DNA of 64,000 nucleotides from a virus, in the IMG/VR virus record IMGVR_UViG_3300027708_000033, positions 1 to 64,000 of that record. One strand, written 5' to 3'. The translations under genes were made by a program, and so were the position numbers. The notes beneath the pieces were generated by a model. The model was not told the origin of the DNA. It saw only the letters and a list, made by a program, of their open reading frames with translations, and did not search any database. Below are positions 1-64,000 of the stretch, piece after piece. Within the stretch, counting starts at the first letter, position 1. The number at the start of each line of letters is the position of its first letter.

Positions 1-119
1 TTCTAGTAGAGTTTCACGCTCTTTAGTAGCATCTTTAGGATTTGTTCCTGACGCTTTTTCTCGCCACTCTCTTGTATTTCAAAGACACGTCTTTGGAAGT
101 CGTCTAGTCCTGTGGTCAT
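1..119 (-). CDS. hypothetical protein, 5' part only (runs off left edge)
   Basis: ATG at 119 overlaps the stop of the upstream ORF (ATGA); frame MTTGLDDFQRRVFEIQES... stays open to position 1. Confidence 0.6.
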
Positions 120-259
120 TTGTTTTCTTCCTGCAATTCGTCCAGTCTAGCTGCTATTGAGTCAATGCGCTCACGAAGTACGTCTAGGGTGATACCCAAG
201 ATGTCTAGCCTCTCACCTATTCTGTCAAGCGCTATGTCAATGCTCTCAGGTTCATTCAT
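116..259 (-). CDS. small coiled-coil hypothetical protein (47 aa)
   Basis: Track ORF 116-352 trimmed to ATG 259, which overlaps the upstream stop (ATGA); heptad pattern IDIALDRIGERLDILGITLDVL. Confidence 0.6.
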   Translation of the reverse strand: MNEPESIDIALDRIGERLDILGITLDVLRERIDSIAARLDELQEENK

Positions 260-435
260 TTTTTGTATAGTTCCTTCCATGCCTTTACGGTAAAGCGTTC
301 TCCGTTTTCCATAACAACAGGACGCCAACGTCCCTCCCAGAAAAGATACCAAGTACCTTTTTGTGTCTCATGCCACTTACCTTGATTGAACCTACGGCGA
401 CTAGTTCGCCGTTCATTTAGATTCCATCTAGCCAT
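256..435 (-). CDS. small Trp/Arg-rich hypothetical protein (59 aa, not in track)
   Basis: Manually translated MARWNLNERRTSRRRFNQGKWHETQKGTWYLFWEGRWRPVVMENGERFTVKAWKELYKK; AAGGAGAGG upstream; stop overlaps next start. Confidence 0.6.
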   Translation of the reverse strand: MARWNLNERRTSRRRFNQGKWHETQKGTWYLFWEGRWRPVVMENGERFTVKAWKELYKK

Positions 436-665
436 CTAAGTAAGCCTCTCCTTGCCACACTGGTGCGCGTGTTAGTGGCTATTTTAGCAAACAAGCTCAG
501 CGCATGCGCCATTGTAGCAGGATTTTTTGATGCAGAGCGCAAATCCCAAACCCTTGATTTTCTAACCATCTGAGGCTACTTTGTACAATAATTTATAATA
601 ATTAGACGCCTCAGTTTTTGCTTATAGAGCTAACTATAAACTTATACGATTTTTGCTGCCGGCGG

Positions 666-938
666 CTATTTTTGGTAGTTTACTAGCGTCTCGGCTATTG
701 CTAGTGCGTCTAGCTTCCATCTGTCTCTAGTGCTCCAGCTATCGTCACCTGTCATCTTGAACCAGTGAGCTTGCTCAGCACTTTTCATCATTCCAATTAG
801 ACCGTCAATTATAGAGATGTACTGATGTTCGTACCCTATTAGCTCGTCGCTTCGTGCAAGTAAATCGGCCTTAGATTTTTCAAGAATCTCTTTAGCGTGT
901 ACTATCTTTGCAAGTGGATGCTGTGGGTCCTTAGACAC
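666..938 (-). CDS. hypothetical protein
   Basis: 90-aa ORF, GTG start overlapping the end of the upstream gene. Confidence 0.65.
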   Translation of the reverse strand: MSKDPQHPLAKIVHAKEILEKSKADLLARSDELIGYEHQYISIIDGLIGMMKSAEQAHWFKMTGDDSWSTRDRWKLDALAIAETLVNYQK

Positions 939-1095
939 GGAAGCCTCTATACTCTTCTACTTTGTACTCGTCAGTCTGGTACTGCTTATTTAGTTCACGA
1001 GCTCGCTCCTTGGCTTGCTCAAAGGTCCCAGTAAATAGAACAGTCTTCCACTCACCACGGGCAAGTACCACACAGTACTCTCTGGTGTTTAGCAT
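931..1095 (-). CDS. small hypothetical protein (54 aa, not in track)
   Basis: MLNTREYCVVLARGEWKTVLFTGTFEQAKERARELNKQYQTDEYKVEEYRGFRV; AAGGAG RBS and TACAAT -10 upstream. Confidence 0.7.
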   Translation of the reverse strand: MLNTREYCVVLARGEWKTVLFTGTFEQAKERARELNKQYQTDEYKVEEYRGFRV

Positions 1096-1147
1096 GAAAG
1101 ACTCCTTTCGTCTTAGGTCTATTGTAATGTCAAACTCCGGTTAAGGT

Positions 1148-1176
1148 AAAACACCCCGTATTTCTACGAGGTGTTT
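1148..1176 (-). terminator. intrinsic terminator-like hairpin with GAAA tetraloop
   Basis: Minus strand AAACACCTCGTA-GAAA-TACGGGGTGTTTT. Confidence 0.75.
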
Positions 1177-1179
1177 AAT

Positions 1180-1348
1180 GTGAGTAGATGGGTTGCGTTT
1201 TACCACCAATGCGTCTCCACCAGATTCTCTAGCGCTTACTCGCATACCTGCCGTTAGGTTTTCCACCCAGTTGATTAGACCCGACAGTGCTTTCTCCCTG
1301 TTGGAACAGAAATTCAGCCATACTCCGCTTCAGCCGTCGCTTTTGCGT
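1180..1348 (-). ncRNA. candidate multi-branched structured ncRNA of unknown family
   Basis: Extended -10 (TGtTACATT, 1356-1364) upstream and terminator downstream; several G-U-containing stems that pair on the minus strand. Confidence 0.55.
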
Positions 1349-1411
1349 TATGTCTAATGTAACACGAGCCAGTGACATTTTATGCCAAGTTGTATAACTA
1401 AACCGAAGCGT

Positions 1412-1552
1412 TTAGTCTTTCTTGGTTACAAGACGGCGTTTGATTGCGTCAAAAACTTTTGGACGCTTCTTAGTTGCTTTACCACTTGGTCGGCCGTCTC
1501 CAGTACGCTTTACTACGACTGGTGCTGGCTTTCCGCCTTTTCCTTTAGCCAT
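1412..1552 (-). CDS. small very basic protein (46 aa, not in track)
   Basis: MAKGKGGKPAPVVVKRTGDGRPSGKATKKRPKVFDAIKRRLVTKKD; AAGGAG RBS. Confidence 0.75.
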   Translation of the reverse strand: MAKGKGGKPAPVVVKRTGDGRPSGKATKKRPKVFDAIKRRLVTKKD

Positions 1553-1624
1553 GTTTTCTCCTTAGCTGCTAAACTTACTGAATCAGTTTACACTACTTGG
1601 AGTGTGTCGTTACGACCTAATCTG

Positions 1625-1695
1625 CTGGTTCTGTAGGAGTCGAACCTACGCTAACGGTGTTGGAGACCGCTGTGCTACCGTAACACTTAGAACCA
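1625..1695 (-). tRNA. trnW: tRNA-Trp (anticodon CCA), 3' CCA not encoded
   Basis: Cloverleaf TGGTTCT-AA-GTGT/GCAC-GCGGT-CTCCAAC-ACCGT-GTAGG-TTCGACT-CCTAC-AGAACCA-G. Confidence 0.93.
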
Positions 1696-1760
1696 AAACA
1701 CCTAGCCTCGCGACTAGGGTGAGGTACATGACCTCAATGCCGCTGGACATGCGTGCATCG

Positions 1761-2104
1761 TGGACCAGCCGGGAATCGAACCCGGGTCCTAACACCGTCT
1801 TTACACTCTTCTACATGCTTAGGCAGATTGTTTGCGACCAGACGTATGACCTGCCAGACCGTCGGACGTTACCACGATTTATAGACTCCGTGGAAAAAGT
1901 CTTGTTTTGTTCTATTTATTTAAAACCTGACTGCCCAGCTAGAACTACTGCTTTGTCAGGGGCCTTAGCGGTGTAGTTAGACTACGCTGCTAGTGCGAAT
2001 GCTGAACGTGAGTTTGCATTTATTGCTTTACCCGATTCAAGAGTACGGGCGTCTCTGCATGCTTCTTTGTAAAGTTAGACATCAGTCGAAAGCCTGTCTA
2101 GCCC
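1761..2104 (-). ncRNA. ssrA: tmRNA
   Basis: 5' GGGCTAGACAGGCTTTCGAC, 3' CCCGGGTTCGATTCCCGGCTGGTCCA; acceptor stem with G3-U alanine identity pair; tag frame 2017-1982 encodes ANSRSAFALAA-stop; TATAAT at 2125-2130. Confidence 0.95.
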
Positions 2105-2238
2105 TTGTACTTGCGTACATTATCATTATACCCTGCTCCGGTTTAGTTAGTAAACTCGTAACAAAACAGTTATACTTGAACTATAATGGTAAATGTCACT
2201 GGTTAGTGATAAGGACAAAATCAACGAAAGGAAAAACA

Positions 2239-2700
2239 GTGAGTGAGGCAATGCTTCAGGACTACGCGCCAAAACTAGAAAAGCTACTTCCGCTGGCGCA
2301 GAGGGCATACGGCCTGAGAACAACGGATTCGCCAGCACATGTGGCCAGCAGAGAGTACACAAATCTTCTAAAGGAGTACTATGACAACGGAGGAAGTCTC
2401 GTTGCCATGGCTAAAGAACTAGATGTAGCTTACGCAGGACTACGTCGTCGCGTCTTTATGATTGACGCGCCAATGCGTGATGTAAGAACACACAGCAGGA
2501 TAGAGCCAGCTGATTTTGACAAGGCCGTAGAGAGAGTCAAGCAGGCTAAAAAAGCTGGCGCTGAAAAGTACCACGAGCAACTGCTTACCGAGTACACTGC
2601 CGGAATATCTCTGGGTAAACTGGCTCAAGCTCTAGGACTAAGTAGTTCTAACCCTTTGTACTACGGTGTGCAGCGTGCGCGTCGTCGACTAACCGAGTAG
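2239..2700 (+). CDS. tandem helix-turn-helix DNA-binding protein
   Basis: GTG 2239 after AAAGGA; two HTH-like units (GGSLVAMAKELDVAYAGLRRRV, GISLGKLAQALGLSSSNPLYYGV); the longer track start would overlap the tmRNA. Confidence 0.7.
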   Translation: MSEAMLQDYAPKLEKLLPLAQRAYGLRTTDSPAHVASREYTNLLKEYYDNGGSLVAMAKELDVAYAGLRRRVFMIDAPMRDVRTHSRIEPADFDKAVERVKQAKKAGAEKYHEQLLTEYTAGISLGKLAQALGLSSSNPLYYGVQRARRRLTE

Positions 2701-2723
2701 ACAAAGTCTATCCAGAGTAAAAC

Positions 2724-2759
2724 AAAACCCCTCGCCTAATCAGCGGGGGGTTTTATTTT
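2724..2759. terminator. bidirectional intrinsic terminator
   Basis: AAAACCCCTCGC-loop-GCGGGGGGTTTTATTTT between convergent genes. Confidence 0.8.
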
Positions 2760-2768
2760 CGCTAAACT

Positions 2769-3050
2769 TTATAGACCGGTGTCTTCGCTGCTGACAGACT
2801 TCTTGCCTTCAGCCACTTTGGCTTCAGCAGAAGATGCAAATGCAGTGTTGATTTCGTCCATGTCAAGGATGCCGTCTACGACGTATGCACGAGCAAGGGA
2901 CTCGGCAACTTCCATGATTCCAACGAATGCGGCGATTAGTGCTGACTGCCACAGTTCAACGCCACCGATTGAGCCAGCAGCAAGAACTGCGCTAACTTTA
3001 AGGATTACAAGCGCAATTGTGCGCTTGAAGATTGTTTTTACGATTTCCAA
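2769..3050 (-). CDS. small membrane protein, holin-like
   Basis: Two hydrophobic helices followed by a charged C-terminus. Confidence 0.55.
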   Translation of the reverse strand: MEIVKTIFKRTIALVILKVSAVLAAGSIGGVELWQSALIAAFVGIMEVAESLARAYVVDGILDMDEINTAFASSAEAKVAEGKKSVSSEDTGL

Positions 3051-3120
3051 TTTGGTCTCCCGGGAATGAGTAGGTGAGTGGTTATTTTGCCTCTCCCAGG
3101 CAATACAATTCTATAGCGCT

Positions 3121-3447
3121 CTACCGGTTACGACTTGGAGGAATCCCTAGGTTTACCGGTATGCCACGTCTGATTTTGCGTCTATCATTATCAGTGGTCC
3201 CTCCCCAGATTCCAATCAAATCAGGTCTGTCTATCGCGTAGAGCATACACTCTGGCTTAAACTCACAGCTAGCACAAATCTGCTTGGCTTCACGTTCGTA
3301 GGTGTAAGTGCCGCGATTTGGTTTTCGTGAGCCGTCTGGCGCTTCGTCTGGAAAGAATGCATCTGGAAAGGTCTCTGAACAAACTGGTGGATTTTCAGAA
3401 TCCAGGAACTTAGGGTAATCAAATCCATTTAGGTTGTCGTTTTCCAT
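3121..3447 (-). CDS. whiB: WhiB family transcription factor
   Basis: C...PDAFFP...AKQICASC...C...GIWGG motif. Confidence 0.92.
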   Translation of the reverse strand: MENDNLNGFDYPKFLDSENPPVCSETFPDAFFPDEAPDGSRKPNRGTYTYEREAKQICASCEFKPECMLYAIDRPDLIGIWGGTTDNDRRKIRRGIPVNLGIPPSRNR

Positions 3448-3488
3448 TGTCCCTACTTCATTGCTAGTTTAGTACACTATATCACGAA

Positions 3489-3677
3489 CTAGACATTGTT
3501 TTTACTAGCCGCAAATCCAGCGCCGTTTAAATTAATAGGCGGCGCGTTAAATATACGCACTAGAGGCGATCCGCAATCCGGCTCAGGGCACGTGTCAACA
3601 CGCTGGTCTTCAGTGATTCTTCTAACCTCTAAGTATTCGTGCTGGTTGTCTTTACACTTGTATTCGTATGTTGGCAT
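3489..3677 (-). CDS. FmdB-like zinc-ribbon protein
   Basis: MPTYEYKC...CPEPDCG..LVRIF.AP....G.GF pattern. Confidence 0.85.
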   Translation of the reverse strand: MPTYEYKCKDNQHEYLEVRRITEDQRVDTCPEPDCGSPLVRIFNAPPINLNGAGFAASKNNV

Positions 3678-3692
3678 AGTCTAATTTTAGTA

Positions 3693-3923
3693 CTAGTCCC
3701 GGTGAGCTAATGTGTTGAGCTTATCTAGACGGAAGCCAGACCAGCTGTCTTCACCAGCTACAACCACTGGAGCCGAGGTGTAGTTGTTAGTTTCAATGAT
3801 AACCATAACTTCAGGACTATCTTGAATCATCCTTGCCTCAAACTCAATACCTTTTACGGTAAGGAACCTTTTAGTTTGCTCACACGCTGTGCAGTTTGGG
3901 TTGCTGTAAACGATTACACTCAT
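3693..3923 (-). CDS. nrdH: NrdH-like glutaredoxin
   Basis: CTAC, SAPVV and WSGFR motifs. Confidence 0.9.
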   Translation of the reverse strand: MSVIVYSNPNCTACEQTKRFLTVKGIEFEARMIQDSPEVMVIIETNNYTSAPVVVAGEDSWSGFRLDKLNTLAHRD

Positions 3924-3938
3924 TTTATTTTCTCTTTC

Positions 3939-4094
3939 TTAACAAGAACAGGCAATTAGTTGCCATAGTTTTAGGCCGATAGGGGCAAACACATAGAACA
4001 GCAAGAGTTCTAGTGCTACAAGTCCGGCAACACTTAGTACAGTTTTTTGAGTCTTACTTATAGCAAACTCTTTAGTGCTAGTTATCGTTGTCAT
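3939..4094 (-). CDS. small single-TM membrane protein
   Basis: Probable start ATG 4094; hydrophobic VLSVAGLVALELLLFYVFAPIG, ends CSC. Confidence 0.55.
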   Translation of the reverse strand: MTTITSTKEFAISKTQKTVLSVAGLVALELLLFYVFAPIGLKLWQLIACSC

Positions 4095-4551
4095 CAGGAT
4101 TTTTTGCCTTTCCATCTTTATCTGCGTAAACCAAGCCAATAGAGTCTCCGACTTTTAACTCGATAAAAGAAACTCCAGTCTGAGACGGGTACCAGTGTGA
4201 TTTTACGTTTAGGTCGTTGCTTCCGTGTTTCTCAAACAAAGTCCATTTCCAGTCAATGTCTTTACAGGATTTTAGCTTAGGAAGTTTGTTTACTTGACAG
4301 ATTGCTTTACCTAGTTCTTTACCAAAATCAAGGTAGTCAATTTTTAGTGTCGTGTTACTGAGCAAGTCAATCGCTTTTACTTTTCCAGAAACAGCAAAAC
4401 ATCTTTCATCTGGAGTCTCGTTTGACAGAGTTCCAAAATCAACATAGACATTTACACAGTTTGCTTTAGGTGTAGTAGTCTCACCTTTAATCCATAGCAG
4501 GCCGAGCAACCCGCATGTGATTGCAGTAGCAACTAATAGTTTACTCTTCAC
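4078..4551 (-). CDS. exported/membrane-anchored protein, possibly DUF4430/transcobalamin-like beta-grasp (B12-binding)
   Basis: GTG 4551 after GGAGGT; N-terminal TM; CVNVYVDFG..C..AIDLL..ICQVN..W.LF..W..SQTG...L..GDSIG pattern; lies directly after pduO. Confidence 0.5.
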   Translation of the reverse strand: MKSKLLVATAITCGLLGLLWIKGETTTPKANCVNVYVDFGTLSNETPDERCFAVSGKVKAIDLLSNTTLKIDYLDFGKELGKAICQVNKLPKLKSCKDIDWKWTLFEKHGSNDLNVKSHWYPSQTGVSFIELKVGDSIGLVYADKDGKAKNPDDNDN

Positions 4552-5116
4552 GGCTACCTCCAGGCACCCATAAGACATCGCCAACCTCACGGTTAGCGTA
4601 CCTAGACAACACAAATAAAAGGTCAGACAGACGATTTAAATACTTTGCAGCCGTGATACTCACACCCTCACCAAAAGAATGGATAGCATTCCAAGTTTCA
4701 CGTTCTGCTCTTCTAGTGACCGTTCTTGCTGCATGCAACTGCGCTGCTAGCGGTGTCCCACTAGGTAGGACAAAACTTCTTAAAACTGGCAAATCTTTGT
4801 TGTAGTGGTCAATTAGTTTCTCTAAACGAGAGACCTGGTCCTCAGTGACTCTAAGTGGAGTAACTTTAGGCTCATCGATTACTGGTGTGCAAAGGTCTGC
4901 TCCAACATCAAACAAATCATTTTGAATTTGAAGCAAAACTTTTTTCACATCGGCGTCTATGCCCATAGACAAGGCAACTCCAATACTGGAGTTAGCCTCA
5001 TCTACGGTTGAGAATGCTTCAAGTCTGGCATCGTTTTTAGAAGTTCTGCTCCCGTCTCCGAGAGAAGTTGTTCCGTTATCGCCAGTCTTTGTATATACGC
5101 TACTGATTACTACCAA
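4541..5116 (-). CDS. pduO: ATP:cob(I)alamin adenosyltransferase (PduO type)
   Basis: VYTKTGDNGTT, TVDEANS, QNDLFDVGADL, ARTVTRRAER, YLNRLSDLLF. Confidence 0.95.
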   Translation of the reverse strand: MVVISSVYTKTGDNGTTSLGDGSRTSKNDARLEAFSTVDEANSSIGVALSMGIDADVKKVLLQIQNDLFDVGADLCTPVIDEPKVTPLRVTEDQVSRLEKLIDHYNKDLPVLRSFVLPSGTPLAAQLHAARTVTRRAERETWNAIHSFGEGVSITAAKYLNRLSDLLFVLSRYANREVGDVLWVPGGSREE

Positions 5117-7159
5117 TTATTTCTGGTTCTCCACAATCAACTTGATTTCACAGGCGTCGGTTGTGCAGTAAGCCTCACCGATACCATCAATGCCGAGTCC
5201 ACCATAGATTCCAGCAAAGTCGATAGGGAACAACTTACCAGCCGCTTCCTCGTACTCTTCCTGAGTAATCTGTGTGTAAGGCATCTGAGGGTAAGTAAAG
5301 TTACCAGATGGCAAGAAGCTCACAGTCTTCAAGCTTCCGTCGTACATGTGGAGAACTTTTTCAACGTCCTTCGACTCAGTCTCAGGGTCAAACGAGATAG
5401 TCACAGATACAGAGTTGTCAGACCAGTAACGCTGGGCAGTAGCTGCAAGGTTCATCTTCTCGTAGATGCTCACATCTTTCTCGGCACGTTTAGCGCTTGC
5501 CTTGATTGGGAAGTACACGACTGAAGTGTGCTCTGGGTTTTCAGATGCCGGCTCAACTACGTAGTTAGCCATCTTAAATAAAGCCAACTGAGGGTCATCG
5601 TTACCGAATCTAATAGCACGGTTGAAGTATTCACCGCCTGGTGACCAGTGCGCGCCAGGAGACTCACCAGCGAGAATAGATACTGTACCAGAAGGCTTGA
5701 CTGTCGTGGTCTTAATTGACTCACGAACACCTAGCCACTCTGAGTAGATGTTGTCGTAGCGCTTTACAACTGCGTAACCCGCATCCATCCAGTTGCGAAG
5801 TTCTGGCAGTCCACGGTTGTCTGCAAAGTTAGCGATACCTGACATTGAGGTTCCGATACGACGGTTACGCTGCATGATTGCGTTAGTCTCTTCCCAGTGT
5901 GTAGGAAGAAGAGTTACTGTCTTGGCGTAAAGATAAGCAAACTTTAGAGTGCGCTTGTAGTCTTCAACATCAGTGTGGCGGTTCAAGTAAGTCTCAACAA
6001 GAGTACACATTTCGTATGACTCAAGGGACTGCTCAGCACACGGGTTGTAACCAGCGATACGCCAGTCCTTGTTGTTAATCGGGTCAGCTAGTCTACCGTA
6101 CTGCTTAGACATGTCTTCCCAAATAACACCAGGCTCACCGTTGCGAATGATGCCATCAACAATTTTTGAGAAGTCGGTGCCGACGTTTACCATGACCGAG
6201 TTGTTGCTCATCCAACCCCAACCAGGGTTCTCTGAATCATAAGAGTTACGGTCTGGAAAAACTTCAGCGTTTTTTAGGTTCAGGAAGTTGTCATCATCAA
6301 TGCGACCAACTAAAAGTTCAGCTGAGCGACGAACGTTACCTGACACTACACAACGACCAATGAGATTTCCAATGTCGGCAATATCGACTGTTGTAAGTTT
6401 TTCGCCACCGCGACCAGTGAAAATCTTCTTGATTACCTCGTGCAATTTGATTAGTGGGTCTGGGCCTGAAGCAGTTCCACCAAAGGTTGCAATAGGTGCA
6501 CCGTAAGGACGAATCTCGCTGTAATCGAACTCTAGGCTTTTTTGCCCCTTGATTAGGAAGGAGTTGATTAGTGCCACAGTAGATTCCTGCCAACCCTCAC
6601 GAGTATCAGGGATAACATAAGTAAATACTTCTTCAAGCGGTGTGTAGATTTCAAAATCCTTGTCCGCACCCTTGTCGTCAAAGCCAACACCGACACCAAG
6701 CATAGAAGCTTCCATAAGGAATGCAAACGGCTTACCTGGGTTCTGCTTGGTCATCTCCAGTGTGGACACGAATGCGCAGTTCTGTAGCGATGCAGAGTTT
6801 TTCTGACGGTTCACAAGGTCAGTACCCATCTGGCTCAAGCCACGACCAGGAGGAGACCACTTCAGGTGGAACAACCGGTCATAAAACTCTTTAGCAGACG
6901 AGGCAGCTTTAGCGTCAGACCAAGGTAGTCGTTGCTGTTTTGCGTAATCTTTCTGTAGCGAGTAAGTTCCGTTAGTTACACGCTCACAAACCTCAGCCCA
7001 AGTTTCCTTAGTGCCATCTTCTTTTTTTCGTGAGTAAGTTCTTAGAAAAGTAATTTCGCCTACAGAGTTTCCTGCAGCATCACGGAAACCAAACGGTGCG
7101 GTCTTCTTTTTGTATTCTGATACGAAATCTTCGCTTAGTTTAAAGGATAAAAATAGCAT
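5117..7159 (-). CDS. nrdJ: class II (adenosylcobalamin-dependent) ribonucleotide reductase
   Basis: PPGRGL, NCAF, GNVRRSAE, NPCAEQSL, TTVKPSGT, C-terminal YCTTDAC; probable start ATG 7159. Confidence 0.93.
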   Translation of the reverse strand: MLFLSFKLSEDFVSEYKKKTAPFGFRDAAGNSVGEITFLRTYSRKKEDGTKETWAEVCERVTNGTYSLQKDYAKQQRLPWSDAKAASSAKEFYDRLFHLKWSPPGRGLSQMGTDLVNRQKNSASLQNCAFVSTLEMTKQNPGKPFAFLMEASMLGVGVGFDDKGADKDFEIYTPLEEVFTYVIPDTREGWQESTVALINSFLIKGQKSLEFDYSEIRPYGAPIATFGGTASGPDPLIKLHEVIKKIFTGRGGEKLTTVDIADIGNLIGRCVVSGNVRRSAELLVGRIDDDNFLNLKNAEVFPDRNSYDSENPGWGWMSNNSVMVNVGTDFSKIVDGIIRNGEPGVIWEDMSKQYGRLADPINNKDWRIAGYNPCAEQSLESYEMCTLVETYLNRHTDVEDYKRTLKFAYLYAKTVTLLPTHWEETNAIMQRNRRIGTSMSGIANFADNRGLPELRNWMDAGYAVVKRYDNIYSEWLGVRESIKTTTVKPSGTVSILAGESPGAHWSPGGEYFNRAIRFGNDDPQLALFKMANYVVEPASENPEHTSVVYFPIKASAKRAEKDVSIYEKMNLAATAQRYWSDNSVSVTISFDPETESKDVEKVLHMYDGSLKTVSFLPSGNFTYPQMPYTQITQEEYEEAAGKLFPIDFAGIYGGLGIDGIGEAYCTTDACEIKLIVENQK

Positions 7160-7230
7160 TCCGCTGCCTTCTGGATAGTGGGTGAAGGACCATCTTATCA
7201 AGTAGGTATATTGCTATTTAGCCAAATACC

Positions 7231-7452
7231 CTACAAAAACAAAGCGTCTGCTATTTCTTTACACTTGTTACACAAAGGAAGTTTCTCCGGGTCGCGATGA
7301 GGTATAAAGACTTTACCGCAAATAGCCTGTACCGGAGTACCAAGTACGTAGCCTTCTGTAACTGAGACTTTTTCAGCGTAGTGAGCAAAGTGTTCGTCGT
7401 CATCTTCATCTTGTTTTTGAAAAACTGCTTCTCGTTCAAGAACCGCGGTCAT
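7231..7452 (-). CDS. DUF3039-like protein (actinobacterial)
   Basis: HFAHY...G.PV.AICGKVFIP.RDP...P.C..CKEI. Confidence 0.8.
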   Translation of the reverse strand: MTAVLEREAVFQKQDEDDDEHFAHYAEKVSVTEGYVLGTPVQAICGKVFIPHRDPEKLPLCNKCKEIADALFL

Positions 7453-7543
7453 TAAGCTTCCTAGATAAGTTTTAGCACGTTGCTAACTTTGATTCTACTA
7501 AGGTTCTAATCTCATCACGGCTGGGAGTTTGTAGAATCTGTAC

Positions 7544-7747
7544 ATGGAGACACAAACAGTCAAGACCGACTATCTACTAACTACTAAAGACCGCTGTGAT
7601 GCCTGTAATTCTCAAGCATACGTACAAGTCACCTTTGAGTCTGGAGACCTTCTGTTTTGCCTTCACCACTGGAAAATGCACAGCGAAGCTGCAAAAATAA
7701 CTCTAACCGAGTTTATTGATGAATCAGAAAGACTGCTTATTAGATAG
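7544..7747 (+). CDS. small Zn-binding hypothetical protein
   Basis: DRCDAC...AYV...L.FC.HH motif typical of actinobacteria and actinophages. Confidence 0.75.
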   Translation: METQTVKTDYLLTTKDRCDACNSQAYVQVTFESGDLLFCLHHWKMHSEAAKITLTEFIDESERLLIR

Positions 7748-7850
7748 TTTTCAGACTAGCCGGTGGCCTTACAGATGCGGTGTCCGCACCAGTCACTTTT
7801 ATGTGATTATTGTAAGATGATGATGCCAGACCTACACCGAAAGAGGCACC

Positions 7851-8213
7851 ATGAGCTGCTGCCCTCCCGCTGGAATCTACAACATAGTCGCTGACCAGGG
7901 CGCAACTCTCTCGCGCGTCATAACCTGGAGAGACTCAGCTAGAAATCCATACGACATCACCGGGTACACAGCCCGCATGCAAGTCAGGTCAACAGTAGAG
8001 TCCGCATCTGTTATCCTAGAACTCACAACTGCAAACAGTCGAATTGTTCTAGGCGGCGCAACTGGTCAAGTTACACTTTCAGTAGCCGCAACAACAATGA
8101 CCTCAGTTCCAGCTGATAAATACGTCTATGACCTCGAGCTAGTCTCTGCTGCAGGTGTCGTCACCCGTTTAGTACAGGGCAATTTTGTCGTGCGTGGTGA
8201 GGTAACCCGCTAG
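7851..8213 (+). CDS. virion structural/fibre adaptor protein (BppU/LtfC-like Ig fold)
   Basis: DQGAT...DITGYTARMQVR...YVYDLEL...RLVQG.F.V..EVTR. Confidence 0.7.
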   Translation: MSCCPPAGIYNIVADQGATLSRVITWRDSARNPYDITGYTARMQVRSTVESASVILELTTANSRIVLGGATGQVTLSVAATTMTSVPADKYVYDLELVSAAGVVTRLVQGNFVVRGEVTR

Positions 8214-11200
8214 TGGCAGCCGAATTCGATGACGTCCAAAATAAAGTTTATGTAGACTCAAAAGATAAAAACTACGTCTACGTTGAGGAAGTAGTTTCTC
8301 GTGTCGAGGTCGCAATCGGAGGCCCGCAGGGAGCTAAAGGCGATACAGGTCCTCAAGGAGTAACAGGCACTGGAATTAGTTCTATTGCAAGAACGTCTGG
8401 AACCGGCGCTCCTGGAACGACAGACACCTTTACTATTACTTACACAACCGGTGCAACTACAACGTTCACTGTCTACAATGGAGCAAATGGCTCTAACGGA
8501 ACTAACGGTAGAGGCGTAACTTCAGTAGTTCGTACTTCAGGGACTGGCGCTGCTGGAACCACTGACACGTACACTATTACTTACTCAGATTCCACTACTT
8601 CTACTTTTACAGTCACAAACGGAGCCAATGGAGCCATCGGCACTGCGGCAACTATTACTGTTGGAACCGTCACCGGCCTAAGCGCCGGGTCAACTCCAAC
8701 AGTCACAAATGCTGGAAGTTCTAGTGCGGCTGTATTTAATTTTGGAATCCCTGCCGGTGTTACAGGTTCATCAGGTGTTATAGGTGTAACTTCTCCAATC
8801 ACCAACAGTGGAACAAGTACCTCAGCAACCATCGGCATTGACCAAACTCTTTTATCTTTAACTAAATCTCAAGTCGGCTTAGCAAACGTAGATAATACCT
8901 CAGATACTAATAAACCTGTTTCTACAGCAGCACAAACCGCTTTAGATTTAAAAGCAAACATTGCTTCACCAAATCTAACAGGCACCCCTTTAGCACCAAC
9001 AGCTTCTGCCGGGACAAACACAACTCAAATTGCAACTACAGCTTTTGTTGGAACTGCAGTATCTAATCTCATAGCTGCAGCTCCAGCCGCATTAGACACT
9101 CTCAACGAATTAGCAGCAGCTCTTAACAATGACGCTGCGTTCTCTACTACTGTCACAAACTCTCTAGCAGGTAAAGCAACATTAGGAGCTGCTAACGCGT
9201 TTACCGTTGGTGGCCACACGATAAGTTCTGAGGCTATCGGCGTTGTTCCACTATTACTTAAAGGTTCGTCAGGGCAAACTGCAAACTTGCTTAACTTGTC
9301 GGAGTTTGGTTCGGCAACCCCGACATCTTATTTCAACTCAACAGGGCAACTTAGAGTTCGAGCTTTTGCTGGCACGTATCCTTACGTTGCTGCTGCTATC
9401 GGCATCGAGTCTCCTACTGAATTAGGAGAAATAATCCGTGGAGCTGCAAGCCAGACAGCTGATTTGCTGCAGTACCAAAACTCTTCTGGAACGGTTTTAG
9501 GCGGATTTAACGCTTTTGGGCAAACTTACACAGGCTCAACTACAACATCAACTGGTGCAACTAACTGGGCTATTACTGCTGCAACTGCTTCATCTGCAAC
9601 CGTAGCAACATATACAGGTTCGCAGACAAGCGCAACAAACCCAGTAGTTGTCGGTCAGTTAGTAACGATTGCTGGCTTTACTACTGAAACATATTTTAAC
9701 GGCACGTTTGTTGTTACTGCTATCGGTGGCATATCAGGTGCTTGGACTTTTACAGTTCTAGGTTCTGGTTTTACAATTGCTTCTGCAACTCAGTTTGGTT
9801 ACTTCAAACTTCCTGCTCAAGCAAGTATTTCATCTACTTCACCATCTACTACTGGATTAGTGGTCAAAGGTATTCTCAACCAAGCCACAAACCTTCAAGA
9901 GTGGCAAAGTAGCACAGGTACGGCTCTTGCGAGCATCGCCCAGACCGGACAATTTAAAGCACCTAGCATTGTCGGAAGCGCTTTTCAAATTACGTCTGCT
10001 GGAGTATTTTCTAACGGTACCACTACAGCTCCAGCAAACGTTCAGTCTTATTTCTTAACCACTGCAGCAGCTAACGTAGGACAAGTCGTCCGCGGCTACG
10101 CAACCGGCGGAGCGTATGCACAGACTGCTGATTTACAGCAATGGCAAACATGGGACGGTACTACGCCAACAACGGTAGCGTTCATCTCTAACGTAGGTAA
10201 CTTCACCGCTCCATCAGTAAGCTCAACTGCAAGCATGTCTGTAGGTTCTACACTTACTGTAGGTTCCGCTCTCGCTGGAAACGCCGGTGTTGAAATTGGT
10301 AGAGTAGACGGAACTAGCTCGACACCGTTTATTGACTTCCACTCCGGTGCAACAGGAATCGACTTCGACTCTCGCATCATTGCATCCGGTGGAAATGGCA
10401 CTAACGGCCAGGGAACACTTACTTTTTACAGCGCAAGCAACTCATTTGCAGGAACAGTTAGTGCCTATAATCTAGTCTCCACAGTTGCTACCGGAACTTC
10501 ACCACTGACAGTAACGTCGACCACCAAGGTTACAAACCTAAACGCTGATTTGCTGGACGGCTACGACACTGCACAGACAGCAGTTGCCAGCACGGTAGCA
10601 GTTAGAGATACTGCAGGAGCACTATATGCTTTAGGTTTAATTTCTTCTGGCTATAAGACCACGGACACCGGTGGAACCTACGTTGGTCAGTGGACCAAGG
10701 TAGTAACACTTACCATGGCTTCTCAATACACCAATGCCGTAGCCTTACTAGATTTTAGCTCCAATGGCCCTGGAACTACAGACATTACTCATGGACGTAT
10801 TTTTATAAGCGTTAAGCAACAGAATCCAATGGGGTCCGCTCCTGAGCAACCAACTGTAATTTTATATAACGGCTTTAACGTCACTATCGATGACTTTGCA
10901 CTAATTCTCACTCAAAACGATGCAACTACTACTAAGTACGACTTGTACTTCCGTAACAATACCGTCTATCAAAACGTCGGTTTTGTGCCAGTGGTTATTA
11001 GCAGCACGTCAAACGTTTCACTTCTGGCTGCACAGCCATACATCACTAACTTGCCAGAAGGTCTTAGTGTCAACACCACTAATCCACCAGAGACTGAAGT
11101 CACACCTATAGACGACCTATCTGTTTACTTTAACGGTGTGACTACCAGATTCTTGCTTACCTATCAAGGAACTAAAGTTTCACTAAGAAATCCATTCCGA

Positions 11201-11431
11201 CTTCTAGTCACTGTGAACGGTGTCACACAGACGGTAAACACACCAGATTACGTATGGCAGTCACCAATTCCTTACGACGGTCTGTTCTTAGACTCAGACG
11301 GTTACGTAGCGTTTTTAGATGTGCCAGCGTCAGGGTCTAAGTTTGATGGTAGGATACTAGCAGGAGCAGCGACTTCAACGAGAACTAAAAACTACCCCTT
11401 CCGCGCGGTAGATTTACTACTAGGAGCTTAA
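8213..11431 (+). CDS. tail fibre-like protein
   Basis: Short collagen stretch, duplicated RTSGTG..GTTDT.TITY unit, VGLANVDNTSD..KPVS and PAALDTLNELAAAL fibre motifs, Ser/Thr/Gly-rich. Confidence 0.75.
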   Translation: MAAEFDDVQNKVYVDSKDKNYVYVEEVVSRVEVAIGGPQGAKGDTGPQGVTGTGISSIARTSGTGAPGTTDTFTITYTTGATTTFTVYNGANGSNGTNGRGVTSVVRTSGTGAAGTTDTYTITYSDSTTSTFTVTNGANGAIGTAATITVGTVTGLSAGSTPTVTNAGSSSAAVFNFGIPAGVTGSSGVIGVTSPITNSGTSTSATIGIDQTLLSLTKSQVGLANVDNTSDTNKPVSTAAQTALDLKANIASPNLTGTPLAPTASAGTNTTQIATTAFVGTAVSNLIAAAPAALDTLNELAAALNNDAAFSTTVTNSLAGKATLGAANAFTVGGHTISSEAIGVVPLLLKGSSGQTANLLNLSEFGSATPTSYFNSTGQLRVRAFAGTYPYVAAAIGIESPTELGEIIRGAASQTADLLQYQNSSGTVLGGFNAFGQTYTGSTTTSTGATNWAITAATASSATVATYTGSQTSATNPVVVGQLVTIAGFTTETYFNGTFVVTAIGGISGAWTFTVLGSGFTIASATQFGYFKLPAQASISSTSPSTTGLVVKGILNQATNLQEWQSSTGTALASIAQTGQFKAPSIVGSAFQITSAGVFSNGTTTAPANVQSYFLTTAAANVGQVVRGYATGGAYAQTADLQQWQTWDGTTPTTVAFISNVGNFTAPSVSSTASMSVGSTLTVGSALAGNAGVEIGRVDGTSSTPFIDFHSGATGIDFDSRIIASGGNGTNGQGTLTFYSASNSFAGTVSAYNLVSTVATGTSPLTVTSTTKVTNLNADLLDGYDTAQTAVASTVAVRDTAGALYALGLISSGYKTTDTGGTYVGQWTKVVTLTMASQYTNAVALLDFSSNGPGTTDITHGRIFISVKQQNPMGSAPEQPTVILYNGFNVTIDDFALILTQNDATTTKYDLYFRNNTVYQNVGFVPVVISSTSNVSLLAAQPYITNLPEGLSVNTTNPPETEVTPIDDLSVYFNGVTTRFLLTYQGTKVSLRNPFRLLVTVNGVTQTVNTPDYVWQSPIPYDGLFLDSDGYVAFLDVPASGSKFDGRILAGAATSTRTKNYPFRAVDLLLGA

Positions 11432-11435
11432 TTAA

Positions 11436-14400
11436 ATGGCTAGAAAAATCATTCTAGAGACGGTCTACACATTTGTACCTGCTACGCGTGTAATCACAAT
11501 TCCTAAGTACATTCCTCGTGAGCGCCTAGTGCTCATCACAAACGTGACGACAAACCAGGTCATCTACAACTTCTCAGACCCGAGCCTCCGTGCTACAGCG
11601 TACACAGCTACAGTCGCACAAGGTACTCAGGTAGAATCAACTAGCATCACTCTAAACTACAATACCGCACTGATGACCTCAACTGACAAGTTGCAGATTA
11701 CCATTGACGAGTACACTGAAAAGTTTGAGCCAGCGGAAACAATGATGGACCCGACTAACAAGTTGCGTGTCACACAGCCACAGGCTTTGATTGACACAGA
11801 CTTTGAGTATGGAACACAGGCCACAAAGTGGGAAACCGTATCTACCACAAACCAAATTCCATCTACGTACCTTCCTCCAGCAGTCATACCAAACATCTCA
11901 GGTATTGCAATGAGCACAGGAAGCAAAACTGTTACAGTGACAACATCAGCTGCACACGGTCTTGTTGCAGGAAACACTGTTAGCGTTTTTGATACCTATC
12001 TAGTTATCGCTAATGGTAACTATGTTGTAGATTCTGTTACGAGCACAACATTTAGTTATACTGCGCAGTCCCAAAATACAACTACAATTACAGCGATTTG
12101 GGATGCAAATAGAACTTTAGTTTATCAAACATCTTTCTACACCGGTGCATCTATCGGTGCCGCTGCTCCGTCAAACGTAACCTATAGCGGTTCAGCTGTG
12201 ACCGTAACTTTCACTCAACCACATAACCTTCTTGTTGGAAACGAGATTACAGTTGTCGGTCTTGCTGGAGCTACAAACCCACCAAATGGAGCATTTGTTG
12301 TCGCAACAGTGACCTCACCGACATCGTTTATTTACTACTACACGGCTGCTTCTATCTCTGGAACAATTACGTTTGGTTCTGCCGCAGTCTATCCTCGTCC
12401 ACAAGGTTCAGTAGTTCACCGTCCGGCAGACGGCGGTGTTTTATTTACAAACGGCGCGTCTTCGCCAAACCAAATGACTGCTCGACAGACTCGTCGCTAC
12501 TTCCGTTATCAGTCAGGTAAAGGTATTCAGGCTTCATCAGGTACAGTTCTAAAGCCAAACTTTCAAGTAGACTCACTAACCTCATCTGGTACAACAGTTA
12601 CAGTTCAGACAAAAGAACGTCACGGTCTTCTTCCAGGTGCAACCGTTACAGTCACTGGTGCAACTGAAACTGCGTACAACGGAACCTTTACGCTATCCGC
12701 ATCACAAATTATTTCATCGACTAAGTTCCAGTACACAGCTGGTTCAACTCCAACTGCGACTACAGCATCAGGAACGTACTCTATAGCAGCTAACACCTGG
12801 TTTGGGTCTACTAACCGACTAGGTATCTTTGACCAGCAGAACGGACTGTTCTGGGAATTTGATGGTCAGACTCTCTACGCTGTGCGTCGTTCTTCAACCT
12901 ACCAACTTTCAGGTAGGGTATCAGTGACAAATGGCTCGTCAACTATCTCACAGACAGACGCTGCGTTCCCAACAACGTTCTCAAAGCAAGCAACGGTTGG
13001 AGACAACATTGTTCTTCGTGGGCAAAACTATCGCGTAACAGCAATTGCAAGCGATACTTCTATGACAGTTAGCCCGGCCTATCGAGGAGTAACATCTACG
13101 ATGGTTACCGCGTCTAAGATAATTGAAACAAGGATTGCTCAGTCAGCATTTAACATTGACAGAATAGATGGTACAGGTCCTTCAGGGTACAACATTGACC
13201 TTACTAAAATGCAGATGTTCTACATCGACTACACATGGTACGGTGCCGGTTTTGTTCGCTTTGGTGTTCGTGGTCCACAGGGTAACATAATTTATGTACA
13301 CAAAATCTCAAACAACAACGTAAACAACGAAGCGTACATGCGTTCTGGAAACCTTCCAGCTCGCTACGAATCAGCTAGCCTAGCTCCAGTCACAGTAACT
13401 ACAGCAACGGTCAACTCCGGTGACGTCACGCTAAACGTTGCAAACGCCTCTCTAACGTTGTTCCCAGCTGCGGGCACTCTAGCAATTCGTCAAGGAGCGC
13501 TAGTCGAGTACGTAAACTACACAGGCAGAACTACGACTCAGTTTACCGGCGTGACTCGTGCTCAAGCAGGAGCTGCATCACAAACATTAACTATTGCTTC
13601 TGGCGCTACATCAGGTACAGTAACTGCAAACACTGGTATTCAAATCGGCCAGCGCGTTATTTCAGACTCAGTTCCAGAAAACACTTTTGTTACAGCAATT
13701 TCTGGTACAACAATCACGCTAAGCCAAGCAGCTACAACTGCAAACCCATCAGTGGTATTTGCACCACTGGCAAGTACGGCTCAAACATTTACATTCTCAG
13801 CCACTAACCCAACTTCAGTTGAACTTGCAATCCCGCAGTTCGGCTCGTCGATTCAGCACTGGGGAACATCGGTAATCATGGACGGTCGTTTCGACGATGA
13901 CAAGTCTCTAGTCTTTACCTACGGTCAGACTGCCTTTACTAACATTCCTACATCAACAACAACAACTGCAACTACGGCAACCGGTTCAGTTGGTGCGTTA
14001 TCATTTACAGTAGCCTCCGCTACCGGCATCTTGCCAGGTATGACAGCTGTTGCTGCAGGTATTCCAACCGGTGCCATTGTTACAAACGTCAGCGGTTCAA
14101 CTATTACTATCAACCAACCGATTAGCACGGCACTTTCGACAACATCAATCACATTTACAGGTGGAAACTCAAAAGCACTATTCTCTATCCGTCTTGCTCC
14201 ATCTGTGGACAATGGTCAAACCGGTAACTTTGGTGCCCGTGAAGTTCTAAACCGCGTTCAGTTGACACTAAAGTCACTAGGTATCTCAACTAAGACTGCC
14301 AATGCTTCAATGCTTGTTCGCGCCTATCTAAATGCTGCACCAAATGGAACTACATCTTGGACAAACGCAGTCGGTAACGTCGTAGGTGCTGCAAACTCAT

Positions 14401-14669
14401 CTCTTGCACAAATTGCTGACTACGCTGCCGGGTCAACAGTAGTGTTCAACGGTGAAACTACCGGTGGATTCTTTGTTACTGCAACTGACCAACTAGACCT
14501 TTCAACAGTTCGTGACCTTGGTAACTCTATTCTTGGCGGCGGAACTACAACATCAAACACGCAAATCTATCCAGACGGTCCGGATGTTCTTACAATCGTT
14601 GTAACTAACCTTGCTGGAGCAGCCGTTGACGTACTTGGCCGACTTTCTTGGACTGAAGCTCAAGCTTAA
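11436..14669 (+). CDS. large virion structural protein with beta-rich repeat inserts
   Basis: LIDTDFEYG, RQTRRYFRYQSGKG and WYGAG core motifs plus H.L..G..V.V.G...NG repeats. Confidence 0.7.
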   Translation: MARKIILETVYTFVPATRVITIPKYIPRERLVLITNVTTNQVIYNFSDPSLRATAYTATVAQGTQVESTSITLNYNTALMTSTDKLQITIDEYTEKFEPAETMMDPTNKLRVTQPQALIDTDFEYGTQATKWETVSTTNQIPSTYLPPAVIPNISGIAMSTGSKTVTVTTSAAHGLVAGNTVSVFDTYLVIANGNYVVDSVTSTTFSYTAQSQNTTTITAIWDANRTLVYQTSFYTGASIGAAAPSNVTYSGSAVTVTFTQPHNLLVGNEITVVGLAGATNPPNGAFVVATVTSPTSFIYYYTAASISGTITFGSAAVYPRPQGSVVHRPADGGVLFTNGASSPNQMTARQTRRYFRYQSGKGIQASSGTVLKPNFQVDSLTSSGTTVTVQTKERHGLLPGATVTVTGATETAYNGTFTLSASQIISSTKFQYTAGSTPTATTASGTYSIAANTWFGSTNRLGIFDQQNGLFWEFDGQTLYAVRRSSTYQLSGRVSVTNGSSTISQTDAAFPTTFSKQATVGDNIVLRGQNYRVTAIASDTSMTVSPAYRGVTSTMVTASKIIETRIAQSAFNIDRIDGTGPSGYNIDLTKMQMFYIDYTWYGAGFVRFGVRGPQGNIIYVHKISNNNVNNEAYMRSGNLPARYESASLAPVTVTTATVNSGDVTLNVANASLTLFPAAGTLAIRQGALVEYVNYTGRTTTQFTGVTRAQAGAASQTLTIASGATSGTVTANTGIQIGQRVISDSVPENTFVTAISGTTITLSQAATTANPSVVFAPLASTAQTFTFSATNPTSVELAIPQFGSSIQHWGTSVIMDGRFDDDKSLVFTYGQTAFTNIPTSTTTTATTATGSVGALSFTVASATGILPGMTAVAAGIPTGAIVTNVSGSTITINQPISTALSTTSITFTGGNSKALFSIRLAPSVDNGQTGNFGAREVLNRVQLTLKSLGISTKTANASMLVRAYLNAAPNGTTSWTNAVGNVVGAANSSLAQIADYAAGSTVVFNGETTGGFFVTATDQLDLSTVRDLGNSILGGGTTTSNTQIYPDGPDVLTIVVTNLAGAAVDVLGRLSWTEAQA

Positions 14670-14687
14670 TTTAGAAGGAGTCAGAGT

Positions 14688-17600
14688 ATGGCTCTGAATA
14701 AAATTGCAGACAATAACGTAAGCTATCCACTTACCCTAGGCACACTTGCTGTAGACGGTACACTTACTTCTTCTGGTACCGCATTTTTTGGCTCAGGTGG
14801 CCTGACAACAGTAAACACTATTATTCGTGCTGGATTAAACCAAACCGCTGACGTATTTCAAGTACAAGACTCCACTGCAGCAAACTACCTAACCATAACT
14901 TCGTTTGGAAGTATGCAGTCCAACATAACCGGGTATCCAGCTCGCTGGTCGCTAGGAACCGGAACAGCAACAACAACGGGTTTTATTATTCGAGGCGCGA
15001 CATCTCAAACAGCAGACCTTCAGCAGTGGCAATTGACCGGCGGAACTACTGTCACAAGCATTAGTGCTAGCGGTATTTTTAACACTAACAGTTCTCAATA
15101 CGGAAACACGCTTTTATGGTCGGCTCCGGCAGCAACAACATACTATCTACTAGCAACATTGCCAATTACATCTGCCGGAACCTACGACCACTTACAGATT
15201 GAAGGCATTCACGGCGGATGGGGTTCGACTGACTTTGCAAAGTCGACTTTTACATTTGCTAACAGGAACGCTTTTAGCTGGAAACATTACATGGCTATTA
15301 GCGGAGGAACGGCTAACTTTAAACTTAGAGCCTACTCTCAAGTAGACGGTTCAGTTCAGATTTGGGCTTCTGGAGCAGCAGCTCAGTTCTTAAAGTTCGC
15401 TTACAACATTTCATCTGCACAAAACATTTCGACAGTCAAAGAACCGCTAGCGACAACTACCGCTCCATCTGGAACAGTTGTTTTTGATTCATCTGACACC
15501 ACAACGTACCCACCTGTAGAAACTAGATATGGTGGTTTTTCAGTATATGGAACTGCTACTGGAACAGTCCCTATCATAGTGCGTGGAGCAAGTGGTCAAA
15601 CTAATGATATGCAACAGTGGCTAACTTGGGATGGTACTACTGCTACATCAGTAGCAAGTATTTCAAGTACGGGAGCAGGAACATTTAGTTCAATAACTAC
15701 CTCTGGAAACTTATCTCTCACGGGCGGCAACATAGGTAATGGCACTACAGTAAACATAGTTCTATCAACTGGCAGCAATAGGTCCGTCACCCTAGCGTCA
15801 GGTACGCCTTCTCTAGGCGGTGGAACAAATGTTGTATTTATTGGTAATGCAGGAACTGCTCCTACGTCAAACCCAACTGGTGGAGGTATTCTATACGTTG
15901 ACACTGGTGCTTTAAAGTATCGCGGAACATCAGGTGCAGCAGCAACAATAGTTAATGCCGACGGAACCGACCCTAACGCTTACGCTTTACCAACAGCTTC
16001 GACTACCGTGCTAGGCGGTGTTAAAGTTGATGGGACTACTATTACTATTAATGGCTCTGGCGTTATCTCAGGGGCAAATACCTACTCGCTACCTGCAGCT
16101 TCTGCATCTGTACTTGGTGGAATCAAAGTAGGTTCAGGATTAGCCATAGATGGCTCTGATGTTCTTTCTGTTACGTATAGTTACACTTCCCCACTTACGC
16201 TAACCCCACTAACTACTGGATTCAGCATTGCTGGAGGTAGTACCACAAGTAAAACCCTGCAAGTAAACAAAACACTGACCCTAGACGGCACCGACTCTAC
16301 AACAATAACTTTCCCATCTACATCGGCAACTATTGCTAGAACAGATGCCGCTCAAACATTTACAGGCACTCAAACAATCGATGTACTTGAGGCAGCTAGC
16401 GCAACTGGAACTACATCAAGTTTATTCGGTAACGTTACTACCGGCGCAGCCAGCATCGCTGCAGGGCTGACCACAGGAACTCTAAACCTAGGGACAGGGT
16501 CTCAAGCAGCGACTGGTAGAACAGTAAACATTAACACCGGTGCCACTGGAACTACCACTATAACCACAAATATTGGTAGTGCTACTCAAGGTGCTGCTAT
16601 TAATTTTTATGCTGGACTACCAGGTTACATTTTAAACGGTTCAGGTAAATTCACTACACCTATCTCAACTGGTACTACAACAGGAATTTCTTTTACAACT
16701 GGAAACTCTACAAGTACCGGAGCTAGCGGGTCTATCACTTTAGACGTAGGAACATTCGCTACTGGTACTGCTGGTTCAATTAACATTGGTACAACTAATG
16801 AAGCAAGCGCAATTACAATTGGTAAAGCTGCTTCAACTAAGACCGTTACGCTAAATGGAATACTTGCGACTACTAGTCCGTCAATAACAACTTCTTTGAC
16901 GACTCCGTCAACTTCTTTTGACCTACTAAACACTACTGCAACTACAGTCAACTTTGCAGGTGCTGCTACAACTGCTAACTTTGCAGCAAGTTCAGCTGGA
17001 ATAATAACTTCTAAAACTGTAACAATCTCTGGTACAGTTACTACAAACACACTAGCCTCCGGTGTCACTTCAACTGTGTATGTAAACAATCATTATGCAA
17101 CTTCAGGCACCGTTGTTACCAACATAGGTGGAGGATTTAGCTTAGCTGCCACTGGAGTTTCTACCCTAAACTTAAGTGCATTTAACAGCGCTGGAGCTGG
17201 TGCCGTTTCAACTATTAACTTAGGCCTTGGCGCAACATCAGTAACTACAACTAACATCTACGGAACAACTAACCACATTGGTAACGTAAACCTATCTGGC
17301 ACTACAAGAGAACTTCAGCTAAACGGCTTAGCTGGTAATACCGGTCAAATACTCGTTTCTGCAGGTTCTGGCGCTACGCCTACGTGGACTGACCCCGGTA
17401 TGGTTCTTATTTCCTCTATAGCATTTAGCGGAACTCAACCTTCGTTTTCGACGATACCTCAAACGTACAAAAAACTTGTTGTGCAAATAGTATTTACAAA
17501 CATAGGTGGTCTTGCCGGAACATTTTCTATGAGCGTAAACAGCCGCTCCCCTGTTCCTTATACTGCATACTCAACAGGTAGCACAACATCAACAATTAGC

Positions 17601-17858
17601 ACTGGTTCTGCTGCTGGAGTAGCACTTACTCCTTCAACAATTGCACCAACAACAACTAACATATACACAATTGAAATGCCAAACTACACTTCACCAAACC
17701 CTACTATGTGGGTGTCAGGCGGTGTTGGCGCTATAGCATACTCATCTAGATGGGCACTAGCGTCAACTACTTCAGCAATAACTCAAGTTTCTTTTGAAGC
17801 AACAACCAACACTTGGACAGGTGCTACAGGCACAGCTTACGTTTATGGAGTTAACTAA
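14688..17858 (+). CDS. tail fibre-like protein
   Basis: QTAD.QQWQ repeats, LP.AS...LGG.KV fibre repeats, C-terminal F..IPQTYK.L domain. Confidence 0.75.
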   Translation: MALNKIADNNVSYPLTLGTLAVDGTLTSSGTAFFGSGGLTTVNTIIRAGLNQTADVFQVQDSTAANYLTITSFGSMQSNITGYPARWSLGTGTATTTGFIIRGATSQTADLQQWQLTGGTTVTSISASGIFNTNSSQYGNTLLWSAPAATTYYLLATLPITSAGTYDHLQIEGIHGGWGSTDFAKSTFTFANRNAFSWKHYMAISGGTANFKLRAYSQVDGSVQIWASGAAAQFLKFAYNISSAQNISTVKEPLATTTAPSGTVVFDSSDTTTYPPVETRYGGFSVYGTATGTVPIIVRGASGQTNDMQQWLTWDGTTATSVASISSTGAGTFSSITTSGNLSLTGGNIGNGTTVNIVLSTGSNRSVTLASGTPSLGGGTNVVFIGNAGTAPTSNPTGGGILYVDTGALKYRGTSGAAATIVNADGTDPNAYALPTASTTVLGGVKVDGTTITINGSGVISGANTYSLPAASASVLGGIKVGSGLAIDGSDVLSVTYSYTSPLTLTPLTTGFSIAGGSTTSKTLQVNKTLTLDGTDSTTITFPSTSATIARTDAAQTFTGTQTIDVLEAASATGTTSSLFGNVTTGAASIAAGLTTGTLNLGTGSQAATGRTVNINTGATGTTTITTNIGSATQGAAINFYAGLPGYILNGSGKFTTPISTGTTTGISFTTGNSTSTGASGSITLDVGTFATGTAGSINIGTTNEASAITIGKAASTKTVTLNGILATTSPSITTSLTTPSTSFDLLNTTATTVNFAGAATTANFAASSAGIITSKTVTISGTVTTNTLASGVTSTVYVNNHYATSGTVVTNIGGGFSLAATGVSTLNLSAFNSAGAGAVSTINLGLGATSVTTTNIYGTTNHIGNVNLSGTTRELQLNGLAGNTGQILVSAGSGATPTWTDPGMVLISSIAFSGTQPSFSTIPQTYKKLVVQIVFTNIGGLAGTFSMSVNSRSPVPYTAYSTGSTTSTISTGSAAGVALTPSTIAPTTTNIYTIEMPNYTSPNPTMWVSGGVGAIAYSSRWALASTTSAITQVSFEATTNTWTGATGTAYVYGVN

Positions 17859-18049
17859 TGAATAAAATAACTGAAGTCAATTGTGAAACTGGCGAGATAA
17901 CTGAAAGAAATGAAACTCCAGAAGAACTTGCGGCAAGAGAACAGTCTGCTCGTCAAGAAGCAGAATCACTAGCCACTAGACAATCTGCACTAGCAAAGTT
18001 ACAGGCACTAGGACTTACAGAAGAAGAAGTTCAAGCTCTACTAAACTAG
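17858..18049 (+). CDS. small fibre-associated chaperone-like protein
   Basis: EVNCETGEITER...ALAKLQALGLTEEEV; coupled to the fibre gene. Confidence 0.65.
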   Translation: MNKITEVNCETGEITERNETPEELAAREQSARQEAESLATRQSALAKLQALGLTEEEVQALLN

Positions 18050-18160
18050 CTGAGCATTATGCTTTTCTTCACAGTGTCTTGCTAATGATGGCACTACATA
18101 AAACACATTACAGATGTTGCAGCGGTACGGGTCTTTTGGTACATCTTTAGTTTTATTCAA
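18041..18160 (-). CDS. 39-aa zinc-finger-like protein (not in track)
   Basis: TTG start after AAGGTG; MNKTKDVPKDPYRCNICNVFYVVPSLARHCEEKHNAQLV. Confidence 0.55.
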   Translation of the reverse strand: MNKTKDVPKDPYRCNICNVFYVVPSLARHCEEKHNAQLV

Positions 18161-18227
18161 TTTGCACCTTGCGAGTATTCAATAGGTAATTAGATACTAG
18201 CACTGCCAAAGGTACACTAAGTAGGTT

Positions 18228-18288
18228 AAAAGGTAAGAGGCCGGAACATTCCGACCTCTTCCAGATGCCTGGTCTCTCTCAGGGCATC
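18228..18288 (-). terminator. tandem hairpins, the second terminator-like
   Basis: Minus strand GATGCCCTG..CAGGCATC then AAGAGGTCGGAATGTTCCGGCCTCTT followed by ACCTTTT. Confidence 0.6.
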
Positions 18289-18308
18289 ACATAAACTGCA
18301 TTACTATT

Positions 18309-19106
18309 TTATGACTTTTTACTAGACTTTTTCTTTAGTTCTACAGGTGTTTCAGCAATTTGCGCTTCCTGCTCAATACGAGCTTGTAGAAAGATGTTCT
18401 TTACAAAATTACCAGCAAACTCATACTCTCCAGCGTGAGTGATTCTTACCCATGGGGCTGCGTAAACTTTTCCTCCAAGATTCTGCCATCTGCGACAGAA
18501 ATAGAAATCCTCTGATAGTAAAACACCTAGCTCATCGATTTCTGTCTTAAAGAACTCAACGACCTTGTCATCAAGTTTCATAATTCCATCAAAGCCATGG
18601 TGTGCGTAAGTGTCGCAGTGAGGAGCCATTTGTTCAAAGACGTTACGGCTAATAAACATCATTCCAGTTCCAACGTTGTCTACTTCTAACGGCTGGTCAG
18701 TTACAACTGTAGTCGTGCCTGGTTTCAAGTTTGCTGAAAAGAATCCTGAGTAGCTGGCAAGGTCTTCTTCACCGTGTAGCACGGCTTCTCTGACTCTTGC
18801 CCAGTTGATGTTTTTCATAGGGTAGATAGCACCGATTAGGTCCACTTCAGACTCAATCATCTTTATCACGTGGTCAACATCAAAAGCATGGTCGGCGTCT
18901 ATGAACAACAACGCATCGTCCTCGGTGTTGAGGAACTCACGAACAAGCGAGTTTCTTCCACGAGTGATTAGACTCTCATTATAGATTTTTAGATATCTAA
19001 CCTGGTGTCCACGATTTGAAAGCTGGAAGATTAGGTTGATTAGGGCTTCTGTGTAGACGCCCTTACAGTTTCCTCCGTACATTGGAGTTGCTATGGATAG
19101 TTTCAT
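18309..19106 (-). CDS. GT-A fold glycosyltransferase-like protein
   Basis: IATPMYGG, RN.LV..FL, FIDAD (DxD), GTGMM.I.R, SEDFYFC. Confidence 0.8.
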   Translation of the reverse strand: MKLSIATPMYGGNCKGVYTEALINLIFQLSNRGHQVRYLKIYNESLITRGRNSLVREFLNTEDDALLFIDADHAFDVDHVIKMIESEVDLIGAIYPMKNINWARVREAVLHGEEDLASYSGFFSANLKPGTTTVVTDQPLEVDNVGTGMMFISRNVFEQMAPHCDTYAHHGFDGIMKLDDKVVEFFKTEIDELGVLLSEDFYFCRRWQNLGGKVYAAPWVRITHAGEYEFAGNFVKNIFLQARIEQEAQIAETPVELKKKSSKKS

Positions 19107-19121
19107 TTTATTGTTGTCTTT

Positions 19122-19415
19122 CTATTCTCCATGATGGACTATTGGGTACTCTAATTCACGAGCAATCTGAACTTCTAAACATGCGCCTTCACTAAGTTCC
19201 CACCCAGGAAGAGTCACAACCATGTTGCACTCTAGCAATTGCACTACAGATTCACGTATGTATTCTGGTCTAGCTCTGTTAGCTTCTCCATCAAAAAATT
19301 CAGCAGGATTACAGACTTCGTGGCCATCAGCTCTAAGTTCTTTAGCCATAAAATTAAACGCAGGGTAGTTGTAATCTTCCACGCCTGTCATCGGCCCGCT
19401 GATGTACACCCGCAT
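19122..19415 (-). CDS. DUF4406 / nucleoside deoxyribosyltransferase-like protein
   Basis: VYISGPMTG..YNYPAF...NPAE...LPGWE.S.GA.LE. Confidence 0.8.
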   Translation of the reverse strand: MRVYISGPMTGVEDYNYPAFNFMAKELRADGHEVCNPAEFFDGEANRARPEYIRESVVQLLECNMVVTLPGWELSEGACLEVQIARELEYPIVHHGE

Positions 19416-19417
19416 TT

Positions 19418-22042
19418 TTACCTGGCAAATCGGTTAGCCATTTGCCAGTCTACTTCTGCTGACTGCACGGCTCTTGGTAATAGCGAGTACCCGACTAGCT
19501 CGGCTCGTGCACCTTGACCGACGATTTCCTGGCCACGGTCCGACAACTTACGGTGGAACGCAATCTGTGACAGAGGTCGTTCACCACGCTCCTCTGACCA
19601 AAAACGATAAATTGCGTACAAAGACTTAATTGGCAGTGATGCACCAGGAAGTTCTTTTGTTTCCTCGTTTAGGAACATACCGATTCTGTCTTCATTCTTA
19701 CGATAGATGTCAGACGCGTTACTAACTGCTGTGCACCAACCAAGTGGGTCGCGAGCTTGAGAACCTAAGTACTTAATTGCACCTTCTACAGCCCAAGCAA
19801 GAACTGCAGGAAGTGCACCTTCTGGGTCGAACAGGTAAGCCTTCAAGTCTGGGTCTGGATTCTCAGGAACAAAAGACCAAGGAATTGGACGCAGACGACG
19901 CCACATGGCTTCATCATTAATGATAGGTCTGTGGTTTGTAGTAACCCAAAGTTTTGCTTGCGAGCTAAACGTAAATGGCTTTTCACCAGGTGAACGAGCA
20001 GAGATTTCAGATGAACCAGTCAGCTTCTTGACCGAGTTTTCCTTCATGCGCTCAGACTCTGGAAGCTCGTCAACCCAAACCATACGGCGACCACGAAGTT
20101 CAGCCCAGTGGTACAAGTCGGAGCCGTGTGCCTGTGCGTCACCTTGAGCAAGAATGCTAGAGTCTAGCGGCCATGCGTATTGCTGTGTACCTAGCGCTTT
20201 GACGATTGCTTCAACAAATGTGTTCTTACCAGAGCCAGGAGGACCATACACAAGGAACATAACGTCCTGTGTGCGTAAACCTGTTAGTGAGTATCCTGCA
20301 GCGCGTTGAATCCAATCCTGTAGCTCCTTGTCACCGCCTGTGGCAAAGTCCACGAACTGATTCCAACGAACATTGCTAAGTCCAGGCGTGTATGCAACAG
20401 GTGCACGACGAGTGATGTACAAATCTGGACGTCCTCGAAGAAGCTCGCCAGTACGCAAGTCAACTACACCGTTTGCGACACCTAGTAGATGCGAGTCGCT
20501 GTCCCAGTTATCGACACCAACTACGACGCGAGGGTCTGATGTTGCTGATTCAATAGCACCAGAAAGACGGCCGTTAGACTTTGCTTGTTGGGCCCACTTG
20601 ACTAAGTCGTTCTGCTCTTTTAGGTCAGTGTAGTTGACTACTTCAGATGCTATGACAGTCGCAAGACGCTTAGAAAGCTCACGCATTTCAAGTTCTTCAA
20701 CGTCTGGCTTCCAATAGTTACCGTCCCAGTGGAACCAACCAAGTCCAGGAGTGTATCGAACTGCAGAACCAAAAGTATCAACTAAACGACGACCGTTACC
20801 AGTGTCAGATAGCGAGCGCTTACCAGGTGTACCACCTTCAGCATCACTAAGTGCATCTGGGTCTTTTGGCACGTCAATGTTGTTGTCGCTAAACGCACGT
20901 GAAACTGAAACACCGCTTGTGACTGAGCTATACACCGCACCGCCAAGAGTTCCAGGTAGCGTAGTGTCTGTTACATGCGCATCATCTGGGTCAGAAGTTC
21001 CGACTCGGTCTTCAGTGTTAGTTCCTTTAAAACGTTCAGCAGTTTCATTCTGTGAGCGTTGCGCCCACTCAGTTAGACCTGGTACTACACGGTCAAAACG
21101 TGGCTGTGAACCAACAAAGTCCATGGCGCGTCGAGTGTGCATAATTACCGAGTTAGGTCCTTCTAGCTCCATAGGAGGGCGGACTTTTTCAGCATTAAAT
21201 CTAATCATCAAAGTTTCAATGGCTAGACGCTTGTACTCAGTGTCACAGCCCATCTTGTTTGCAAGAGCACAGGCTAGACGGTAAATCTCAACGGCACGCG
21301 AGCCTTCATCGATTCCTTCTTCAAGAACTTTGTCAATGTCAACACGTTCGCCTTTGAACTCAAGACCGTCCATAAAGCCCCAGTCACCTTCGCCTAAAGA
21401 CGAGCCGCTACGGCCAGTCTTTTTGCGGATTGCTTGAAGCAGTTCTTCTGGAGCTTCCAGCATTTCCATTTCCCATGGAGCCTGTCCAGGTTTCCAGTCG
21501 TAGGTCACTCCTGAGAAGTGACGGCTAGGTGCAAGCAAAACGTAACCATTGTGTTTGATGTCGATGCCAGGTAGTCCAGAGGCCTTTAGATTTCCGACTA
21601 GCTTTTCATTTGGGTCACACTTGTAAAATAAGTGACGACCGCGCATGATTTTGCCGTTATACGAGTACTCACCAGTTGAAGCCTCAACTGTCTTAGGCAG
21701 AGCGCCGTTGACTAGTTCTTCAAACTTTTCAAAAGAGTCTTCACCTCCGGAGCGAGGGTCAACATCGATAACTAAGAATCCAGACGGCTGTGCAAAAACA
21801 CCGATGTTTAGTTCTTCCGAGGTGTTCCACCAAGTCGACACTTGATTTTGGTCGGCGCTAGAAAATACTTGCCACTGGTTAATGCTCGGGTGCTTACCAA
21901 TGTCTTTAGGCTCATTGTGCGCACCGCTACAAGTACAACGTCCATCAACAATTCCATAGCAAGGAAGCACTCGCCAACCTTGTGATGCGTACCATAGAGC
22001 TCCAGGCTTTAGTCTGCCGGCAGCCGCGTCCCAATTGGTCAT
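19418..22042 (-). CDS. bifunctional primase-polymerase fused to D5/P4-family SF3 helicase
   Basis: N-terminal prim-pol (VIDVD, GRHLFY, GYVLLAPS); C-terminal GPPGSGKNT Walker A, KKLTG, AMWRR. Confidence 0.9.
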   Translation of the reverse strand: MTNWDAAAGRLKPGALWYASQGWRVLPCYGIVDGRCTCSGAHNEPKDIGKHPSINQWQVFSSADQNQVSTWWNTSEELNIGVFAQPSGFLVIDVDPRSGGEDSFEKFEELVNGALPKTVEASTGEYSYNGKIMRGRHLFYKCDPNEKLVGNLKASGLPGIDIKHNGYVLLAPSRHFSGVTYDWKPGQAPWEMEMLEAPEELLQAIRKKTGRSGSSLGEGDWGFMDGLEFKGERVDIDKVLEEGIDEGSRAVEIYRLACALANKMGCDTEYKRLAIETLMIRFNAEKVRPPMELEGPNSVIMHTRRAMDFVGSQPRFDRVVPGLTEWAQRSQNETAERFKGTNTEDRVGTSDPDDAHVTDTTLPGTLGGAVYSSVTSGVSVSRAFSDNNIDVPKDPDALSDAEGGTPGKRSLSDTGNGRRLVDTFGSAVRYTPGLGWFHWDGNYWKPDVEELEMRELSKRLATVIASEVVNYTDLKEQNDLVKWAQQAKSNGRLSGAIESATSDPRVVVGVDNWDSDSHLLGVANGVVDLRTGELLRGRPDLYITRRAPVAYTPGLSNVRWNQFVDFATGGDKELQDWIQRAAGYSLTGLRTQDVMFLVYGPPGSGKNTFVEAIVKALGTQQYAWPLDSSILAQGDAQAHGSDLYHWAELRGRRMVWVDELPESERMKENSVKKLTGSSEISARSPGEKPFTFSSQAKLWVTTNHRPIINDEAMWRRLRPIPWSFVPENPDPDLKAYLFDPEGALPAVLAWAVEGAIKYLGSQARDPLGWCTAVSNASDIYRKNEDRIGMFLNEETKELPGASLPIKSLYAIYRFWSEERGERPLSQIAFHRKLSDRGQEIVGQGARAELVGYSLLPRAVQSAEVDWQMANRFAR

Positions 22043-22260
22043 CGCTGTACCTGCAACTCTGCTGGAACAGTAGAAAGCATTGAGCTAATCCAAGCATCGG
22101 CGTCCGTGGCTAAAATGTAAATGCGTTCTCGCCCTGTTTCAGTGATTGTTCTGATAGCTGGAAGCTCTCCGGTGTACGTAGCACGGACAACCGTTCTTGT
22201 TGGAATTCCGTAAGCCATGGCTACTGCTCGTACACTCATACGTCGTTTTGTCTGTTCCAT
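22039..22260 (-). CDS. excisionase/MerR-like HTH DNA-binding protein
   Basis: MSVRAVAMAYGIPTRTVVRATYTGELPA...RIYI....DAWI. Confidence 0.7.
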   Translation of the reverse strand: MEQTKRRMSVRAVAMAYGIPTRTVVRATYTGELPAIRTITETGRERIYILATDADAWISSMLSTVPAELQVQR

Positions 22261-22543
22261 TTTTACCTCTCATTTACGACCATACCATGAAGGCGACAAA
22301 ATTACCACTGTTGATGGTATTTCTGTTTACGACCTGTCGTACGCGTCTTGAATGTTCAACATTTGCGATGTTTGCAACATTTGTCGTGTTCCAACTATAC
22401 ACCGAACAACTGTGAAAAATTGCCATTTAGTGGTGTTTCGTGGCTAAGTTCCATAATAGACCTGGGTTTGTCTAGTATAAAATTGACTCAACACCAGCCT
22501 GCCATGGCAGAGACCCAGAGGCACTAAATAATTAGGAATTTCA

Positions 22544-22834
22544 GTGGACGCCATTTTCACCGTAGCTGCAATAATTACAGGTATAGCCACAATTATAGGT
22601 GCTTTAGTAGCTGTATACCGTATAGCCCGTCGACTAGACGATGCAGTCGGCAAGGATTCCAGTGGGCGAACCCTATCTGAAAGACTAGAACGAGTAGAGC
22701 ACCAACTCTGGGAAAACGGTGGAAGCTCGCTTGCTGATAGAGTAAACCGCATCGAGGATACAGCTGCAAAGACGCATACTGAAACTATATTGGTCAAAGA
22801 AATACTAGTTGCCATGGTTGGCAAGCAAAAATAG
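22544..22834 (+). CDS. membrane protein with coiled coil (lysis-associated type)
   Basis: N-terminal TM; ERLERVEHQL..NGGSSLADRVNRIE. Confidence 0.7.
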   Translation: MDAIFTVAAIITGIATIIGALVAVYRIARRLDDAVGKDSSGRTLSERLERVEHQLWENGGSSLADRVNRIEDTAAKTHTETILVKEILVAMVGKQK

Positions 22835-22934
22835 TCTCTAGAAAATAACCTATTTATAGAGGTGTTTTGTAGGTACAACGCTGTAAAATAATTCTAACTG
22901 CTCTAAAGCACAATAGAGTGGCCGAAGGATACAG

Positions 22935-23219
22935 ATGTCATTCGCAGAGAGAATAGAGCAGCAGCTCATTGAAACAGCCAAACTTGGCGACAAACGTTGC
23001 GCGCTGGCTAATCTATTTACAGATGACCGTCTAACCAAGGAAGACCAAGAGAAGCTAAAGGAAGTCGTTGACTGCCCAGCAAACGACCCTAGAAAATTAT
23101 CTATGGTAACTATTGCTCTTGCCCTTCGTGCTGAAGGAATCGAAATAAGTAAAACAGCAATTGGAGACCATCGGCGCAAAGCGTGTCGCTGTTACTCAAA
23201 GAAAGATGACAGCCAATGA
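22935..23219 (+). CDS. small HTH-like protein with C-terminal HRRxxCxC
   Basis: IALALRAEGIEISKTAIGDHRRKACRC; coupled to the phosphoesterase gene. Confidence 0.7.
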   Translation: MSFAERIEQQLIETAKLGDKRCALANLFTDDRLTKEDQEKLKEVVDCPANDPRKLSMVTIALALRAEGIEISKTAIGDHRRKACRCYSKKDDSQ

Positions 23220-24409
23220 GCTTCTCAGAAAATCTAGAAAACTTAGCTAGTCCAGGACAAAGTGGTTCAGATGCCAAGGCACTGAATACTCCTGAGAATT
23301 GGCGTCCCCGCTTGGAGCTAGACTCTTCAGGCGGATTTCTTATTTCAACTCCAAGAAGTGCAGGCGACATTCCAGATGCTGAGCAACTTCTAAGTGAGTT
23401 TGACCTAGACCCTCGTTCTTGGCGGGTAACTGGAGTTCGTCGCTCACGATGGCAGAAGTACGACGGTGAGTGGCTAGAAGCCTTTCGTGTAAGTGTTGTT
23501 CCGGCCGAATTAGCGGTCGCTGACCAGCTAGATGTTGAAATGCTAATTGCAGACATAAAAGGCTGGCGTCCAGAAAAAGGAATCAAGCAGGCTACAGGAA
23601 CCGGTGCGTTTGTCATTGCACCTAGCGACCAGCAAATTGGTAAAAAAGCCGGCGGACAGGGAACTCAACAGTCAATTGAAAGAATCCTAGCCACCACTCA
23701 AGCAGCTGTAGACCGCTTCAATGGACTAAAGCGCTATGGACTAAATCTCGGCACTATCGCTCTTCCTCTTCCTGGTGACCACGTTGAAGGTAACGTGTCA
23801 CAAAATGGACGTCTTCAAGGTCAAGCTTCGTCCGACCTGGGACTTACAGAGCAGGTACGTGTTGCACGTCGTTTGCTAATGCAGCAAATTAAAATGTTAG
23901 CGCCTCTTGCAGAGCGCATGATTGTTCCAGTCGTCAATGGAAACCACGACGAGGTAACTCGTCAGGTCACTGCCGATCCAGCCGACGGCTGGAACGTAGA
24001 AATTGCGTCAGCGGTTCAAGACGCCTGTGCTGAGAATCCAGCACTCCAGCACATTGAGTTTAGATACCCTGCATCTGGTCATCAAACACTAACTGTAAAC
24101 ATTGACGGAACAATGCTTGGACTATTTCACGGACATCAGATGCGTGACCCAGTTAAGTACCTGTCTGCTCAAGCAGCAGGACAGACTGCATTAGGAAATG
24201 CAGACGTTTGGATTTCAGGACACTTCCACAACTTCAAGTGTACAGACATTGGCCACCGTCTTTGGGTTCAATGCCCAACAATAGACCCAGGTTCAGAATG
24301 GTTCCGCGACCGTGCAGGTCTAGAATCAAAGCCAGGACTTTTGACAATGGTTATCGGCGGAGAGTTTGACCCACGTGAGCACATCAACGTGATTCCGGCT
24401 AAGCGCTAA
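23216..24409 (+). CDS. calcineurin-like metallophosphoesterase (Mre11-like nuclease)
   Basis: SDQQIG, GDHVEG, GNHD, FHGH and GHFH motifs. Confidence 0.85.
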   Translation: MSFSENLENLASPGQSGSDAKALNTPENWRPRLELDSSGGFLISTPRSAGDIPDAEQLLSEFDLDPRSWRVTGVRRSRWQKYDGEWLEAFRVSVVPAELAVADQLDVEMLIADIKGWRPEKGIKQATGTGAFVIAPSDQQIGKKAGGQGTQQSIERILATTQAAVDRFNGLKRYGLNLGTIALPLPGDHVEGNVSQNGRLQGQASSDLGLTEQVRVARRLLMQQIKMLAPLAERMIVPVVNGNHDEVTRQVTADPADGWNVEIASAVQDACAENPALQHIEFRYPASGHQTLTVNIDGTMLGLFHGHQMRDPVKYLSAQAAGQTALGNADVWISGHFHNFKCTDIGHRLWVQCPTIDPGSEWFRDRAGLESKPGLLTMVIGGEFDPREHINVIPAKR

Positions 24410-24990
24410 TGACTGAGTATCCAAACTGGTTCGCTAGCGGAGTTGCAATTCAGTATTTTAGTCAGATACTTGGCGAGTTTATAGGTCAACCAGTGCGCAT
24501 GCTACAAATTGGTGCCTATACCGGTGACGCATCTGAGTGGCTTCTAAACAATGTACTCACTAACCCAGAGTCACGTCTTGTAGATGTTGACACGTGGGAA
24601 GGTTCAGATGAGGAGGCACACAGAGCTCTAGACTGGAATAGCGTCGAGTCATTATACACAAGCAGACTTAAAAGCCAGCTAGCTGACGGTAGACTCGTAA
24701 AGGTAAAGTCAACTAGTGCTGAGTACTTTGCCACATACGACGAGATGTATGACTTTATCTATGTAGACGGCGACCACACTGGAATCGGTGTTTTAGCTGA
24801 CGCCATAGACGCGTATGACTGTCTTAATGTTGGAGGAATTGTTGCCTTTGATGACTACGACTGGAACCCAGATAATCTTCCTAGGCATCTCACTCCAGCT
24901 CCAGCTATCGACGCCATTAGAGAGATTTACACTGGCAAACTAGAAGTAATAGCTGAAGGCTATCAAGTTTGGTTTAGAAAGATTTCTTAG
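24409..24990 (+). CDS. class I SAM-dependent methyltransferase (Methyltransf_24-like)
   Basis: LQIGAYTG, VDTW, YDFIYVDGDH, GGIVAFDDY. Confidence 0.85.
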   Translation: MTEYPNWFASGVAIQYFSQILGEFIGQPVRMLQIGAYTGDASEWLLNNVLTNPESRLVDVDTWEGSDEEAHRALDWNSVESLYTSRLKSQLADGRLVKVKSTSAEYFATYDEMYDFIYVDGDHTGIGVLADAIDAYDCLNVGGIVAFDDYDWNPDNLPRHLTPAPAIDAIREIYTGKLEVIAEGYQVWFRKIS

Positions 24991-25519
24991 CTTTCTCTTT
25001 GGCCTTTTTTGCGTCTGCTATAGCCTTTTTTCTTAGGCGCTCAGCTGCCTGCTTTTCTAACTTGTCGGTTCGCTGTGCATGATAAGCCTCAACAGCATTC
25101 GCACTTGTTCGGCTACGCCACGTAAAGTCACATGCAGTACAGTGAACCATTTTCATAGTTTGCCAACGGCCACCGCCAGGAACATCTTTAGAATAAGTCT
25201 CTAGTTTACTAGGTCTAGCAGTGCAGAACGGGCATTGGGGGAATCTACGTCGACGAGACTCCTGACCGTCCCAAGAAACTGACAAAGTTCTACGCAAGTC
25301 GACTTCATCTCGACCGCCCCAGATTCCCCAGATTTGACGATTTTCAAGTGCCCACTTCAAACAGTCCTGGCGAACAGGGCAAGCAAAGCACATGTTTTTT
25401 GCTTGATACTTTTCATCGGCTTTGCTAGAAAAGAAAAATTCTATTTTTTCTCTATTTTCAGTTTTAGCACACTCGGCATCTTTTTGCCACTCTAGTCCGC
25501 TTGATTGGTTATTTATCAT
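24974..25519 (-). CDS. whiB: WhiB family protein with C-terminal zinc ribbon
   Basis: WQ..AEC...FF...AK.MC..CPVR..CL..AL...WGIWGG plus CPFC...CTAC; probable start ATG 25519. Confidence 0.88.
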   Translation of the reverse strand: MINNQSSGLEWQKDAECAKTENREKIEFFFSSKADEKYQAKNMCFACPVRQDCLKWALENRQIWGIWGGRDEVDLRRTLSVSWDGQESRRRRFPQCPFCTARPSKLETYSKDVPGGGRWQTMKMVHCTACDFTWRSRTSANAVEAYHAQRTDKLEKQAAERLRKKAIADAKKAKEKAKKSF

Positions 25520-25857
25520 CAGATTTCCACCCATGTGATTTCAAGAACACTACCGACACACTCGCCTTCACGAGTTTCGCCTTGTTCATCACATAGGGTG
25601 AGGTCTCTAGAATCTTCAATCTCTCCCGCATGTCCATGAGTAACGGCTGCGCTTTCAAGTGCGGCAAAGGCTTGTCCGAGAGAGGAGATAGAGCCATCGC
25701 GTTGCAGTGCTGAAGCTAATGCACGGCGAACAACTTCATGTTCTAGGTCTACGTGGGTTTCTGTAAAGAACACAAGGTGGTCAGGATTGTTAGGTTCATA
25801 GCCTTCACCAGTCCATTCCTGCCATAGGCTTTCGCCTATGCGTGAATCTTTGACCAT
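25519..25857 (-). CDS. acidic hypothetical protein
   Basis: 112-aa ORF with GGAG RBS, coupled to whiB. Confidence 0.7.
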   Translation of the reverse strand: MVKDSRIGESLWQEWTGEGYEPNNPDHLVFFTETHVDLEHEVVRRALASALQRDGSISSLGQAFAALESAAVTHGHAGEIEDSRDLTLCDEQGETREGECVGSVLEITWVEI

Positions 25858-25982
25858 GATGCTCCAACTTTAGCTTTGAAGCAAATATATCACTTATGTC
25901 AGTGGAAAACGCGTGTAAGCCGATGTGTTTCACATAAACAAAATAGATTACACTTTACACATGAAAGCGCGTCAAATGGCCA

Positions 25983-26537
25983 CTAAATAGTCGGTTGACG
26001 CAGTGCCGTGGTTTGGTCTATGCCAAAAGTGTAATTACCAGTGATATCTGGCCAAACGTATGAGTATGACTCAGGCCGCTGGCCTTTGTCTTCTGGCCAG
26101 CCAAATTGCGAGTACCAGTCATAATGCTTGTTGAGTAGCGCGCGTCTGTGGCTAGATGCTATAAGCTCAAACAAGTCGGTCTTGGCCATCCAAGTAGGAC
26201 GCTCGAGCACGTCTGAAGTTTTTACTATTTCTAAAAGCTTAGCAAACTCATAAGTCTCCTTGGCTTTATCACCAATAGTCGACTTGTAGCCACGTGACTT
26301 CCATTCTGTGACCATAGCGTGGATGTACTCAAGCAGCATTCCCTCATGCCCTTGCCACATCTTTACAGCCGGGTGATTTGCCCAACCTTTGACTGTTCTA
26401 GGTGTACCGTCTGGGTTTAGTTTTACGAGAACCATAAGAATCTGCCAGCCTTCTAAGGCTTGCTTATTCAGTCGTTTGTTGTCGAGAACCTTAGCCATGT
26501 CCTCAAAGCTGGTTGTTGCTGGAATAAATGTCTGCAT
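25983..26537 (-). CDS. pyrimidine-dimer DNA glycosylase-like (MSMEG_6728/DenV family) protein
   Basis: MQTF.P...LD.KRL.KQ.LE..QIL...NHPAVKMW.G...SHR..LL.K...WY. Confidence 0.8.
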   Translation of the reverse strand: MQTFIPATTSFEDMAKVLDNKRLNKQALEGWQILMVLVKLNPDGTPRTVKGWANHPAVKMWQGHEGMLLEYIHAMVTEWKSRGYKSTIGDKAKETYEFAKLLEIVKTSDVLERPTWMAKTDLFELIASSHRRALLNKHYDWYSQFGWPEDKGQRPESYSYVWPDITGNYTFGIDQTTALRQPTI

Positions 26538-26540
26538 AAT

Positions 26541-26567
26541 TGTCCTTTTGTCATTAGTACTATTATA
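26541..26567 (-). promoter_or_regulatory. promoter -10 plus conserved leader motif
   Basis: TATAAT-N6-AATGACAAAAGGACA just before ATG; near-copies at 33636, 38567 and 1103. Confidence 0.65.
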
Positions 26568-26575
26568 CCATGTAT

Positions 26576-27196
26576 TTAACGTTCTTTGCTCAAACTTCCA
26601 ATACTTTCATAGAGACTGCTTGTCTGAGCAAAAAATGGAGAATCGTACACAAGTACTTCATAGAAAGTTTGACCTACTGAAAAAAGCACATCATGAGGAA
26701 CAGCTATTTCAAGTGCTCTTCTACAAGTTCTGTGTGCAAACTTTTTGTATTCGTCACTTACGTACAAGATAGCATGAGCAGCAAGCATGCTTATGACTCT
26801 GTAGATTCCTTCTGCAACAGGAGGCACTTGAATTTGAGTAGGACCAATTGACCATCTTTGAGACGCACCATCAATGTCAAACAAACCTAATGCATAGTTG
26901 CCAAGATAGATTGCGTCAGTCGAGTCTGGAATTTGAAGCACATCTGGAAGACTGTTTATCTCTATTGCATCGTCTTCTAAAATAAGAATAGGACCGCCGG
27001 CTGCCTGTGCAACTTCTATTGCTCGCATGTGAGATGTTGTGCAGCCTCGGATAAACGTACTATCCTTAGTTGCTGATAATCTTAGGACTTCCTTAAAGTT
27101 ATACTTGCTAAGCATAGACTCTATTTTTCGTCGTTTGTCAGTGTCCTCATCTAAGTTGATGTAGATTACTACGACGTCACTTAGTTTTATCTGCAA
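26576..27196 (-). CDS. glycosyltransferase family 25-like protein
   Basis: YINLD....RR, GC..SH, ILILEDDA, AHAILY; probable start TTG 27196. Confidence 0.8.
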   Translation of the reverse strand: MQIKLSDVVVIYINLDEDTDKRRKIESMLSKYNFKEVLRLSATKDSTFIRGCTTSHMRAIEVAQAAGGPILILEDDAIEINSLPDVLQIPDSTDAIYLGNYALGLFDIDGASQRWSIGPTQIQVPPVAEGIYRVISMLAAHAILYVSDEYKKFAHRTCRRALEIAVPHDVLFSVGQTFYEVLVYDSPFFAQTSSLYESIGSLSKER

Positions 27197-27485
27197 GCTG
27201 GCCAACCTCAAAACCGATACCTGCATAACCAGCAATGTCAATCCATGTATCAGCCTGAAACTCACTCTTATTCACATAGCGAGCCATCTTCAAGCCGACC
27301 ATTGCCATTGCCACATCTTGAGCTGTAATCTCAATTGCAAAAATAACTGACCAGATTTTAGCAATACGTCCGAGGTTATCCTCAGGAGCACCATACTGCA
27401 CATCTCTGTCGCCTGCAATTATTCTTGCTGCTTCACGAAGTGCCTCGATACGAGGAAGGTCTTTACCTTGAGTTTCTTCTGTCAT
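27177..27485 (-). CDS. DUF6378-like protein
   Basis: A..II.GDR..QYG.P..N..RIA..WS...DVA..M..LK.AR...D.WIDIAGYA. Confidence 0.8.
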   Translation of the reverse strand: MTEETQGKDLPRIEALREAARIIAGDRDVQYGAPEDNLGRIAKIWSVIFAIEITAQDVAMAMVGLKMARYVNKSEFQADTWIDIAGYAGIGFEVGQLADKTK

Positions 27486-27895
27486 TAGCGAATCCTCTTC
27501 TCCAAGTCTTCTGGACGAAAGTGCGTGCCGTCAATAGACTTGTCAGGTGAACCAAAAATAATGTCACCTGAGCGGATAGCGCCAATAGTGCCGACCTTGC
27601 CGTTAAACGCCATGCCCTTATCTCCGACAAAAGCATTAGTTCTAACTCTGATAATTTCACCGACTTTTAGCTGACCGGCTCTAGCCTGCACCCAGACTTC
27701 ATCTTGCGAACTCTGTACGAGCGAATGCCCTTGAGCAACCTTGCCTAGAATCTCAAAGATTTCCTTAGCTTGCTCTGGAGTAGCGTCAATTTCTTCCCAA
27801 GTCTTTAGAAGTTTTAGAACCGCTCTACCTGTTCCGATACGAATTTTTGCTGCGGTGAACTGCTGGTTTATCCAGTCGTAGTTTACATTAGTCAT
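27485..27895 (-). CDS. hypothetical protein with KOW/SH3-like C-terminus
   Basis: Probable start ATG 27895; LKVGEIIRV...NGKVG.I.AIRSGDII. Confidence 0.6.
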   Translation of the reverse strand: MTNVNYDWINQQFTAAKIRIGTGRAVLKLLKTWEEIDATPEQAKEIFEILGKVAQGHSLVQSSQDEVWVQARAGQLKVGEIIRVRTNAFVGDKGMAFNGKVGTIGAIRSGDIIFGSPDKSIDGTHFRPEDLEKRIR

Positions 27896-28370
27896 TTTTA
27901 ACCTCACATTTGTTGCAGTAGTTTGCGTTGTCCGGATTTGGACCAACGTCGTCGATGGCTCTAGTACACTTTACGCACTTGACACCTTCAGCTTTTACCT
28001 CGTAACCAACGGACTGTCGTTTACGGTTCTTCTCCATCTTCTGCAAGTAGAAGTGGTTGAGTTCCTCATCTGTGCCGCCACAAGCAACAATGATGTTTGC
28101 CACAAAGTGGAGAACATCTACGGCTTCCTTGATTACTTCTTCACGGTCTGCGTATGGCTCGTCCATTTGCCAAGGCTTCCATGATAGAGGCTGGCGCATT
28201 TCAGCAAGTTCATCGTCAATAGCAAGCATGTTCCAACGGATGTACTCGATTAGATTGTTAATCTTCTCAGGTTCGTCGCCGTGCATGGAATCGTAGTCAA
28301 TTTTGTAAACGTTCTTTTGAAGGTCTTTGGTTCGTGCTAGCCACTCGCCGAACAGTTCTCCATTTGTCAT
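27888..28370 (-). CDS. all-alpha NTP pyrophosphatase (dimeric dUTPase/dCTPase, MazG-like)
   Basis: ELAEM....WKPW, EAVDVLHF, Y..K...N..RQ..GY; C-terminal CxxC..CxxC. Confidence 0.85.
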   Translation of the reverse strand: MTNGELFGEWLARTKDLQKNVYKIDYDSMHGDEPEKINNLIEYIRWNMLAIDDELAEMRQPLSWKPWQMDEPYADREEVIKEAVDVLHFVANIIVACGGTDEELNHFYLQKMEKNRKRQSVGYEVKAEGVKCVKCTRAIDDVGPNPDNANYCNKCEVKND

Positions 28371-29392
28371 TTGGTTGCCTTTCGTTTTGTAATACCTAAT
28401 GTCTTATGCAAGTTCTTCTGTGCATCGTCTAGAGAGGGGATAGCTGCTAAATACTCTTCACGCTGCTTAGTAGCAATTGTATTACGCTCATCTTGCGATA
28501 GCGCCTCAATGTTAGCAGCTAGATTTCCCCATGACTGACCAATCTTTACAGTTTCTGTCCATAGGCTGGCGATAGGAGTTGCGGTGTTCATGGCTTGAAT
28601 GTATCTGTAAGTCCACCATGTGCCGTCTTTTTTATGTGGAGTAACAAGTACTCCAGTTGAACGAGCAATTTGTTCTTCTACCAAGCTGTCAGACCAGCCT
28701 TTGTTCCACTTCATCAGACTCACTGGATACACTAACCCAGTAGACACTTTTTCGACCCACGGCGAGTTAGACGAATCCGCGGACCACTTTAATCGACGGT
28801 CTACTTCATAGTGTGCAGGTGTTAGTAGCTCGGCATCTAAGTTGATTCCAACTAAGTTTTGGCTAGCATACTGTGAAAGCTGGTTGCTGACCGCTGAAGC
28901 ATCTTGCCATGGCAAACTTGGATAAATAGTTGTAGGCCAGTCAGCCGTTAGAAGCTGCTCAATAGTTGCCAGAAGACGCCTACGGACCGCATCTTGGCTA
29001 GCCTGCTGAAATCCTTGCCTATTGATGTAAAAGTCCTTGGTGAACGTGTGCGGGTTAGCTGTTACGCTCTTTAGGCTTGCAATAATCTGCCCAGGCTGAG
29101 GCGAATCAACTAGCAGCGTAAGTCGTTTGTCGTTTAGTAACTCAGTGATAACGTGCAACCCACCGTAGCAATAGTTTGCACTCAAACTTGTGAGTGGAGA
29201 AATACCCACGATTACAGAGTCAAATTGGTCTAAAAACTCTTTTGTCCATGCAATAGATGGAACTTCCCATAGCACATCGTGGCCAGCATTGCTCAGCGAT
29301 TTTTCAAGTACTCCAGCAAAACTCAATGAACGAGCATTAGCCTTGCGAGAGGCTTGTGCTGCGGACATTCCTGTCAGGAGAATTTTGCTCAT
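28367..29392 (-). CDS. GT-B fold glycosyltransferase, possibly DNA-modifying (T4 BGT-like)
   Basis: KILLTG..GHDV.W..FDSVIVG..LLVD and W.YRYIQAM.T.TP resemble GT-B/beta-glucosyltransferase motifs; located in the nucleotide operon. Confidence 0.55.
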   Translation of the reverse strand: MSKILLTGMSAAQASRKANARSLSFAGVLEKSLSNAGHDVLWEVPSIAWTKEFLDQFDSVIVGISPLTSLSANYCYGGLHVITELLNDKRLTLLVDSPQPGQIIASLKSVTANPHTFTKDFYINRQGFQQASQDAVRRRLLATIEQLLTADWPTTIYPSLPWQDASAVSNQLSQYASQNLVGINLDAELLTPAHYEVDRRLKWSADSSNSPWVEKVSTGLVYPVSLMKWNKGWSDSLVEEQIARSTGVLVTPHKKDGTWWTYRYIQAMNTATPIASLWTETVKIGQSWGNLAANIEALSQDERNTIATKQREEYLAAIPSLDDAQKNLHKTLGITKRKATK

Positions 29393-29440
29393 TTGTTTTT
29401 GGTTTCTAAAAATTAAGTGAAGTTATTCTTCGTGCGTAGC

Positions 29441-29479
29441 GCACCTAGGTACCGCCTAAAATAGACGATACCTAGGCAC
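29441..29479 (-). terminator. long hairpin after the SSB gene
   Basis: GTGCCTAGGTATCGTCTA-TTT-TAGGCGGTACCTAGGTGC, with G-U pairs on the minus strand. Confidence 0.65.
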
Positions 29480-29491
29480 AAGTTCTGTAAT

Positions 29492-30067
29492 TTAGAACGG
29501 TGACGCAGGTGCTGCAGGTGGAGCAGCAGGCGGCGCAACTTGAGCTTCAACAACTGGAGCTGCAGCTGGCGCTGGAGCTGGAGCAGGTGCAGGAGCAGGC
29601 GCTGGAGCCGGTGCAGGAGCAGCAGGAGCTACAGGAGCATCAGCGGCAGCTACAGGAGCGCCAACATAGTACTTCTTGATTTCGTTCTTCTTAGCACCCT
29701 GCCATACACGAGAACCAATCTGTGCACGGAAGACGCGGTGAAGAATAGCAGCCTCGATAGCTGAGTTGCTTGGGCTAGTTGCGAAGTACTCGCGAGTTAG
29801 ACCTAGCGCTGCCATCTTCGAGAAGAAGATGCCTAGCGCTGCTGGACTGTCCGGTGACACAACCAAGTTGTCCCAGATGCGACGCTTAGCAAACGCGCCA
29901 ACCTGGACTTCAGTTGTAATTTTGAACATGGTCTTACCTGACTGTGAAACTGCAGCCGAAGCTTCAATCACCTTCAGGTCGTAATCGCCATCTGGTAGTG
30001 GCTCGAATGAACCGCCGGTTGCTTCACCGGCGTCTTTTACTAGGTCGCCCCAGTTGAGTGAACTCAT
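29492..30067 (-). CDS. DUF669-like single-stranded DNA-binding protein with Ala-Pro tail
   Basis: FEPLPDGDY..KV..A...SGK.M...IWDNL...NEIKK; (AP)n linker; ends PF. Confidence 0.8.
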   Translation of the reverse strand: MSSLNWGDLVKDAGEATGGSFEPLPDGDYDLKVIEASAAVSQSGKTMFKITTEVQVGAFAKRRIWDNLVVSPDSPAALGIFFSKMAALGLTREYFATSPSNSAIEAAILHRVFRAQIGSRVWQGAKKNEIKKYYVGAPVAAADAPVAPAAPAPAPAPAPAPAPAPAPAAAPVVEAQVAPPAAPPAAPASPF

Positions 30068-30113
30068 AGTTCAGTTTTCCTTATCTCTTTATGAGGACCG
30101 TCTAACCGGGTGG

Positions 30114-30878
30114 CTAAGACGACTTCTTTTTTGTTTCAGTTTTTTCACCGAAAATCATGTCGAGCATGCGCTCGATTCCCATGTCGTGCTGCTCAACGAC
30201 CTTACCTAGTCGTCCCTGCACACGCTCACCAGCTTCAAACTGGTCGGTGCGCTCAACATACATGCGACGTGCTTTGTAAGCTGGCTGAGTTGGGTCTGGA
30301 TTAGCCACAGTTTCCACGTTGATTGCGCCAAGAACATCGTAGAAATACGGTGCCTGGATAGCAAGCTGTCCCTGCAAGTATGGACGTAGTCGACCATCTT
30401 GTCCAGGTCTAGCCATTGCAGTAAGTACTACTGCCTCTAGTGGAGCTGTTGCATGCATTGTCAAGTCGCGCAAGTCACGAAGTAGAGCACCCATGTGACG
30501 AAGAAGTTCGCCCCACTGCTGCATCTGCATCTGGTTCTTGCCAGCAATTTGGTCCATGCACTTGACCTGAAGCTCCGAGATGGAGTCGATAATCAAGCTC
30601 TTGAACTGGTGCTTGCCAAGCTGTAGCCATTGGTAAGCCTTGAGAACTGTGTCGTAGTCGCGAACCATGACAACACAAGTGTCCCATGTTCCGTCAGCTA
30701 CTGGCGGTTCTTCTCGTAGTGGGTCCCAGTACTTAACGTTGATTGGTAGGAATCTGTGTCCACCTTCAACGTCGAGCATTAGGCGTGGGTATGGTGCTGT
30801 GACTGCCAAGGTGGACTTTCCAACCTTTGACTCGCCATAGACCATGATAGTTAGACTGCGTTGTACGTCAGACATCAT
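30114..30878 (-). CDS. AAA_24 / Sak4-like ATPase (recombination)
   Basis: YGESKVGKST, LDVEGG, LIIDSISE. Confidence 0.85.
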   Translation of the reverse strand: MMSDVQRSLTIMVYGESKVGKSTLAVTAPYPRLMLDVEGGHRFLPINVKYWDPLREEPPVADGTWDTCVVMVRDYDTVLKAYQWLQLGKHQFKSLIIDSISELQVKCMDQIAGKNQMQMQQWGELLRHMGALLRDLRDLTMHATAPLEAVVLTAMARPGQDGRLRPYLQGQLAIQAPYFYDVLGAINVETVANPDPTQPAYKARRMYVERTDQFEAGERVQGRLGKVVEQHDMGIERMLDMIFGEKTETKKKSS

Positions 30879-31822
30879 TCACTTCCTTTTTTCTCATCTG
30901 TTATTCCGTAATATCCGTACGGGTCGGATGCTTCAAAAGAATCACTCAGTGCTTGCTCTGCGGCAGAACCGTCATCGATAAGCGTACACACAGAGTAAAA
31001 CTGGCACTTCCACTTGCAGTCACGACTTGGTCGTGGATAGGCTAAGAACTGGTGGTTTCCTCCAGCGTCTAGACCTTCACGCACTCGCATCATGTCTTCA
31101 AGAGTACCGTGTAGACGCTGCCAAAAAGCTCGCAGTGTAAACACGTTGTGGCGTACTTCCATCTGCTCAAAAAATGGCGGACGTGCATTTGCAGTTCGCT
31201 TTACCTTTTTGAGAAGCGTGAAGATACCACCTTCTGAACGCTCACCCTCTTTGTTTTGGGCTTGTTCAAGAAGCATGTAAGTCAGAATCTGTTCGTTCAT
31301 TGCAGCTTGACTAGTAAAGTCAGCAAACGAACCACCAACAGTTTTAAAGTCACGGAACATACGGACACCGTCACCCTTGCGGCGTACTCGCATGTCGAGC
31401 TTACCTTGAAGAATAACCTTGCCGTCCATCAAAGGCATCTCAATGATTTCTTCATTAGAGATTCTCTCTAGCTCGGCGTCAATGCCTTCGTCTTCGACCC
31501 ACTGAAGATAGCCTTCAAGCATGATGCGGCCAAGCTCGCCTTCACTGTCAATTTCACTTGTGTCGCTAAAAGTGTCAATAAGAGTTTGACGGTCTTTTTC
31601 TAGCAACTGTGCGTGAGCTTCAAGAAGTGGAATGTCTTTTGAATAGTACATGTCTAGTGCTTCGTGAATACGAGAGCCTAGAGCAAGCGCACCAGTCATG
31701 TTGGCGCTCTTTGGCTTTAGACGACGGTAGTACGATAACCACCATTTGCGTCGACAGTCTTTGAATGTTTGAATCTCAGAGTTTGAGATTCTAACCGGGG
31801 CTTTTTGTTCTTGTTCAGTCAT
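30875..31822 (-). CDS. PD-(D/E)XK Cas4/RecB-like exonuclease
   Basis: SNSEI..F..C.RKW, GS.IH.AL, GKLD...DFKT, Q..TY, C.WKC.F..VC. Confidence 0.88.
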   Translation of the reverse strand: MTEQEQKAPVRISNSEIQTFKDCRRKWWLSYYRRLKPKSANMTGALALGSRIHEALDMYYSKDIPLLEAHAQLLEKDRQTLIDTFSDTSEIDSEGELGRIMLEGYLQWVEDEGIDAELERISNEEIIEMPLMDGKVILQGKLDMRVRRKGDGVRMFRDFKTVGGSFADFTSQAAMNEQILTYMLLEQAQNKEGERSEGGIFTLLKKVKRTANARPPFFEQMEVRHNVFTLRAFWQRLHGTLEDMMRVREGLDAGGNHQFLAYPRPSRDCKWKCQFYSVCTLIDDGSAAEQALSDSFEASDPYGYYGITDEKKGSE

Positions 31823-33633
31823 TATAGGTTACCTGCCTTGTCGTCCTTGAGTAGTGCTAGTAGTTTGTCTTTGTCCTTGACGATTTGTTCAAAGTTGTCT
31901 GCCTTAGTTTCTAAGACTTGTAGTACACGTTCTTCGATAGTTCCTTCAGTGACGTAGTCCATTATAACCACAGAATCGTGAATTTCTGAACCAATTCTGT
32001 GAATTCTGTCAATTGCTTGCTTGTGCTCAACCAACGACCAAGGTCGCTGAAGCATAACCAAACGTCGACCAGCAGTCAGTGTGATACCAACACCACCAGC
32101 TGCAGCTGTAAACAACACCCATTTGATTCGACCAGACTGGAAGTCATCTACGGCTTTTTGGCGTTCGTCTTCGTCTTGTGCACCAGTGATAAGTCCATGT
32201 GGAATGTCAGCTTTAGTAAGTTCTGCACTGAGCAGCTCGATTAGTTGACGAGACACGGCGCACACCGCAACTGAGTCGTCACCAAAGTCTCCAGATTTAA
32301 TGTCGTCCATTAGTGCGTCAATCTTTGCAGATGGACCGACTAGAACGGTTTTAGTCTCACCTGTAGTCTCGTCTACTTGAAGTTCTGCAAATGAACTAGC
32401 AAACTGGAGTAAACGTGTTGTCTGAGTCAATGGACTTGGCGCTACAACCGCATCACCGTTTTCAAGTTCTGCAATCATGAGGTCACGCATCTGCTCATAG
32501 GCTTTTTTCTGCTTAGGTGACATCTCAACGTCTCGACGCTCGAACATCATCTCAGGTAGCCAAGGCAGAACGCGTGCCTTTAGCATGCGGCGCATTCTTG
32601 GATTTATAGCTGCATGGAATTCCTGCTGCATGTGCGACTTGACCCCAAGAACCATCATGCCGCCAAATGCATTTAGCATTGTGTCAATCATGCGGTCAAT
32701 CCATCTAGTTTTGCTAGGCCACTCTTCTGGAGAAATCCAGTGCAAAATTGCCCACATGTCTAGAACATTGTTTGCAATTGGGGTACCAGTCAGTGCGTAA
32801 CGAATGTCCGCATCTCCAGTTGCCGCCCAAAGTGCGCGAGTCTGTTTAGACTTAGGTTCCTTTGAACGGTGCATCTCATCGGCAATAACAGCTTTAAAGT
32901 CCATCTTGTTTAGCTCACGTAAATGCACCTCGCAACGATTCTCTGAAACCTTCTCGTCATGACCGCCGCATTCTGTGCAACGAGCAAGTGCAACTGAACC
33001 ATAAGGTGCTAATCTTGAGTGTGAACGCAACGACTCCCAGTTGATTACATAAACATGAGTGCCGTCTTCTTCAAATTGCTTTTTACGCTGAGTTGCTGAA
33101 CCTTTGATTACAGTGACGTTTACTCCTGGCCACCACTTAGCAAACTCGCGCTTCCAGTTTTTCTTTAGAGTGTTTGGGCAAACGACTAGCGCAGGAAACA
33201 CCTGTTCACCGCGTCCGTTCAGTTCTGCTAGTGCGCGAATAGCCTGAGCTGTTTTGCCAAGACCAGGCTCATCTGCTAGAAGTGCACGACGCGCTGTTGC
33301 TAGGAACTTTACTCCTGCACGCTGGTGTGGAAACAAATCTTGATAACCTTCACCGTCAGGCAGCGACTCAAGGTCGCGAAGCTCATTTGATGGAGTTATT
33401 CTAGTAGCAAGTTCGTTTGCTGCCCAATCTCCAAGCTTTCCACCGATAACTAGCTCGTCACGAAAAGTTGAGCGCAGCGCTAAACAAGTTGCCCACGAAA
33501 CCGGGATTTTCCAAAGCTGGTCTTTGGCACTGTAACTTGCGCCAGGGATACTCTTGCAAAGTTCTTTGTAACGCCATTCGGCGCCGATGATAATGTGCTT
33601 GCCTGTTTCATCAAGCTCAACGTTTACTGGCAT
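31822..33633 (-). CDS. SNF2-family DNA helicase
   Basis: DEPGLGKT, ADEMH, LTGTP, GVGITL, QAIDRIHRIG. Confidence 0.92.
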   Translation of the reverse strand: MPVNVELDETGKHIIIGAEWRYKELCKSIPGASYSAKDQLWKIPVSWATCLALRSTFRDELVIGGKLGDWAANELATRITPSNELRDLESLPDGEGYQDLFPHQRAGVKFLATARRALLADEPGLGKTAQAIRALAELNGRGEQVFPALVVCPNTLKKNWKREFAKWWPGVNVTVIKGSATQRKKQFEEDGTHVYVINWESLRSHSRLAPYGSVALARCTECGGHDEKVSENRCEVHLRELNKMDFKAVIADEMHRSKEPKSKQTRALWAATGDADIRYALTGTPIANNVLDMWAILHWISPEEWPSKTRWIDRMIDTMLNAFGGMMVLGVKSHMQQEFHAAINPRMRRMLKARVLPWLPEMMFERRDVEMSPKQKKAYEQMRDLMIAELENGDAVVAPSPLTQTTRLLQFASSFAELQVDETTGETKTVLVGPSAKIDALMDDIKSGDFGDDSVAVCAVSRQLIELLSAELTKADIPHGLITGAQDEDERQKAVDDFQSGRIKWVLFTAAAGGVGITLTAGRRLVMLQRPWSLVEHKQAIDRIHRIGSEIHDSVVIMDYVTEGTIEERVLQVLETKADNFEQIVKDKDKLLALLKDDKAGNL

Positions 33634-33635
33634 GC

Positions 33636-33663
33636 TGTTCCTTTCGTCATTAAGTTCATAGTA
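33636..33663 (-). promoter_or_regulatory. promoter -10 plus conserved leader motif
   Basis: TACTAT-N6-AATGACGAAAGGAACA just before the helicase ATG. Confidence 0.65.
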
Positions 33664-33720
33664 TCAAGTAGTTTGATAAAAATACTCGTTTTTGTCTAGT
33701 ATCTTTCAAATTATACAAGT

Positions 33721-34188
33721 TTATTGAAGCAAACGGATAGGCTTCCAACCTAGTCTAATTATGTGAAGCAGTCCGTGGCGAATAGCATCTAAAGCGTGGC
33801 CTTCTCCACCAACATGCCAATACTCAAGTTTCTTTAGTTTAGGGTTGTCGAACATTCCCTTTGCGTCTGACGGCGACTGAAAATAAATGTCTGTAGTTGC
33901 TCGGCCAACATCTAGCAAGCACTGTTTAAGAATTCCAATTTGCTCAAGTGAGAACGGCGCCTGCGAGTTTCTCACAGTCTGCGCGTTGATAGTAAATCGC
34001 TCACATACTATGTCAATCTCAAGTCCCATTTGGTTTGCTGCATCTAGAGCAGCTCTTATCGGTGCTGCGTATTCTTCTTGTTGGACTTCAAGAGACCAGA
34101 CAATCTCTGGTTCCTGGCCATTAGTGTAACTAAATAAAGCCATTCCTGTTGCTTTACCTGGGTCTACTGCTAGAACTAGTTTAGCCAT
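33721..34188 (-). CDS. RuvC-like Holliday junction resolvase
   Basis: VLAVDPGKATG, IVCERF, HALDAIRH. Confidence 0.75.
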   Translation of the reverse strand: MAKLVLAVDPGKATGMALFSYTNGQEPEIVWSLEVQQEEYAAPIRAALDAANQMGLEIDIVCERFTINAQTVRNSQAPFSLEQIGILKQCLLDVGRATTDIYFQSPSDAKGMFDNPKLKKLEYWHVGGEGHALDAIRHGLLHIIRLGWKPIRLLQ

Positions 34189-36008
34189 TAGTACTTATCT
34201 CCCCATGTCTCTAGCGGTCCATCGATTCCAGATGTGAGCGGAACTGCCCAGCCTTCTGTTGTTGTCATGCACTCTTTTACAGTCTGCATGATTTCCTTAA
34301 CGTCCTTGCGTGGAGCATTAAGAACTATTTCGTCATGAACTGGCACGATTAGTAGTTCAGTTAAATCTGCCTGGTCGAGCTTGATTAGATTACTCTTGAA
34401 GACTTCGGCTGCACCTCCTTGGATTAAATAATTGACCAATGTATAAGTGCGGTCATCGTCGCAAGGAATTCGACGTCCAGTCCAAGTTTGCACGTAGCCT
34501 TGACCCTCTGAGCGAAGACGTCTCTGACCTAAATCGTCAATCTGTCTTTGAAACATCGCCATTCCAGGGAAGCGAACATCAAACGCATCTGAAACCGCCT
34601 TCATCTGAGACTTAGTAACTCCAGCTGTAATTGCCTGCTTGTCAACACCGGCGCCATACAGACGACCATAAATTACACCCTTGATGAGATTACGGCGTTT
34701 ATCAGAACGTTGCATTGTAGGGTCTTGGTAAATCTCACGACCAATCTCAGTAAAAGGGTCAGAGCCAGTAGCATCGGCAAGGTTAAACAAGCTGATTAGA
34801 TTTTCGTCCTGCGACATAGACGAGAACATGCGGAACTCTACCTGGTCAAGGTCAGATGTAACAATTACGTGGTCATCGTCTTTAGGCAAGAATGCACGAC
34901 GAACAGTGTCATCTCCTTTTGGCAGTGTCTGCAGTGCTGGTGCAGTAATAGACATGCGACCAGTGCGAGCACCCATAGTTCTAACAGACGGGTGCATGAT
35001 TCCATCGATGTTGCCTTCAATGAAGTTCTTAAAATAAGTATTGGCTAACTTATCTGCTTTGCGCTGTGAGAGAACAGTTTTTGCCAAGTTCTGTACCTCC
35101 GGTGGACCGTCAATAGCAAGAAGTTTTAGCTGGTCTTTGGTCGCTGATTTCTGGCCTGTTGCAGTAAACTCAGTAAACTCTGCTCCAAGAGTTTCAAACT
35201 GACGGACTAGCTGCATGTTGCTTGTAATTGACAGACCGTTGTAGTTGGTCTTAGCCCAGTCTTTTACTTGTTCAGTGTATGCAGTGAGTTCGTCAAACTT
35301 CTTCTTAGAGTAGTCTAGGTCGATACGCGCACCGTTGAGTTCCATGCGAGTAACAATCTTGCGTGTCGCCATCTCAAGTTCATAGGCTCTAGAGTACGGA
35401 CCTTCAGGACCACATTTCTCCCACATCTTTTCAAAGATGCGCATAGTCAAAACTGTGTCTAGCGCACCATATGCCCAGTACGGCTGAAAGCTAGTCGGCA
35501 CAGTTCCCCAAGTCCAGCCATTCTTGTGCATCTCTTCATCTAGGTGTGACTGAAGTTGCGCAGCACGCGGGTCGACATACTGAGCAGTTAGACGCTTCAG
35601 TGCAGCAGATTCAAGTGGGTTGATAATCTGAGCCATAAGCATAGTGTCGTGTGCATTGTGCCAAGGCAGATTCCACCTTGACTGAACTGCAAACCAGCGA
35701 GCCTCAAAGGCAATGTTGTGACAGACAATTGGACCGTCAAACTTGTCCATTGCTTGGTAGAAGACACCTGACCATTCGTCCCAAGGAATCGACCAGCCAT
35801 GCTCTGCGTCACCAACCTGGACTAAACGTAGTTTACCGTGCCATGGAGAAAACGCGTGGTCTTTAGGGTTACCAGGCAGCTCACCTGTTTCAGTGTCGAT
35901 TGCAACAGCGTTCATTGGTCGACGTTCACCAAGCCAGGTAAGAAATTCTCCGGCCTTTTCGACACTATCGACTAGGTCTAGCTTTACACCATCTAATCCT
36001 GTTGTCAT
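34188..36008 (-). CDS. polA: family A DNA polymerase (3'-5' exonuclease + polymerase)
   Basis: DTET, HN..FE, RTGRMS, DLDQVEFR, K...YG..YG, NY.IQG.AA, VHDE. Confidence 0.95.
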   Translation of the reverse strand: MTTGLDGVKLDLVDSVEKAGEFLTWLGERRPMNAVAIDTETGELPGNPKDHAFSPWHGKLRLVQVGDAEHGWSIPWDEWSGVFYQAMDKFDGPIVCHNIAFEARWFAVQSRWNLPWHNAHDTMLMAQIINPLESAALKRLTAQYVDPRAAQLQSHLDEEMHKNGWTWGTVPTSFQPYWAYGALDTVLTMRIFEKMWEKCGPEGPYSRAYELEMATRKIVTRMELNGARIDLDYSKKKFDELTAYTEQVKDWAKTNYNGLSITSNMQLVRQFETLGAEFTEFTATGQKSATKDQLKLLAIDGPPEVQNLAKTVLSQRKADKLANTYFKNFIEGNIDGIMHPSVRTMGARTGRMSITAPALQTLPKGDDTVRRAFLPKDDDHVIVTSDLDQVEFRMFSSMSQDENLISLFNLADATGSDPFTEIGREIYQDPTMQRSDKRRNLIKGVIYGRLYGAGVDKQAITAGVTKSQMKAVSDAFDVRFPGMAMFQRQIDDLGQRRLRSEGQGYVQTWTGRRIPCDDDRTYTLVNYLIQGGAAEVFKSNLIKLDQADLTELLIVPVHDEIVLNAPRKDVKEIMQTVKECMTTTEGWAVPLTSGIDGPLETWGDKY

Positions 36009-36499
36009 TCGTTTTCCTCAATCGTCTCTACTTCAAGCCCACAGCTGCGCAGGTAATCTAATACTTTTTCTGGCTGTCTGTGAACGTCTATTGTTCTTAT
36101 TATAGTCACGACTCTGCGCAAACCTGAGTTGCTAATAAGTTTAGCACACTGCATGCATGGAGCTCCTGTGACGTATATAGTACCGTCGTCAACTCTTGAA
36201 CGGTCTACGTATAGTAGTGCGTTTGCTTCAGCGTGAATAGATGGGCAGGAATCATAAGTATTGTCTAGCGCAGTTAGACCTTGTGCACGCGGGCACCAGT
36301 TGATGCAGTTTCCATCTACCTTTAGATTAGCTGCTGGACCGTTGTAGCCAGTTGCACTAATACGCTGGTTTGCTGATACTACAACTGCACCGACTTGAGC
36401 CCTAGAACAGACTGAGCGTTTGGCTATTAGCCGTGCTATGTCCATCCAGGTTTTATCCCAGCTAGGTCTAGAAGAACTCTCCGTCTTCACCGTCATCAT
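36005..36499 (-). CDS. dCMP deaminase
   Basis: RS.C.R.QVGA, TGYNG, HAEANAL, PCMQCAK. Confidence 0.92.
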   Translation of the reverse strand: MMTVKTESSSRPSWDKTWMDIARLIAKRSVCSRAQVGAVVVSANQRISATGYNGPAANLKVDGNCINWCPRAQGLTALDNTYDSCPSIHAEANALLYVDRSRVDDGTIYVTGAPCMQCAKLISNSGLRRVVTIIRTIDVHRQPEKVLDYLRSCGLEVETIEENE

Positions 36500-36713
36500 A
36501 GAATTCCTGTTCGTCTCTTTCGTCTTCGCGATAATTGTCTTCGTATGGAATCATCATTCCACTTACAAGAACCTGTGCTACTAGGAACAACGCTTCTTGG
36601 GTTTTAAACCCAACCGAGAGCAGTTCTTTGTAGAGCTCGTTGAGCTGGAGCGCGTTAATCCGCAGCGGGCTGATGTATACGTCAGACGCGTATTGGTCAA
36701 ACTCCTCTGGCAT
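36468..36713 (-). CDS. small acidic hypothetical protein
   Basis: 81-aa ORF within the operon; E.YKELL.VGF...EAL. Confidence 0.7.
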   Translation of the reverse strand: MPEEFDQYASDVYISPLRINALQLNELYKELLSVGFKTQEALFLVAQVLVSGMMIPYEDNYREDERDEQEFYDDGEDGEFF

Positions 36714-37568
36714 TTACTCACTCTTTTCTCGGTTTCTGTCAATAGACTTAACCATAGCGTCTGTGTACCATCTAGCTTCTAGAGTTAGACCAGCATACGC
36801 TTCGGCAGAGCCTGTAGCAGCTAATGCAAGATTGGCTTGATTTTGAACATCTTGCCAAGTATCTCCAGTAATAAACGGTACAGGAGTAATCTTATCAGCG
36901 TACTTCAAGTTGTCTGCCGACTCGTAGTGCTGCTCATAGATGTGTAGCGAACCTACATGGTGAGTATACTTGCCAACATCAATGCCTAGAACTGAAGCCA
37001 TAGCGATTTGCACCCTGGTGAACTGGAAGAAGTCGTAAGCAGCACCAAGCCACACATCATTTGAGCGCATGTACACACTCATGTTTAGTTTGTTGTCACG
37101 AATACGGAACTGGTGAAGTGTGGTGCAAGGATAGTCACGCTTGCCATCTTCTAGGTCAAGAGACGGGTCCCAGATAGTTACAAGTGCTTGCCGACTGTCA
37201 GGGTCTTTTTTTAGACGCTCAATGATTGGTGCGTACTGGTTTTGAGTACGTGGACCGTAAGCGCCATGGAAAGTTCCATCATCATTTGTGTAAGCCTTGA
37301 ACTGAGGGCCGACCGCTACTAGTAATTCGTGAGCAGAGACACCGCCTAGCAGTTGCATTGCTTCAACTGCACCAATACCTGGAACAGTGCCGCGGTTGAT
37401 GCCGAGTGGTAACGTGTCGTATGGATTTTCGATACGAATGACTGCATCTTCAATCTCGCGGGTCTTCTGACCACGAGGTGCTACTTCTTTACCGTGCTTT
37501 AGTACATGCTGCACTAGGTCAACGTAACCGTTGACTCCATCAGCGATGTTGATTACCGCAGAATCCAT
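36714..37568 (-). CDS. thymidylate synthase superfamily enzyme, probably dCMP (hydroxy)methylase
   Basis: SRQA, PC, MRSND.WLG..YD (Asp at the ThyA Asn177 position), GSLHIYE. Confidence 0.8.
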   Translation of the reverse strand: MDSAVINIADGVNGYVDLVQHVLKHGKEVAPRGQKTREIEDAVIRIENPYDTLPLGINRGTVPGIGAVEAMQLLGGVSAHELLVAVGPQFKAYTNDDGTFHGAYGPRTQNQYAPIIERLKKDPDSRQALVTIWDPSLDLEDGKRDYPCTTLHQFRIRDNKLNMSVYMRSNDVWLGAAYDFFQFTRVQIAMASVLGIDVGKYTHHVGSLHIYEQHYESADNLKYADKITPVPFITGDTWQDVQNQANLALAATGSAEAYAGLTLEARWYTDAMVKSIDRNREKSE

Positions 37569-38563
37569 GTGTCTTCCTTATCTTTTGTAGTTGCTAGTCT
37601 GGCTATTGCCTGACCGTATTCTGACTTACGAGAGTTTGCAAAGCGTCGTACCCATTGGGGGTGAGGGAGCACACAGTACTCTTCGTCAGTGAATCCTTGT
37701 TTTGTGAGACCTTTTTCAGCTAGTCTACCTAACGCAATGATAGGAGGTTCACCAATAGCCTTCCATAGTGAGCGAATCACGCCAGGTTCTTGGTCGTTGA
37801 TGTTGATTAGACCAATTTCCTTCCAAAATTCATCTGGCAGTGAAGTAAGTAGGTACTCACCAGAATTACTGTCTAATGGAGTAAAAGGCAAGTCAGTCTT
37901 GTGGCTATACTTCTTCTTTATATTTGGTCGGTCACCAATTAGAAGGACCTTTGGTTTTGGGACTCCAATGTACTGCGGAAAATACTCTAGATGTGAAGCC
38001 ATGATTGACACTTCTTGCGCAGCATCGACAATCATCTTTGCTAACTCAGGAAGAGCATCTAGGCTATCTGGCTTAGGAGTCAGCATCGCCGTACCTATAG
38101 AAGCTCGTCGTGCAATGTGATACTGGCTCAAGATTTCTGACAAATCAGATGTGTCTACAAAGTCATCACCACGCGCCTCTAAACGCCGCTGAATGACCTC
38201 TAGAGGCTGATAAAGCCAGAACTGTGCAATACCACGAGATGCCATAAATAGTTCCACCCAGCGCCATCCAGCCTGTCCAAGTAGACCATATCCGTCTGCG
38301 TTAGTACCTGGTCTGAACTTAGGTGCATAGGTGATTTCACCCCAGTGCCAACGGTCAGATAGGCAGATTTGTTTAAACAGATTTTCATGCTCTATAGCCA
38401 AGACGTAGTCATTTAGAACCCAATTACGTGTCAGTTCTTCTGGCTTGCCTTTATGAAAAAGCTTAATAGGAGCACTGCGAAAGCGAGTGCTAAGTTCTTG
38501 TTTTACTGCCTCAGTTAAAGAGGTCTTGCCTGAAGCGTCGGTGCCTTCAAGTACTATAAACAT
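37553..38563 (-). CDS. dNMP kinase fused to uracil-DNA-glycosylase-like domain
   Basis: N-terminal LEGTDASGKTS, DRWHWGE..Y, R..RGDD; C-terminal VLLIGDRP..PF....SG.YL..IALG..A..LPHP; start ATG 38563. Confidence 0.75.
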   Translation of the reverse strand: MFIVLEGTDASGKTSLTEAVKQELSTRFRSAPIKLFHKGKPEELTRNWVLNDYVLAIEHENLFKQICLSDRWHWGEITYAPKFRPGTNADGYGLLGQAGWRWVELFMASRGIAQFWLYQPLEVIQRRLEARGDDFVDTSDLSEILSQYHIARRASIGTAMLTPKPDSLDALPELAKMIVDAAQEVSIMASHLEYFPQYIGVPKPKVLLIGDRPNIKKKYSHKTDLPFTPLDSNSGEYLLTSLPDEFWKEIGLININDQEPGVIRSLWKAIGEPPIIALGRLAEKGLTKQGFTDEEYCVLPHPQWVRRFANSRKSEYGQAIARLATTKDKEDTWILR

Positions 38564-38566
38564 GCG

Positions 38567-38595
38567 TGTCCTTTTGTCATTGTGGTTCAATTATA
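38567..38595 (-). promoter_or_regulatory. promoter -10 plus conserved leader motif
   Basis: TATAAT-N8-AATGACAAAAGGACA just before the kinase ATG. Confidence 0.65.
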
Positions 38596-38600
38596 CCACG

Positions 38601-39071
38601 TTACGGAATAAGTTCTATCCTGTAAATAGAATCTATTTTAGAGTCGTTCTTTGAAGACTCTTCGAGTAGACGCTGCGCTACGTTAGTTAGATACCTAGCT
38701 CCACCGTCATCGTACTTGTATAGTGCGTCAAGAACAGCTTCAGCGTCCTCACTGACCTGTGCCCAGTAACGATACTTCTCAGGAAAGACTAGTTCTGCTT
38801 CTTCAGTCGGGTCGCATTCCTCACATGGTAGTGCATCTTGAGCTAGCTCTGTGTACTCGACTTCTTGCAGGCCGTAGCGCTTTACAAGCTGGCATGCTGC
38901 TCCGTGATAGATAAGTGACACACCTACTCGTGACAAAATGTACGAACCGCTTTCAGTGCGGTATAGTTCAAACTCAATCCAGCGAGTGGAGCCGCGACGG
39001 TAAGATGAAGACTTACCTAGCAACCTTCCACTAAACTGGAGCGTGCGTGCTCCGTCTTTTACCTCTAGCAA
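38601..39071 (-). CDS. hypothetical protein
   Basis: 156-aa ORF; L.F.G.LLG..SS....RW.E.ELYRT..G.Y pattern, Cys/His cluster. Confidence 0.7.
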   Translation of the reverse strand: MLEVKDGARTLQFSGRLLGKSSSYRRGSTRWIEFELYRTESGSYILSRVGVSLIYHGAACQLVKRYGLQEVEYTELAQDALPCEECDPTEEAELVFPEKYRYWAQVSEDAEAVLDALYKYDDGGARYLTNVAQRLLEESSKNDSKIDSIYRIELIP

Positions 39072-39111
39072 TGGATTCTCTTTCTAATACGTCTATGCCT
39101 GTAAGACAATT

Positions 39112-39348
39112 TTATTTAGAATCGGCAGAGGTGTCTTTGTTGAGAACCGCATCTAGCTGAGACTGGAGCTTAGCATTCTTCTCCCGCTCAAGGACTAGAA
39201 GAGTCTCTAGTTCAGTGTTGCCTAGAACGTAGCCTGAAAGCTTCTCTCTAGTTGTCTGAAGTAGACGAGCTAAAGTGTCGTAGTCTGCAGACTGCTGCTG
39301 CTGCTCGACACCCTTTGGTGCTTTTCTTGGGTCAAATGAATCTGTCAT
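39112..39348 (-). CDS. small coiled-coil protein following the tail fibre
   Basis: AAGGAG RBS; helical heptads. Confidence 0.65.
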   Translation of the reverse strand: MTDSFDPRKAPKGVEQQQQSADYDTLARLLQTTREKLSGYVLGNTELETLLVLEREKNAKLQSQLDAVLNKDTSADSK

Positions 39349-39362
39349 TATATTCTCCTTGT

Positions 39363-42266
39363 TTATTTGTTTTCTAACGTTTCTATTCTAGCAGCCATTG
39401 AGGCTATAAGGCTCTCTAAAGAGGTGAGTTTCTCGGCATGAGCTCGTGCAACAATTTGAAGTGCCGACACATAAAACTCGTACTGAATAGTCTCAGGTAG
39501 CCCTTCAGAGTCGTATGAGATGTATGCATGCAGTCCGGCGTCGTGCATCTGTTCAGCAATCATACCGGCATGCTTAGGCGCAGAGCTTTCTTCTTCATTG
39601 TAGTGATACTGCACTGGTATAACAGATAGAACTTGCTCAGCTGTGTATTGTAGCGGTTCGATGTTCTTCTTAAACCTACGGCTAGACGCTACGTAGCCTA
39701 GTGTGTCAGGTGTCGTAGAAGAGGTGACGTATACCGAGCGGTAAGACGTAGTTAGAGTGTTGCCGTACACGTTCTGTGCATAGACTCGACCGACGCTCGA
39801 CAAGTTGATTACACCTAGAGTAGCACTTCCGTCATAGTAAATTCCGGCGCTAGTAGTGTTTGTTCTAACAGCAAAACCATTATTACCTGCAGTGTAGTCT
39901 CCCATGTAGGTCAGCCCGCCTAGCGGATTTATAAATATCGAAGATGCAACGTTAGCGCTTGTCAGAGCCTGAATCTGCGTCGCAGACATCTTTATTCTAG
40001 AAGAGCCGGTGTTTCCAATTATAAAGGCAACGTTTTCGTTAGTCGTCGTAACGCTTGCGCTAGCGTATCCAATCTGTACAGGACCGTTTAGACGAATCTT
40101 TGAATAGCCGCCGTTTCCGTTGACGCTACCGGCAGTTCCAATTGTGGCAATTATGTCTCCCCAACCGGTATCTAAAGTCAGGTTTCCCCAGGTCGGGTCT
40201 GAGAAAGACCCCCCACTAGTGCTAAGACCTAAAGTTCCGGTGCCTAAATACGCTGCGCTATATGGATTAGCTCCGCCTGCGTTAGTGATAGATGCTGATA
40301 AAATACCATAGGCAACAGGAGAACCTGACTGATTGTCATAAATACCGAGAGAAAATCCGGTGCTGCCACTTGTACCACTGCTGCTAAATCCGCCTAGAAA
40401 AAATGACTGTTTAGATGCGTATGCACCTAAGATTCCAGGACCTGCTGTAGTGGCACCAGGCAACGTAATGTGCCCAAACTGAATGTAGTTCACCGGGCTA
40501 GCTAGAGTTGAGTCGGCAAGACGAATTGTAGTTGTAGCAGTAATACGGTCACCTGTAATAGAACCTGCAACAATTGCGTTACCATAAAGCGTATTAGCGA
40601 CAACAGTGTTACCGTAAAGGCTGTTAGCAATAATTGTGTTACCTGATAGTGTGGCAGCAATTACTGTGTTACCAGATAGCGTATTAGCGACTACCGTGTT
40701 TCCATAAAGCGTATTAGCAAGAACGGTATTGCCAGATAAACTGTTAGCAATAACTGTGTTACCGTTTAGCGTGTTAGCGACAATAGAGTTACCTTGAAGC
40801 GTGTTGGCAATTACTGTGTTACCGCTGATAGTGTTTGCTAGAACAGTGTTGCCAGATAGGGTATTGGCAAGTATTGTGTTACCGCTTAGTGTGTTGGCGA
40901 CAATGGTGTTACCGTTTATTGTGTTAGCGATAACTGTATTGCCGTTTAGAGTGTTGGCTATTACAGAATTGCCCTGAAGTGTGTTGGCGACAATGGTATT
41001 ACCACTCAAGGTGTTGGCGATAATTGAGTTACCGAAGACCGTGTTGGCAACTAAGGTATTGCCGTACAGCGTGTTAGCTGTGACTCGGTCACCAGCAATG
41101 CTGTTGGCCAAGATGTTGTTACCGGTAATAGTGTTTGCAGCTATCTTTGCACCGGTTATGCTGTTAGCCAGAATAGCATTTGCTGTCACGGCGTTAGTTG
41201 CTATGGCGTTGGCTGTGATTGCGTTAGCAGCAATAGCGTTAGCTGTTACGGCACCAGCATCTATCTTTGCTGCTGTAATTGAATTAGCTTGAATAGCAAC
41301 AGCAGTAACGGCATTAGCTGCAATAGCGTTTGCAGTAATAGCGTTAGCAGCAATAGCATTAGCCGTTACAGCGTTAGCATCTATCTTTGCTGCTGTAATT
41401 GAATTAGCTGCAATGGCATTTGCTGTTACAGCATTTGCTGCAATTTTAGTGCCAGTAATAGCAGCCGCTGCTATAGCATCACTATCAACGGCGTTAGCGA
41501 CTATGTTTCTAGTATTGACAGCAGCATTTGCTATTGCGTTACTGTCTACAGCATTTGCTGAAATCTTAGTACTAGTGATAGCGGCAGACGCTATAGCGTT
41601 ACTGTCTACAGCATTTGCAGCAATCTTTCCAATTACAACTGCGTTAGGTGCAATCTCTATAGAGGTGACAGCGTTAGCGGCAATTTGAAGCTCTGTGACA
41701 GCGTTAGCGGCAATCTTAGTTGAGTCGATTGCGTTAGCAAGAATGTTTATAGACTGCACTGCGTTAGCGGCAAGACCGGCATTTACTACTGCACCAACTG
41801 CGATAGCAGTAGAAGTTACCGCATTTGCTGCTATCTGTGCAGACGTAACAGCGTTAGCAGCAATTTTTGCAGATGTAACTGCATCCGCTGCAAGTTTTTC
41901 ATTGACTACTGCGTTAGCAGCAATGATGGTGCTTGTCACCGAGTTGGCAGCAAGCTGAGCCTCTGTAACAGCGTTAGCAGCAATTTTTATTGTCGAGATA
42001 GCGCCGTCAAAAATCTTAGATTCGGTGACAATAAGGTCTTGAATCTGAGCAGAACCAACAGAACCACCTGCGATAAGTGTACCGTCGATGATTCCAGGCA
42101 AGATTGAGCCTTGTGTAACAGCTTCTTGCTGAATGTGAGTAGCACTAATAGTGTTAGCTGAAATCTTACGAGCAGCAGGTCTAGTTTCTAGGTTGTATAG
42201 ACGGTTGTCTATGTTTGAAATGTTACTGTTTAGAGTGTTTTTAGAGCGATAACGTCTACTTGCCAA
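39363..42266 (-). CDS. tail fibre/spike with 10-aa repeats and C-terminal intramolecular chaperone (peptidase S74-like)
   Basis: Long NAVT...IAA and ANTL.GNTV decamer repeats; SSRRFKKNI...PV.Y.Y...G.IAE followed by a coiled coil. Confidence 0.85.
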   Translation of the reverse strand: MASRRYRSKNTLNSNISNIDNRLYNLETRPAARKISANTISATHIQQEAVTQGSILPGIIDGTLIAGGSVGSAQIQDLIVTESKIFDGAISTIKIAANAVTEAQLAANSVTSTIIAANAVVNEKLAADAVTSAKIAANAVTSAQIAANAVTSTAIAVGAVVNAGLAANAVQSINILANAIDSTKIAANAVTELQIAANAVTSIEIAPNAVVIGKIAANAVDSNAIASAAITSTKISANAVDSNAIANAAVNTRNIVANAVDSDAIAAAAITGTKIAANAVTANAIAANSITAAKIDANAVTANAIAANAITANAIAANAVTAVAIQANSITAAKIDAGAVTANAIAANAITANAIATNAVTANAILANSITGAKIAANTITGNNILANSIAGDRVTANTLYGNTLVANTVFGNSIIANTLSGNTIVANTLQGNSVIANTLNGNTVIANTINGNTIVANTLSGNTILANTLSGNTVLANTISGNTVIANTLQGNSIVANTLNGNTVIANSLSGNTVLANTLYGNTVVANTLSGNTVIAATLSGNTIIANSLYGNTVVANTLYGNAIVAGSITGDRITATTTIRLADSTLASPVNYIQFGHITLPGATTAGPGILGAYASKQSFFLGGFSSSGTSGSTGFSLGIYDNQSGSPVAYGILSASITNAGGANPYSAAYLGTGTLGLSTSGGSFSDPTWGNLTLDTGWGDIIATIGTAGSVNGNGGYSKIRLNGPVQIGYASASVTTTNENVAFIIGNTGSSRIKMSATQIQALTSANVASSIFINPLGGLTYMGDYTAGNNGFAVRTNTTSAGIYYDGSATLGVINLSSVGRVYAQNVYGNTLTTSYRSVYVTSSTTPDTLGYVASSRRFKKNIEPLQYTAEQVLSVIPVQYHYNEEESSAPKHAGMIAEQMHDAGLHAYISYDSEGLPETIQYEFYVSALQIVARAHAEKLTSLESLIASMAARIETLENK
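40560..41990 (-). repeat. 30-bp (10-aa) degenerate tandem repeat array of two unit types
   Basis: Period-30 recurrence of GTTAGC/GTTGGC; exact internal duplications, e.g. GCATCTATCTTTGCTGCTGTAATTGAATTAGCT near 41257 and 41377. Confidence 0.85.
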
Positions 42267-45200
42267 TTTGGTCCGCCTGCCACTCTGGTACTAATGAAAG
42301 TGAAATCTTCTCTGGAAAGCTTGAACCATCTGGCACAGATACGTTTATACTGTCAATTTTTCTAATCATGACATCTCCACGTGGTTCTAGGTCGTTTGTC
42401 AAACGTTGCTGAATAAACTGGTCGTCAACAACAAGTGTACACCAGTCTCCAGGCGAGTAACTTCCGACTGCTGGAGTAATAGAGCCATTTACTGATACTC
42501 TTATCTTCATGTCTGGCGGTTTAGCCTCAGCAAGATACCGCTGTGCGTAACTGTACAGTAAGTTTTCGTCGTATATGTCCTGGTCAGTGTGGCTGTCATC
42601 TAGCAAAGGCCATCCAGTCATCGTTCCACTCGTCGGGTTTAGTAGGCTTGTGTCTACTGCAACTGCGTATGGCTGGCTTGCCCCATCACCTAGTTCACCG
42701 ATGTTTCCAACCATGAAGAATCTTGTCGCTGAGTTCTCAGCTGATTCGTCAATTGAAAGGTCGCTAATGTTTCCAGGAAAGTTGAACACTATTTGGTCTG
42801 CGCCGAATGCACTTGGAGGAGCAAATGTTCCCAGGTAAAGAACTCCACCTGGTAAAGCAGAAAGATATGACTGAAGACTATCAGGAATGATAGGCAGCAA
42901 GACAAAGACTCGCTTGAATGTGTTTGTATTAGGGTCGTACGAACAGTCGACTCGATACTCAAAGCCATTGATTACGTCTGAGTACTTATCTAGTTCCTCA
43001 CCAATACTTCTTGTTTCGTATCCACGAAAGTTTATAGGCAAGGTCTGAGTCTGAGAGAATCCAGCTGATGAAAAATCAAACAGCATGTCTGAGTTGTTAG
43101 TGTACCCACCGTAGGTTCCATAGTGGATTTGTGGGTTAGAAGTGGCACTAGCAAAGCCGAATGCTCGTCGTGATGCTTGGTCTCCTGTGCCTGATACTGT
43201 GTACTGTAATCCAGCACCTGCAGTAATTGTGGCAGCCAAGCCAGTGCCACCAAAAGCGCTTCCAGAAGTAGCGATTCCAGTCGGGTTAGCAATCGCGTTT
43301 TCTACTGTCTTCTTAGCCGTTGGGCTGATAGTGTAACTAAACTTGTTAGTACTAACACTGGTTATTGTGGCATTAGTGACGTTGAAGTAAGGGCTAAGAA
43401 CTGTTGTGTTTCCAGTAATGGACTTAGAACTAACAGCTACACGAAGATTCGGGTACGTAGTAGTGCTTTTTTGATAAGTCAATGATGTTCCGCTTGGAGT
43501 AGACACGACGTTACCGTTAGTCACATTGAAGATTCCATCTACGACTGTAGCCACTCCGCTTATTGACGTCCTAGTTCTATCAACTGTGTAAGGCGTAGAG
43601 GTCACAGTAAACGTTGTGTTATTCGCACTAACAACGTCGTACTCGTTTTCAACTGAGTCGATAAGACTTACTGTAGTGGCATCGGCTGTTACTGCAGTAT
43701 TTTCAGCACCGCTGGCCTTCCAGAAAATGTGTGTTGCATCTACAGATGATACAGTCCACGTGCCATTGACTCCGTAGCTGTATGCTGCTGCGACTGTTCC
43801 AGGACTTGACACCGAGGTTCTGTTGCCTGAGTACTCAATTTTGTCGTCATACTGTAAAGTGTAGTCGTCTACAACCTTAGTAACTTTAAATCGACCATTC
43901 TTAAAATAACCTGACCCAATTGGTGATGTCCAGCTAGTGGTCAAATACACACCGGCTTTTAATCCATGTTTAGCGCCAAATTGAATGTTGACTAGGCTAT
44001 ATGTTTTTACATCTGGCTTTGCAGCTTTTCCGTGTTTTGCCACTAAGGTCGGAGTTAGTGTCTTAGTAGTCTTGTACCCGGTGACAGTAATTTTGTCGTT
44101 AGCTTTAACATTGTGATTGAGTGGCGCAGTTAGACGCACTATCTTGTTGTAGATGTAAACTTCGGTACACGAGACTGTACGCCGTGTGACGCCGCTTACC
44201 GTGACTTTATCAGCGACAGCAATGTTATGAGTAGCCGAGGTTGTAAAGACTAATGAATTAGTTGCGTATGTAAACGCGTATCCTGTAATTGCATACGTGT
44301 CTTTTACACCTGTAATTGTTACTGTGTTGCCGACTATTAAGTTATGCGGTGTGGCGGTATCTACTGTGAATGTAGCAATAGAGTTGGCTATACTCATTTT
44401 GCCGGTTGTAGTTTTAGTTAGGTCGGTGACACCTGAAACTGTTACTGTTCCTCCTAATGAATAGCCGTGGGCTTCAGCTGTAGTAAGCGTTGCAACGTTC
44501 GCATTGAGCTGGCGAGCAACCACAGTAGTGGTGTCGTACAGACCGCTTACATCTACTGTCACAGACGCGTTTACAGTTCCTAATCCGTGATTTTCTGATG
44601 TAGCGATTTGGACTATGTTGTTTGAAGACTGACGGTATTGAACTAGTGCGTAGGCGGTAGCCGTAGTACTGGTGAGTGTTCCGCTAGTAGTGGAACTGCT
44701 TTTTATTGTAAAACTTGACGCGTCTCTTGCGATTATTCTGCTGAGAGCTCCGCTGTTGATTGAGACGTACTGCCCGACCGAGAAGGCATTTGCACACTGG
44801 TAAACTGCTGTAGTTCCATTTGCAGATACAGAAGTAACTGTTTTATTTTTTAGAACAGCTGTGGTTACAGTTCCTGGAGACAGTGTAGTTAGGCCTTCGC
44901 TGTTCTTGGTGCCGGTGCTGTACTCAAAAGATGACTTAGTTGGAATGTTTGTCACTTTAACTGTGCCATCAAAACGATTAGTACTTCTAAGTGGATTGTC
45001 TAGACCTTCTAGCGTCACAGACTGGCCAACGTATAAACCATGAGGTGATTCAGTTGTAACAAGCGCAGTTCCTCCACTGAGTGTTCTGCTCGTGGCTCTA
45101 ACATAGACCGGGCTAGTTGCAGCGTAAGTTATACTTCCACCACCACTGTCATAGGTTACGTTTGTTCCTGACACCGAGGTTACTGTTTGGTATCCATCAA

Positions 45201-46050
45201 AGTTTGTGCCTACGTTAAATACTTGGAACTCTTGGCCTGGAATCAGAGTCGGAGTTGCATTCATCGTTATAGTTGCAACGCCGTCTGTTATTCCACGGTT
45301 TGTAATCGCTAACGTTGTGTTCTTTGACGGCTCTATTTCGTTGTTTGGAAAAGTAGTTCCATTAAAGTCTTTAGACACTGTGCTAATAAGTGAGCGCACG
45401 TAATCGTAGGTGTTAGTGTGCACATCGATAGTGACAGCTGGATAGGACCCGTCTGGCAAGGTAACTGAAGACAATGTCTGTGTCGCCACTGAAACTGCAC
45501 TTGCAGTAAAAGTCGCCACTTTAGTGGTGTCGTCTGCAATAGAGTCTGCAGAGAGCTTGTAGTATCCGTTGTATTTAAAATAATTTATGTCGCTCATAAT
45601 GATGTGGACAGTAGAGTCCTCATTTAATGTGTAGGTCATTCCATAACTAATGGTTGCTGTTATTACTCCACCTGACACTGAAAGATCGGCAGTAAAACTA
45701 TTGTGCCAAGTTCTCCATGCGCGGCGATGGTAAAGATAACTTGTAAACTCAGAGGCGCTAACATCTAGCTTCTTGGAAATAACATCGTACGTTCTTCCCC
45801 AGATAATTCCGCCCCAGACGCAGACACCATTTCTAACCACATACAGCGCAGTTTTACCAGGTAGAGTCGTGTCGTAGACTCCAAGTTTTGCAGTGTCAGG
45901 TGTAATTCCGATGCTACCGCTAAAAGAACCTGCACCTTTTAGCGCGCGCTCGTAGGTGACGCCTTTAAACGGGATTTCACCGAAGACTTTATTGGTGAGC
46001 AAATCAGCCGTAAAGTAGCGATAGGAATAAGTTCCATCGTTATTTGCCAT
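42256..46050 (-). CDS. minor tail (hub/Tal-like) protein with many inserted beta-domains
   Basis: Core Y...DLLT..V.GEIP...WGGIIW and C-terminal Y.PGDWC.L.V.D; follows the Dit-like gene. Confidence 0.8.
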   Translation of the reverse strand: MANNDGTYSYRYFTADLLTNKVFGEIPFKGVTYERALKGAGSFSGSIGITPDTAKLGVYDTTLPGKTALYVVRNGVCVWGGIIWGRTYDVISKKLDVSASEFTSYLYHRRAWRTWHNSFTADLSVSGGVITATISYGMTYTLNEDSTVHIIMSDINYFKYNGYYKLSADSIADDTTKVATFTASAVSVATQTLSSVTLPDGSYPAVTIDVHTNTYDYVRSLISTVSKDFNGTTFPNNEIEPSKNTTLAITNRGITDGVATITMNATPTLIPGQEFQVFNVGTNFDGYQTVTSVSGTNVTYDSGGGSITYAATSPVYVRATSRTLSGGTALVTTESPHGLYVGQSVTLEGLDNPLRSTNRFDGTVKVTNIPTKSSFEYSTGTKNSEGLTTLSPGTVTTAVLKNKTVTSVSANGTTAVYQCANAFSVGQYVSINSGALSRIIARDASSFTIKSSSTTSGTLTSTTATAYALVQYRQSSNNIVQIATSENHGLGTVNASVTVDVSGLYDTTTVVARQLNANVATLTTAEAHGYSLGGTVTVSGVTDLTKTTTGKMSIANSIATFTVDTATPHNLIVGNTVTITGVKDTYAITGYAFTYATNSLVFTTSATHNIAVADKVTVSGVTRRTVSCTEVYIYNKIVRLTAPLNHNVKANDKITVTGYKTTKTLTPTLVAKHGKAAKPDVKTYSLVNIQFGAKHGLKAGVYLTTSWTSPIGSGYFKNGRFKVTKVVDDYTLQYDDKIEYSGNRTSVSSPGTVAAAYSYGVNGTWTVSSVDATHIFWKASGAENTAVTADATTVSLIDSVENEYDVVSANNTTFTVTSTPYTVDRTRTSISGVATVVDGIFNVTNGNVVSTPSGTSLTYQKSTTTYPNLRVAVSSKSITGNTTVLSPYFNVTNATITSVSTNKFSYTISPTAKKTVENAIANPTGIATSGSAFGGTGLAATITAGAGLQYTVSGTGDQASRRAFGFASATSNPQIHYGTYGGYTNNSDMLFDFSSAGFSQTQTLPINFRGYETRSIGEELDKYSDVINGFEYRVDCSYDPNTNTFKRVFVLLPIIPDSLQSYLSALPGGVLYLGTFAPPSAFGADQIVFNFPGNISDLSIDESAENSATRFFMVGNIGELGDGASQPYAVAVDTSLLNPTSGTMTGWPLLDDSHTDQDIYDENLLYSYAQRYLAEAKPPDMKIRVSVNGSITPAVGSYSPGDWCTLVVDDQFIQQRLTNDLEPRGDVMIRKIDSINVSVPDGSSFPEKISLSLVPEWQADQIGK

Positions 46051-46096
46051 GTTGTCTTACTTTCCGTATCGGTCTCTTAGGATAATCTTATCATTT

Positions 46097-49000
46097 TTAG
46101 CCGATCCAACCGGAGCGAAACTTCACCTCTAGTGTTCCGGTAGTATTGCTTCCGGCATCGGTAATCTTGATTGTGTTGACGCCTGGCTGAATAACAATCC
46201 AGTCAACTAGTGTGTCTAGCAGCTCGCGACTTCCAGTAGTGTTGTTGTTCAAGAACACATCACGATTATAGGTGTCTATTACCATGAATTCATTGTTAGT
46301 CAAAGTAACTGTTCCTGTCGCTGCAGCGTACGCGTAATCTGCTGAGGCGCCTGTGTAAACATAGGTCAAGTCTAGAGTCGTTGAACTTGTGAAGTTGACA
46401 GCTTGGACTACAAAAGTTCCATCAAAACTGTTTCCAACTGAGGCTATGGTAACGCTGTCTCCGACAGCTAGTTTATAGTTAGTAGAAACTGAAACTGTTG
46501 CATACTTGACTCCGTCGGTAGTGACACGCTTTACTGCAGTCACCGGGCCTAGGCTTAGTCCAGCTGCGCTTAGCGCACTAAGCATCTTTATGCTTTGGTT
46601 AGTGGTTGTGTTCTTGATTACACTGTTTGCAGTAAACGGTCCGGTGACTGTCATCAATGCGCATACGTTAGTGTTGCCGATGTTGTTGAACGTTGCACTT
46701 CCACCTGAGGTAATAGTTGACTTTGTAAAGCCTTCATCTACAGTAGTGTCATAGTGGTACTTGATTGGGTCAGGTGCACGAAGTCCCACGGAGAAGTCCA
46801 TACGACCACGAGCATTCACAACATCGATAGTCGGCTGGCCGCTCAAACGAACTTGAGCGCCTTTTACCGGCGACTCGTCGGCTAGTAGCCAGCCTTTAGT
46901 GCGTACAAGGTCTATGGCCTTTACAAGTTTGTTTCTTGCAGCATCTATGTACGAAGCGTCAGGCGGCAGGATTGACCCCTTGAGCTCAATTTGCCTTGCC
47001 GTGTATCTACCAACTACGTCGTAGGAACCGTCTCCAAGACCGCGTGGTAGGTCCTGAATGTCGCTCTGGGTCTGTCCCCACCAGCCATTAATTCCTGTGC
47101 AGACCCAGACAATCGAATCCTCATCAATAGTGTTTAGGATTAGTCCGTTTATGTTCACATCGGCATTTAGCTGCATACCTGTAAGGTGAGGGTATGGAAC
47201 AGGACGTAAGGCGTTATTGACCTTTGTAGTTTCTTGGCCTTGGCTAAAGTCGTCTGTGTACTCATTGACATAGGCAGATGCTTCTAGCATTGCAGCGTCA
47301 ATCAAGAACTTCTGTCCTGCAGTTCCAGCGGTAGGCTGGTACAGTCGTATCTGTGCAATTACAGCATCTGCAGGAGCAACAGCAGTTACAGCTAGTCGTA
47401 CCCAGCCTTCGTCGCTGACCATTGGTATAAGTGCGCCGGTAGCAAACGAGAGCTGTGTACCTGTAAAGTCGTACCAGTAGAGATAAAGCCTAAGTGAAGA
47501 GGCTTCTTGCCCAACTGGAATTTTTACATATAACGACGCAGAATAAGTTGTGCCTGGAGCAATTGCTGTAACACTGCCGTCAAAATAAGAAGTCGGTGTA
47601 GAACTTGCTTCAAACACTGCACCATCAAAATAAGCCTGAGTACCGCTTGCTGGCGTGGCGGTTGAATAAAATACAAGACCTGCCGTTACCGCTCCGAGAG
47701 GAGCAGTTGCCGTGACGCTTATGCGAGTCCAACCTGAAGACGTGACTGTCTTAGATGTTCCGTTTATAGTTGAAAAACTAGAGCCACCGCTGTTTCTCCA
47801 CTCAATGCCTGCGTAGTACGAAACCGCAGTGTTGACGTCACGGACATAAATAGAAGAAGTGTACGTGACACCAACAGTTACCGCCGTCCACGCAAAAGCC
47901 ACACCTGAGTTAAATATTCCAAAGGTTCCAAAACCGTCCGCGGTAACTAAGGCCGATTTAGTTCCAATGTAAAACTGAGACGCTGAAGCAACTGCAGATA
48001 TAGAGTTAAGAGACCCCCAGCTAGGATTAGCAAGATACTGCTGGACGCTAGTACTTGCGTTAGCAGTGCCAGACCATGCATAAGTTAGATTAGCTGCAGC
48101 CGTTGTGCTGCCATCAAAGTATGACTTAAGCTGAGAAGACTGTTCTACTAGTAACTGGTCGTAATAAAAGACATCTCCCGCTGACGGGTTAGTGACAAGC
48201 TCTATTTTCATAGTGGTTAAGTCAGAAGGCATAGTATAAGTTCGGCTTATTCTAGTCCAAGTTCCTGCCGTAACTGAAACTGCCGTAGATGGGTATAGAC
48301 TACCAGAACCAGTGCCGAGCGTCATAAATAAAGAAACAGTTTGTGCACGACTAGCGTACACATATACTGAGGCGGTATAAGTTTTGCTTGCAAAAGTTGA
48401 CCCATTAGCAAAAAAGTCTGATGTTAGATTAAGTTGGCTCGCTCCTGTTCCTTGGTACACATTAACAGCATACGAGTAAGAACCGCTTTGCTTGTCTGCA
48501 CTAGTTCTGTATCGACCGTATGCCAAGTTTCCTGGGTTGTATCCAGAAACCCAACCATCAACCATGTTTGCAACTTGATTACTTGTTGAAGCATCAGCGG
48601 TTCCATTCCATGTGTAAGTGAAGTCACCTGCTGCAGTCGTTGACCCGTCAAAATACGTATTAACTGAAGAACCTGCTTCAAGCATAGCAGCGTCTATGTA
48701 AACCTGTGAACCATACGCAGCTGTTGAAGGAACTACTAGTACAAGTGAAGCACCTGTTGCAGCAGCGGCTCCAGCTCCAGACGGAGCAACGCCAGTGACG
48801 CTAATTCTTGTCCAAGAACCGGTAGAAATAGCTGTTGCAGTACCACCACTAGTACTTATGTAACCTCCGCTGCCACGCCAGTCAATATTTACATAAATGT
48901 TTCCACCGAGGCTTAGGTCTTTAACATATAAAGAACCAACATAAGTAGTTCCAGCAGTGACGGCCGTGTTATAGGAATAAGTGGCGAGATTGCCAGAACT

Positions 49001-50011
49001 ACTAAGGCTTGTCACTAAACCGCTATAAGTACCTAGATAGCTCGTTGTAGAACTTCTAGCAACGATACTTTTTGCCAAATCTGCTGAGTAGTTAGGTGCA
49101 GCAGAGTATTGCTGTAGACTTGTGCTTAAGTTAGTGGTGCTAGACCAGGCATAAGTAAACTCATTAGCAGCAGCGGTGTTCCCATCAAAGTAAGGCCTAG
49201 TCGTTGATGCTAGGTCTATCAGAACGGCGTCTAGGTAGAAAGTTTTTCCTACAGCAACTGTCGCGCTGTTTAGTACATAAAAAGTGTAGTTTTGAGCAGT
49301 AGTCGTGGTAAATGTAACTGAAAGTCTTTCCCAAGTATCGTACAAAGTCGCGTTTGTAGATGTCACTGCAAAGCTGGTTCCTTGAACGCTAAGCTGTGGT
49401 AGAACAGAACCAGTTGGAGTGTAGACGTACGCAGAATAAGTGTATGTTGTAGTAGCAGGCAGGGAAAGTGCGTATCCGGCACCATTGTTTGTTCCACCTG
49501 TACCAGCGGCGTACGTGACAAGCAAACTTTGACTGCCGACGTATTTTTGCGCAGTAGACACGGCAATACTGGCAGTATTTGGTGTTGCTCCAGCACCAAG
49601 CCAACCATTCGTAGGAGTAGTAGCGTGTTCAAAACTTGGGTTTGTGCACAAGTTAATTCTGCTAGTAGTTGTAGTAGAAGTTGCCGCAAAGTTTGGGTTA
49701 AGAATTAGATTAGTGCGAATGGTTGCCGTGCTAGACGATGCTTCAAAACCAGGGTTAGTCGCTAAGTTAGTTCTAGCAGTGGTTGTGGCAGTAGTGTCTT
49801 CAAAGCTTGGATTGCTGATTAGGTTTGTAGTTGCAGCTGATGACCATGCCACACCAGCTGAAGCAATTGCTGGCTTAGTCACTTCTAGACATGTGCTGCC
49901 AAAGAAGCCATCCGTTGTGCTACGAACAAACGAAGTTCCACTTCCAAGAGCGGACCATCCGGTAGTGTCTGTCTTAAACGACGGGTTACCTATAAGGTTT
50001 ATACGACTCAT
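46097..50011 (-). CDS. distal tail (Dit-like) protein with carbohydrate-binding-module-like domains
   Basis: Follows the tape measure gene; NL..NPSF/YFDG CBM-like repeats; C-terminal GWWG..R.I.L.G..L.APDP.K..N.G....PG.N.I...RSGW. Confidence 0.8.
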   Translation of the reverse strand: MSRINLIGNPSFKTDTTGWSALGSGTSFVRSTTDGFFGSTCLEVTKPAIASAGVAWSSAATTNLISNPSFEDTTATTTARTNLATNPGFEASSSTATIRTNLILNPNFAATSTTTTSRINLCTNPSFEHATTPTNGWLGAGATPNTASIAVSTAQKYVGSQSLLVTYAAGTGGTNNGAGYALSLPATTTYTYSAYVYTPTGSVLPQLSVQGTSFAVTSTNATLYDTWERLSVTFTTTTAQNYTFYVLNSATVAVGKTFYLDAVLIDLASTTRPYFDGNTAAANEFTYAWSSTTNLSTSLQQYSAAPNYSADLAKSIVARSSTTSYLGTYSGLVTSLSSSGNLATYSYNTAVTAGTTYVGSLYVKDLSLGGNIYVNIDWRGSGGYISTSGGTATAISTGSWTRISVTGVAPSGAGAAAATGASLVLVVPSTAAYGSQVYIDAAMLEAGSSVNTYFDGSTTAAGDFTYTWNGTADASTSNQVANMVDGWVSGYNPGNLAYGRYRTSADKQSGSYSYAVNVYQGTGASQLNLTSDFFANGSTFASKTYTASVYVYASRAQTVSLFMTLGTGSGSLYPSTAVSVTAGTWTRISRTYTMPSDLTTMKIELVTNPSAGDVFYYDQLLVEQSSQLKSYFDGSTTAAANLTYAWSGTANASTSVQQYLANPSWGSLNSISAVASASQFYIGTKSALVTADGFGTFGIFNSGVAFAWTAVTVGVTYTSSIYVRDVNTAVSYYAGIEWRNSGGSSFSTINGTSKTVTSSGWTRISVTATAPLGAVTAGLVFYSTATPASGTQAYFDGAVFEASSTPTSYFDGSVTAIAPGTTYSASLYVKIPVGQEASSLRLYLYWYDFTGTQLSFATGALIPMVSDEGWVRLAVTAVAPADAVIAQIRLYQPTAGTAGQKFLIDAAMLEASAYVNEYTDDFSQGQETTKVNNALRPVPYPHLTGMQLNADVNINGLILNTIDEDSIVWVCTGINGWWGQTQSDIQDLPRGLGDGSYDVVGRYTARQIELKGSILPPDASYIDAARNKLVKAIDLVRTKGWLLADESPVKGAQVRLSGQPTIDVVNARGRMDFSVGLRAPDPIKYHYDTTVDEGFTKSTITSGGSATFNNIGNTNVCALMTVTGPFTANSVIKNTTTNQSIKMLSALSAAGLSLGPVTAVKRVTTDGVKYATVSVSTNYKLAVGDSVTIASVGNSFDGTFVVQAVNFTSSTTLDLTYVYTGASADYAYAAATGTVTLTNNEFMVIDTYNRDVFLNNNTTGSRELLDTLVDWIVIQPGVNTIKITDAGSNTTGTLEVKFRSGWIG

Positions 50012-53000
50012 CCGCGAGCTCCTCTACGCATTTGAAGTTGAAGCACACGACCGACTTCAGCAGCAAGTTCAACGGTGTCCATTCCAGGACTCGAGTTGAC
50101 ACTTATCGAAATGTTGACATCTCCACTAGACTGTGCTCCTGCCATACGAGCAATAGCCTGGTCAGGGTAACTGCCGTTGTTGACAGCGTTTAGTAGTGGA
50201 AGATACTTCTTTGTCGACAGGGCGTTGACAACAAACTCACCAGATGAAATCATTGCAGGAATCAGGTCGTCACGAGGACCACCACGGCCAACAGCGTAAC
50301 CTGAACCGTTTACATATTTTGCGATGCCGCCGTTTGCAAGTTTAAGAAGTCCGCCGTCTTTCTTTTTCTTGAAGGCATCAACAATAGACTGGAATGCGCT
50401 ACCCCAAGTGCTCCCATCAAACAGGTTAAAGCCCTTAGGCTTATTTTTTACGTCAAAGTCTACAGGAATCTTTACTGTACCAGGCTTGAGTTTAGCAACA
50501 GCATCTTGAACCTTAGTTTTTCCAGTTGCAATGCCGTCTACAAGTGTTTGTGCCCAGTGAGCACCATGCTCTTTGACACCTTCGTCGTAGATTGCTTTCC
50601 ACGTAGTTAAAGTTTTCTGTGCTTCTGTGACTGTTAGCGCCTTTGAAGTCATGCCCTCGGATAGGGCCAAAGCAGCCTTAGCACCTACTGTTGAAAAAGC
50701 TGTCTGAATTACACTTGCCTGATTAGATATACCAGTTGCTGCACCACTGGAAGCTGTTGCGGCCGCAGCTTCAAATGATGCTCTAGCACGTTCAATAGTT
50801 TTGGTGCCTCCGTCTACCATCTTCTGTGCTAGCTGTGCTGCAATCTTCGGGTCCATAGCGCTAAGACCTTTGATAGTAGCGTCACCGGCATTGTGCGCAG
50901 CTAGGTACAGAAGATTGTTTTGGAAGGCAGCAGCTTCTCTAACTTGCCTGTTCTGCTCTTTTAAGAACTTGTCTAGAGAAACTTTTCCATCTGTGGTAGC
51001 AGCGTCAATTGCGTCGGAGTAGCTTATCATTTTGCCGGCTGCATCTGTGATGCCCTTGGCTAGGTTTTCAGCTGCGACCCTGTTGTTCTCCATTTGAGCA
51101 GCGCCTTTACCCTGAGCCAAAGTGACCAGAGTCTGCTGCCGCTCTTGTTCAGTCATTGCTGCGGTGTTGATACCTAGACTTGTCGCTAGCTCCTGAATGT
51201 CTGTTTTATAGTCAGGCATTGTGTCAAGAAGTGCTGATACGGCTTCATCATTATCTCCGAGAGCTACACTCATTTCCTGGAAGCGAGCCTGAGCAGCAGG
51301 CATGTTGCTTTGAGCTAGAGTACTGAGTTGAGAGCCAACTTTTTTAAGTTGACCGGCCATCTGGTCAAACTCAGCAACCATTGCTCGGCTACCAAGATAG
51401 TCACCAGCTTGGTTGAACCAAGGAGCTTTAGTGTAACTGTTAAGTTTAACCACAGCAGCACCCAAGTCTTTGCTACCTACAGCTGCAATTTTTATAGTCT
51501 TATTCGCATCGGCCCATTGGGTAGTCCAACTGCTGCTAGGCAGTAGGTCGACAAAGTTGACGGATTCCAATGACTTTCTTAGTGTCACTGCACCGTCTAC
51601 ACCGGTGAGTAGCGAGTTCCTAATTTGGTCACCGGACATTGCTGCATCTAGTCTTGCCTGCTTAAACGCCTCGTCCAGTTGAACAGCAACATCGAGAAGA
51701 ACTCCGGCTGCCATTGCCCAGCCGGCACCTTTAGTTAGTTTTGAGAAGAATCCGTTTTTAGCAACGTTTGCAGTTTTAAGTGCTGCTTCGTTTTTAGCAA
51801 CGGCTGTAGTTTGCGCTTCAGCTGCTAACGTGGCTCTGCCTTGGGCGGCTTTTAGTTCAGACTGGCCTAGCACAGCCTTTTGTGCAGCCACGTTTTCACG
51901 CTCAATGGCTAGTGCTAAGTCTTGCTCAGCTTTAGTTTCTCGCATGACTGCGGCAGTGTATCTATCTGCTGCGGCGGCTCTCTCTGCGTCGCTTGCTGTT
52001 CCGGACTGATTGACCTTCATTGCCTCAGCTTCAGCAATGTTAGCCTCATTTACAGCTAGTGCTAGCTTGTCCTCAGCCTGAGTCCTAGCATTAGTCGCTT
52101 GCAATAATCTTGCTCGCTGAGCAGCAAGGCTTGCCTCAGCCTTTTGAACTCCAAGAGTGGCTTTGTCTAATGCAATGTTAGCAGCCTGAAGAGCTTTTGT
52201 AGTTTTTGCTGCCTCTGCGTTAGCAGTCTTTACGCGGTTAGTTTCACCAAACAGCGCATTCATTCCTCGTGTCACTGATTTTAGTTGGCCAATGAAGTAA
52301 TTAAAGATAAACTGTGCACCCTTGAATCCAAAAATAAGAGCAACTATTGCACCATGGAATACGCCTAGAACGTCTAAAACAGGTTTTAGTGCATTTAGCA
52401 CATTGGTGACAATGTCTACAAGTCCAGAAAGAGTTCTAAAGAATGTGCTCGCAGCACCAGAATCAGATAGAGCAGCAATAAACTTAGTTAGACTTACAAG
52501 AAGCTGTGCAAGAGCAGGCTGAGTCTTAATAGATTCTTGAAGAATAGTTTGAATAAACGGAGTCGCTTGTTTTAGCGTCTGCCAGAATATCTTTGTTTCA
52601 GGAGCAGTTCCTAACTCCTTGAACACATGTAAAACACCACCTATTGTGGTGAGCATTTCCTTTGTATTAGCCGCAGCTCCAAGGAAATACGATTGAGATT
52701 TACTCTGCCCGGCAACTGTGTTCATTTCACGCCATTTGCCTGTAGCTGTCTGAAGGAAATTCAGCATTAGTTGGCCGCCACTTGTTGGGCCAAAGTTAGC
52801 CTTTATCAGACCGCCTAACCCTGAGAACACATTTCCAGCAATTTTACCGAACTGTGCTGCAAGCTCACCGGCGCGGTTGAAAAACTTAGTTAGTGAACCG
52901 TCCTGGAGACCTTTAGTCACAAAGTTGTTAAACTTAGTTGAAATAGTTACCAGCCAGCCGGCAAACTTTTCTGTTAGCGGCGCAGCGGCTTTAAGTATTC

Positions 53001-54360
53001 CAAGCATTCCACTAAAAGCGTTTCCAGCAGCTTTACCAAAGCTAGATAGCACGGTACGCGATGTGGAGACAAATGAGTCCATTCGACCGCGAACTGTTGC
53101 GGTATCAAAGATGTCAACAAAGTTTTTAGTTGCATCTCCCATGCCGAGAGCTAGCTGGTGAATGTTACCCTTTAGCGCAGGAAATGCCGGTCCGTGGATT
53201 AGTCTATCTAGTTGCTGCTGTAATACTGGTAAGAATCCAGAAGCTGCCGCTTCCTTTAGTGCTTGAAACTCTGGATGCATCTTTGCAAGATATCTAGCAA
53301 ACTCTTTCTGCGTCACAGTGAGCTTCATTAGCGCTGCGTTAGCTTGCTCAGCTCCTGCAGTTTGAGCTCGTCTTAGTGCACGCTCCGCTGCAGCCTGAGA
53401 CTGAAGTGCGTCACGTAGAGTTTTGTTTAGGTCTAGCTCGGCATTGTTTCTTGCATTTGTCGCATCGCGGACAGATTCGATACCCATGATTCCAGTTTGT
53501 GCAACACGGTCTTGCTCTTTACTGGTAACTTCTGCATTTGCCTTTGACCTGCGAAAGGCTAGTTCAGCCTCCTGGTACTGAAGCATAGCCTGTCTACGAG
53601 CCATGCTGCTAGGCGGCATATCCTGAACACGGGCAAGAGTCAATCTTGCCTTTTCAAGGTTTAGACTTGCACCTGTCTCATCTAGCGCAGCTTGTTCAGC
53701 TTCAAAGCCAATCTGCCGCATTTGTTCACGGCCGTCTTTAATGGCATTATTTAGATTATGTTGTGCCTCTTCAAGGCGCTTATGTGCAGCTGCTAGGCTT
53801 TCATCGTTGCGCTGAATGGTTTGTGCTAAGGCACGTTCAGCATCTTGCTGCGCTCTTGCTCGTTGTACGCCACCTGTAGGGTTTGCTAATGTGCTTGCTG
53901 CAGCACCGACACCGGACAGCGCTAGTTTAGCAACTGCAAATCCTGCTTTCAGTCCGGCAAAAGCGCCTACTACTGCAACTAACGAAGCTGCAGCACCACC
54001 AGCGACTCCGATTAGAGAACCTAAACCTCCGACTAGAGAAGATACGCTGCCAGATAGAACACCAATACCGCCTTGAGCAATGTATCCAGCCTTGCTCAAG
54101 GCCATCATCTTTTCACGAGCCTTATCAGCTCCAGGAGCAAGCGACTCTAACTTGTTTAGAATTTCATCAAAGCCGCCGCCTTTGCTGCCTCCACCACTGG
54201 CCATTCCTTTTTCAAGGCCGCGACTTATATCTTGTCCAGCCTTTTGACCGATGCCTTCGGCACCGCGAAGTTTGTCCTTTAGGTCTCTCTCAAAACCTTC
54301 AGTAATTACGCGCGCAATGAGCGTAATGCTACCAACGTTATTAGCGCCGCCGATGGCCAT
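50008..54360 (-). CDS. tape measure protein
   Basis: 1450 aa, Ala-rich and helical, follows the chaperone pair; C-terminal G.GGPRDD.IPAMIS.GEFVVNA. Confidence 0.92.
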   Translation of the reverse strand: MAIGGANNVGSITLIARVITEGFERDLKDKLRGAEGIGQKAGQDISRGLEKGMASGGGSKGGGFDEILNKLESLAPGADKAREKMMALSKAGYIAQGGIGVLSGSVSSLVGGLGSLIGVAGGAAASLVAVVGAFAGLKAGFAVAKLALSGVGAAASTLANPTGGVQRARAQQDAERALAQTIQRNDESLAAAHKRLEEAQHNLNNAIKDGREQMRQIGFEAEQAALDETGASLNLEKARLTLARVQDMPPSSMARRQAMLQYQEAELAFRRSKANAEVTSKEQDRVAQTGIMGIESVRDATNARNNAELDLNKTLRDALQSQAAAERALRRAQTAGAEQANAALMKLTVTQKEFARYLAKMHPEFQALKEAAASGFLPVLQQQLDRLIHGPAFPALKGNIHQLALGMGDATKNFVDIFDTATVRGRMDSFVSTSRTVLSSFGKAAGNAFSGMLGILKAAAPLTEKFAGWLVTISTKFNNFVTKGLQDGSLTKFFNRAGELAAQFGKIAGNVFSGLGGLIKANFGPTSGGQLMLNFLQTATGKWREMNTVAGQSKSQSYFLGAAANTKEMLTTIGGVLHVFKELGTAPETKIFWQTLKQATPFIQTILQESIKTQPALAQLLVSLTKFIAALSDSGAASTFFRTLSGLVDIVTNVLNALKPVLDVLGVFHGAIVALIFGFKGAQFIFNYFIGQLKSVTRGMNALFGETNRVKTANAEAAKTTKALQAANIALDKATLGVQKAEASLAAQRARLLQATNARTQAEDKLALAVNEANIAEAEAMKVNQSGTASDAERAAAADRYTAAVMRETKAEQDLALAIERENVAAQKAVLGQSELKAAQGRATLAAEAQTTAVAKNEAALKTANVAKNGFFSKLTKGAGWAMAAGVLLDVAVQLDEAFKQARLDAAMSGDQIRNSLLTGVDGAVTLRKSLESVNFVDLLPSSSWTTQWADANKTIKIAAVGSKDLGAAVVKLNSYTKAPWFNQAGDYLGSRAMVAEFDQMAGQLKKVGSQLSTLAQSNMPAAQARFQEMSVALGDNDEAVSALLDTMPDYKTDIQELATSLGINTAAMTEQERQQTLVTLAQGKGAAQMENNRVAAENLAKGITDAAGKMISYSDAIDAATTDGKVSLDKFLKEQNRQVREAAAFQNNLLYLAAHNAGDATIKGLSAMDPKIAAQLAQKMVDGGTKTIERARASFEAAAATASSGAATGISNQASVIQTAFSTVGAKAALALSEGMTSKALTVTEAQKTLTTWKAIYDEGVKEHGAHWAQTLVDGIATGKTKVQDAVAKLKPGTVKIPVDFDVKNKPKGFNLFDGSTWGSAFQSIVDAFKKKKDGGLLKLANGGIAKYVNGSGYAVGRGGPRDDLIPAMISSGEFVVNALSTKKYLPLLNAVNNGSYPDQAIARMAGAQSSGDVNISISVNSSPGMDTVELAAEVGRVLQLQMRRGARG

Positions 54361-54385
54361 GAGAGGACCTCCTTCCTAAGTTATG

Positions 54386-54810
54386 CTAGTTTATTGGTGC
54401 ATCCAAGATGTCACCAAATGGTGCTACTGCGTCTGGGTTGAAGTTTGTAGGTGGTACATAGGTCCTTGTTCTAGGATTAAATGGATTTATCGGAGCCTCA
54501 GGTTCAGCAGGTAACTGCCCCAATTCATCGTCAAGATTCTCTAATCCTCTATCTCCTGATGCGGCGCTGCCGTAAGCATATTTCTGGCCATAGAGGTCCT
54601 CGTAGATAGTTCTACGCATTCCGTCTCTAACCTCAATAAGTTCTGGAGAAAGTCCACGGACCTCATCTTCAAAGAAGTAATGAATAACATCTAGCATTTC
54701 AGATGCTTCCATTTCTTTGAGGTTCACTCCGTGTACCAGACCTTTACCGTTTACGTATGGCCAGAGGTCTACTGCCCAGCGGAGGAGAGCTCTGGCTGCT
54801 CTTCCGGGCG
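54386..54810 (-). CDS. tail assembly chaperone, frameshift extension (gpGT-like)
   Basis: -1 frame open from about 54825 (GRAARALLRWAVDLWPYVNGK...), overlapping the end of the upstream chaperone gene. Confidence 0.7.
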
Positions 54811-55119
54811 GGTAGTGTACTCCTCAACAAGCCAGCCAATAATTTCACTTAGAGTTTCAACGGATACAATCCGGTCCTTGCTGGTAAGCAAGTCATCAAA
54901 GCGTTTGTAGCTCTCGTCTTCTAGCACACTTACAAAGAACTTGCCGATGAATTTTGCTGTCTGACCTGGAGAATTGTCGTCTCCGTTGTTTGCTAGGTCA
55001 AGCATCAATTTTCCCTGAACCTGAGGAAGGCAGCGGAATTCTTCACCGTGAAGTTTGAATGTTAGTGGTTCTTTCTGGTCTCCGTCTGCGCCGGTGCCAA
55101 AGTCTTTAAATCGGGTCAC
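54769..55119 (-). CDS. tail assembly chaperone (gpG-like)
   Basis: Position before the tape measure gene; ends L.EIIGWL.E.YT.RP. Confidence 0.8.
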   Translation of the reverse strand: MTRFKDFGTGADGDQKEPLTFKLHGEEFRCLPQVQGKLMLDLANNGDDNSPGQTAKFIGKFFVSVLEDESYKRFDDLLTSKDRIVSVETLSEIIGWLVEEYTTRPEEQPELSSAGQ

Positions 55120-55188
55120 TTTAGTTCTCTTTCTGTTAGATATGTGTAATCGTCTGATAGAAGCATTTTTGCTCCTACACCAATCGTA

Positions 55189-55587
55189 TTATGGTATGAA
55201 GTAAACGAGTTGGTCTGCAAGGAACCTGTTAGGCTTAGTTCCAGGGTGGCGAACACGTCTAGCGTAAACAACTTGCGCTCCTCGAGTGAATCGCAGAACC
55301 TTTGTTCCCTGCTTTGGAGTAATAATGTGTGGACGAGTCCCGTTGTGGTGGATTGCAGCAATGCGATGCATCGTCCAGATAGTCAAGTACTGGCCAGTAG
55401 AATTCGTTAGATGAGACATACGAATGCTTCTACGAAGCGAACCGGTCTTTACTCCAACTTGACGTTTCGCGGCATTTAGCGCGAGCTCTCCACGCTTCTT
55501 TAGCCAGCGGCCAATTTCTCCACGGTCACCATTAAGCTCGTAGCCTAACTTTGTCTTGTCAATGTTGATTACTAAATGGTCTGGCAT
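55189..55587 (-). CDS. HK97 gp10-like tail completion/neck protein
   Basis: VGVKTGSLRRSI, HNGTRPH.I.P, V.HPGT.PN.FL. Confidence 0.8.
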   Translation of the reverse strand: MPDHLVINIDKTKLGYELNGDRGEIGRWLKKRGELALNAAKRQVGVKTGSLRRSIRMSHLTNSTGQYLTIWTMHRIAAIHHNGTRPHIITPKQGTKVLRFTRGAQVVYARRVRHPGTKPNRFLADQLVYFIP

Positions 55588-56093
55588 TATGGAACCGCCA
55601 TGGTTATCTGCAATGTTGTGGATTGGAGTCCACCCTCAGGCTCTCCAACTTCAACAGTGGCAAGAACTCCTGGACCGTAGCCAGAAGAGTCCCATTGGTC
55701 TAGTAGGTTTACAGACTGCATTAATACCCAGGCATCAATCGCAGCGTATGCTGCTACTTGTTGAATCTTGCTTGTACTAGGAGGTTGGCCGTTCTGGCCG
55801 ACAACTGGAACCTCTCTAGCAACAGAGATAGTGAGAGTGGCCGTTCTTGGAACGTTACAGCGCTGCGGACTGTTTATCTCTGCACCGACCGGGCCTAAAT
55901 ACATCTGAATAAATGAAACTACAACTTGCTCGCAGTCTACAGCTGGCTGCCCCATTGTCCAATAACGTCTGTTTGGCAACGAGACGTTATACGACTGGTA
56001 AATTGCCTCAACTCGCTCTAAAACACCGTCAAGCATCTGCTTTAGGTTTAGTGCGTCTTCGGCCACTCCTGAGATATCAATAGTGGTAGCCAT
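55587..56093 (-). CDS. tail terminator-like protein
   Basis: Position in the head-tail block; DC.Q.VV...C..P.....V.R...DAW...GEP.GG. Confidence 0.65.
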   Translation of the reverse strand: MATTIDISGVAEDALNLKQMLDGVLERVEAIYQSYNVSLPNRRYWTMGQPAVDCEQVVVSFIQMYLGPVGAEINSPQRCNVPRTATLTISVAREVPVVGQNGQPPSTSKIQQVAAYAAIDAWVLMQSVNLLDQWDSSGYGPGVLATVEVGEPEGGLQSTTLQITMAVP

Positions 56094-56102
56094 CAGTTAT
56101 TC

Positions 56103-56339
56103 TTACTTAGTAGCTTCCTTGGTCGGCTCAGCTACCTTAACTTCTTCGACAACTTCTTCGACAACTGGTTCAACAACAGGCTCAACTACTGGCTCGACAA
56201 CTGTTTCAACAACTGGCTTAGCCGGCTTTTCTGCCTTCTTGCTAACGACTTCTTCAGCCTTCTTAGCTTCAACTACAGGAACTACAGGCTTTGACAAGTC
56301 GTGCATGTCTGTAGCGGTGAAGTTTGTTTGATATAACAT
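56103..56339 (-). CDS. small low-complexity protein with VVEP repeats
   Basis: (VVEP)n encoded by 12-bp degenerate repeats; AAAAGAG upstream. Confidence 0.6.
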   Translation of the reverse strand: MLYQTNFTATDMHDLSKPVVPVVEAKKAEEVVSKKAEKPAKPVVETVVEPVVEPVVEPVVEEVVEEVKVAEPTKEATK

Positions 56340-56355
56340 TTTTACTCTTTTCTTT

Positions 56356-57462
56356 TTAGGAGGTGTACATCTTGATTGTTAGGTTTCCAGAGCCAATTTC
56401 TGCAAGCGACTCAACACCGTTAACGGTCTTGCTAGCATACAAAGTCCAGCTCCCTGGGTCAACCATTCCCAATACCGATTGCGCTGTTGCATAAGGAATT
56501 GAGAAATCTACTCGTGACGGACTAATTAATACTACATACGCAGAATCCACAGTGACTGACTTGTTTCCACTCCAGTTGCGGACTATCACCTTAGGGCTCC
56601 AGCCAACTTGGTCAACAAAGATAGTGGTGTCTAGTCCCTTGCCGACAGTGCTAAACTGTGCTGGCGCACCGCTTAGACTTACGATGTCCAGCAGTGCATT
56701 AGCTGTAAGAGGTGCAGTTTTTGGTGTGTAGCGACGAGCACGCGGTGCATCAGGTGAGAATACTTTTGCACGTGCCTTTGCACCGTCTGGGTTCGCTGAT
56801 TTTAGGAACAAGTCGATTGCGTAAAGTCCTGTTCGAAGCTCAGCGATAAAGTCTTGGCTGTCAAGCAGTGTGTAGCTGACACCTTGGCGAGCAACAGATG
56901 TGACACGCTGAGGAAGCATGCAGTCGTCGTCACCTGCCCAAAGTTTTGCAAATTCAATAGCCAGTGTACGCGCAGCCATCTTACCAGCGGTTGGAACTGG
57001 AACTCCGTATGAATACGTGACTTCTACGTTACACGGCGTCCACAGCACTCCAGTCGATGCCTGGATAGTTGAATGGTCTACCAAGTAGTAGGAACTTGGG
57101 TCTAGTACTTGTCCATCGCGTGTACGAATTGCATGAATCTGGGTCACTGGACGCCCACGCAACTTGATGCGCGATTCAGGTGATAGACCGTCTGAAACTA
57201 ATTCAGCGTACTGGTTAAAGTCGGAGATTGGAAAGTTGTACGCTTCTCCGTTGATTAGAGATGCCGAATAGTTTTTTGATGAAGCTCCAAGGCGGTAACT
57301 TCTGTTAGCACACACGTATTTTTCTGTAACTGTCGTTATGCCGTTAAAGCGTCTTCCTGACATTGTCCACATGAGATACGACGCAGCTTCAACTGCTTCC
57401 TGTGCATACTCAGTGTTTGAGTACTGCCCAAGGTCACTTGCCGTAACCCAAAGACCAGTCAT
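56356..57462 (-). CDS. head-to-tail adaptor with C-terminal extra domain
   Basis: AS..MW.MSGRRF.G, VTY.YG..VP, LPQRVTSV.RQGVS, TG.YAID.FL..NP. Confidence 0.8.
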   Translation of the reverse strand: MTGLWVTASDLGQYSNTEYAQEAVEAASYLMWTMSGRRFNGITTVTEKYVCANRSYRLGASSKNYSASLINGEAYNFPISDFNQYAELVSDGLSPESRIKLRGRPVTQIHAIRTRDGQVLDPSSYYLVDHSTIQASTGVLWTPCNVEVTYSYGVPVPTAGKMAARTLAIEFAKLWAGDDDCMLPQRVTSVARQGVSYTLLDSQDFIAELRTGLYAIDLFLKSANPDGAKARAKVFSPDAPRARRYTPKTAPLTANALLDIVSLSGAPAQFSTVGKGLDTTIFVDQVGWSPKVIVRNWSGNKSVTVDSAYVVLISPSRVDFSIPYATAQSVLGMVDPGSWTLYASKTVNGVESLAEIGSGNLTIKMYTS

Positions 57463-57482
57463 TGTAAAACCTCTATCTTAGT

Positions 57483-57530
57483 AAAACGGGCGACACGTCT
57501 ATGAAATTGTTCAATAAGACGTGCCGCCCG
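57483..57530 (-). terminator. intrinsic terminator after the major tail gene
   Basis: CGGGCGGCACGTCT...AGACGTGTCGCCCG followed by TTTT. Confidence 0.8.
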
Positions 57531-57543
57531 ATTATTTTTGCTA

Positions 57544-59100
57544 TTAGGCGGTTGGGTCCTCGTTAGACTTGATAACGCGGTCAACTGCATAGTCAGGGTT
57601 GAAGCTGATGTTTCCAGGAACGTTGTATCCAGTTGTAGTTGAAGTACCTGCTTGACCAGATGAAACAGAAGCACCTGCAAGAGCACTAGTGGTTGTAATT
57701 GCAGTACCACGTGTGACCTGTACGACAGCTGCAGTAGATGGAGTTTCAGTAGCGTTAGCAGTGTGAGTAACAGCAACAGTGAAGCTGTTAGTTGTTACTG
57801 CAGTAATTGCCGAAGCAGTCACATTGAACTGAGTCGCAGTGAATCCTGTGACGGTAACTAGCTGTCCAACTACCAAGTTGTGCGCAGTAGATGTGTAGAC
57901 AGCGGCGGTTCCAGCAGCGTTTTCAGTAGCAACTGTAGCTGATACACGACGAGCAACTGAGATACCGGCACCTGAAGTACCTGACAGAGCAGTGAATGTA
58001 CCGTTGAAGATGTTACGAGTCACAACTGCAGTAGCGCTGTTAACCAGAGTAGTGCTTACAGCTGTAGCATTTGCCTTCGCATAAGTGATGTCGTTTGTTG
58101 ACACCGTTGCAACACCGTAAGTACCGTCAAACGCGCTATCACCAATCGACACAATAATCTTGTCACCAACAACAACACCGTGTCCTGATGCAAGAGTAAG
58201 CGTCACAGTAGTTGTTGTAGCAACCTTGTTAGTAACCTGGTAAGTTGCGTCAGCATTTCCAACTGTCAGCAAGTCACCGACACTGTATGTGTGGTTAGCT
58301 GTAGTGTTCAATGTGATTGCACCAGCAGTAGTGATTGCTGTGTCCTTGAGGGTGTAGTTGATACCATCAAGTGAAGTAACAGCTGTGTACTCTGGGCTAC
58401 CAAGCTCAGTAACACCTTCACCAGAGTAGTTCCAGGTGTAGAAGCCCTTTAGACCTAGTGGCGCGTAAGAAGCACGTGCGTAAGAGTACGGACGCTCTGC
58501 CGCAGTCGGGAACTCCCAGCGACCGTCAATACCTGACTTGAACTGAATGTTTCCTAGACCGTAGCCTTCGAATGTGGTCGCAAGCATGCCGTTTTCGATG
58601 ACGCGGTCACCTGACTGGCGGAGCTTAGCGTATGGGAATACCCACTGGAAGTAAGGAAGCGTAGTAGCCTTCTTGCCATCCTTGATAGCCCATGACCAGC
58701 ACTCAATCGCTACACCGTAACCTGCTGGGTCATCGCCTACAGCTGGAGCTGCCCAACCGATTGACTGGTTGTTAGTTGATGCGAATGTTCCAAGGTTCTT
58801 ACGGAGGAGCAGACCACCTGAGATTAGGTTAGTAAGTTCTGGGTCTGGCTCACAGATAGCAAGTTCTAGCTTGATACGCTTTAGCGTGTCTGGAGACTTG
58901 TATGTAACGCAGACTGCGCCGTTCGCTGACTTCTCAGTGATTTCGTCGCCTTCTTCGTATTCTGGTGTGAACGAGACACGCATGAAAGCTGATGTCGTGT
59001 AGCTGTCACCAGGTGAATTTAGTAGGTTACCAGAAGAATCCAGACGAGTGACGCGAATTGACACACCCTGGATGCTTGCTGCATAGTCTTGAGTAGGCAT
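57544..59100 (-). CDS. major tail protein with inserted beta-domains
   Basis: RVTRLD..G, EYEEG.EI..K.ANG..C, L.IC..DP, AIE.WS, YF.WVFP. Confidence 0.85.
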   Translation of the reverse strand: MPTQDYAASIQGVSIRVTRLDSSGNLLNSPGDSYTTSAFMRVSFTPEYEEGDEITEKSANGAVCVTYKSPDTLKRIKLELAICEPDPELTNLISGGLLLRKNLGTFASTNNQSIGWAAPAVGDDPAGYGVAIECWSWAIKDGKKATTLPYFQWVFPYAKLRQSGDRVIENGMLATTFEGYGLGNIQFKSGIDGRWEFPTAAERPYSYARASYAPLGLKGFYTWNYSGEGVTELGSPEYTAVTSLDGINYTLKDTAITTAGAITLNTTANHTYSVGDLLTVGNADATYQVTNKVATTTTVTLTLASGHGVVVGDKIIVSIGDSAFDGTYGVATVSTNDITYAKANATAVSTTLVNSATAVVTRNIFNGTFTALSGTSGAGISVARRVSATVATENAAGTAAVYTSTAHNLVVGQLVTVTGFTATQFNVTASAITAVTTNSFTVAVTHTANATETPSTAAVVQVTRGTAITTTSALAGASVSSGQAGTSTTTGYNVPGNISFNPDYAVDRVIKSNEDPTA

Positions 59101-59118
59101 TTACCTATTCTCCTTTTG

Positions 59119-60264
59119 TTAGTTAGTCAGCGTCAAGTCGACCTTGACGCCTAGGTGGATGGATGTATCAAAGTAAACTGCGGCTGCCCGAGTCGCCTTG
59201 ATTCTCATGTCATTCTTGTTGCCAGTGACGTCATAGCCTTGAGCTAGGTTGTCATTTACCACGTCTGGTTTTCCGAGATAGACTCGAACTTCACCTGACG
59301 CGTAAATCCATTTGTAGCGGCTATCCGCCTGCATTTGAGCTGTTCCGCCTGTGGACGCTACTGATGTTACATCTGTTGCTGTTTTAGCGTAGTTGATAGT
59401 TTTTCCAGCAGTACCAGTTGTTGTTGTATAAGTACCATTGAACGTAGCGTCAACACCTGTGACAATTACAGTGTCACCTACGGCAAGTCCGTGGTTGTTT
59501 GCTGTAGTAAGTGTCACAACGTTTGAGGCAAGAGCCTTATTAGTAACGTTTACAACTGGTCCGTTACCTGAATAGCCAGAGCCGACTACTAGTGGAGTGC
59601 CACCAAATGTTTGTAGATGCTGACGAAAACCTTTAGAATCGTAGGTATCAAATACCATTTGATTGTAAGAACTAAGAACAGCGGCAGTGTCGCGAGTCAT
59701 GTGAATCCAACCCTGCTCACCGCCAGAAGAGTACTGACCGATTTGATACTCAAGAACACTAACGCCGTGCTTTACTGAGATTGCAGCACCGTTTGTTGCA
59801 GGGTCTGCGACTGCACCGGCTGAGGTACGTCCTGGAAGAATGGTGACAGATGCACCTTTTGTAAGATACGGGTTTACAAGGTCTGTGCCTGTTCCTTGAA
59901 GTGCAACCGAGCCGTCCCAAAGTTCTAGCTCAACAGCTTTCTGTGTGCAACCTTCTAGCTGACGAATAACTCTAGCGAAACGGTCTACACCAGGAGCGCC
60001 GAATGTAGAGGCGTAGTCTTCTGCCTCAATAAAAAATGGTATGTGGTAACTGTACCTAGCAGCGCCAGGATTATTGTCTACAACGTATGAAGTCGTGCTT
60101 GTTTCGTCCCAGTTACGGACGTAGTTAGGAGTGGTCTCCCACTGTTGGTAAAATCCGCGAACCCACTTTTCTTCTTCTTCTGGATTTTGTGGTTCGAAGA
60201 TAGAAAATAGCCCAAAGGCGGAAGGAACGATTTTCGGTGCATCAAAACTGCCATCGAACGCCAT
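59119..60264 (-). CDS. second capsid protein (pentamer-type, Rosebush-like arrangement)
   Basis: Directly after the MCP gene; Q.AVE.ELW.G, G.IHM, T..GTPLVVGSGY, WIYASG, N.....A.R. Confidence 0.65.
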   Translation of the reverse strand: MAFDGSFDAPKIVPSAFGLFSIFEPQNPEEEEKWVRGFYQQWETTPNYVRNWDETSTTSYVVDNNPGAARYSYHIPFFIEAEDYASTFGAPGVDRFARVIRQLEGCTQKAVELELWDGSVALQGTGTDLVNPYLTKGASVTILPGRTSAGAVADPATNGAAISVKHGVSVLEYQIGQYSSGGEQGWIHMTRDTAAVLSSYNQMVFDTYDSKGFRQHLQTFGGTPLVVGSGYSGNGPVVNVTNKALASNVVTLTTANNHGLAVGDTVIVTGVDATFNGTYTTTTGTAGKTINYAKTATDVTSVASTGGTAQMQADSRYKWIYASGEVRVYLGKPDVVNDNLAQGYDVTGNKNDMRIKATRAAAVYFDTSIHLGVKVDLTLTN

Positions 60265-60304
60265 GGTTTTCCTTTATCTATAAAATCTAAGATTCTTATT
60301 GTCA

Positions 60305-60328
60305 GGGTGACCTCCGAAGAGGCCACCC
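60305..60328 (-). terminator. GC-rich UUCG hairpin between the capsid genes (attenuator/stabiliser)
   Basis: GGGTGGCCTC-TTCG-GAGGTCACCC with no downstream U-tract. Confidence 0.7.
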
Positions 60329-60349
60329 CAACAAAAGAGTTTTGTTCGA

Positions 60350-62650
60350 CTATAGGTCGAACGATGCTGCAGAAGCAGACGGTGTTACAAGAGCTGCGGC
60401 AGCTCCAGTTACGTTGATGGTTGAGGTAACGACTAGAGATTCGATACCGACCTTTGCAACGTTCTCGAATGTTTCGATGAACATCTTGTAGTCGTTGGTG
60501 CCAACTAGGGTGCTGTCACGGATGATTCCAAGGTCTAGGTTTCCGCCGTCTAGGAACAAGAATGTACCTTCAGCGAACAAGAACCAGCGGAATGTGTCAG
60601 GGAACTCAAGCATTGCACCGGCGCTTTGGGCACCGAATACACCGTTGTTTGAGCTGTCATCTAGGTGAACAACAACGTCAACGTTTAGAGATGACATGAA
60701 GCCTTCAATCTCTGCTCTTGATGCAGACAGAGTACCGTCACCTGGCATTGCCAAGGTTAGGTCAGCTGCGATAACATCTAGAACCCATGCCGGCATGATT
60801 GCCTTCAGACGAGTCTGAGGGTCAAGACGGTGGCGTGAACGGTATGCTGCACATGCGCGACGTACCTGAACTAGGAAGTCACGAGCAACACCGAAGTTGT
60901 TAACTGATGTGACTGCAGTAGAACCGGCAGTAATCTTCGCTAGCAAGTTGTCCTCTGCCTCACGAGCGTGCTGTACTAGAGCAAGTTCGTTGTGACGAGC
61001 AATCAACTCTGGGTAAGCACGAGTAGCCAAGTTACCAAACTGTAGCTGTAGTGTTACAGCGTCAGTTGCAACAGTGGTTTCAGTAGCTGCAGATACAGTG
61101 TATGAACCTTTTGTTGTAACTGGAGTAGCTGTACCAGCTGCTGTTGTAGTACCAGTGATGTCAGCAACACCTGTCGATGAGAACGAGATGCTTGTTGTAG
61201 TCGAGTCAGTGACAGTAACACCCTTTAGAGCAGCTAGGTTAGTGATACCTGTGGTACCAGCAAAGTCAACCTTTGCACCTACTGGAATTGTGTTGCTTGT
61301 TACTGTAATCGTGTACTTACCACCTGAAGCAGCAGCTACTGTCTGAGTAGGAACTACCAATGCAGTTGCACCGTTGTAACCGTACTGGTCGATACCTGAT
61401 GTCCAGATACCTACAGCACTGTCGTATGTGCTACCTGCGAAGCTAGGTGGAACGATGAAGCGGATACCGCCACGGTCAGCCTGGAAGCGTGGCAAAGAGT
61501 CACGAATTGGGCGGATTGTGGTAGAACCGATTGCAAAGATGTCATACTTTACTTCGAACGGAGTAGAGATACCACCAGAAGCGATAAGTGCCTCAGGTCC
61601 TGCTACTGCCTGAATCTTAGTCCAGTTTGATTCTGCATCGGTTGTCAGAGTGCGTGCCTCTGGGTACGAGGTGGTGAAGGATGCAACGATATGCTGCTCT
61701 CCGTCTCCTCCGTTGACACGGCGAAGCGAGTGGATACGCTTTTCCATAGCTGATGCTACTTCGCTCAAGTTGTCGATTGTGCTGCCGGCTGTGTAGCCAG
61801 GGATGTCGGCACCAGCGGTAATTGCTACTGGATTCTTCTCTACTACCTGAACTACAGGCTGACGGTCAGCTGGAGCCTCGAAAGGCTGTTCTGCTGTGGC
61901 GGTCACTGGGGCCTGCTCTTCCTGCTGAACTTCTTCAGCAATTGTGGTTTCTTCTGGGTTTGTTTCTTCGGCAGACGCAGTTACTGCGGCTTCCTCAGCG
62001 GCTGGGGTCTCAATAACCTCAGCAGTGGTTGTTGTTTCGGTCGAAAGCTCTAAACCTTCTACCACAGTAGCAGACGCTTCGATGGATTCGACTGAGGCTT
62101 CAGCAGGATTTTTGTCCTTCTTGTCCTCAGTAGTCTCTTCCTCTGGAGTCTCCTTAGCCTCTTCCTCTGGAGTACCTTCCTCAACCATGCCAGGCTGTTC
62201 AGCTGGCATATCTGTTGGGGTTTCTACTACAGGGGTTTCTTCGGCCGGAGCCTCGGCGGGAGCGTCTTTAGGAGTGCCTTCAGCCATAGCTGCTTCATCA
62301 GCGGCTACATACTCGGCAGCAACTTTTTCAGCTGGGGCGGCGTCCTCTACAGGAGCCTCCTCGGCAGGAGTTGCTTCTCCATCAACATTTCCATCTTCGT
62401 TTCCCTTTACGCGATCAGCTGCAGCGGCTGCCTGTGTGGCTAGCTCCTGTGCGGCTGCTTCGCGACGCTTTGATTCGCCCTTGCAGGCGTCAAGCATATC
62501 GGCAAGCGATGTCATAGCGTCAACTGACTCGGCAGTTGGGTCAGTGCTTGAGACTGAGTCGAACTCGGCGACAATTGACTGCTGCAGCTCGGCGATTTGT
62601 TCATCGCTTAGCTGCGACAGGTTGTCGACCTGTGACTTAATCTGGTCCAC
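60350..62650 (-). CDS. major capsid (hexamer-type) protein with long acidic N-terminal scaffold-like region
   Basis: AAGGAGG RBS; LIASGG...YD, LP.F.A.RGGIRF, FGN...AYPE, FLFLDGG.LDLGIIRDS.L...ND...F.E.FE. Confidence 0.85.
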   Translation of the reverse strand: MDQIKSQVDNLSQLSDEQIAELQQSIVAEFDSVSSTDPTAESVDAMTSLADMLDACKGESKRREAAAQELATQAAAAADRVKGNEDGNVDGEATPAEEAPVEDAAPAEKVAAEYVAADEAAMAEGTPKDAPAEAPAEETPVVETPTDMPAEQPGMVEEGTPEEEAKETPEEETTEDKKDKNPAEASVESIEASATVVEGLELSTETTTTAEVIETPAAEEAAVTASAEETNPEETTIAEEVQQEEQAPVTATAEQPFEAPADRQPVVQVVEKNPVAITAGADIPGYTAGSTIDNLSEVASAMEKRIHSLRRVNGGDGEQHIVASFTTSYPEARTLTTDAESNWTKIQAVAGPEALIASGGISTPFEVKYDIFAIGSTTIRPIRDSLPRFQADRGGIRFIVPPSFAGSTYDSAVGIWTSGIDQYGYNGATALVVPTQTVAAASGGKYTITVTSNTIPVGAKVDFAGTTGITNLAALKGVTVTDSTTTSISFSSTGVADITGTTTAAGTATPVTTKGSYTVSAATETTVATDAVTLQLQFGNLATRAYPELIARHNELALVQHAREAEDNLLAKITAGSTAVTSVNNFGVARDFLVQVRRACAAYRSRHRLDPQTRLKAIMPAWVLDVIAADLTLAMPGDGTLSASRAEIEGFMSSLNVDVVVHLDDSSNNGVFGAQSAGAMLEFPDTFRWFLFAEGTFLFLDGGNLDLGIIRDSTLVGTNDYKMFIETFENVAKVGIESLVVTSTINVTGAAAALVTPSASAASFDL

Positions 62651-62770
62651 TGTTCCTCCTTAGGACAGTTGTCGTGAGTGGATTTCACTCACTTGCTGTT
62701 GGTCCAAAGTAAAGGGACTCCACACATTTGCGTGCAGGCACTCCACCCTGTTTTTTATTGTATATTGCTT

Positions 62771-64000
62771 CTAAGTTAGTAATCGGAGCATTTTGCTGAG
62801 TTCAGCAGAGATGTTGCTCTGCGTCATCAGCTGTCCGCCAGATAAATAACTTTGAAGCCCTGCGGTTGCCTGGTCGGCTTCCTTTTTGCCAATACGCTTT
62901 TCCACGCGTGCCATCATGTCCTTAGTCAACTTCTGCAAAGGAGCTGGCAAGTCAGTGAAACGCATCTTCTTAGTATCATGGCCGAACGGCAATGGCGAGT
63001 TTGCCACCGCAGTTCCAAGTTGTGCAGTTGCCAACTGAATGTTTTCCAGCGAGTCCCTGTTTAAGGCACCGGTTTCCATCCTGTGGACAGTGTCCATAAG
63101 CTGAGATGCTGCACGAGCCGAGGCAACATAATGCCCTGAATCGTGCAACTTCTCAACTCTTTCTGCAAGTTTTTGCTCATTAGTTAGGCCTGCAGCACCA
63201 AGAGAATCCTTGAGAACTGCTAATACCTTACGGAACTTACCCTTTGAGTCACGCGGCTGAGTCTCGAAGGTGTACTTAGTACGACCTTCATCTACTGGCT
63301 CAGCCGCGAATGCTTTTCCCAGGCTCTCCTGGGCAGCTGCAACTCGTGCCTTTAGGTCACTAGCGCTTGCACGCAATGAATCCTTTGCAGTTGGGCTCTT
63401 CCAGTTGTCTGGAATAAGTTCTGGCTTTTTGAGTTCGTTAGCTCGCTTGATGATTAGGTCCTTTACAGCCTTTTCCTTTCCAACTGGTGCACGACCGTAC
63501 GCATGAATTGCGTTCTTTAGGTCTGCCACGTTGCGGATTGGATAAGAGCCGTCTGGCATTGCGTGACCTTTATCAGCAAGCTTCATACGAGTCTCGTGGT
63601 TGATTACTTCAAAGTACGCCTGGCTGTTCACACGGGTAGCCAATTCTGCTGCTTTTGCAGCTAAATCTGCTTTGCCACCAAACTGCTCTAGAGTCTTGAT
63701 TCTGGCAGCCAATTCTGCGATTGGGTCTGACTTCATCTTGGCAAGTGTAGCTGCGCCTGCAGCAACTAGAGCCATAACTTGACCAGATGCGACACGAGCA
63801 CGAGCAATCGGGAAGCCTGGCACGTTGACCTGGCAGACTGCAACTAACTCTAGTGAACCGCGGATTGGACGCCAGTCACCTGACGGTGCTGATGCACGAA
63901 TTGCACGAATCTGCTCTGGTGTAGTGCCTGGACGTAGTGCTCCAGATACCCAGATTCCGTGAGCATCTTCGCCTGCAGAAACATCAGCAAACGATGACGC
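62771..64000 (-). CDS. capsid maturation protease, 3' part (runs off right edge), with extra C-terminal domains
   Basis: Frame open to 64000: ADV.AGED.HGIWVSGALRP...SGDWR....LELVA...VNVPGFP; then AMPDGSYPI...IP..W and QPRD.KGKF. Confidence 0.8.
   Translation of the reverse strand, partial: ASSFADVSAGEDAHGIWVSGALRPGTTPEQIRAIRASAPSGDWRPIRGSLELVAVCQVNVPGFPIARARVASGQVMALVAAGAATLAKMKSDPIAELAARIKTLEQFGGKADLAAKAAELATRVNSQAYFEVINHETRMKLADKGHAMPDGSYPIRNVADLKNAIHAYGRAPVGKEKAVKDLIIKRANELKKPELIPDNWKSPTAKDSLRASASDLKARVAAAQESLGKAFAAEPVDEGRTKYTFETQPRDSKGKFRKVLAVLKDSLGAAGLTNEQKLAERVEKLHDSGHYVASARAASQLMDTVHRMETGALNRDSLENIQLATAQLGTAVANSPLPFGHDTKKMRFTDLPAPLQKLTKDMMARVEKRIGKKEADQATAGLQSYLSGGQLMTQSNISAELSKMLRLLT

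Follow-up and report, generated by a model that had tools for sequence, protein, structure and literature searches.

The minus strand of the window (the whole stretch of viral DNA analyzed here, 64,000 nucleotides) carries at 1177–1347 an element that, judged by its sequence, belongs to the manA RNA family (Rfam RF01745) as a compact and divergent member. The reading that we favor, at a probability of roughly 0.8, is that this element is a compact manA RNA gene with its own terminator at 1176–1148, and that its product is a discrete, stand-alone RNA acting in trans. The initial annotation of the locus was right about most of its helices, its terminator, and its neighbors; a CGC-AAAA-GCG hairpin at the 5′ end and the label "unassigned" did not survive. 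The features of the locus are collected in Table 1.

Table 1. Features of the manA-type RNA locus (window coordinates)
Feature	Position	Strand	Basis or remark
Compact manA-family RNA (P1; P2-closed junction with P3, P4 (+P5, P6), P8, P9)	1177–1347	−	Rfam manA, subfamily model R1, structure
P1 hairpin, outer CGC/GCG and inner AGC/GCU, GACG loop	1326–1347	−	A1 columns 9–30
P2 closing helix GAGUA/UACUC (1325–1321 with 1186–1182) and enclosed region	1182–1325	−	
P3, GC/GC base, UGGCUGAAU junction, 7-bp stem UUUCUGU/ACAGGGA	1289–1318	−	
P4 CUGUCG/CGGCAG with mini-hairpin P5 and hairpin P6 (GGGU/ACCU, loop GGAAA)	1248–1287	−	
Loop CUAAUCA	1272–1278	−	Invariant in 7/7 homologs; A1 columns 78–84
P8, outer AUGCG/CGCAU, internal loop, inner 5–7 bp stem (CGCUAGA/UCUGGUG), variable loop	1209–1245	−	
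P9 GGUGG/CCAUC, 11-nt loop UAAAACGCAAC	1187–1207	−	Aligns to manA P9 consensus GGUA...AA.CC
Intrinsic terminator, 11–12 bp stem, GAAA loop, U tract	1148–1176	−	−16.7 kcal/mol
Putative extended −10, TGTTACATT	1356–1364	−	Read from sequence
30-codon ORF inside the RNA, not a gene	1229–1321	−	Stop not conserved, changes mostly non-synonymous
46-aa Lys-rich ORF, between tRNA-Trp and manA-type RNA	1412–1552	−	
tRNA-Trp (CCA), neighbor	1624–1695	−	
Phage tmRNA, tag ANSRSAFALAA, neighbor	1758–2104	−	99.9 bits; syntenic in all relatives
54-aa ORF, downstream of terminator	931–1095	−	Promoter-like site 1150–1121 precedes

Assignment to the manA Family

The RNA was at first described as unassigned, a label contradicted by an end-to-end alignment with the Rfam manA model, which matches 1177–1344 of the minus strand over model positions 1–192 of 192 (39.2 bits, E 1.1e-8, 501 bases searched). 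The window copy thus scores under the manA gathering score of 55.2 bits, which is an operational threshold and not a structural feature. Searched against the whole 127-kb record, the model gives an E-value of 6.4e-10, and the same search finds nothing in 14 control genomes (0/14). Seven candidate relatives came from metagenomes; six were kept (L102, L103, L104, L105, L106, and L108) and L107 was dropped as a chance match. Their RF01745 scores include 60.1 bits for L104, which is over the cut-off, 51.4 for L105, and 48.9 for L102; the L103 copy gives no RF01745 match at an E-value of 0.01 or better. Because one relative (L104) already exceeds the Rfam threshold, the manA-type RNA described here is not a new RNA class. 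The manA junction letters UG-GCUGAAU, CAGGUA, and UUG-GGUA...AA.CC are matched with high posterior probability and are invariant in the seven homologs. A reciprocal search used a model (R1) built solely from the seven subfamily sequences, window included: it scores 181.6 bits at 1177–1347, on a sequence that belongs to its own training set, and recovers eight of nine short manA loci (E 3.6e-9 to 0.0019; L096 is missed), with one marginal match (E 0.63) on 69 other loci. Membership in the family thus follows from the full-model alignment, the conserved letters, the core helices, the reciprocal recognition, and the chain of homologs.

The window RNA and the manA motif share their helix order, with the GACG loop on P1, a closing P2, a P3 with the UG-GCUGAAU junction, a multi-stem P4, CAGGUA ahead of a two-part P8, and a P9 with an 11-nt GGUA...AA.CC loop. 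A phage origin and a tRNA neighborhood are common to both. The differences lie in P3, whose stem is 7 bp long and whose internal loop is shorter, and inside P4, where the manA consensus has three hairpins (P5, P6, and P7) and where only a 3-bp P5 (the CUAAUCA mini-hairpin) and a 4-bp P6 (the GGAAA hairpin) were found, P7 being absent. The subfamily also differs from the motif in always having its own terminator and in its link to tmRNA, and the host of the window phage is probably an actinobacterium rather than a cyanobacterium or a gamma-proteobacterium. The P5–P7 module is treated here as variable and not defining, because it is also reduced in manA members over the cut-off (L080, L081, and L091) and because manA variants are reported to "differ in their peripheral helices" (bioRxiv 10.64898/2026.07.01.735769). 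Also close are the short manA RNAs, about 173 nt long, that large uncultured phages carry (L080–L096). These score 47–68.7 bits with RF01745, are recovered by R1, and lie among tRNAs or are followed by a terminator; unlike the subfamily, they keep two P4-domain hairpins. Searches by blastn with the window RNA and with one short manA RNA gave no match among INPHARED phages or PLSDB plasmids. The pattern GGTCTAATCAA-N6-GGAAAA occurs at six loci in viral_contigs, of which only L073 (same record as L095) is real and five are coding sequence.

A Fold Conserved With Compensatory Changes

The fold is conserved with compensatory changes. In an alignment of seven sequences (A1: the window and six relatives, mean column identity 89%), paired cells amount to 94.2%, and 13 of the 51 pairs change on both sides with pairing kept. 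Slid controls give at most 2 such pairs; shuffles average 4.7 and none of 500 reaches 13, a control that overstates significance because the seven sequences are closely related. Covariation among homologs is thus present, and the earlier proposal of a structured RNA is not refuted by it. Seven of the 13 covarying pairs sit in P1 (7 of its 9 pairs), where two loop types are aligned. Two more belong to P2, the closing stem seen initially, in which two of five pairs change on both sides and every cell pairs, and one belongs to P6 (G–C to A–U, in 3/7 sequences). The outer stem of P8 contributes two of its five pairs, with three pair types at one position, and the inner stem contributes one, its two innermost pairs failing in 2/7 and 5/7 sequences. 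P3, P4, and P9 have no both-sided changes and are invariant or change on one side only: P3 has a single such change (U–G to C–G), with junction letters equal to the manA consensus, P4 varies on one side only, and P9 has a single change from G–U to G–C.

RNAalifold independently returns the same helices from the seven homologs, including the UUUCUGU/ACAGGGA, CUGUCG/CGGCAG, AUGCG/CGCAU, CGCUAGA/UCUGGUG, and GGUGG/CCAUC stems of the initial annotation, and each of the six full-length homologs folds singly into the same architecture. The minus-strand fold has a predicted energy of −66.5 kcal/mol (z −2.97), equaled by none of 200 shuffles. The plus strand is also well folded (z −2.26, with 2/200 shuffles equally good), so the strand cannot be told from energy alone. 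Seven G–U pairs, spread over five helices, fit the minus strand only, in agreement with what had been read from the sequence.

Comparison changes the initial picture at two points. The proposed CGC-AAAA-GCG hairpin gives way to the longer P1, whose GACG loop is both the Rfam consensus loop and the loop of L104. In the GGAAA hairpin the GGGU/ACCU stem holds, but the outermost U–A pair assigned to it fails in 4/7 sequences; U87 pairs instead in the 3-bp stem that closes the CUAAUCA loop (columns 75–77 with 85–87, G–C or G–U). An L3 (CCAA)–UUGG pseudoknot was considered and rejected: its letters do not vary and are taken up by pairs of P8 and P9, and the one position that does vary gives G–U or U–U.

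The tmRNA–tRNA–manA Locus

The order tmRNA, tRNA, and manA-type RNA is syntenic. In the window and all six relatives, a same-strand tmRNA lies upstream of the manA-type RNA. The tRNA and tmRNA noted initially as neighbors in the window are both present, at 1624–1695 and 1758–2104. In the relatives, a tRNA or tRNA-like element adjoins the 5′ end of the RNA; in L102, L106, and L108 the tRNA 3′ end is 3–4 nt away. Homologs of the 46-aa ORF, which matches no Pfam family, occur in L102, L103, L106, and L108, where they are placed upstream of the tmRNA. On the other side of the RNA, the genes 3′ of the terminator are unrelated among the window, L102, L104, and L105. In the window, the next ORF follows about 50 nt beyond the terminator, in the same orientation; a search of viral_contigs with its 54-aa protein gave 25 pattern matches, none of them confirmed as a relative. 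The source is probably an actinophage and its host an actinobacterium, because a WhiB gene is present. The subfamily pattern has four matches in genome_contigs, all due to chance, and no host genome or prophage was found there.

Among other manA RNAs, a same-strand tRNA lies 0–8 nt away in six of eight short manA loci examined, on both sides in L080 and L089. A family-wide link to tmRNA was not found: a tmRNA is over the cut-off in 1 of 17 manA-bearing IMG/VR records (the subfamily record itself), these records being fragmentary, and in 2 of 50 control records lacking manA, both of them proviruses. For the Bifidobacterium breve megaplasmid pMP7017, a tmRNA at 120,876–121,272 and a manA motif at 122,656–122,830 are reported within a tRNA region (PMC10832533). 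This actinobacterial mobile element therefore has the same tmRNA–tRNA–manA neighborhood, with about 1.4 kb between manA and tmRNA, although it is a plasmid and not a phage and is compared here by reported position.

Termination, Transcription, and Competing Explanations

The GAAA-loop terminator of the initial annotation is present, and terminators of different sequence stand at the same place in five relatives. In all six full-length sequences the terminators have predicted energies of −16.7 to −24.3 kcal/mol and coexist with the manA fold in the minimum free energy (MFE) structure, as in the window RNA itself. When the 3′ arm of the terminator is removed, the 5′ arm stays unpaired, with no antiterminator pairing in the six full-length sequences. 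The terminator is thus predicted to be constitutive and not in competition with the fold. At the 5′ end, the extended −10 proposed initially does exist at 1364–1356, but for the pattern TGNTANNNT 157 occurrences are expected in the window and 144 are seen, which makes the site no better than chance, and it is absent from the relatives, in which a tRNA or tRNA-like element takes its place next to the RNA. A consensus promoter and terminator scan called neither this site nor the terminator at 1148–1176. In Logan contigs from four metatranscriptome runs of lakes or fresh water, compared with 900–2200, window-identical contigs cover the tmRNA at 1796–2093 in X1–X3, and in X4 one contig from a relative (10 differences) spans 1347–1564. 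No contig covers 1177–1347, where contigs cannot show absence and so are uninformative about expression of the RNA.

The best surviving alternative, although an unlikely one, is a cis-acting riboswitch or leader in which a ligand-bound fold controls termination at 1148 and hence the 54-aa ORF at 1095–931. Rfam types manA as Cis-reg, manA was rated a likely riboswitch found in 5′ UTRs (Weinberg et al., 2010; PMC2864571), and in the window a terminator directly follows the RNA with a same-strand ORF downstream. That ORF begins about 50 nt beyond the terminator, and as far as the letters alone can tell its expression may depend on regulated read-through. Against such control, fold and terminator are compatible in 6/6 full-length homologs, the downstream genes differ at four loci, and a promoter-like site (9/12 matches) separates the terminator from the 54-aa ORF. 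Related manA RNAs are also found between two tRNAs, 6–8 nt from each, with no protein gene to regulate. The differing downstream genes, the non-competing terminators, the tRNA at the 5′ end, and the tmRNA upstream argue together for a stand-alone RNA and not a riboswitch.

Somewhat less probable still is a passive module, a 3′ cap and spacer that processes or stabilizes tRNA and tmRNA transcripts and has no activity of its own. Such a role would suit the position of the RNA in the relatives, where it comes last, preceded by a tRNA or tRNA-like structure and followed by the terminator. A simple stabilizer, however, would need neither a conserved nine-helix junction nor the invariant loops CUAAUCA and UAAAACG nor junction letters that distant manA RNAs share. 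In the window, moreover, the 46-aa ORF separates the RNA from the tRNA.

The region could instead encode a small protein, either the 30-codon ORF or its 49-aa extension, but this is very improbable. The ORF is open, as is its frame in the relatives, and GGAG does stand 1 nt ahead of the ATG at 1321, as first described; calling it the only ORF was imprecise, because an ATG farther upstream lengthens the frame to 49 aa and a GTG ORF of 41 aa overlaps. GGAG sits too close to the ATG for a normal ribosome-binding site, and the two lie buried in P2 and P3. Codon-level conservation is absent: the stop moves to codon 26 in L104 and is read through to 48 aa in L103, and between the window and L102 there are 2 synonymous against 9 non-synonymous codon changes, with 3, 6, and 4 changes at codon positions 1, 2, and 3. 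On this evidence the RNA region is non-coding. An equally improbable identity, as a raiA-motif RNA or another unrelated new class, was suggested by a loose resemblance of short words only; manA aligns over its whole model with the reciprocal search in agreement, and Rfam lists no raiA match at E-values up to 10 on 1000–1500 (where manA is the only meaningful match) and none at the gathering score in the window.

Proposed Mode of Action

The compensatory changes, the non-coding ORF, and the non-competing terminator in every complete homolog bear out the initial view of a stand-alone phage non-coding RNA. The RNA would be made as a discrete, highly folded molecule of about 170–200 nt, one of a cluster of phage RNA genes that comprises tmRNA, tRNA, and manA-type RNA. 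Its 3′ end would be set by the terminator and, in the relatives, its 5′ end by processing of the adjoining tRNA or tRNA-like element. In the window phage, where a small ORF is inserted upstream, the 5′ end may come from the weak extended −10 or from read-through followed by processing. The folded particle would act in trans rather than switch the gene that follows. Complementarity between the invariant loops or junction and phage tmRNA reaches only 4–6 nt at its longest, which is like shuffles, and is not conserved among six tmRNAs.

The conserved core would be the working part, by analogy with manA RNAs reported as RNA-only pentamer-based assemblies. Homo-oligomers (pentamer, decamer, and 60-mer) are reported from cryo-EM for five other manA RNAs, with an L8/L9 kissing pair reported for pentamer formation (bioRxiv 10.64898/2026.07.01.735769). 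The L5, L7, L8, and L9 of that preprint were mapped on the Rfam helices by inference from the Rfam consensus. On this mapping, short manA RNAs have a 4-nt L8/L9 match that covaries (AGGA/UCCU to GGGA/UCCC) in 9/9 distinct sequences; in the subfamily, the longest Watson–Crick match is 1–2 nt in 6/6 sequences examined. The subfamily RNA probably assembles differently or not at all, because helix P7 and the L8/L9 complementarity are lost. GOLLD and ROOL offer a parallel: these RNAs of phages and prophages, functionally unassigned and frequently close to tRNA islands, are reported to form RNA-only cages (PMC12286853). They share the genomic niche of the window RNA, and their way of working may match too, although they are 500–800+ nt long, are unrelated in sequence and fold, and have no Rfam match in the window.

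Implications for the manA Family

Since 2010, manA has counted among the orphan riboswitch candidates; a preprint of 2026 describes it as building RNA-only cages (bioRxiv 10.64898/2026.07.01.735769). The locus and its relatives provide a clear case of a manA-type RNA as its own terminated gene in a tmRNA/tRNA cluster and not as a leader, and they bring probable lake actinophages into the family. For the role of the core, a trimmed variant without the reported self-assembly loops offers a useful natural comparison. It is possible, though well short of likely, that the tmRNA-linked subfamily represents a natural minimal manA core that has shed the assembly loops and gained the invariant CUAAUCA loop. 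In that case, the conserved core of manA would serve a function for which no cage has to form; it may, for instance, bind a translation or tRNA-processing partner through its invariant loops. Setting it beside manA RNAs that form cages would then tell the function of the core apart from that of assembly.

Genomic Setting

The virus record from which the window comes (its first 64 kb) has 127,237 bases and an estimated completeness of 76%. Among its genes is one for a WhiB-family regulator; we take this family to mark an actinobacterial host, and the gene therefore points to such a host for the phage. The closing stem and GAAA-loop terminator that the initial annotation read on the minus strand are found in the sequence, as is a 5′ hairpin.

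Features at and around the manA-type RNA
Feature	Positions	Strand	Remarks
TGTTACATT element	within 1364–1148, 5′ part	−	read from sequence
5′ hairpin	within 1364–1148, 3′ of TGTTACATT element	−	read from sequence
Closing stem, 5 pairs	GAGUA 1325–1321 / UACUC 1186–1182	−	read from sequence
Four helical domains	enclosed by closing stem	−	read from sequence
GAAA-loop hairpin, then U tract	ending 1148	−	read from sequence
30-codon frame	1321–1229	−	
Hairpin, 6 bp, UUCG-type loop	1415–1398	−	overlaps stop codon of 46-aa ORF
46-aa ORF	1552–1412	−	upstream of RNA, same strand
tRNA-Trp	1695–1624	−	upstream of RNA, same strand
Terminator-like hairpin, 7 bp then TGTTTTGGTT	1701–1718	−	between tmRNA 3′ end and tRNA-Trp, ~5 nt from tRNA
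tmRNA	2104–1758	−	99.9 bits; upstream of RNA; tag ANSRSAFALAA
Promoter-like site TTTACT-18-TATAAT	2154–2125	−	ahead of tmRNA
WhiB-family regulator	3121–3447	−	PF02467, E = 4.3e-14
PduO-type cobalamin adenosyltransferase	4541–5116	−	
B12-dependent ribonucleotide reductase	5117–7201	−	

A Conserved Fold on the Minus Strand

The minus-strand fold of the RNA reaches −66.5 kcal/mol (z = −2.97), which none of 200 shuffles equals. Because the plus strand is likewise stable (z = −2.26), thermodynamics alone cannot decide the strand; it is the comparative evidence that is decisive. Pattern scans found relatives at one locus in IMG/VR and six in metagenome contigs. L102 and L106 are near-identical, L103 and L104 are further relatives, L095, L073 and L105 are one single record, and the RNA of L108 is cut by the contig end. 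The nine-helix structure was counted on an alignment of seven sequences, where 94.2% of cells are paired. The covariation among homologues that the initial annotation had looked to is present: 13 of 51 pairs are altered on both sides with pairing kept (shuffle mean 4.7; 0/500 reach 13), with the reservations that seven of the 13 fall in P1, that P3, P4 and P9 display invariance or one-sided changes only, and that the aligned sequences are close relatives (mean column identity 89%). When partners were slid by 1–3 columns, at most two pairs behaved in this way. RNAalifold, blind to the drawn structure, returned the same helices plus one 3-bp mini-hairpin, and individual folding gave the same architecture for 6/6 full-length sequences.

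Assignment to the manA Family

At Rfam gathering thresholds, only the tmRNA and tRNA are called across the whole window. In E-value mode over 1000–1500, manA (RF01745) aligns at 1177–1344(−) along all 192 model positions (39.2 bits, E = 1.1e-8), the sole other match being a chance microRNA (E = 2.2). The manA match has an E-value of 6.4e-10 in a search of the whole record, and the identical search matched none of 14 control genomes. The relatives bridge the gap between the window copy's score and the Rfam cut-off of 55.2 bits, with L104 at 60.1 (above it), L105 at 51.4 and L102 at 48.9; the L103 copy is absent from the matches at E = 0.01 or better. A covariance model built from the seven subfamily sequences alone (the window copy and six tmRNA-linked relatives) finds eight of nine short manA RNAs of other, uncultured phages (E = 3.6e-9 to 0.0019); it gives no match to the ninth (L096) and one marginal match (E = 0.63) against 69 unrelated loci. 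The short RNAs were taken from the first pattern scan (78 loci), where 17 of 76 searched records hold a manA match, 15 of them above the cut-off. We conclude from these comparisons that the RNA at 1177–1347(−) is a divergent manA family member.

Short manA RNAs at L080–L094 measure 173–175 nt, and their P4 domain has two hairpins, both with UUAGCGG-type loops. They lie in IMG/VR records of 2–39% CheckV completeness; several contigs are small yet scored 2–8% complete, implying very large phage genomes.

Departures from the Consensus

Several features of the manA consensus are retained in the subfamily: P1 (GACG loop), P2, the junction UG-GCUGAAU, CAGGUA, a P8 in two parts, and P9 (11-nt loop). 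Whereas the consensus has a three-hairpin module within P4, the subfamily has a 3-bp stem (invariant CUAAUCA loop) and a 4-bp GGAAA hairpin; P7 is missing, and P3 is longer (7 bp), a stem that the Rfam alignment misplaces. In the Rfam consensus, the P8 loop is complementary to the P9 loop (aCUguA/uacAgu), and 9/9 distinct short manA sequences keep a covarying 4-nt complementarity (AGGA/UCCU to GGGA/UCCC). The best match in the subfamily is 1–2 nt (6/6 sequences). A 2026 preprint reports that manA RNAs use L5–L7′ and L8–L9′ kissing loops to assemble into decamers built on pentamers and into a 60-mer cage, and that variants share a common core with differing peripheral helices (bioRxiv 10.64898/2026.07.01.735769). 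If we have matched its loop numbering to the Rfam helices correctly, both interfaces would be lost in the subfamily, and a different assembly, or a monomer, is therefore plausible.

Stand-Alone Gene or Cis-Regulatory Leader

In Rfam, manA is placed among cis-regulatory RNAs; Weinberg et al. (2010; PMC2864571) describe it as a likely riboswitch, so that the RNA might be read as a leader in a 5′ UTR. The data here favor the opposite reading. Each of the six full-length homologues is closed, 5–10 nt past P2, by a strong terminator whose sequence differs between them (−16.7 to −24.3 kcal/mol). Folding shows it to be constitutive: terminator and manA fold coexist in the MFE structure, and when the 3′ arm is deleted in folding the 5′ arm stays single-stranded and does not invade the fold. 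The first genes beyond it are unrelated (54 aa in the window, a 54-aa membrane protein in L102, 138 aa in L104, 134 aa in L105), and the window has a promoter-like site (TTTACC-18-TACAAT) that follows the terminator and precedes the next ORF. Upstream, a tRNA 3′ end lies 3–4 nt ahead of P1 in L102, L106 and L108, and a tRNA-like element called by neither ARAGORN nor Rfam takes this place in L103–L105. Among the short manA RNAs, a same-strand tRNA lies 0–8 nt away in six of eight loci examined, on both sides in two. An RNA placed between tRNAs, or between tRNA and terminator, would be a gene product set free by tRNA processing and termination and not a 5′ UTR; this flanking supports the initial proposal of a stand-alone phage ncRNA, as do the non-competing terminators and unrelated downstream genes. 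The promoter proposed with it is not supported: the extended −10 pattern occurs at chance frequency (144 found, 157 expected), a consensus promoter scan did not call the TGTTACATT copy, and relatives lack the element. Taken jointly, a manA identity and a discrete, terminator-ended, stand-alone RNA have a probability of about 0.8.

The 30-codon frame is not a gene for a small protein. In L104 it ends at codon 26, and in L103 it continues to 48 aa; between the window and L102, changed codons are two synonymous and nine non-synonymous, with 3, 6 and 4 changes at codon positions 1, 2 and 3. The codon-level conservation that would have favored a protein is not seen, and sequence conservation alone keeps the frame open in relatives. 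The suggested likeness to raiA-motif RNA can be dismissed, as the Rfam scan of 1000–1500 gives full-length manA and no raiA.

The tmRNA and tRNA Neighborhood

In 6/6 relatives the RNA has a same-strand tmRNA upstream of it, with a near-identical tag (AESRSAFALAA, vs. ANSRSAFALAA in the window). The same tmRNA, tRNA region and manA neighborhood is described for the Bifidobacterium megaplasmid pMP7017, so that tRNA adjacency of manA is already in print (PMC10832533). The tmRNA link was not found in the short manA group, whose records are fragmentary, and base complementarity between the invariant loops and tmRNA is not above chance. Some RNAs of L080–L094 sit between tRNA-Pro and tRNA-Thr, 6–8 nt from each.

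Contigs identical to the window tmRNA (1796–2093) occur in three lake-water metatranscriptome runs. The terminator-like hairpin before tRNA-Trp would be odd if tmRNA and tRNA were co-transcribed. The 46-aa ORF, between tRNA and RNA in the window and upstream of the tmRNA in relatives, encodes a Lys/Gly-rich protein of 46–47 aa (MAKGKGG...KRPKVFDAIKRRLVTK) conserved in L102, L103, L106 and L108 and matching no Pfam family. The tRNA-like element of L103–L105 occupies the ~70 nt immediately upstream of the RNA and is three-armed, with a 6-bp acceptor stem, one hairpin and a T arm (loop UUCAAGU/UUCGAGA, then ACA); hairpins with UGGAUAG-type loops precede it, and it may be a processing signal defining the RNA's 5′ end. 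Two proviruses among the pattern hits (G060, G063) carry a ~290-bit tmRNA match at one end and a partial match at the other, an arrangement that resembles insertion into ssrA of the host.

Proposed Role

The comparisons establish the RNA's family, its fold, that it is non-coding, that its terminator is constitutive and that its neighborhood is syntenic. Most likely it would be transcribed, have its 5′ end formed, and act in trans as a compactly folded particle, perhaps with an assembly or partner, as one of the phage's RNA genes related to translation. Its niche, in phages near tRNA islands, is that of GOLLD and ROOL, which are cage-forming phage RNAs (PMC12286853). The manA family has been known since 2010, and one relative exceeds Rfam's own threshold. 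The advance is modest: a compact manA variant that lacks P7, is without L8/L9 complementarity and is tied to tmRNA in probable actinophages, and clear evidence against a cis-regulatory role.

Follow-up and report, generated by a model that had tools for sequence, protein, structure and literature searches.

A gene cluster predicted to encode a T4-style route to glycosylated 5-hydroxymethylcytosine in a freshwater actinobacterial phage

When a phage carries a thymidylate synthase (TS)-fold enzyme close to a kinase, a dCMP deaminase, a nucleotide pyrophosphatase and a glycosyltransferase-like protein, does it make ordinary thymidine nucleotides or does it replace the cytosine of its own DNA? This question is raised by a locus in a 64,000-nucleotide stretch of viral DNA (the window), part of a 127,237-base record with a CheckV completeness of 76%. 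The original prediction was that the locus encodes T4-like cytosine hypermodification in an actinobacterial siphovirus, and the genes it named are all present on the minus strand (Table 1). Our analysis indicates that the cluster probably specifies a T4-style route, predicted computationally, in which cytosine is replaced by 5-hydroxymethylcytosine (5-hmC) before replication and a sugar is added afterwards.

The source is a large freshwater actinobacterial phage. The actinobacterial label fits a WhiB gene at 24974-25534, recognized from its translation and from syntenic Gordonia-phage genes annotated as WhiB, together with the relatives of the phage, which are Gordonia phages and DSL-LC01. The siphovirus label has as its sole basis the syntenic annotation of DSL-LC01 (tape measure, tail assembly chaperones).

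Table 1 Features of the predicted modification locus (positions in the window)
Feature	Coordinates	Strand	Detail
Probable GT25-like (GT-A type) glycosyltransferase	26576..27196	-	phrog_24091 E 3.8e-34
DUF6378 protein	27177..27485	-	PF19905 E 5.4e-27
153-aa basic protein	27485..27946	-	pI 9.7; 41% identity to DSL-LC01 hypothetical protein
All-alpha (MazG/dimeric-dUTPase-like) NTP pyrophosphatase, proposed dCTPase/dUTPase	27888..28370	-	PF08761 E 4.3e-11
GT-B fold glycosyltransferase, 341 aa, proposed DNA (5-hmC) glycosyltransferase	28367..29392	-	AF2 pLDDT 93.1
PolA, family A DNA polymerase with 3'-5' exonuclease domain	34188..36008	-	PF00476 E 7.5e-53; PF01612 E 9.5e-9
dCMP deaminase	36005..36499	-	PF00383 E 1.4e-21; phrog_174 E 2.8e-46
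81-aa acidic protein	36468..36713	-	pI 4.05; between TS homologue and deaminase
TS-fold enzyme, predicted dCMP 5-hydroxymethylase (5-hm-dCMP synthase)	36714..37568	-	PF00303 E 9.2e-29
Two-domain kinase, proposed 5-hm-dCMP kinase	37553..38563	-	ORF opens at TTG 38590

The TS homologue has a gp42-type residue signature

The TS-family enzyme contains MRSNDVWLGAAYD. HMMER comparison with canonical TS structures aligned the final Asp of this motif with the Asn of 'FNIASY', which is N177 of E. coli ThyA, and a MAFFT alignment indexed on ThyA again placed Asp there, bearing out the observation on which the original prediction was built. In ThyA numbering the enzyme has D143 (the Asp three residues ahead of the catalytic Cys), C146, T147, M165, R166, S167, N168, D169 and D177, and Arg126 is present alongside Ser167. 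T4 gp42 has the same residues at 143, 146, 147, 165-169 and 177, whereas ThyA has L143, H147, Q165 and N177 where our enzyme has D, T, M and D. Three aligned dUMP-hydroxymethylase-type enzymes have N147 and N177 in place of T147 and D177, and RB69 gp48, a 5-hydroxy-dCMP synthase, has E143 and N169 in place of D143 and D169.

According to the available text of PMC13326640, N177D confers dCMP specificity (as also stated in that of PMC5175136), L143D/E leads to a hydroxymethyl rather than a methyl product and D169N marks 5-hydroxy-dCMP synthases. The available parts of PMC6400193 assign activation of a substrate water to the Asp that precedes the Cys by three residues, D145N being inactive, and those of PMC5175136 attribute deoxyribose preference to Ser167/Arg126', which are Ala/Lys in MilA. 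Judged from the aligned residues, the set is the signature of the T4 gp42 dCMP hydroxymethylase, so that the proposed gp42-type identity gains the full published signature beyond Asp177 alone (PMC13326640, PMC6400193 and PMC5175136, as available). The same residues ruled out the signatures of a thymidylate synthase, a dUMP hydroxymethylase and a 5-hydroxy-dCMP synthase.

The top PDB sequence match of the TS homologue is the CMP hydroxymethylase MilA (5b6d, E 3.6e-26), and the top canonical TS match (E 1.1e-20) covers only the core. All eight NCBIfam thymidylate synthase models matched score below their cut-offs (for example, 83.3 vs 327 bits), and T4 gp42 likewise falls below the cut-off for its six matched models. 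Because [RK]DYPCT and MRSNDVWLG[AS]AYD are kept in 80/80 related IMG/VR loci, the motif is no chance feature of one sequence. Counting against a gp42-type activity, the Ser of the T4 Ser94-x-Tyr96 hydroxymethylation signature is Gly here (HGAYG); the three dUMP-hydroxymethylase-type enzymes have Ala or Gly at this position, and T4 S94A retains about 25% activity in the available account (PMC6400193). The TS-family tree did not resolve the deep branching and does not establish common ancestry with gp42.

Nucleotide enzymes around the TS homologue

The alignment of the pyrophosphatase with T4 gp56 has 30% identity and scores 45.8 bits, whereas 200 shuffles gave no more than 20.8, and both proteins match phrog_173 and phrog_18650. 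By sequence it is a homologue of the gp56 dCTPase, in keeping with the T4 parallel drawn earlier. Also in favour of its proposed role, a search of the 127,237-base record found no trimeric dUTPase. Of the neighbours previously described as unassigned, the gene at 27177 proved to encode a DUF6378 protein; it has no PDB sequence match, and the 'phosphofructokinase' label of its PHROG families was given no weight. The description stands for the other two: neither the basic protein (27485) nor the acidic protein (36468) has a Pfam or PHROG match. The top Atlas score of the former (0.84) serves only as a lead, and the latter, present in 32/77 related loci, is not universal.

The kinase homologues use the start ATG 38563 and span 97% of the ORF, from Met10. 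The N-terminal domain of the protein (about residues 1-190) resembles YorR and thymidylate kinases and is an NMP kinase carrying a P-loop and a DRW motif that is invariant; it matches YorR (2axp) in hmmsearch (E 2.8e-8), and the AF2 model (pLDDT 90.1) matches the same structure with Z 17.1 and thymidylate kinases with Z of about 14. Residues from about 190 to 336 form a C-terminal domain with a divergent uracil-DNA-glycosylase (UDG)-superfamily fold, with a Foldseek match to Thermotoga maritima UDG 1l9g (E 2.9e-4) and a Pfam UDG match (E 5.5e-4) whose 20.5 bits are under the cut-off of 24.3. An NMP kinase does adjoin the TS homologue, as originally noted, but it is YorR/Tmk-like with a UDG-like domain and not a relative of T4 gp1.

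Predicted glycosyltransferases of the locus

The protein at 28367-29392 lies inside the replication/nucleotide module, between an SSB-like gene and the pyrophosphatase. It has no Pfam match even at E 10, compared with 9.4e-98 to PF09198 for T4 β-glucosyltransferase (BGT), and none of its 166 homologues is named. Its predicted structure was compared with known folds, as the original prediction had proposed: T4 BGT was among the top Foldseek matches with the highest TM-score (0.59), and realignment of those matches placed BGT (1nzd) first (Z 19.0, rmsd 3.6, 297 residues aligned), above SenB from an unrelated family (next best, Z 16.8) and T4 AGT (Z 15.6). On the strength of this model, the protein is a GT-B glycosyltransferase of an undescribed sequence family. 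It has no sequence similarity to BGT (hhalign probability 0.5%), which counts against a role like that of BGT, and the GT-B fold is very common and serves many acceptors that are not DNA.

The GT25-like gene falls just beyond the range of the original prediction. Its start is uncertain, as the ORF opens at 27265 and a 206-aa product would begin at TTG 27196, which follows a GAGG. The product has a weak glucosyltransferase PHROG match (2e-5), a Pfam GT25 match of only E 0.026 and an Atlas feature score of 0.98 with viral clusters that carry the name GT25 and in which 41% of members have PF01755; from these matches it is possibly a second sugar-adding enzyme.

Conserved linkage

In related loci the kinase lies upstream of the TS homologue (76/76), the deaminase follows it (77/77) and PolA is present (73/73). 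The GT-B family is found within 10 kb in 35/40 loci and just beyond 10 kb in the other five, and the pyrophosphatase gene comes immediately after the GT-B gene in 23/23. A search of 50,697 phage records with the GT-B family matched only 14, from DSL-LC01 and eight Gordonia phages, which also provide the top TS matches, the closest Asp177 enzymes. All six Gordonia-phage TS-type enzymes inspected have D143, D169 and D177. The GT-B profile also matches a Manatee Spring siphovirus of 56 kb, an unrelated phage in which the 'pyrimidine hmase' again has Asp177.

Discussion

From gene identities, folds, the residue signature, gp56 homology and conserved linkage, all obtained directly, we infer all enzymatic activities, the nature of the sugar and its transfer to DNA. 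The pyrophosphatase would hydrolyse dCTP and probably also dUTP to monophosphates, and the TS-fold enzyme would convert dCMP to 5-hydroxymethyl-dCMP with methylene-tetrahydrofolate and an Asp-activated water. The YorR/Tmk-like kinase would then form the diphosphate and host NDP kinase the triphosphate, for incorporation of 5-hm-dC by the phage PolA. After replication, the GT-B enzyme would move a sugar from an NDP-sugar onto the hydroxymethyl group, and the GT25-like enzyme may also act at this stage. Some of the dCMP would be turned into dUMP by the deaminase and so feed the thymidylate synthase of the host. The proposal of a glycosylated cytosine is supported, in that all the computational checks it predicted were favourable. 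Some features of the record count against it. A serine recombinase at its end suggests a temperate lifestyle, which is unusual among phages that replace a base completely. The record further encodes a DNA N6/N4 methylase, and none of the genes recognized in it is a T4-type accessory gene (cytosine-DNA-specific nuclease, Alc, IPI-like). It has a dCMP deaminase but no thymidylate synthase of its own, searches of the 127,237 bases (CheckV 76% complete) having found no second ThyA and no ThyX.

It is unlikely, in our view, that 5-hm-dC (or 5-hm-dCMP) is made while the GT-B and GT25-like enzymes have non-DNA targets, for instance virion proteins or glycans of the host cell envelope, leaving bare 5-hmC or another derivative in the DNA. 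In actinophages, glycosyltransferases are known that act on virion proteins, and GT-B enzymes with diverse acceptors lie only 2-4 Z under BGT (SenB 16.8, PimA 16.2, TarM 15.6, MshA 15.2), with BGT itself dissimilar in sequence. A further GT2 gene stands by the recombinase, and DSL-LC01 pairs two GT-B paralogues with UDP-galactopyranose mutase, which actinobacteria use to make cell-wall galactan and which the DSL-LC01 authors read in this way. However, BGT is the single top structural match, the GT-B gene is in the replication/nucleotide module away from structural or lysis genes and directly precedes the gp56-like pyrophosphatase wherever the pair was scored, and in the phage collection its family occurs only where the Asp177 enzyme is present. 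In Rhizobium phage RL38JI, moreover, a phage-encoded UDP-galactose mutase has been proposed to serve DNA glycosylation (PMC13326640, available text).

Other readings concern the base. Deamination of 5-hm-dCMP to 5-hm-dUMP by the adjacent deaminase would give a genome with a 5-hydroxymethyluracil-derived (thymidine-type) modification, and the UDG-like domain, of a base-flipping type, might then allow the kinase to act on DNA like 5-hmU DNA kinases. The close linkage of kinase, Asp177 enzyme and deaminase in all lineages examined, the lack of a thymidylate synthase in the record and the UDG-like domain speak for this, UDG domains being linked to phages with thymidine-modified genomes in the available text of PMC13697223. 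We nevertheless consider it improbable. The detour via 5-hm-dCMP is unnecessary because the three aligned thymidine-pathway-type hydroxymethylases have Asn177 and act directly on dUMP, and the kinase is of the NMP-kinase type by its DRW motif and by its matches to YorR and thymidylate kinases. T4, too, has a dCMP deaminase beside gp42. As weak negatives, the kinase profile has no match in a ViI-like phage or Montesquieu, and a single-sequence search of the record found no relative of the Montesquieu aGPT-pyrophosphorylase clade 1. Asp177 alone predicts only cytosine specificity, and the folate chemistry is common to hydroxymethylation and methylation, so a dCMP methyltransferase yielding 5-methylcytosine, as in Xanthomonas phage XP12, can be conceived; but methyl producers have a bulky hydrophobic residue where this enzyme has the hydroxymethylase Asp143 (PMC13326640 and PMC6400193, as available) and its closest solved relative is a hydroxymethylase, which makes methylation very improbable. 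An ordinary salvage module with canonical DNA, in which a true thymidylate synthase, a thymidylate kinase, the deaminase and a housekeeping MazG serve the textbook dTTP route from deaminase through TS to Tmk, agrees with the public annotation of all relatives as thymidylate synthase and thymidylate kinase and with the absence of another TS from the record. We hold it to be highly improbable, as L143D, H147T, Q165M and N177D each depart from ThyA, the protein is far under the NCBIfam equivalog cut-offs, and N177D shifts specificity to dCMP (available text of PMC13326640 and PMC5175136). Finally, the top PDB match to MilA might point to the ribonucleotide CMP as substrate and a free 5-hmC base or small molecule, not a DNA precursor, as product. 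This is hardly credible: the gene sits between kinase and PolA in the phage replication module, none of the genes recognized is a MilB-like N-glycosidase, and in place of Ala176 and Lys133', which give MilA its preference for ribose, the enzyme has Ser and Arg, the residues also found in T4 gp42 and ThyA (PMC5175136, available text).

The predicted route to glycosylated 5-hmC is open to bench testing because cultured Gordonia phages, among them GodonK, Phendrix, Forza, Sixama and GMA2, carry the same genes. In Forza and GMA2 the order of glycosyltransferase(s), NTP pyrophosphatase, methyltransferase and WhiB is kept. In Bacillus phage G, the neighbours of an Asp177 enzyme are a deaminase, a protein annotated as alpha-glucosyltransferase and a relative that matches the two-domain kinase over its full length.

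A predicted cytosine C5-hydroxymethylase

By sequence, the solved structure closest to the thymidylate synthase (TS) homologue was MilA, a CMP 5-hydroxymethylase (5b6d/5jnh; E = 3.6e-26, residues 29-267), and the best match among canonical TS structures reached E = 1.1e-20 over the core only. We aligned the window enzyme and its relatives with E. coli ThyA, T4 gp42, RB69 gp48 and three dUMP-hydroxymethylase-type enzymes, and indexed the alignment on ThyA (residue table). The catalytic cysteine, within RDYPCT, aligned with ThyA C146, and C146, R166, S167 and N168 were the same in the window enzyme and T4 gp42. The original prediction had placed an aspartate at the position of ThyA N177; the alignments bore this out, and the residue was kept in 80 of 80 IMG/VR relatives. 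According to one study, N177D confers dCMP specificity, L143D/E accompanies hydroxymethyl instead of methyl products, and flavin-dependent 5-hydroxy-dCMP synthases are marked by D169N (PMC13326640). Asp143 of the window enzyme lies three residues before the catalytic cysteine; in T4 dCMP hydroxymethylase, an Asp at this spacing activates the substrate water and the D145N mutant is dead (PMC6400193). Ser167 and Arg126', which govern deoxyribose preference and are Ala and Lys in MilA (PMC5175136), were both present. Asp169 was retained, within RSND, in the window enzyme and in 80/80 relatives, and we predict a hydroxymethyl rather than a hydroxyl product because 5-hydroxy-dCMP synthases have Asn at this position. 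The motifs were kept throughout the 80 IMG/VR relatives and in all six Gordonia phage enzymes examined.

Residues of TS-fold enzymes at five active-site positions (E. coli ThyA numbering)
Enzyme	143	147	165	169	177
Window enzyme	D	T	M	D	D
T4 gp42	D	T	M	D	D
E. coli ThyA	L	H	Q	D	N
dUMP hydroxymethylase types (n = 3)	D	N	N/I	D	N
RB69 gp48	E	T	M	N	D

The serine of the T4 Ser94-x-Tyr96 pair is a glycine in the window enzyme (HGAYG), with the tyrosine present, and this counts against our main reading. The position is Ala or Gly in the three aligned dUMP-hydroxymethylase-type enzymes as well, and because these also lack the serine, we regard Ser94 as a feature of the T4 subfamily and not a requirement of the chemistry.

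Two other assignments were considered and rejected. The window enzyme scored under the curated cut-off of all eight NCBIfam thymidylate synthase models that it matched (best scores 92.3 against 174.55 and 83.5 against 108.35), as did T4 gp42; with equivalog scores missed and D, T, M and D replacing L143, H147, Q165 and N177, we rejected canonical ThyA. We likewise set aside a 5-hydroxy-dCMP synthase of the RB69 gp48 type, which would carry Asn169 where the window enzyme has Asp. Neither a second ThyA nor a ThyX was found in the 127,237-base record, which is 76% complete. In a maximum-likelihood tree, the Gordonia enzymes grouped with the window enzyme and its relatives from freshwater in one clade with 97/96 support. 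A single branch separated Asp177 from Asn177 enzymes with support of only 77/86, the T4, RB69 and E. coli branches were very long, and the deep relationships were not settled by the tree, so that our claim is one of chemistry shared with gp42 and not of clade membership or common origin. We consider it likely that the window enzyme is a cytosine C5-hydroxymethylase.

Organization of the gene cluster

The full record comprises 127,237 bases with a CheckV completeness of 76%, and the window is its first 64 kb. All genes from 39071 down to 24974 lie on the minus strand and are listed in transcription order in the feature table. The coordinates and gene calls of the original prediction proved correct, and the position at which its range ends, 38563, coincides with the start codon of the kinase's homologues. 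The acidic 81-amino-acid protein was present in 32 of 77 related loci, and its size and charge are, we presume, reminiscent of DNA-mimic inhibitors such as Ugi. A PDB sequence search with the DUF6378 protein gave 0 matches. Megablast of the region against phages returned a sole match of 160 bases, and contigs containing the stretch were found in 19 public runs, of which the three with full word share may represent the source sample.

Features of the minus-strand run, in transcription order, followed by other features of the record (G000:C1, the full record)
Feature	Position	Strand	Remarks
Kinase, 336/345 aa	37553-38563/38590	-	End 38563 is the start codon used by homologues
TS homologue, 284 aa	36714-37568	-	PF00303, E = 9.2e-29
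Acidic 81-aa protein	36468-36713	-	pI 4.05
dCMP deaminase	36005-36499	-	Family match
PolA	34188-36008	-	PF00476, E = 7.5e-53
155-aa gene		-	Same position as a gene annotated as RuvC-like resolvase in the metagenomic phage relative DSL-LC01; no Pfam match
SNF2 helicase		-	
PD-(D/E)XK nuclease		-	
AAA_24 ATPase		-	
DUF669 protein		-	
GT-B protein, 341 aa	28367-29392	-	
All-alpha NTP pyrophosphatase	27888-28370	-	PF08761, E = 4.3e-11
153-aa protein		-	
DUF6378 protein	27177-27485	-	
GT25-like protein (probable), ~206 aa	26576-27196	-	
Pyr_excise-family protein (T4 endonuclease V-like)	25983-26537	-	Downstream of the module
112-aa protein		-	
WhiB-like protein		-	Last of the run; based on translation and synteny
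tRNA-Trp and tmRNA gene	1624-1695 and 1760-2104	-	Tag peptide ANSRSAFALAA
B12-dependent (class II) ribonucleotide reductase	5117-7201	-	
Three consecutive ORFs, 1056-1077 aa	8213-17858	+	No Pfam match
Primase-polymerase/D5-type helicase	19418-22042		
Metallophosphatase and Methyltransf_24 class I methyltransferase	23216-24990	+	
Very long ORFs, 3599 and 1716 aa	G000:C1:68573-79372 and 62771-67921	-	Structural region
DNA N6/N4 methylase, GT2 glycosyltransferase, 230-aa serine recombinase	G000:C1:123312-127049		Record end

Several features lie outside the cluster. The tRNA-Trp and tmRNA gene near the start of the record could be either phage-encoded or the mark of a host junction or attachment site. 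The first and third of the three consecutive ORFs show weak similarity to each other (31% over 282 amino acids), and two very long ORFs occupy the structural region. With genes such as those for the ribonucleotide reductase and the primase-polymerase/D5-type helicase, the phage itself encodes much of the machinery for its nucleotide supply and replication. The genes at the record end suggest a temperate lifestyle, and the GT2 enzyme is possibly a lysogenic-conversion glycosyltransferase.

Pyrophosphatase and glycosyltransferases

The alignment of the pyrophosphatase with the dCTPase/dUTPase gp56 of T4 covered 117 columns with 30% identity and scored 45.8 bits (best of 200 shuffles, 20.8 bits), and the two proteins matched the same two PHROG families. 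We therefore assign it, by alignment, as a homologue of T4 gp56 and of the dimeric dUTPase family. A PDB sequence search with it gave 0 matches, and no trimeric dUTPase was found in the record.

The GT-B protein has 166 homologues, every one of them unnamed and free of Pfam domains. It matched nothing in Pfam up to E = 10, a search in which the T4 beta-glucosyltransferase (BGT) control matched PF09198 at 9.4e-98, and its family had no PHROG match. Its AlphaFold model (pLDDT 93.1, pTM 0.90) retrieved GT-B glycosyltransferases in Foldseek. The original prediction had proposed comparing this protein with T4 BGT, which came out as the top match by TM-score (0.59) and, on re-alignment of Foldseek's best 998 chains, by Z-score (19.0; rmsd 3.6, 297 of 351 residues); next among those chains were SenB (16.8), PimA (16.2) and T4 alpha-glucosyltransferase (15.6). 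A comparison of the family with T4 BGT by hhalign gave no sequence signal (probability 0.5%), and this missing sequence link counts against our main reading. The product of 26576-27196 matched phrog_24091 (E = 3.8e-34) and, under the cut-off, Pfam GT25 (PF01755; E = 0.026). Its Atlas feature score was 0.98 against viral clusters with PF01755 on 41% of their members, and it is probably a GT25-like glycosyltransferase.

A kinase with a UDG-like domain

The kinase was modelled with a pLDDT of 90.1. Its N-terminal domain resembled B. subtilis prophage YorR in structure (Z = 17.1) and in sequence (hmmsearch E = 2.8e-8), and thymidylate kinases in structure (Z of about 14); a P-loop GTDASGK and a DRW motif were invariant in the family. 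These motifs and the modelled fold identify the domain as a thymidylate kinase/YorR-like NMP kinase. Pfam Thymidylate_kin was matched by 26 of 40 distant family members, with the window kinase itself under the Pfam and NCBIfam cut-offs. Searched against the T4 genome, gp1 included, the family profile found no match at E = 0.01, and the fold of the window kinase is the general NMP-kinase fold.

The C-terminal 150 residues matched Pfam UDG (PF03167) weakly, at E = 5.5e-4 and with 20.5 bits where the cut-off is 24.3, and Foldseek matched this part to the T. maritima UDG 1l9g (2.9e-4; TMt 0.49 within the whole-protein model). Invariant GD..N, F.P.D.NS and HPQ motifs lie in this half of the protein (37553-38020). 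UDG was matched by 2 of the 40 distant family members and was absent among the 60 PDB matches listed for the family profile; tblastn with the domain alone found, among phages, only DSL-LC01. The UDG-like domain had 578 matches among 50%-identity representatives, and among the 150 of these listed, most were proteins of 300-340 amino acids with the domain at the C terminus. Judged from these matches, the two-domain architecture is common and widespread. This divergent UDG-superfamily-like domain might read or excise unmodified bases.

Conservation of the module in related phages

The 80 related IMG/VR loci are close relatives (60-74% identity). A two-domain kinase lay upstream of the TS homologue in 76 of 76 loci, and the deaminase (77/77) and PolA (73/73) were equally constant. 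The GT-B family occurred within 10 kb downstream in 35 of 40 loci and slightly past this flank in the remaining five (5/5); two GT-B paralogues lay within 10 kb in 18 of 40, and the pyrophosphatase directly followed the GT-B gene in 23 of 23. Because the loci are close relatives, these counts show conservation and not independent association.

Distant phages provide stronger evidence for linkage. The GT-B protein matched only 14 of 50,697 phage records, namely DSL-LC01 and eight Gordonia phages, and the same phages top the TS homologue's own match list. In Forza and GMA2, the order of GT genes, NTP pyrophosphatase, methyltransferase and WhiB is that of the window, at only 21-25% identity. A methyltransferase accompanies the metallophosphatase in the window, and one adjoins the GT and pyrophosphatase genes in DSL-LC01, Forza and GMA2. 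The GT-B family profile also found a match in a Manatee Spring siphovirus of 56 kb, in which the 'pyrimidine hmase' carries Asp177. In Bacillus phage G, an Asp177 enzyme adjoins a full-length two-domain kinase relative, a deaminase and an annotated alpha-glucosyltransferase, and a profile search found no member of this GT-B family there. In DSL-LC01, a UDP-galactopyranose mutase (PF03275, E = 5e-30) lies between two GT-B paralogues (19906-23051). The DSL-LC01 paper counts the mutase among auxiliary genes for the cell wall, and nowhere in its main text does the word 'thymidylate' occur. In Rhizobium phage RL38JI, the galactofuranose for DNA glycosylation is proposed to come from a phage NDP-sugar mutase (PMC13326640). 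If the acceptor is DNA, DSL-LC01 may attach galactofuranose.

Proposed pathway and alternatives

On balance, we favour a reading in which 5-hydroxymethyl-dC is made before replication and the DNA is then glycosylated, and the logic of T4 is the most likely mechanism of the module. The gp56-like pyrophosphatase would turn dCTP back to dCMP, the TS homologue would hydroxymethylate dCMP, and the linked kinase together with host NDP kinase would yield 5-hydroxymethyl-dCTP for incorporation by PolA. After replication, one or two glycosyltransferases would decorate the hydroxymethyl group, and the deaminase would supply host dTMP synthesis. Besides the points already raised, the incompleteness of the record and the serine recombinase at its end, which hints at a temperate lifestyle, count against this pathway. 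So does the fact that, among the genes annotated here, none was recognised as a cytosine-DNA-specific nuclease or as being of Alc or IPI type.

The main rival, which we consider rather unlikely, would have the glycosyltransferases modify acceptors other than DNA. The lack of a sequence link to BGT and the cell-wall role given to the DSL-LC01 mutase are consistent with it; the top structural rank of T4 BGT and the recurrence of the GT-B genes in distant phages with Asp177 enzymes point to DNA, and the median isoelectric point of the family (6.85) is uninformative on DNA binding. Deamination into a 5-hydroxymethyluracil (5-hmU) pathway is a lesser alternative for which the adjoining deaminase could be invoked, but the kinase profile had no match in a ViI-like phage and a single-sequence search of the record found no relative of an aGPT-pyrophosphorylase, both weak negatives. 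Three further lesser alternatives concern the TS homologue itself. A dCMP methylase would share the Asp177 expected for dCMP but not the Asp143 that accompanies hydroxymethyl products; ordinary thymidylate synthesis would account for a TS fold in a record with no other ThyA or ThyX, and is at odds with the substituted active site; and a MilA-like ribonucleotide role agrees with the closest solved structure but not with Ser167 and Arg126'.

Beyond the favoured pathway of hydroxymethylation and glycosylation, we entertain as quite improbable a more elaborate scheme. It would comprise an undescribed cytosine adduct, a sugar or disaccharide placed on 5-hydroxymethylcytosine by the GT-B and GT25-like proteins (in DSL-LC01, galactofuranose derived through the UDP-galactopyranose mutase), and a UDG-fold domain serving as a base-flipping reader or glycosylase able to distinguish modified DNA from DNA with unmodified C or U. 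If the UDG-like domain did play this role, an actinophage that may be temperate would possess a novel self/non-self device.

Implications

Among the phages of Actinobacteria are those of the very large SEA-PHAGES collection and some that are being considered for use in therapy. In the main texts of open-access papers and bioRxiv preprints, we found neither hydroxymethylcytosine nor hypermodification reported for actinophages, and no account of the DNA chemistry of the Gordonia phages named here. For the nucleotide step, the chemistry is already known; the novelty lies in the host group, in the glycosyltransferase family and in the architecture of the kinase. If the favoured reading is true, the DNA of an abundant freshwater actinophage clade (80 IMG/VR loci) and of several cultured Gordonia phages would resist many restriction enzymes, and may have effects on cloning, on sequencing and on targeting by CRISPR. 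The same reading, if true, would give a function to a GT-B family that matches nothing in Pfam or PHROG, and would link the widespread combination of kinase and UDG-like domain (578 clusters at 50% identity) to the metabolism of modified nucleotides. The main value is that a metagenomic prediction becomes testable by LC-MS in cultured Gordonia phages.

Comparison with known systems

The logical parts list is that of the T4 hydroxymethylcytosine system (gp42, the gp1 dNMP kinase, gp56, cd and the alpha- and beta-glucosyltransferases), and the likeness extends to the gp42 active-site signature, gp56 homology, BGT as best structural match and the dCMP deaminase. The window nevertheless represents another virus lineage, an actinophage with PolA, WhiB and apparently a siphovirus-type tail module, and its genes are clustered whereas those of T4 are scattered. 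Its kinase is YorR/Tmk-like with an additional UDG-like domain, its GT-B protein has no sequence similarity to PF09198 and is joined by an extra GT25-like enzyme, and its record, unlike T4, has no thymidylate synthase of its own. The first PHROG of the TS homologue is phrog_5131, whereas gp42 belongs to phrog_160.

Systems for glycosylated 5-hydroxycytosine (RB69 gp48, DLP3 gp80 and RL38JI), as described in PMC13326640, also combine an Asp177 TS homologue, a dNMP kinase and DNA glycosyltransferases, and the RL38JI mutase parallels the mutase between the two GT-B paralogues of DSL-LC01; their synthases have Asn169, whereas the window enzyme has Asp169. The dUMP hydroxymethylases of the SPO1 gp29 and ViI types, which come from thymidine-hypermodifying phages, share one broad hydroxymethylase branch of the TS superfamily with the window enzyme. 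They have about 30-34% identity to it and Asp143 in common, but differ in Asn177, Asn147 and a one-residue insertion before 177. MilA, from mildiomycin biosynthesis, has Asp at both 143 and 177 like the window enzyme, but Ala and Lys in place of the Ser167 and Arg126' found in the window enzyme, T4 gp42 and ThyA, positions that determine ribo- versus deoxyribonucleotide preference (PMC5175136).

Close counterparts are DSL-LC01 and the Gordonia phages GodonK, Phendrix, Forza, Mareelih, Boopy, BlueNGold, Sixama and GMA2. Their annotations name only thymidylate synthase, thymidylate kinase and hypothetical proteins, the number of GT genes varies among them, and the Gordonia kinases, unlike that of the window, have no UDG-like domain. 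All carry the same module, in which a kinase, an Asp177 TS homologue, a deaminase and a polymerase are found together with GT-B genes adjoining the NTP pyrophosphatase.

Follow-up and report, generated by a model that had tools for sequence, protein, structure and literature searches.

Insertion of one protein domain into another is usually one level deep. Long, regular nesting of a domain family within itself is, as far as we found, in print solely for Si3 of the cyanobacterial RNA polymerase (beta', RpoC2), whose structure was reportedly solved experimentally by Qayyum in 2024. The available text of two studies describes recursive self-insertion of HABAS, or sandwich-barrel hybrid, domains in Si3 (PMC13114784, PMC11515920), and the accessible part of an ECOD-wide survey presents Prochlorococcus RpoC2 as a six-level recursive architecture of eight domains (PMC13114784). 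The putative arm of the phage tail protein P0001, analyzed here, is likewise built from one small beta domain family inserted into its own copies, level after level, and likewise would form a long projection anchored in a loop of a core protein that is essential. It differs from Si3 in fold (an FCCH-like six-stranded barrel), in host protein (a baseplate hub), and in layout, which follows one line without branches and always uses the same split point, whereas Si3, in the accessible part of its description, has bifurcating nodes and domain swaps. The phage arm is known from prediction and Si3 from an experimental structure, and the phage family, unlike Si3, also has a two-polypeptide version. 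No RNA polymerase chain is among the VIA-align matches listed; the resemblance to Si3 appears to be one of architecture, not of family. In the literature searched, we found no description of recursive self-insertion in a phage tail.

In endosialidases, a barrel is inserted in the propeller. These barrels (residues 424-507 of K1F endoNF and 256-339 of phi92) are structurally closest to the tip barrel and to barrel 5 of the arm and, likewise, are inserted domains of a phage host-recognition protein, but they occur in single copy, are not nested, and share 15-17 per cent sequence identity with the phage-arm barrel. The fold also matches E1 FCCH domains: Foldseek returned the E1 fragment 4p22_A with a probability of 1.00, and VIA-align superposed 74-76 residues on 9mc4_A (Z 8.0) and 7sol_A (Z 8.8) with rmsd of 2.6-2.7. 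P0001 scores 17.4 bits against PF16190 (residues 518-574), below the gathering cut-off of 29.5, and the family is precomputed on 3 of 16 homologues. According to the available part of one report, FCCH domains face outward on the tail tubes of phages NBD2 and MED16 (PMC13576161); the published phage cases are single contiguous domains, unlike the nested array of P0001.

We also compared P0001 with the hub or Tal proteins of 80alpha, NF5 (gp17), p2 (ORF16), Bxb1 and Douge, and with the Mu gp44/T4 gp27 type. Like siphophage hub/Tal proteins, it is encoded after TMP and Dit and has a hub fold (on its homologue P0015). Unlike them, it would hold about 745 residues of barrels inside the hub fold, not appended to it.

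A probable baseplate-hub protein in the Tal position

The window, that is, the whole stretch of 64,000 nucleotides analyzed, is positions 1 to 64,000 of IMG/VR record IMGVR_UViG_3300027708_000033. Its ORF list gives P0001 as a translation of 1264 aa (ORF 42256..46050, minus strand), in which positions 43140-44645, where the preliminary description placed the nesting, correspond to residues ~470-970. The P0001 gene is followed by a fibre gene with a Peptidase_S74 (S74 chaperone) domain and preceded by the following two genes:

50008-54360: TMP (phrog_4197, E 6.8e-48)
46097-50011: Dit (phrog_33, E 2.5e-23; SPP1_Dit; CBM_4_9 modules, E 1.5e-18)

P0001 is thus encoded directly after TMP and Dit in a siphophage tail module, which is the position of Tal, and its residues 7-116 match the phrog_1885 'minor tail protein' (E 1.7e-24). 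PF06605 (Prophage_tail) is absent from P0001 at E <=1 and is precomputed on 3 of 16 homologues (P0005, P0007 and P0011). Pfam at E <=1 gives no peptidase or lysin family in P0001, nor did Pfam reveal a C-terminal fibre extension. Because no lysin family is present and the hub fold forms the end of the protein, its earlier naming as a 'Tal-like tail protein' is true for position and hub fold (the latter on P0015) but not for the cell-wall lysin of Tal. With a probability of roughly 0.7, we read P0001 as the baseplate-hub protein, in Tal position, of a large actinobacterial siphophage, its predicted hub fold split by nested barrels; prediction and bookkeeping together show in what order the half-domains stand, that this order is conserved, that three of the five split barrels pair in nested fashion, and that the hub fold is interrupted.

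Order of half-domains in the sequence

All 12 motifs named in the preliminary description are present and in the order given there, six N-terminal halves followed by six C-terminal halves. The N-halves carry His-Gly/His-Asn turns at H488, H528, H569, H608, H646 and H695, and the 'return' motifs (Asn/Gly-Gly/Thr) lie at about residues 718, 762, 801, 842, 890 and 935. Residues 457-955 comprise five N-terminal half-domains, one whole domain and five C-terminal halves of one FCCH-like beta-barrel, arranged within P0001 as follows:

45331..46050, minus strand: hub fold, N-terminal part, residues 1-240 (conservation and P0015 hub alignment)
45136..45324, minus strand: barrel A, residues 243-305, contiguous in sequence, closed by a far strand in the models
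44884..45111, minus strand: barrel B, residues 314-389, contiguous in sequence, closed by a far strand in the models
44683..44880, minus strand: domain C, a contiguous side domain, residues 391-456 (alignment and VIA-align)
44539..44682, minus strand: N-half 1, residues 457-504, with H488; profile N-half match; pLDDT blocks 90-94
44428..44538, minus strand: N-half 2, residues 505-541, with H528; profile match 518-545
44302..44427, minus strand: N-half 3, residues 542-583, with H569; profile match 562-585; start of VIA-align span 308..649 (model numbering)
44182..44301, minus strand: N-half 4, residues 584-623, with H608; profile match 603-621; start of spans 348..603 and 353..603
44068..44181, minus strand: N-half 5, residues 624-661, with H646; profile match 636-659; start of span 387/388..561
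43780..44067, minus strand: innermost whole barrel D6, residues 662-757, with H695; full-length profile match; net charge +7
43663..43779, minus strand: C-half 5, residues 758-796; profile match 762-776; end of span ..561
43537..43662, minus strand: C-half 4, residues 797-838; profile match 811-820; end of span ..603
43435..43536, minus strand: C-half 3, residues 839-872 (boundary approximate; aligned span to 884); profile match 830-845
43309..43434, minus strand: C-half 2, residues 873-914; profile match 895-907; half-profile score 24.0
43186..43308, minus strand: C-half 1, residues 915-955; profile match 928-951; Y950 invariant
43096..43185, minus strand: return segment, residues 956-985, with three short strands by which B and A seem to be closed
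42259..43095, minus strand: hub fold, C-terminal part, residues 986-1264; mean identity 0.75

A domain profile was built from 51 contiguous copies (A, B and the innermost copy of 17 homologues). In P0001, it matches full-length at residues 684-736 (score 75.5), with N-half-only matches (profile positions 2-31) at 478-490, 518-545, 562-585, 603-621 and 636-659, and C-half-only matches (profile positions 22-52) at 762-776, 811-820, 830-845, 895-907 and 928-951. All five split points fall at one profile position, about 27-29, so the claim that each insertion uses the same loop holds. With 100 residue shuffles per flank as the control, the summed positive score of the N flank was 44.7 versus a shuffle maximum of 6.6; the C flank gave a weaker signal (7.0 versus a maximum of 6.1 and a mean of 0.5), and all five of its matches were C-half matches. 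Half-specific profiles read P0001 as NC NC NNNNNN CCCCCC, a string that is circular for P0001-P0017 because the profiles were trained on these proteins. Agreement between the similarity patterns of N-halves and C-halves under nested pairing was r 0.14 (rank 37 of 120 permutations).

Contiguous copies occur in P0001 at 256-301 (barrel A, score 60.9) and 327-378 (barrel B, score 75.1), in the C-terminus of Dit, and in the ORFs at 57544-59100 and 59119-60264. The earlier statement that intact copies exist elsewhere is correct for the sequence, with the qualification that A and B are closed by a far strand in both structural models.

Nested pairing in predicted structures

The AF2 model of P0001 residues 236-1000 (model 1) has a mean pLDDT of 87.5 and a pTM of 0.61; the alignment behind the models has 17 rows only, and AF2 may fill in familiar half-domains by pattern. 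We aligned the model to 48,161 PDB representatives and to 981 Foldseek-ranked chains with VIA-align, whose spans give the first and last aligned residue only. Solved barrels that are contiguous and ~80 aa long have their counterparts in spans of the model that are discontinuous and strictly nested. Specifically, the innermost, contiguous span 662..757 (model 427..522) has 82 aligned residues and Z 10.7. It is enclosed by 623..796 (model 387/388..561), which matches residues 256-337 of the phi92 endosialidase (75 aligned, Z 9.8, rmsd 1.8) and E1 FCCH domains (Z 7.9-8.8). Outside these lie 583..838 (model 348/353..603; Z 5.8), 543..884 (model 308..649; 72-78 aligned, Z 6.6-8.1), 314..973 (barrel B, model 79..738; 79 aligned, Z 8.6, rmsd 1.9) and 243..979 (barrel A, model 8..744; 76 aligned, Z 8.5, rmsd 2.4). 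Each of these six nested spans in the predicted models matches one contiguous solved barrel, the pattern of recursive self-insertion. Domain C aligns separately, in contiguous spans from 156..234 to 162..254 of model 1 (Z 5.7-6.0), and is absent from P0015-P0017, where the alignment has a gap.

No VIA-align row has the spans that barrels 1 and 2 should give. Residues 457-541 and 868-955 were modelled as two chains. Their ipSAE median was 0.35 (best of three controls, 0.00), which lies in the range of <=0.60 where the mark of this test is reached by just 7 of 80 solved complexes and by both mismatched pairs that passed. Over the whole range, 58 of the 80 solved complexes reach it, as do 2 of the 110 mismatched pairs. 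The runs agree in at least 88 per cent of contacts, with partner pLDDT of at least 58. High pLDDT, the position between nested levels and this weak complex test thus tentatively suggest that N-halves 1 and 2 pair with C-halves 1 and 2.

A full-length model of the homologue P0015 (array pLDDT mostly 75-89) replicates the nesting at four levels, with spans 556..731, 596..691, 314..907-910 (barrel B, Z 8.2-9.4) and 243..918-921 (barrel A, Z 8.1-9.0). The preliminary description had predicted that N-half i pairs with C-half 7-i, and this is borne out directly by VIA-align spans for three of the five split pairs and weakly for the outer two. Local tandem folding, which it had named as the outcome that would speak against nesting, is not what the two models give: their nested spans superpose on solved barrels with rmsd of 1.8-2.9.

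In both models, the returning chain also appears to contribute a strand that closes barrel A and another that closes barrel B. The return segment has strands at 958-962, 967-971 and 974-977 (model 723-727, 732-736 and 739-742) and a mean identity of 0.64, with G965, A967, T979 and G981 invariant. For P0001, the hub fold is represented by P0015, for which hub folds top the full-length VIA-align list: the phiCD508 needle (Z 10.0), the monocin tip (9.9), Douge (9.7), Bxb1 (9.5), 80alpha (8.7), Mu gp44 (8.6) and NF5 Tal (8.3). These structures align over ~10..1191 with 119-255 residues and rmsd of 2.9-5.4, alignments over 10..1191 covering just 178-255 residues; the C-terminal hub part of the P0015 model has pLDDT below 50, hence hub-match rmsd of 3.8-6.4. 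The N-terminal hub part (mean pairwise identity 0.70) is, together with the C-terminal part, the most conserved segment. On these models, the whole array interrupts the baseplate-hub fold after about residue 240. Because A and B are closed by return strands and the array lies inside the hub fold, the nesting earlier called six-deep is deeper than that.

Conservation and depth of nesting among relatives

All 16 metagenomic homologues (27-73 per cent identity) have the half-domains in this order, with H488, H528, H569 and H646 invariant among them; two Microbacterium phage proteins (33-39 per cent identity) have it as well. Outside the training set, half profiles give five N-halves then six C-halves for Zooman gp85, six then five for Pumpernickel gp97, and no N/C run for the GenBank protein of DSL-LC01. 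The latter, a hub protein of 659 aa, is nest-free: its two hub parts, the same as those of P0001, are separated by just A and B, and its C-terminal part aligns with the hub C part of P0001. Among 53 complete-looking proteins, 33 have an N-run of six; the others have runs of five (n = 7), four (n = 5), seven (n = 3), three (n = 3) or one (n = 2). A comparison of nesting depth, named beforehand as a check, places the hub-protein relatives at 0 or ~6, with no convincing intermediate depths among them.

The array may have arisen as one whole barrel after another was inserted into whichever barrel was innermost at the time. The earlier idea of repeated insertion at one site is plausible, but we found no trace of the order of insertion events. 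Persistence of the arm at about six levels in relatives down to 33 per cent identity suggests that length matters.

A Dit protein cut into two ORFs

In two metagenome loci of related phages (L007 and L009), the Dit protein is cut into two ORFs. ORF1 has eight N-halves and three C-halves after the Dit C-terminal domain, which stops there at profile position 86 of 97. ORF2 begins 9 nt past the ORF1 stop codon and has no N-halves and exactly five orphan C-halves, followed by the last strand of Dit, which is conserved. Because L007 is near-identical to L009, the two loci count as one observation. Judged from its sequence, the two-ORF Dit provides independent support for nested pairing.

Proposed architecture and alternatives

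In the architecture that we propose, the chain would start with three strands of barrel 1, go on to the first three of barrels 2, 3, 4 and 5 in turn, make barrel 6 whole, and on its return add the last three strands of barrels 5, 4, 3, 2 and 1, then one strand each to barrels B and A, before re-entering the hub. Each six-stranded, FCCH-like barrel would be an insertion in the same central loop of the preceding one. Because both ends of the array are at its base, a long projection may grow from a loop of a protein that needs both termini in the baseplate. With two strands linking successive barrels, the arm would be stiffer than a beads-on-a-string chain. Should the hub be trimeric, which is the state of solved hub proteins, each tail tip would bear three arms.

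That N-halves instead pack with one another, and C-halves likewise, as barrels or a beta-solenoid, the nesting being an AlphaFold artefact, is disfavoured and in our estimate highly improbable, even with the shallow alignment and the weak C-half signal. N-halves do exceed C-halves within the ORF1 polypeptide of the split Dit (N-runs of 5-8 then 1-3 C-halves in 11 representatives), but the surplus of five N-halves in ORF1 equals the five orphan C-halves of the adjacent ORF2, where the last Dit strand also returns. The N and C counts are, moreover, equal in the hub protein and its homologues, and the nested spans of the two models fit solved barrels, as described above. A domain swap, in which N-halves pair with the C-halves of a neighbouring subunit to give one intertwined trimeric stalk rather than three arms, we consider quite unlikely. 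It would be invisible to a monomer AF2 run, and pairing in trans appears possible, given that the split Dit must complete five barrels from two polypeptides and that the two-chain test was a weak pass; the accessible text on Si3 also reports that HABAS domains exchange secondary-structure elements (PMC11515920). Both monomer models, however, close the barrels in cis with high pLDDT, and no sequence feature calls for swapping.

Nested pairing, if true, would put recursive insertion to work in a second, unrelated fold, in a phage baseplate. It would then be a general way of growing a long projection out of a loop when a protein has both its ends anchored in an assembly. For phage tails, this would mean a new type of tip arm, its length governed by how many levels it has; for protein design, a naturally occurring modular scaffold that runs out and back and tolerates insertion in one loop. 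The two-gene Dit would exemplify, in nature, the joining of proteins through several split domains. We also entertain, at somewhat under even odds, a broader proposal, in which the virion projections of this group of actinobacterial phages follow a strict 'balanced-bracket' grammar with one small barrel as its unit. The hub fold would then contain eight barrels, A, B and 1-6, nested linearly, for nine levels in total, versus six in the showcase of the ECOD-wide survey. The grammar would also hold across polypeptides: in related phages, Dit would be cut at the innermost point of a nest, its five barrels completed from two chains as a zipper joining gene products. Under this grammar, nesting would be an evolvable setting of arm length and a way to assemble proteins. 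Relatives are culturable (Microbacterium phages on M. foliorum), so the prediction is directly testable.

The tip of the arm

If the arm exists as predicted, the domain at its far end is an obvious candidate for contacting the host. Lys and Arg make up 14 per cent of residues 662-757 and 16 per cent of residues 624-661 of P0001, versus 0-10 per cent of other segments. The innermost domain was earlier called Lys-rich and, indeed, the tip is positive in P0001 and has a net charge of +4 to +8 in 14 of 17 homologues; the exceptions are P0015 (+1) and P0016 and P0017, in which the charge is reversed (-6 and -9).

The arm might still be real but a passive spacer or decoration, with recognition left to the CBM-rich Dit and the fibre, which we think improbable. 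In favour of such a role, the same barrel decorates Dit and two other virion proteins of the window, the neighbouring proteins carry CBM_4_9 (Dit) and S74 chaperone (fibre) domains, no arm domain is more variable than others (mean identity 0.47-0.63 throughout), and the tip charge is not kept in the most distant homologues. FCCH domains are, in the accessible part of PMC13576161, outward-facing decorations of siphophage tail tubes. The conserved depth of about six levels, by contrast, suggests a role for length, the charge is concentrated distally in 14 of 17 homologues, and the nearest solved barrel is glycan-binding.

Tip barrel D6 superposes on the endosialidase barrels of phi92 (4hiz_C, Z 10.7) and K1F (1v0e_A, Z 9.9), with 82 aligned residues and rmsd of 1.9. 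The endosialidase barrel holds one of three polysialic-acid sites, according to the available part of PMC12632334. Positive charge and likeness to endosialidases suggest that the distal barrels 5 and 6 may contact an anionic glycan of the host cell wall. Such contact could provide weak adhesion or positioning, as does the polysialic-acid-binding barrel of endosialidase tailspikes.

The host protein and its relatives

The array of half-domains lies at approximately residues 470–970 of P0001, a protein encoded in a siphophage tail module, all of it on the minus strand:

50008–54360, minus strand: tape measure protein (phrog_4197, E = 6.8e-48)
46097–50011, minus strand: Dit, 1304 amino acids, with four CBM_4_9 stretches and a C-terminal SPP1_Dit domain
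42256–46050, minus strand: P0001, 1264 amino acids
39363–42266, minus strand: fibre, 967 amino acids, with a Peptidase_S74 intramolecular chaperone domain at its end

The N-terminus of P0001 matches phrog_1885 ('minor tail protein'; E = 1.7e-24), and the Pfam matches are all below threshold (E1_FCCH, 17.4 bits against a cut-off of 29.5; FlgD_tudor, 19.9 against 26.9). The preliminary description called the protein Tal-like, which agrees with its position and with the hub fold described below, but no lysin domain was found in P0001 with Pfam. The closest named relatives, at 33–40 per cent identity, are minor tail proteins from Microbacterium phages of ~190 kb (Zooman, A3Wally, Big4, Cece, and Pumpernickel), and a 659-amino-acid protein of Actinomycetia phage DSL-LC01 is also among the nearest. 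Sixteen metagenomic homologues, 27–73 per cent identical to P0001 over residues 300–1000, were retrieved and aligned.

Order and age of the half-domains

All motifs of the preliminary description are present in P0001, in the same order. A domain profile derived from 51 contiguous copies matches P0001 five times with its N-terminal half only (residues 478–659), once at full length (684–736), and five times with its C-terminal half only (762–951), and the split copies break at the same profile position every time. The summed score of the N side (44.7) is far above chance (maximum of 6.6 across 100 shuffles), and that of the C side (7.0) is barely above it (shuffle maximum of 6.1). Profiles specific to each half (N or C) read P0001 as NC NC NNNNNN CCCCCC, which is circular for the training family; in Zooman gp85 and Pumpernickel gp97, both outside the training set, they again find a run of N-halves and then a run of C-halves, and in the DSL-LC01 protein they find no such run. 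The half order is kept in all 16 metagenomic homologues, with the turn His invariant at four of the six turns.

DNA repeats within 43000–44800 comprise one 27-nt pair of 81 per cent identity (44299–44325 and 44422–44448) and two shorter pairs, with no sign of recent duplication at the DNA level in this interval. Since only a 27-nt pair at this identity is left, the copies of the array are, judging from the DNA, old.

Nested spans in the structural models

An AlphaFold2 model of P0001 residues 236–1000 (model 1), predicted from a 17-row alignment, is all beta, with a mean pLDDT of 87.5 and a pTM of 0.61. A Foldseek comparison of the whole model with the PDB returned mostly meaningless long alignments (TM <0.12), and a BFVD search retrieved one clear relative, A0A6G6XIJ2 (1247 amino acids; E = 3.8e-48), plus many cyanophage structural proteins. 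The topology was read from the points where VIA-align matches to 48,161 PDB representatives and, separately, to 981 Foldseek-ranked chains begin and end on the model. Contiguous single barrels of ~80 residues align to spans of the model far longer than the aligned length, and the barrel spans are strictly nested.

Barrel spans in model 1, with P0001 residue numbers in parentheses
Barrel A: 8–744 (243–979); 76 residues aligned, Z 8.5, rmsd 2.4
Barrel B: 79–738 (314–973); 79 aligned, Z 8.6, rmsd 1.9
Barrel 3: 308–649 (543–884); 72–78 aligned with riboflavin-synthase-type barrels, Z 6.6–8.1
Barrel 4: 348/353–603 (583/588–838); Z 5.8
Barrel 5: 388–561 (623–796); 75 aligned with phi92 endosialidase 256–337, Z 9.8, rmsd 1.8
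Innermost barrel, contiguous: 427–522 (662–757); 82 aligned, Z 10.7, rmsd 1.9

E1 FCCH domains also match the span of barrel 5 (Z 7.9–8.8). The preliminary description had proposed that N-half i pairs with C-half 7-i, visible as an anti-diagonal in a contact map; the equivalent read-out from VIA-align spans bears this out for split barrels 3, 4, and 5. For the other two of the five, barrels 1 and 2, the expected spans do not occur among the matches listed for either model, where every target appears a single time, against the barrel that fits it best.

The replicate model, of the full-length homologue P0015 (1200 amino acids, 53 per cent identical), has a mean pLDDT of 68, with values mostly of 75–89 in the array and below 50 in the C-terminal hub part.

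VIA-align spans in the P0015 model
Hub proteins: 10–1191; Z 8.3–10.0
Barrel A: 243 to 918–921; Z 8.1–9.0
Barrel B: 314 to 907–910; Z 8.2–9.4
Level 5: 556–731; Z 8.3–10.0
Innermost barrel: 596–691

The hub matches, with 119–255 residues aligned, include the phiCD508 needle, monocin tip, Douge, Bxb1, 80alpha, Mu gp44, NF5 Tal, and p2 ORF16. Their span from residue 10 to 1191 argues that the hub fold is, as modelled, interrupted by the entire array. The DSL-LC01 protein has the minimal form of this architecture, with barrels A and B and then a short return between the N and C parts of the hub.

By sequence, barrels A and B look intact, but in the models they are seemingly closed by a far strand: from their long spans, the returning chain (strands 967–971 and 974–977) seems to supply the final strand of barrel B and then of barrel A. 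The return segment that follows C-half 1 (residues 956–985) is more conserved than its neighbours, with a mean identity of 0.64 and four invariant residues.

For the outer barrels 1 and 2, residues 457–541 and 868–955 were folded as two chains in three runs with three controls. The median ipSAE of the three runs is 0.35, compared with 0.00 for the best control, on a scale where 58 of 80 solved complexes and 2 of 110 mismatched pairs attain the complex-score mark; at 0.60 or under, just 7 of the 80 solved complexes do so, together with both passing mismatches. Contact agreement is at least 88 per cent and partner pLDDT at least 58. These predictions hint at a pairing of the outer N-halves with the outer C-halves.

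Nested pairs or a tandem array

Taken together, the models support the nested reading, directly for levels 3–6 and in two models for barrels A, B, 5, and 6, and faintly for barrels 1–2. Similarity matrices of N-halves and C-halves (MAFFT) give r = 0.14 for nested pairing, which ranks 37 of 120 permutations, and rank 112 for parallel pairing; these values are not counted towards the nested reading. Residues 457–955, used as a query against 1.84 billion representatives, retrieved 50 proteins, and 48 of 49 newly retrieved annotated proteins have a run of N-halves and then C-halves. The exception, P0044 (1782 amino acids), has ten N-half-type units, mostly ~94 amino acids apart with one gap of double length, and no C-half was called; it resembles a series of whole domains in simple tandem, with C-halves that have diverged, and not a nest.

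Fifty-three of 67 scored proteins look complete (at least 250 amino acids after the last C-half). The N-run called in them is six in 33, five in 7, four in 5, seven in 3, three in 3, and one in 2, in counts that are noisy (C-halves are often missed): calls of seven take in a part of domain C (391–456) that resembles an N-half, and low counts include known misses. Among the relatives compared, the hub protein has a depth of zero (the DSL-LC01 protein and ORF 4631–6628 of locus L006) or approximately six, with no convincing case at one to five levels. By their profile matches, proteins of far greater length can carry the array too: in P0041 (2198 amino acids), the same block of two whole barrels, six N-halves, and six C-halves occupies residues 1290–1902, ~1000 residues further in.

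Eleven other representatives (50 per cent clusters) stop 0–49 amino acids after only one to three C-halves despite N-runs of five to eight. This is the form of ORF1 in two metagenome loci of related phages that are near-identical and count as one observation:

L007, 4995–11810: Dit split into two ORFs
L009, 1–5313: Dit split into two ORFs

In ORF1, the Dit C-terminal domain ends at profile position 86 of 97 (PF22768, 29.1 bits) and is followed by eight N-halves, three C-halves, and a TAG stop. ORF2 starts 9 nt past that stop and carries four fn3 domains (E = 3.8e-31), exactly five C-halves, no N-halves, and CBM-like modules; its later region matches phrog_14138, a family also matched by the Dit of the window, and it closes with the final, conserved strand of the Dit. 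The cut in the Dit lies at the innermost point of the nest. The N-half surplus of ORF1-type proteins looked like a counter-example to nesting, but in L007 and L009 the five missing C-halves are present in the adjacent ORF2. The balance of eight N-halves with three plus five C-halves supports the pairing rule independently of AlphaFold, and across two polypeptides it would imply trans completion of five barrels.

The tip barrel and a possible function

The distal barrels of P0001 contain 14–16 per cent Lys/Arg, as the description of the tip as Lys-rich had indicated. Of 17 homologues, 14 have a net tip charge of +4 to +8 and one has +1, whereas the two most distant, P0016 and P0017, have negative tips (−6 and −9); no other array domain has so wide a range. 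The nearest solved barrel is that of the K1F and phi92 endosialidases, which is described as holding one of the three sites that bind polysialic acid and as a hotspot of host discrimination (PMC12632334); some tail tubes are described as decorated with outward-facing FCCH domains (PMC13576161). From these likenesses and the tip charge we tentatively infer that the array may be a stiffened adhesion or positioning arm, its tip touching an anionic wall polymer.

Relation to known recursive insertion

The principle of recursive insertion is already known: the showcase of a survey across ECOD, covering 2.7 million domains, is cyanobacterial RpoC2 Si3, where hybrid-motif domains are inserted recursively to six levels (PMC13114784). 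In contrast to Si3, the architecture of P0001 is predicted; culturable relatives exist, with Microbacterium phages Zooman (gp85) and A3Wally (gp100) on M. foliorum as candidates. Our search of main article texts found no paper on recursive domain nesting in phage tail proteins, and Table S1/S2 of PMC13114784 could list deeper nests. Two relevant phage tail papers mention single FCCH domains only, and the word 'nested' is absent from the papers that treat the tail tips of the mycobacteriophages Douge and Claus/Corndog/Mysterious.

Barrels and other modules in virion proteins of the window

Further copies of the barrel occur in two other ORFs:

57544–59100, minus strand: profile matches that are partial (263–298), whole (298–341), C-half only (361–373), and whole (397–441)
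59119–60264, minus strand: one whole copy (248–292)

The arrangement in ORF 57544–59100 may be a branched nest. In the Dit of the window, a short first strand of CBM type is present five times in the opening ~130 residues, several CBM_4_9 bodies lie downstream of these strands, and the C-terminus contains the Dit core, with one barrel copy at residues 1171–1205. In the fibre, ~500 residues are largely short Ala/Asn-rich heptad-like repeats.
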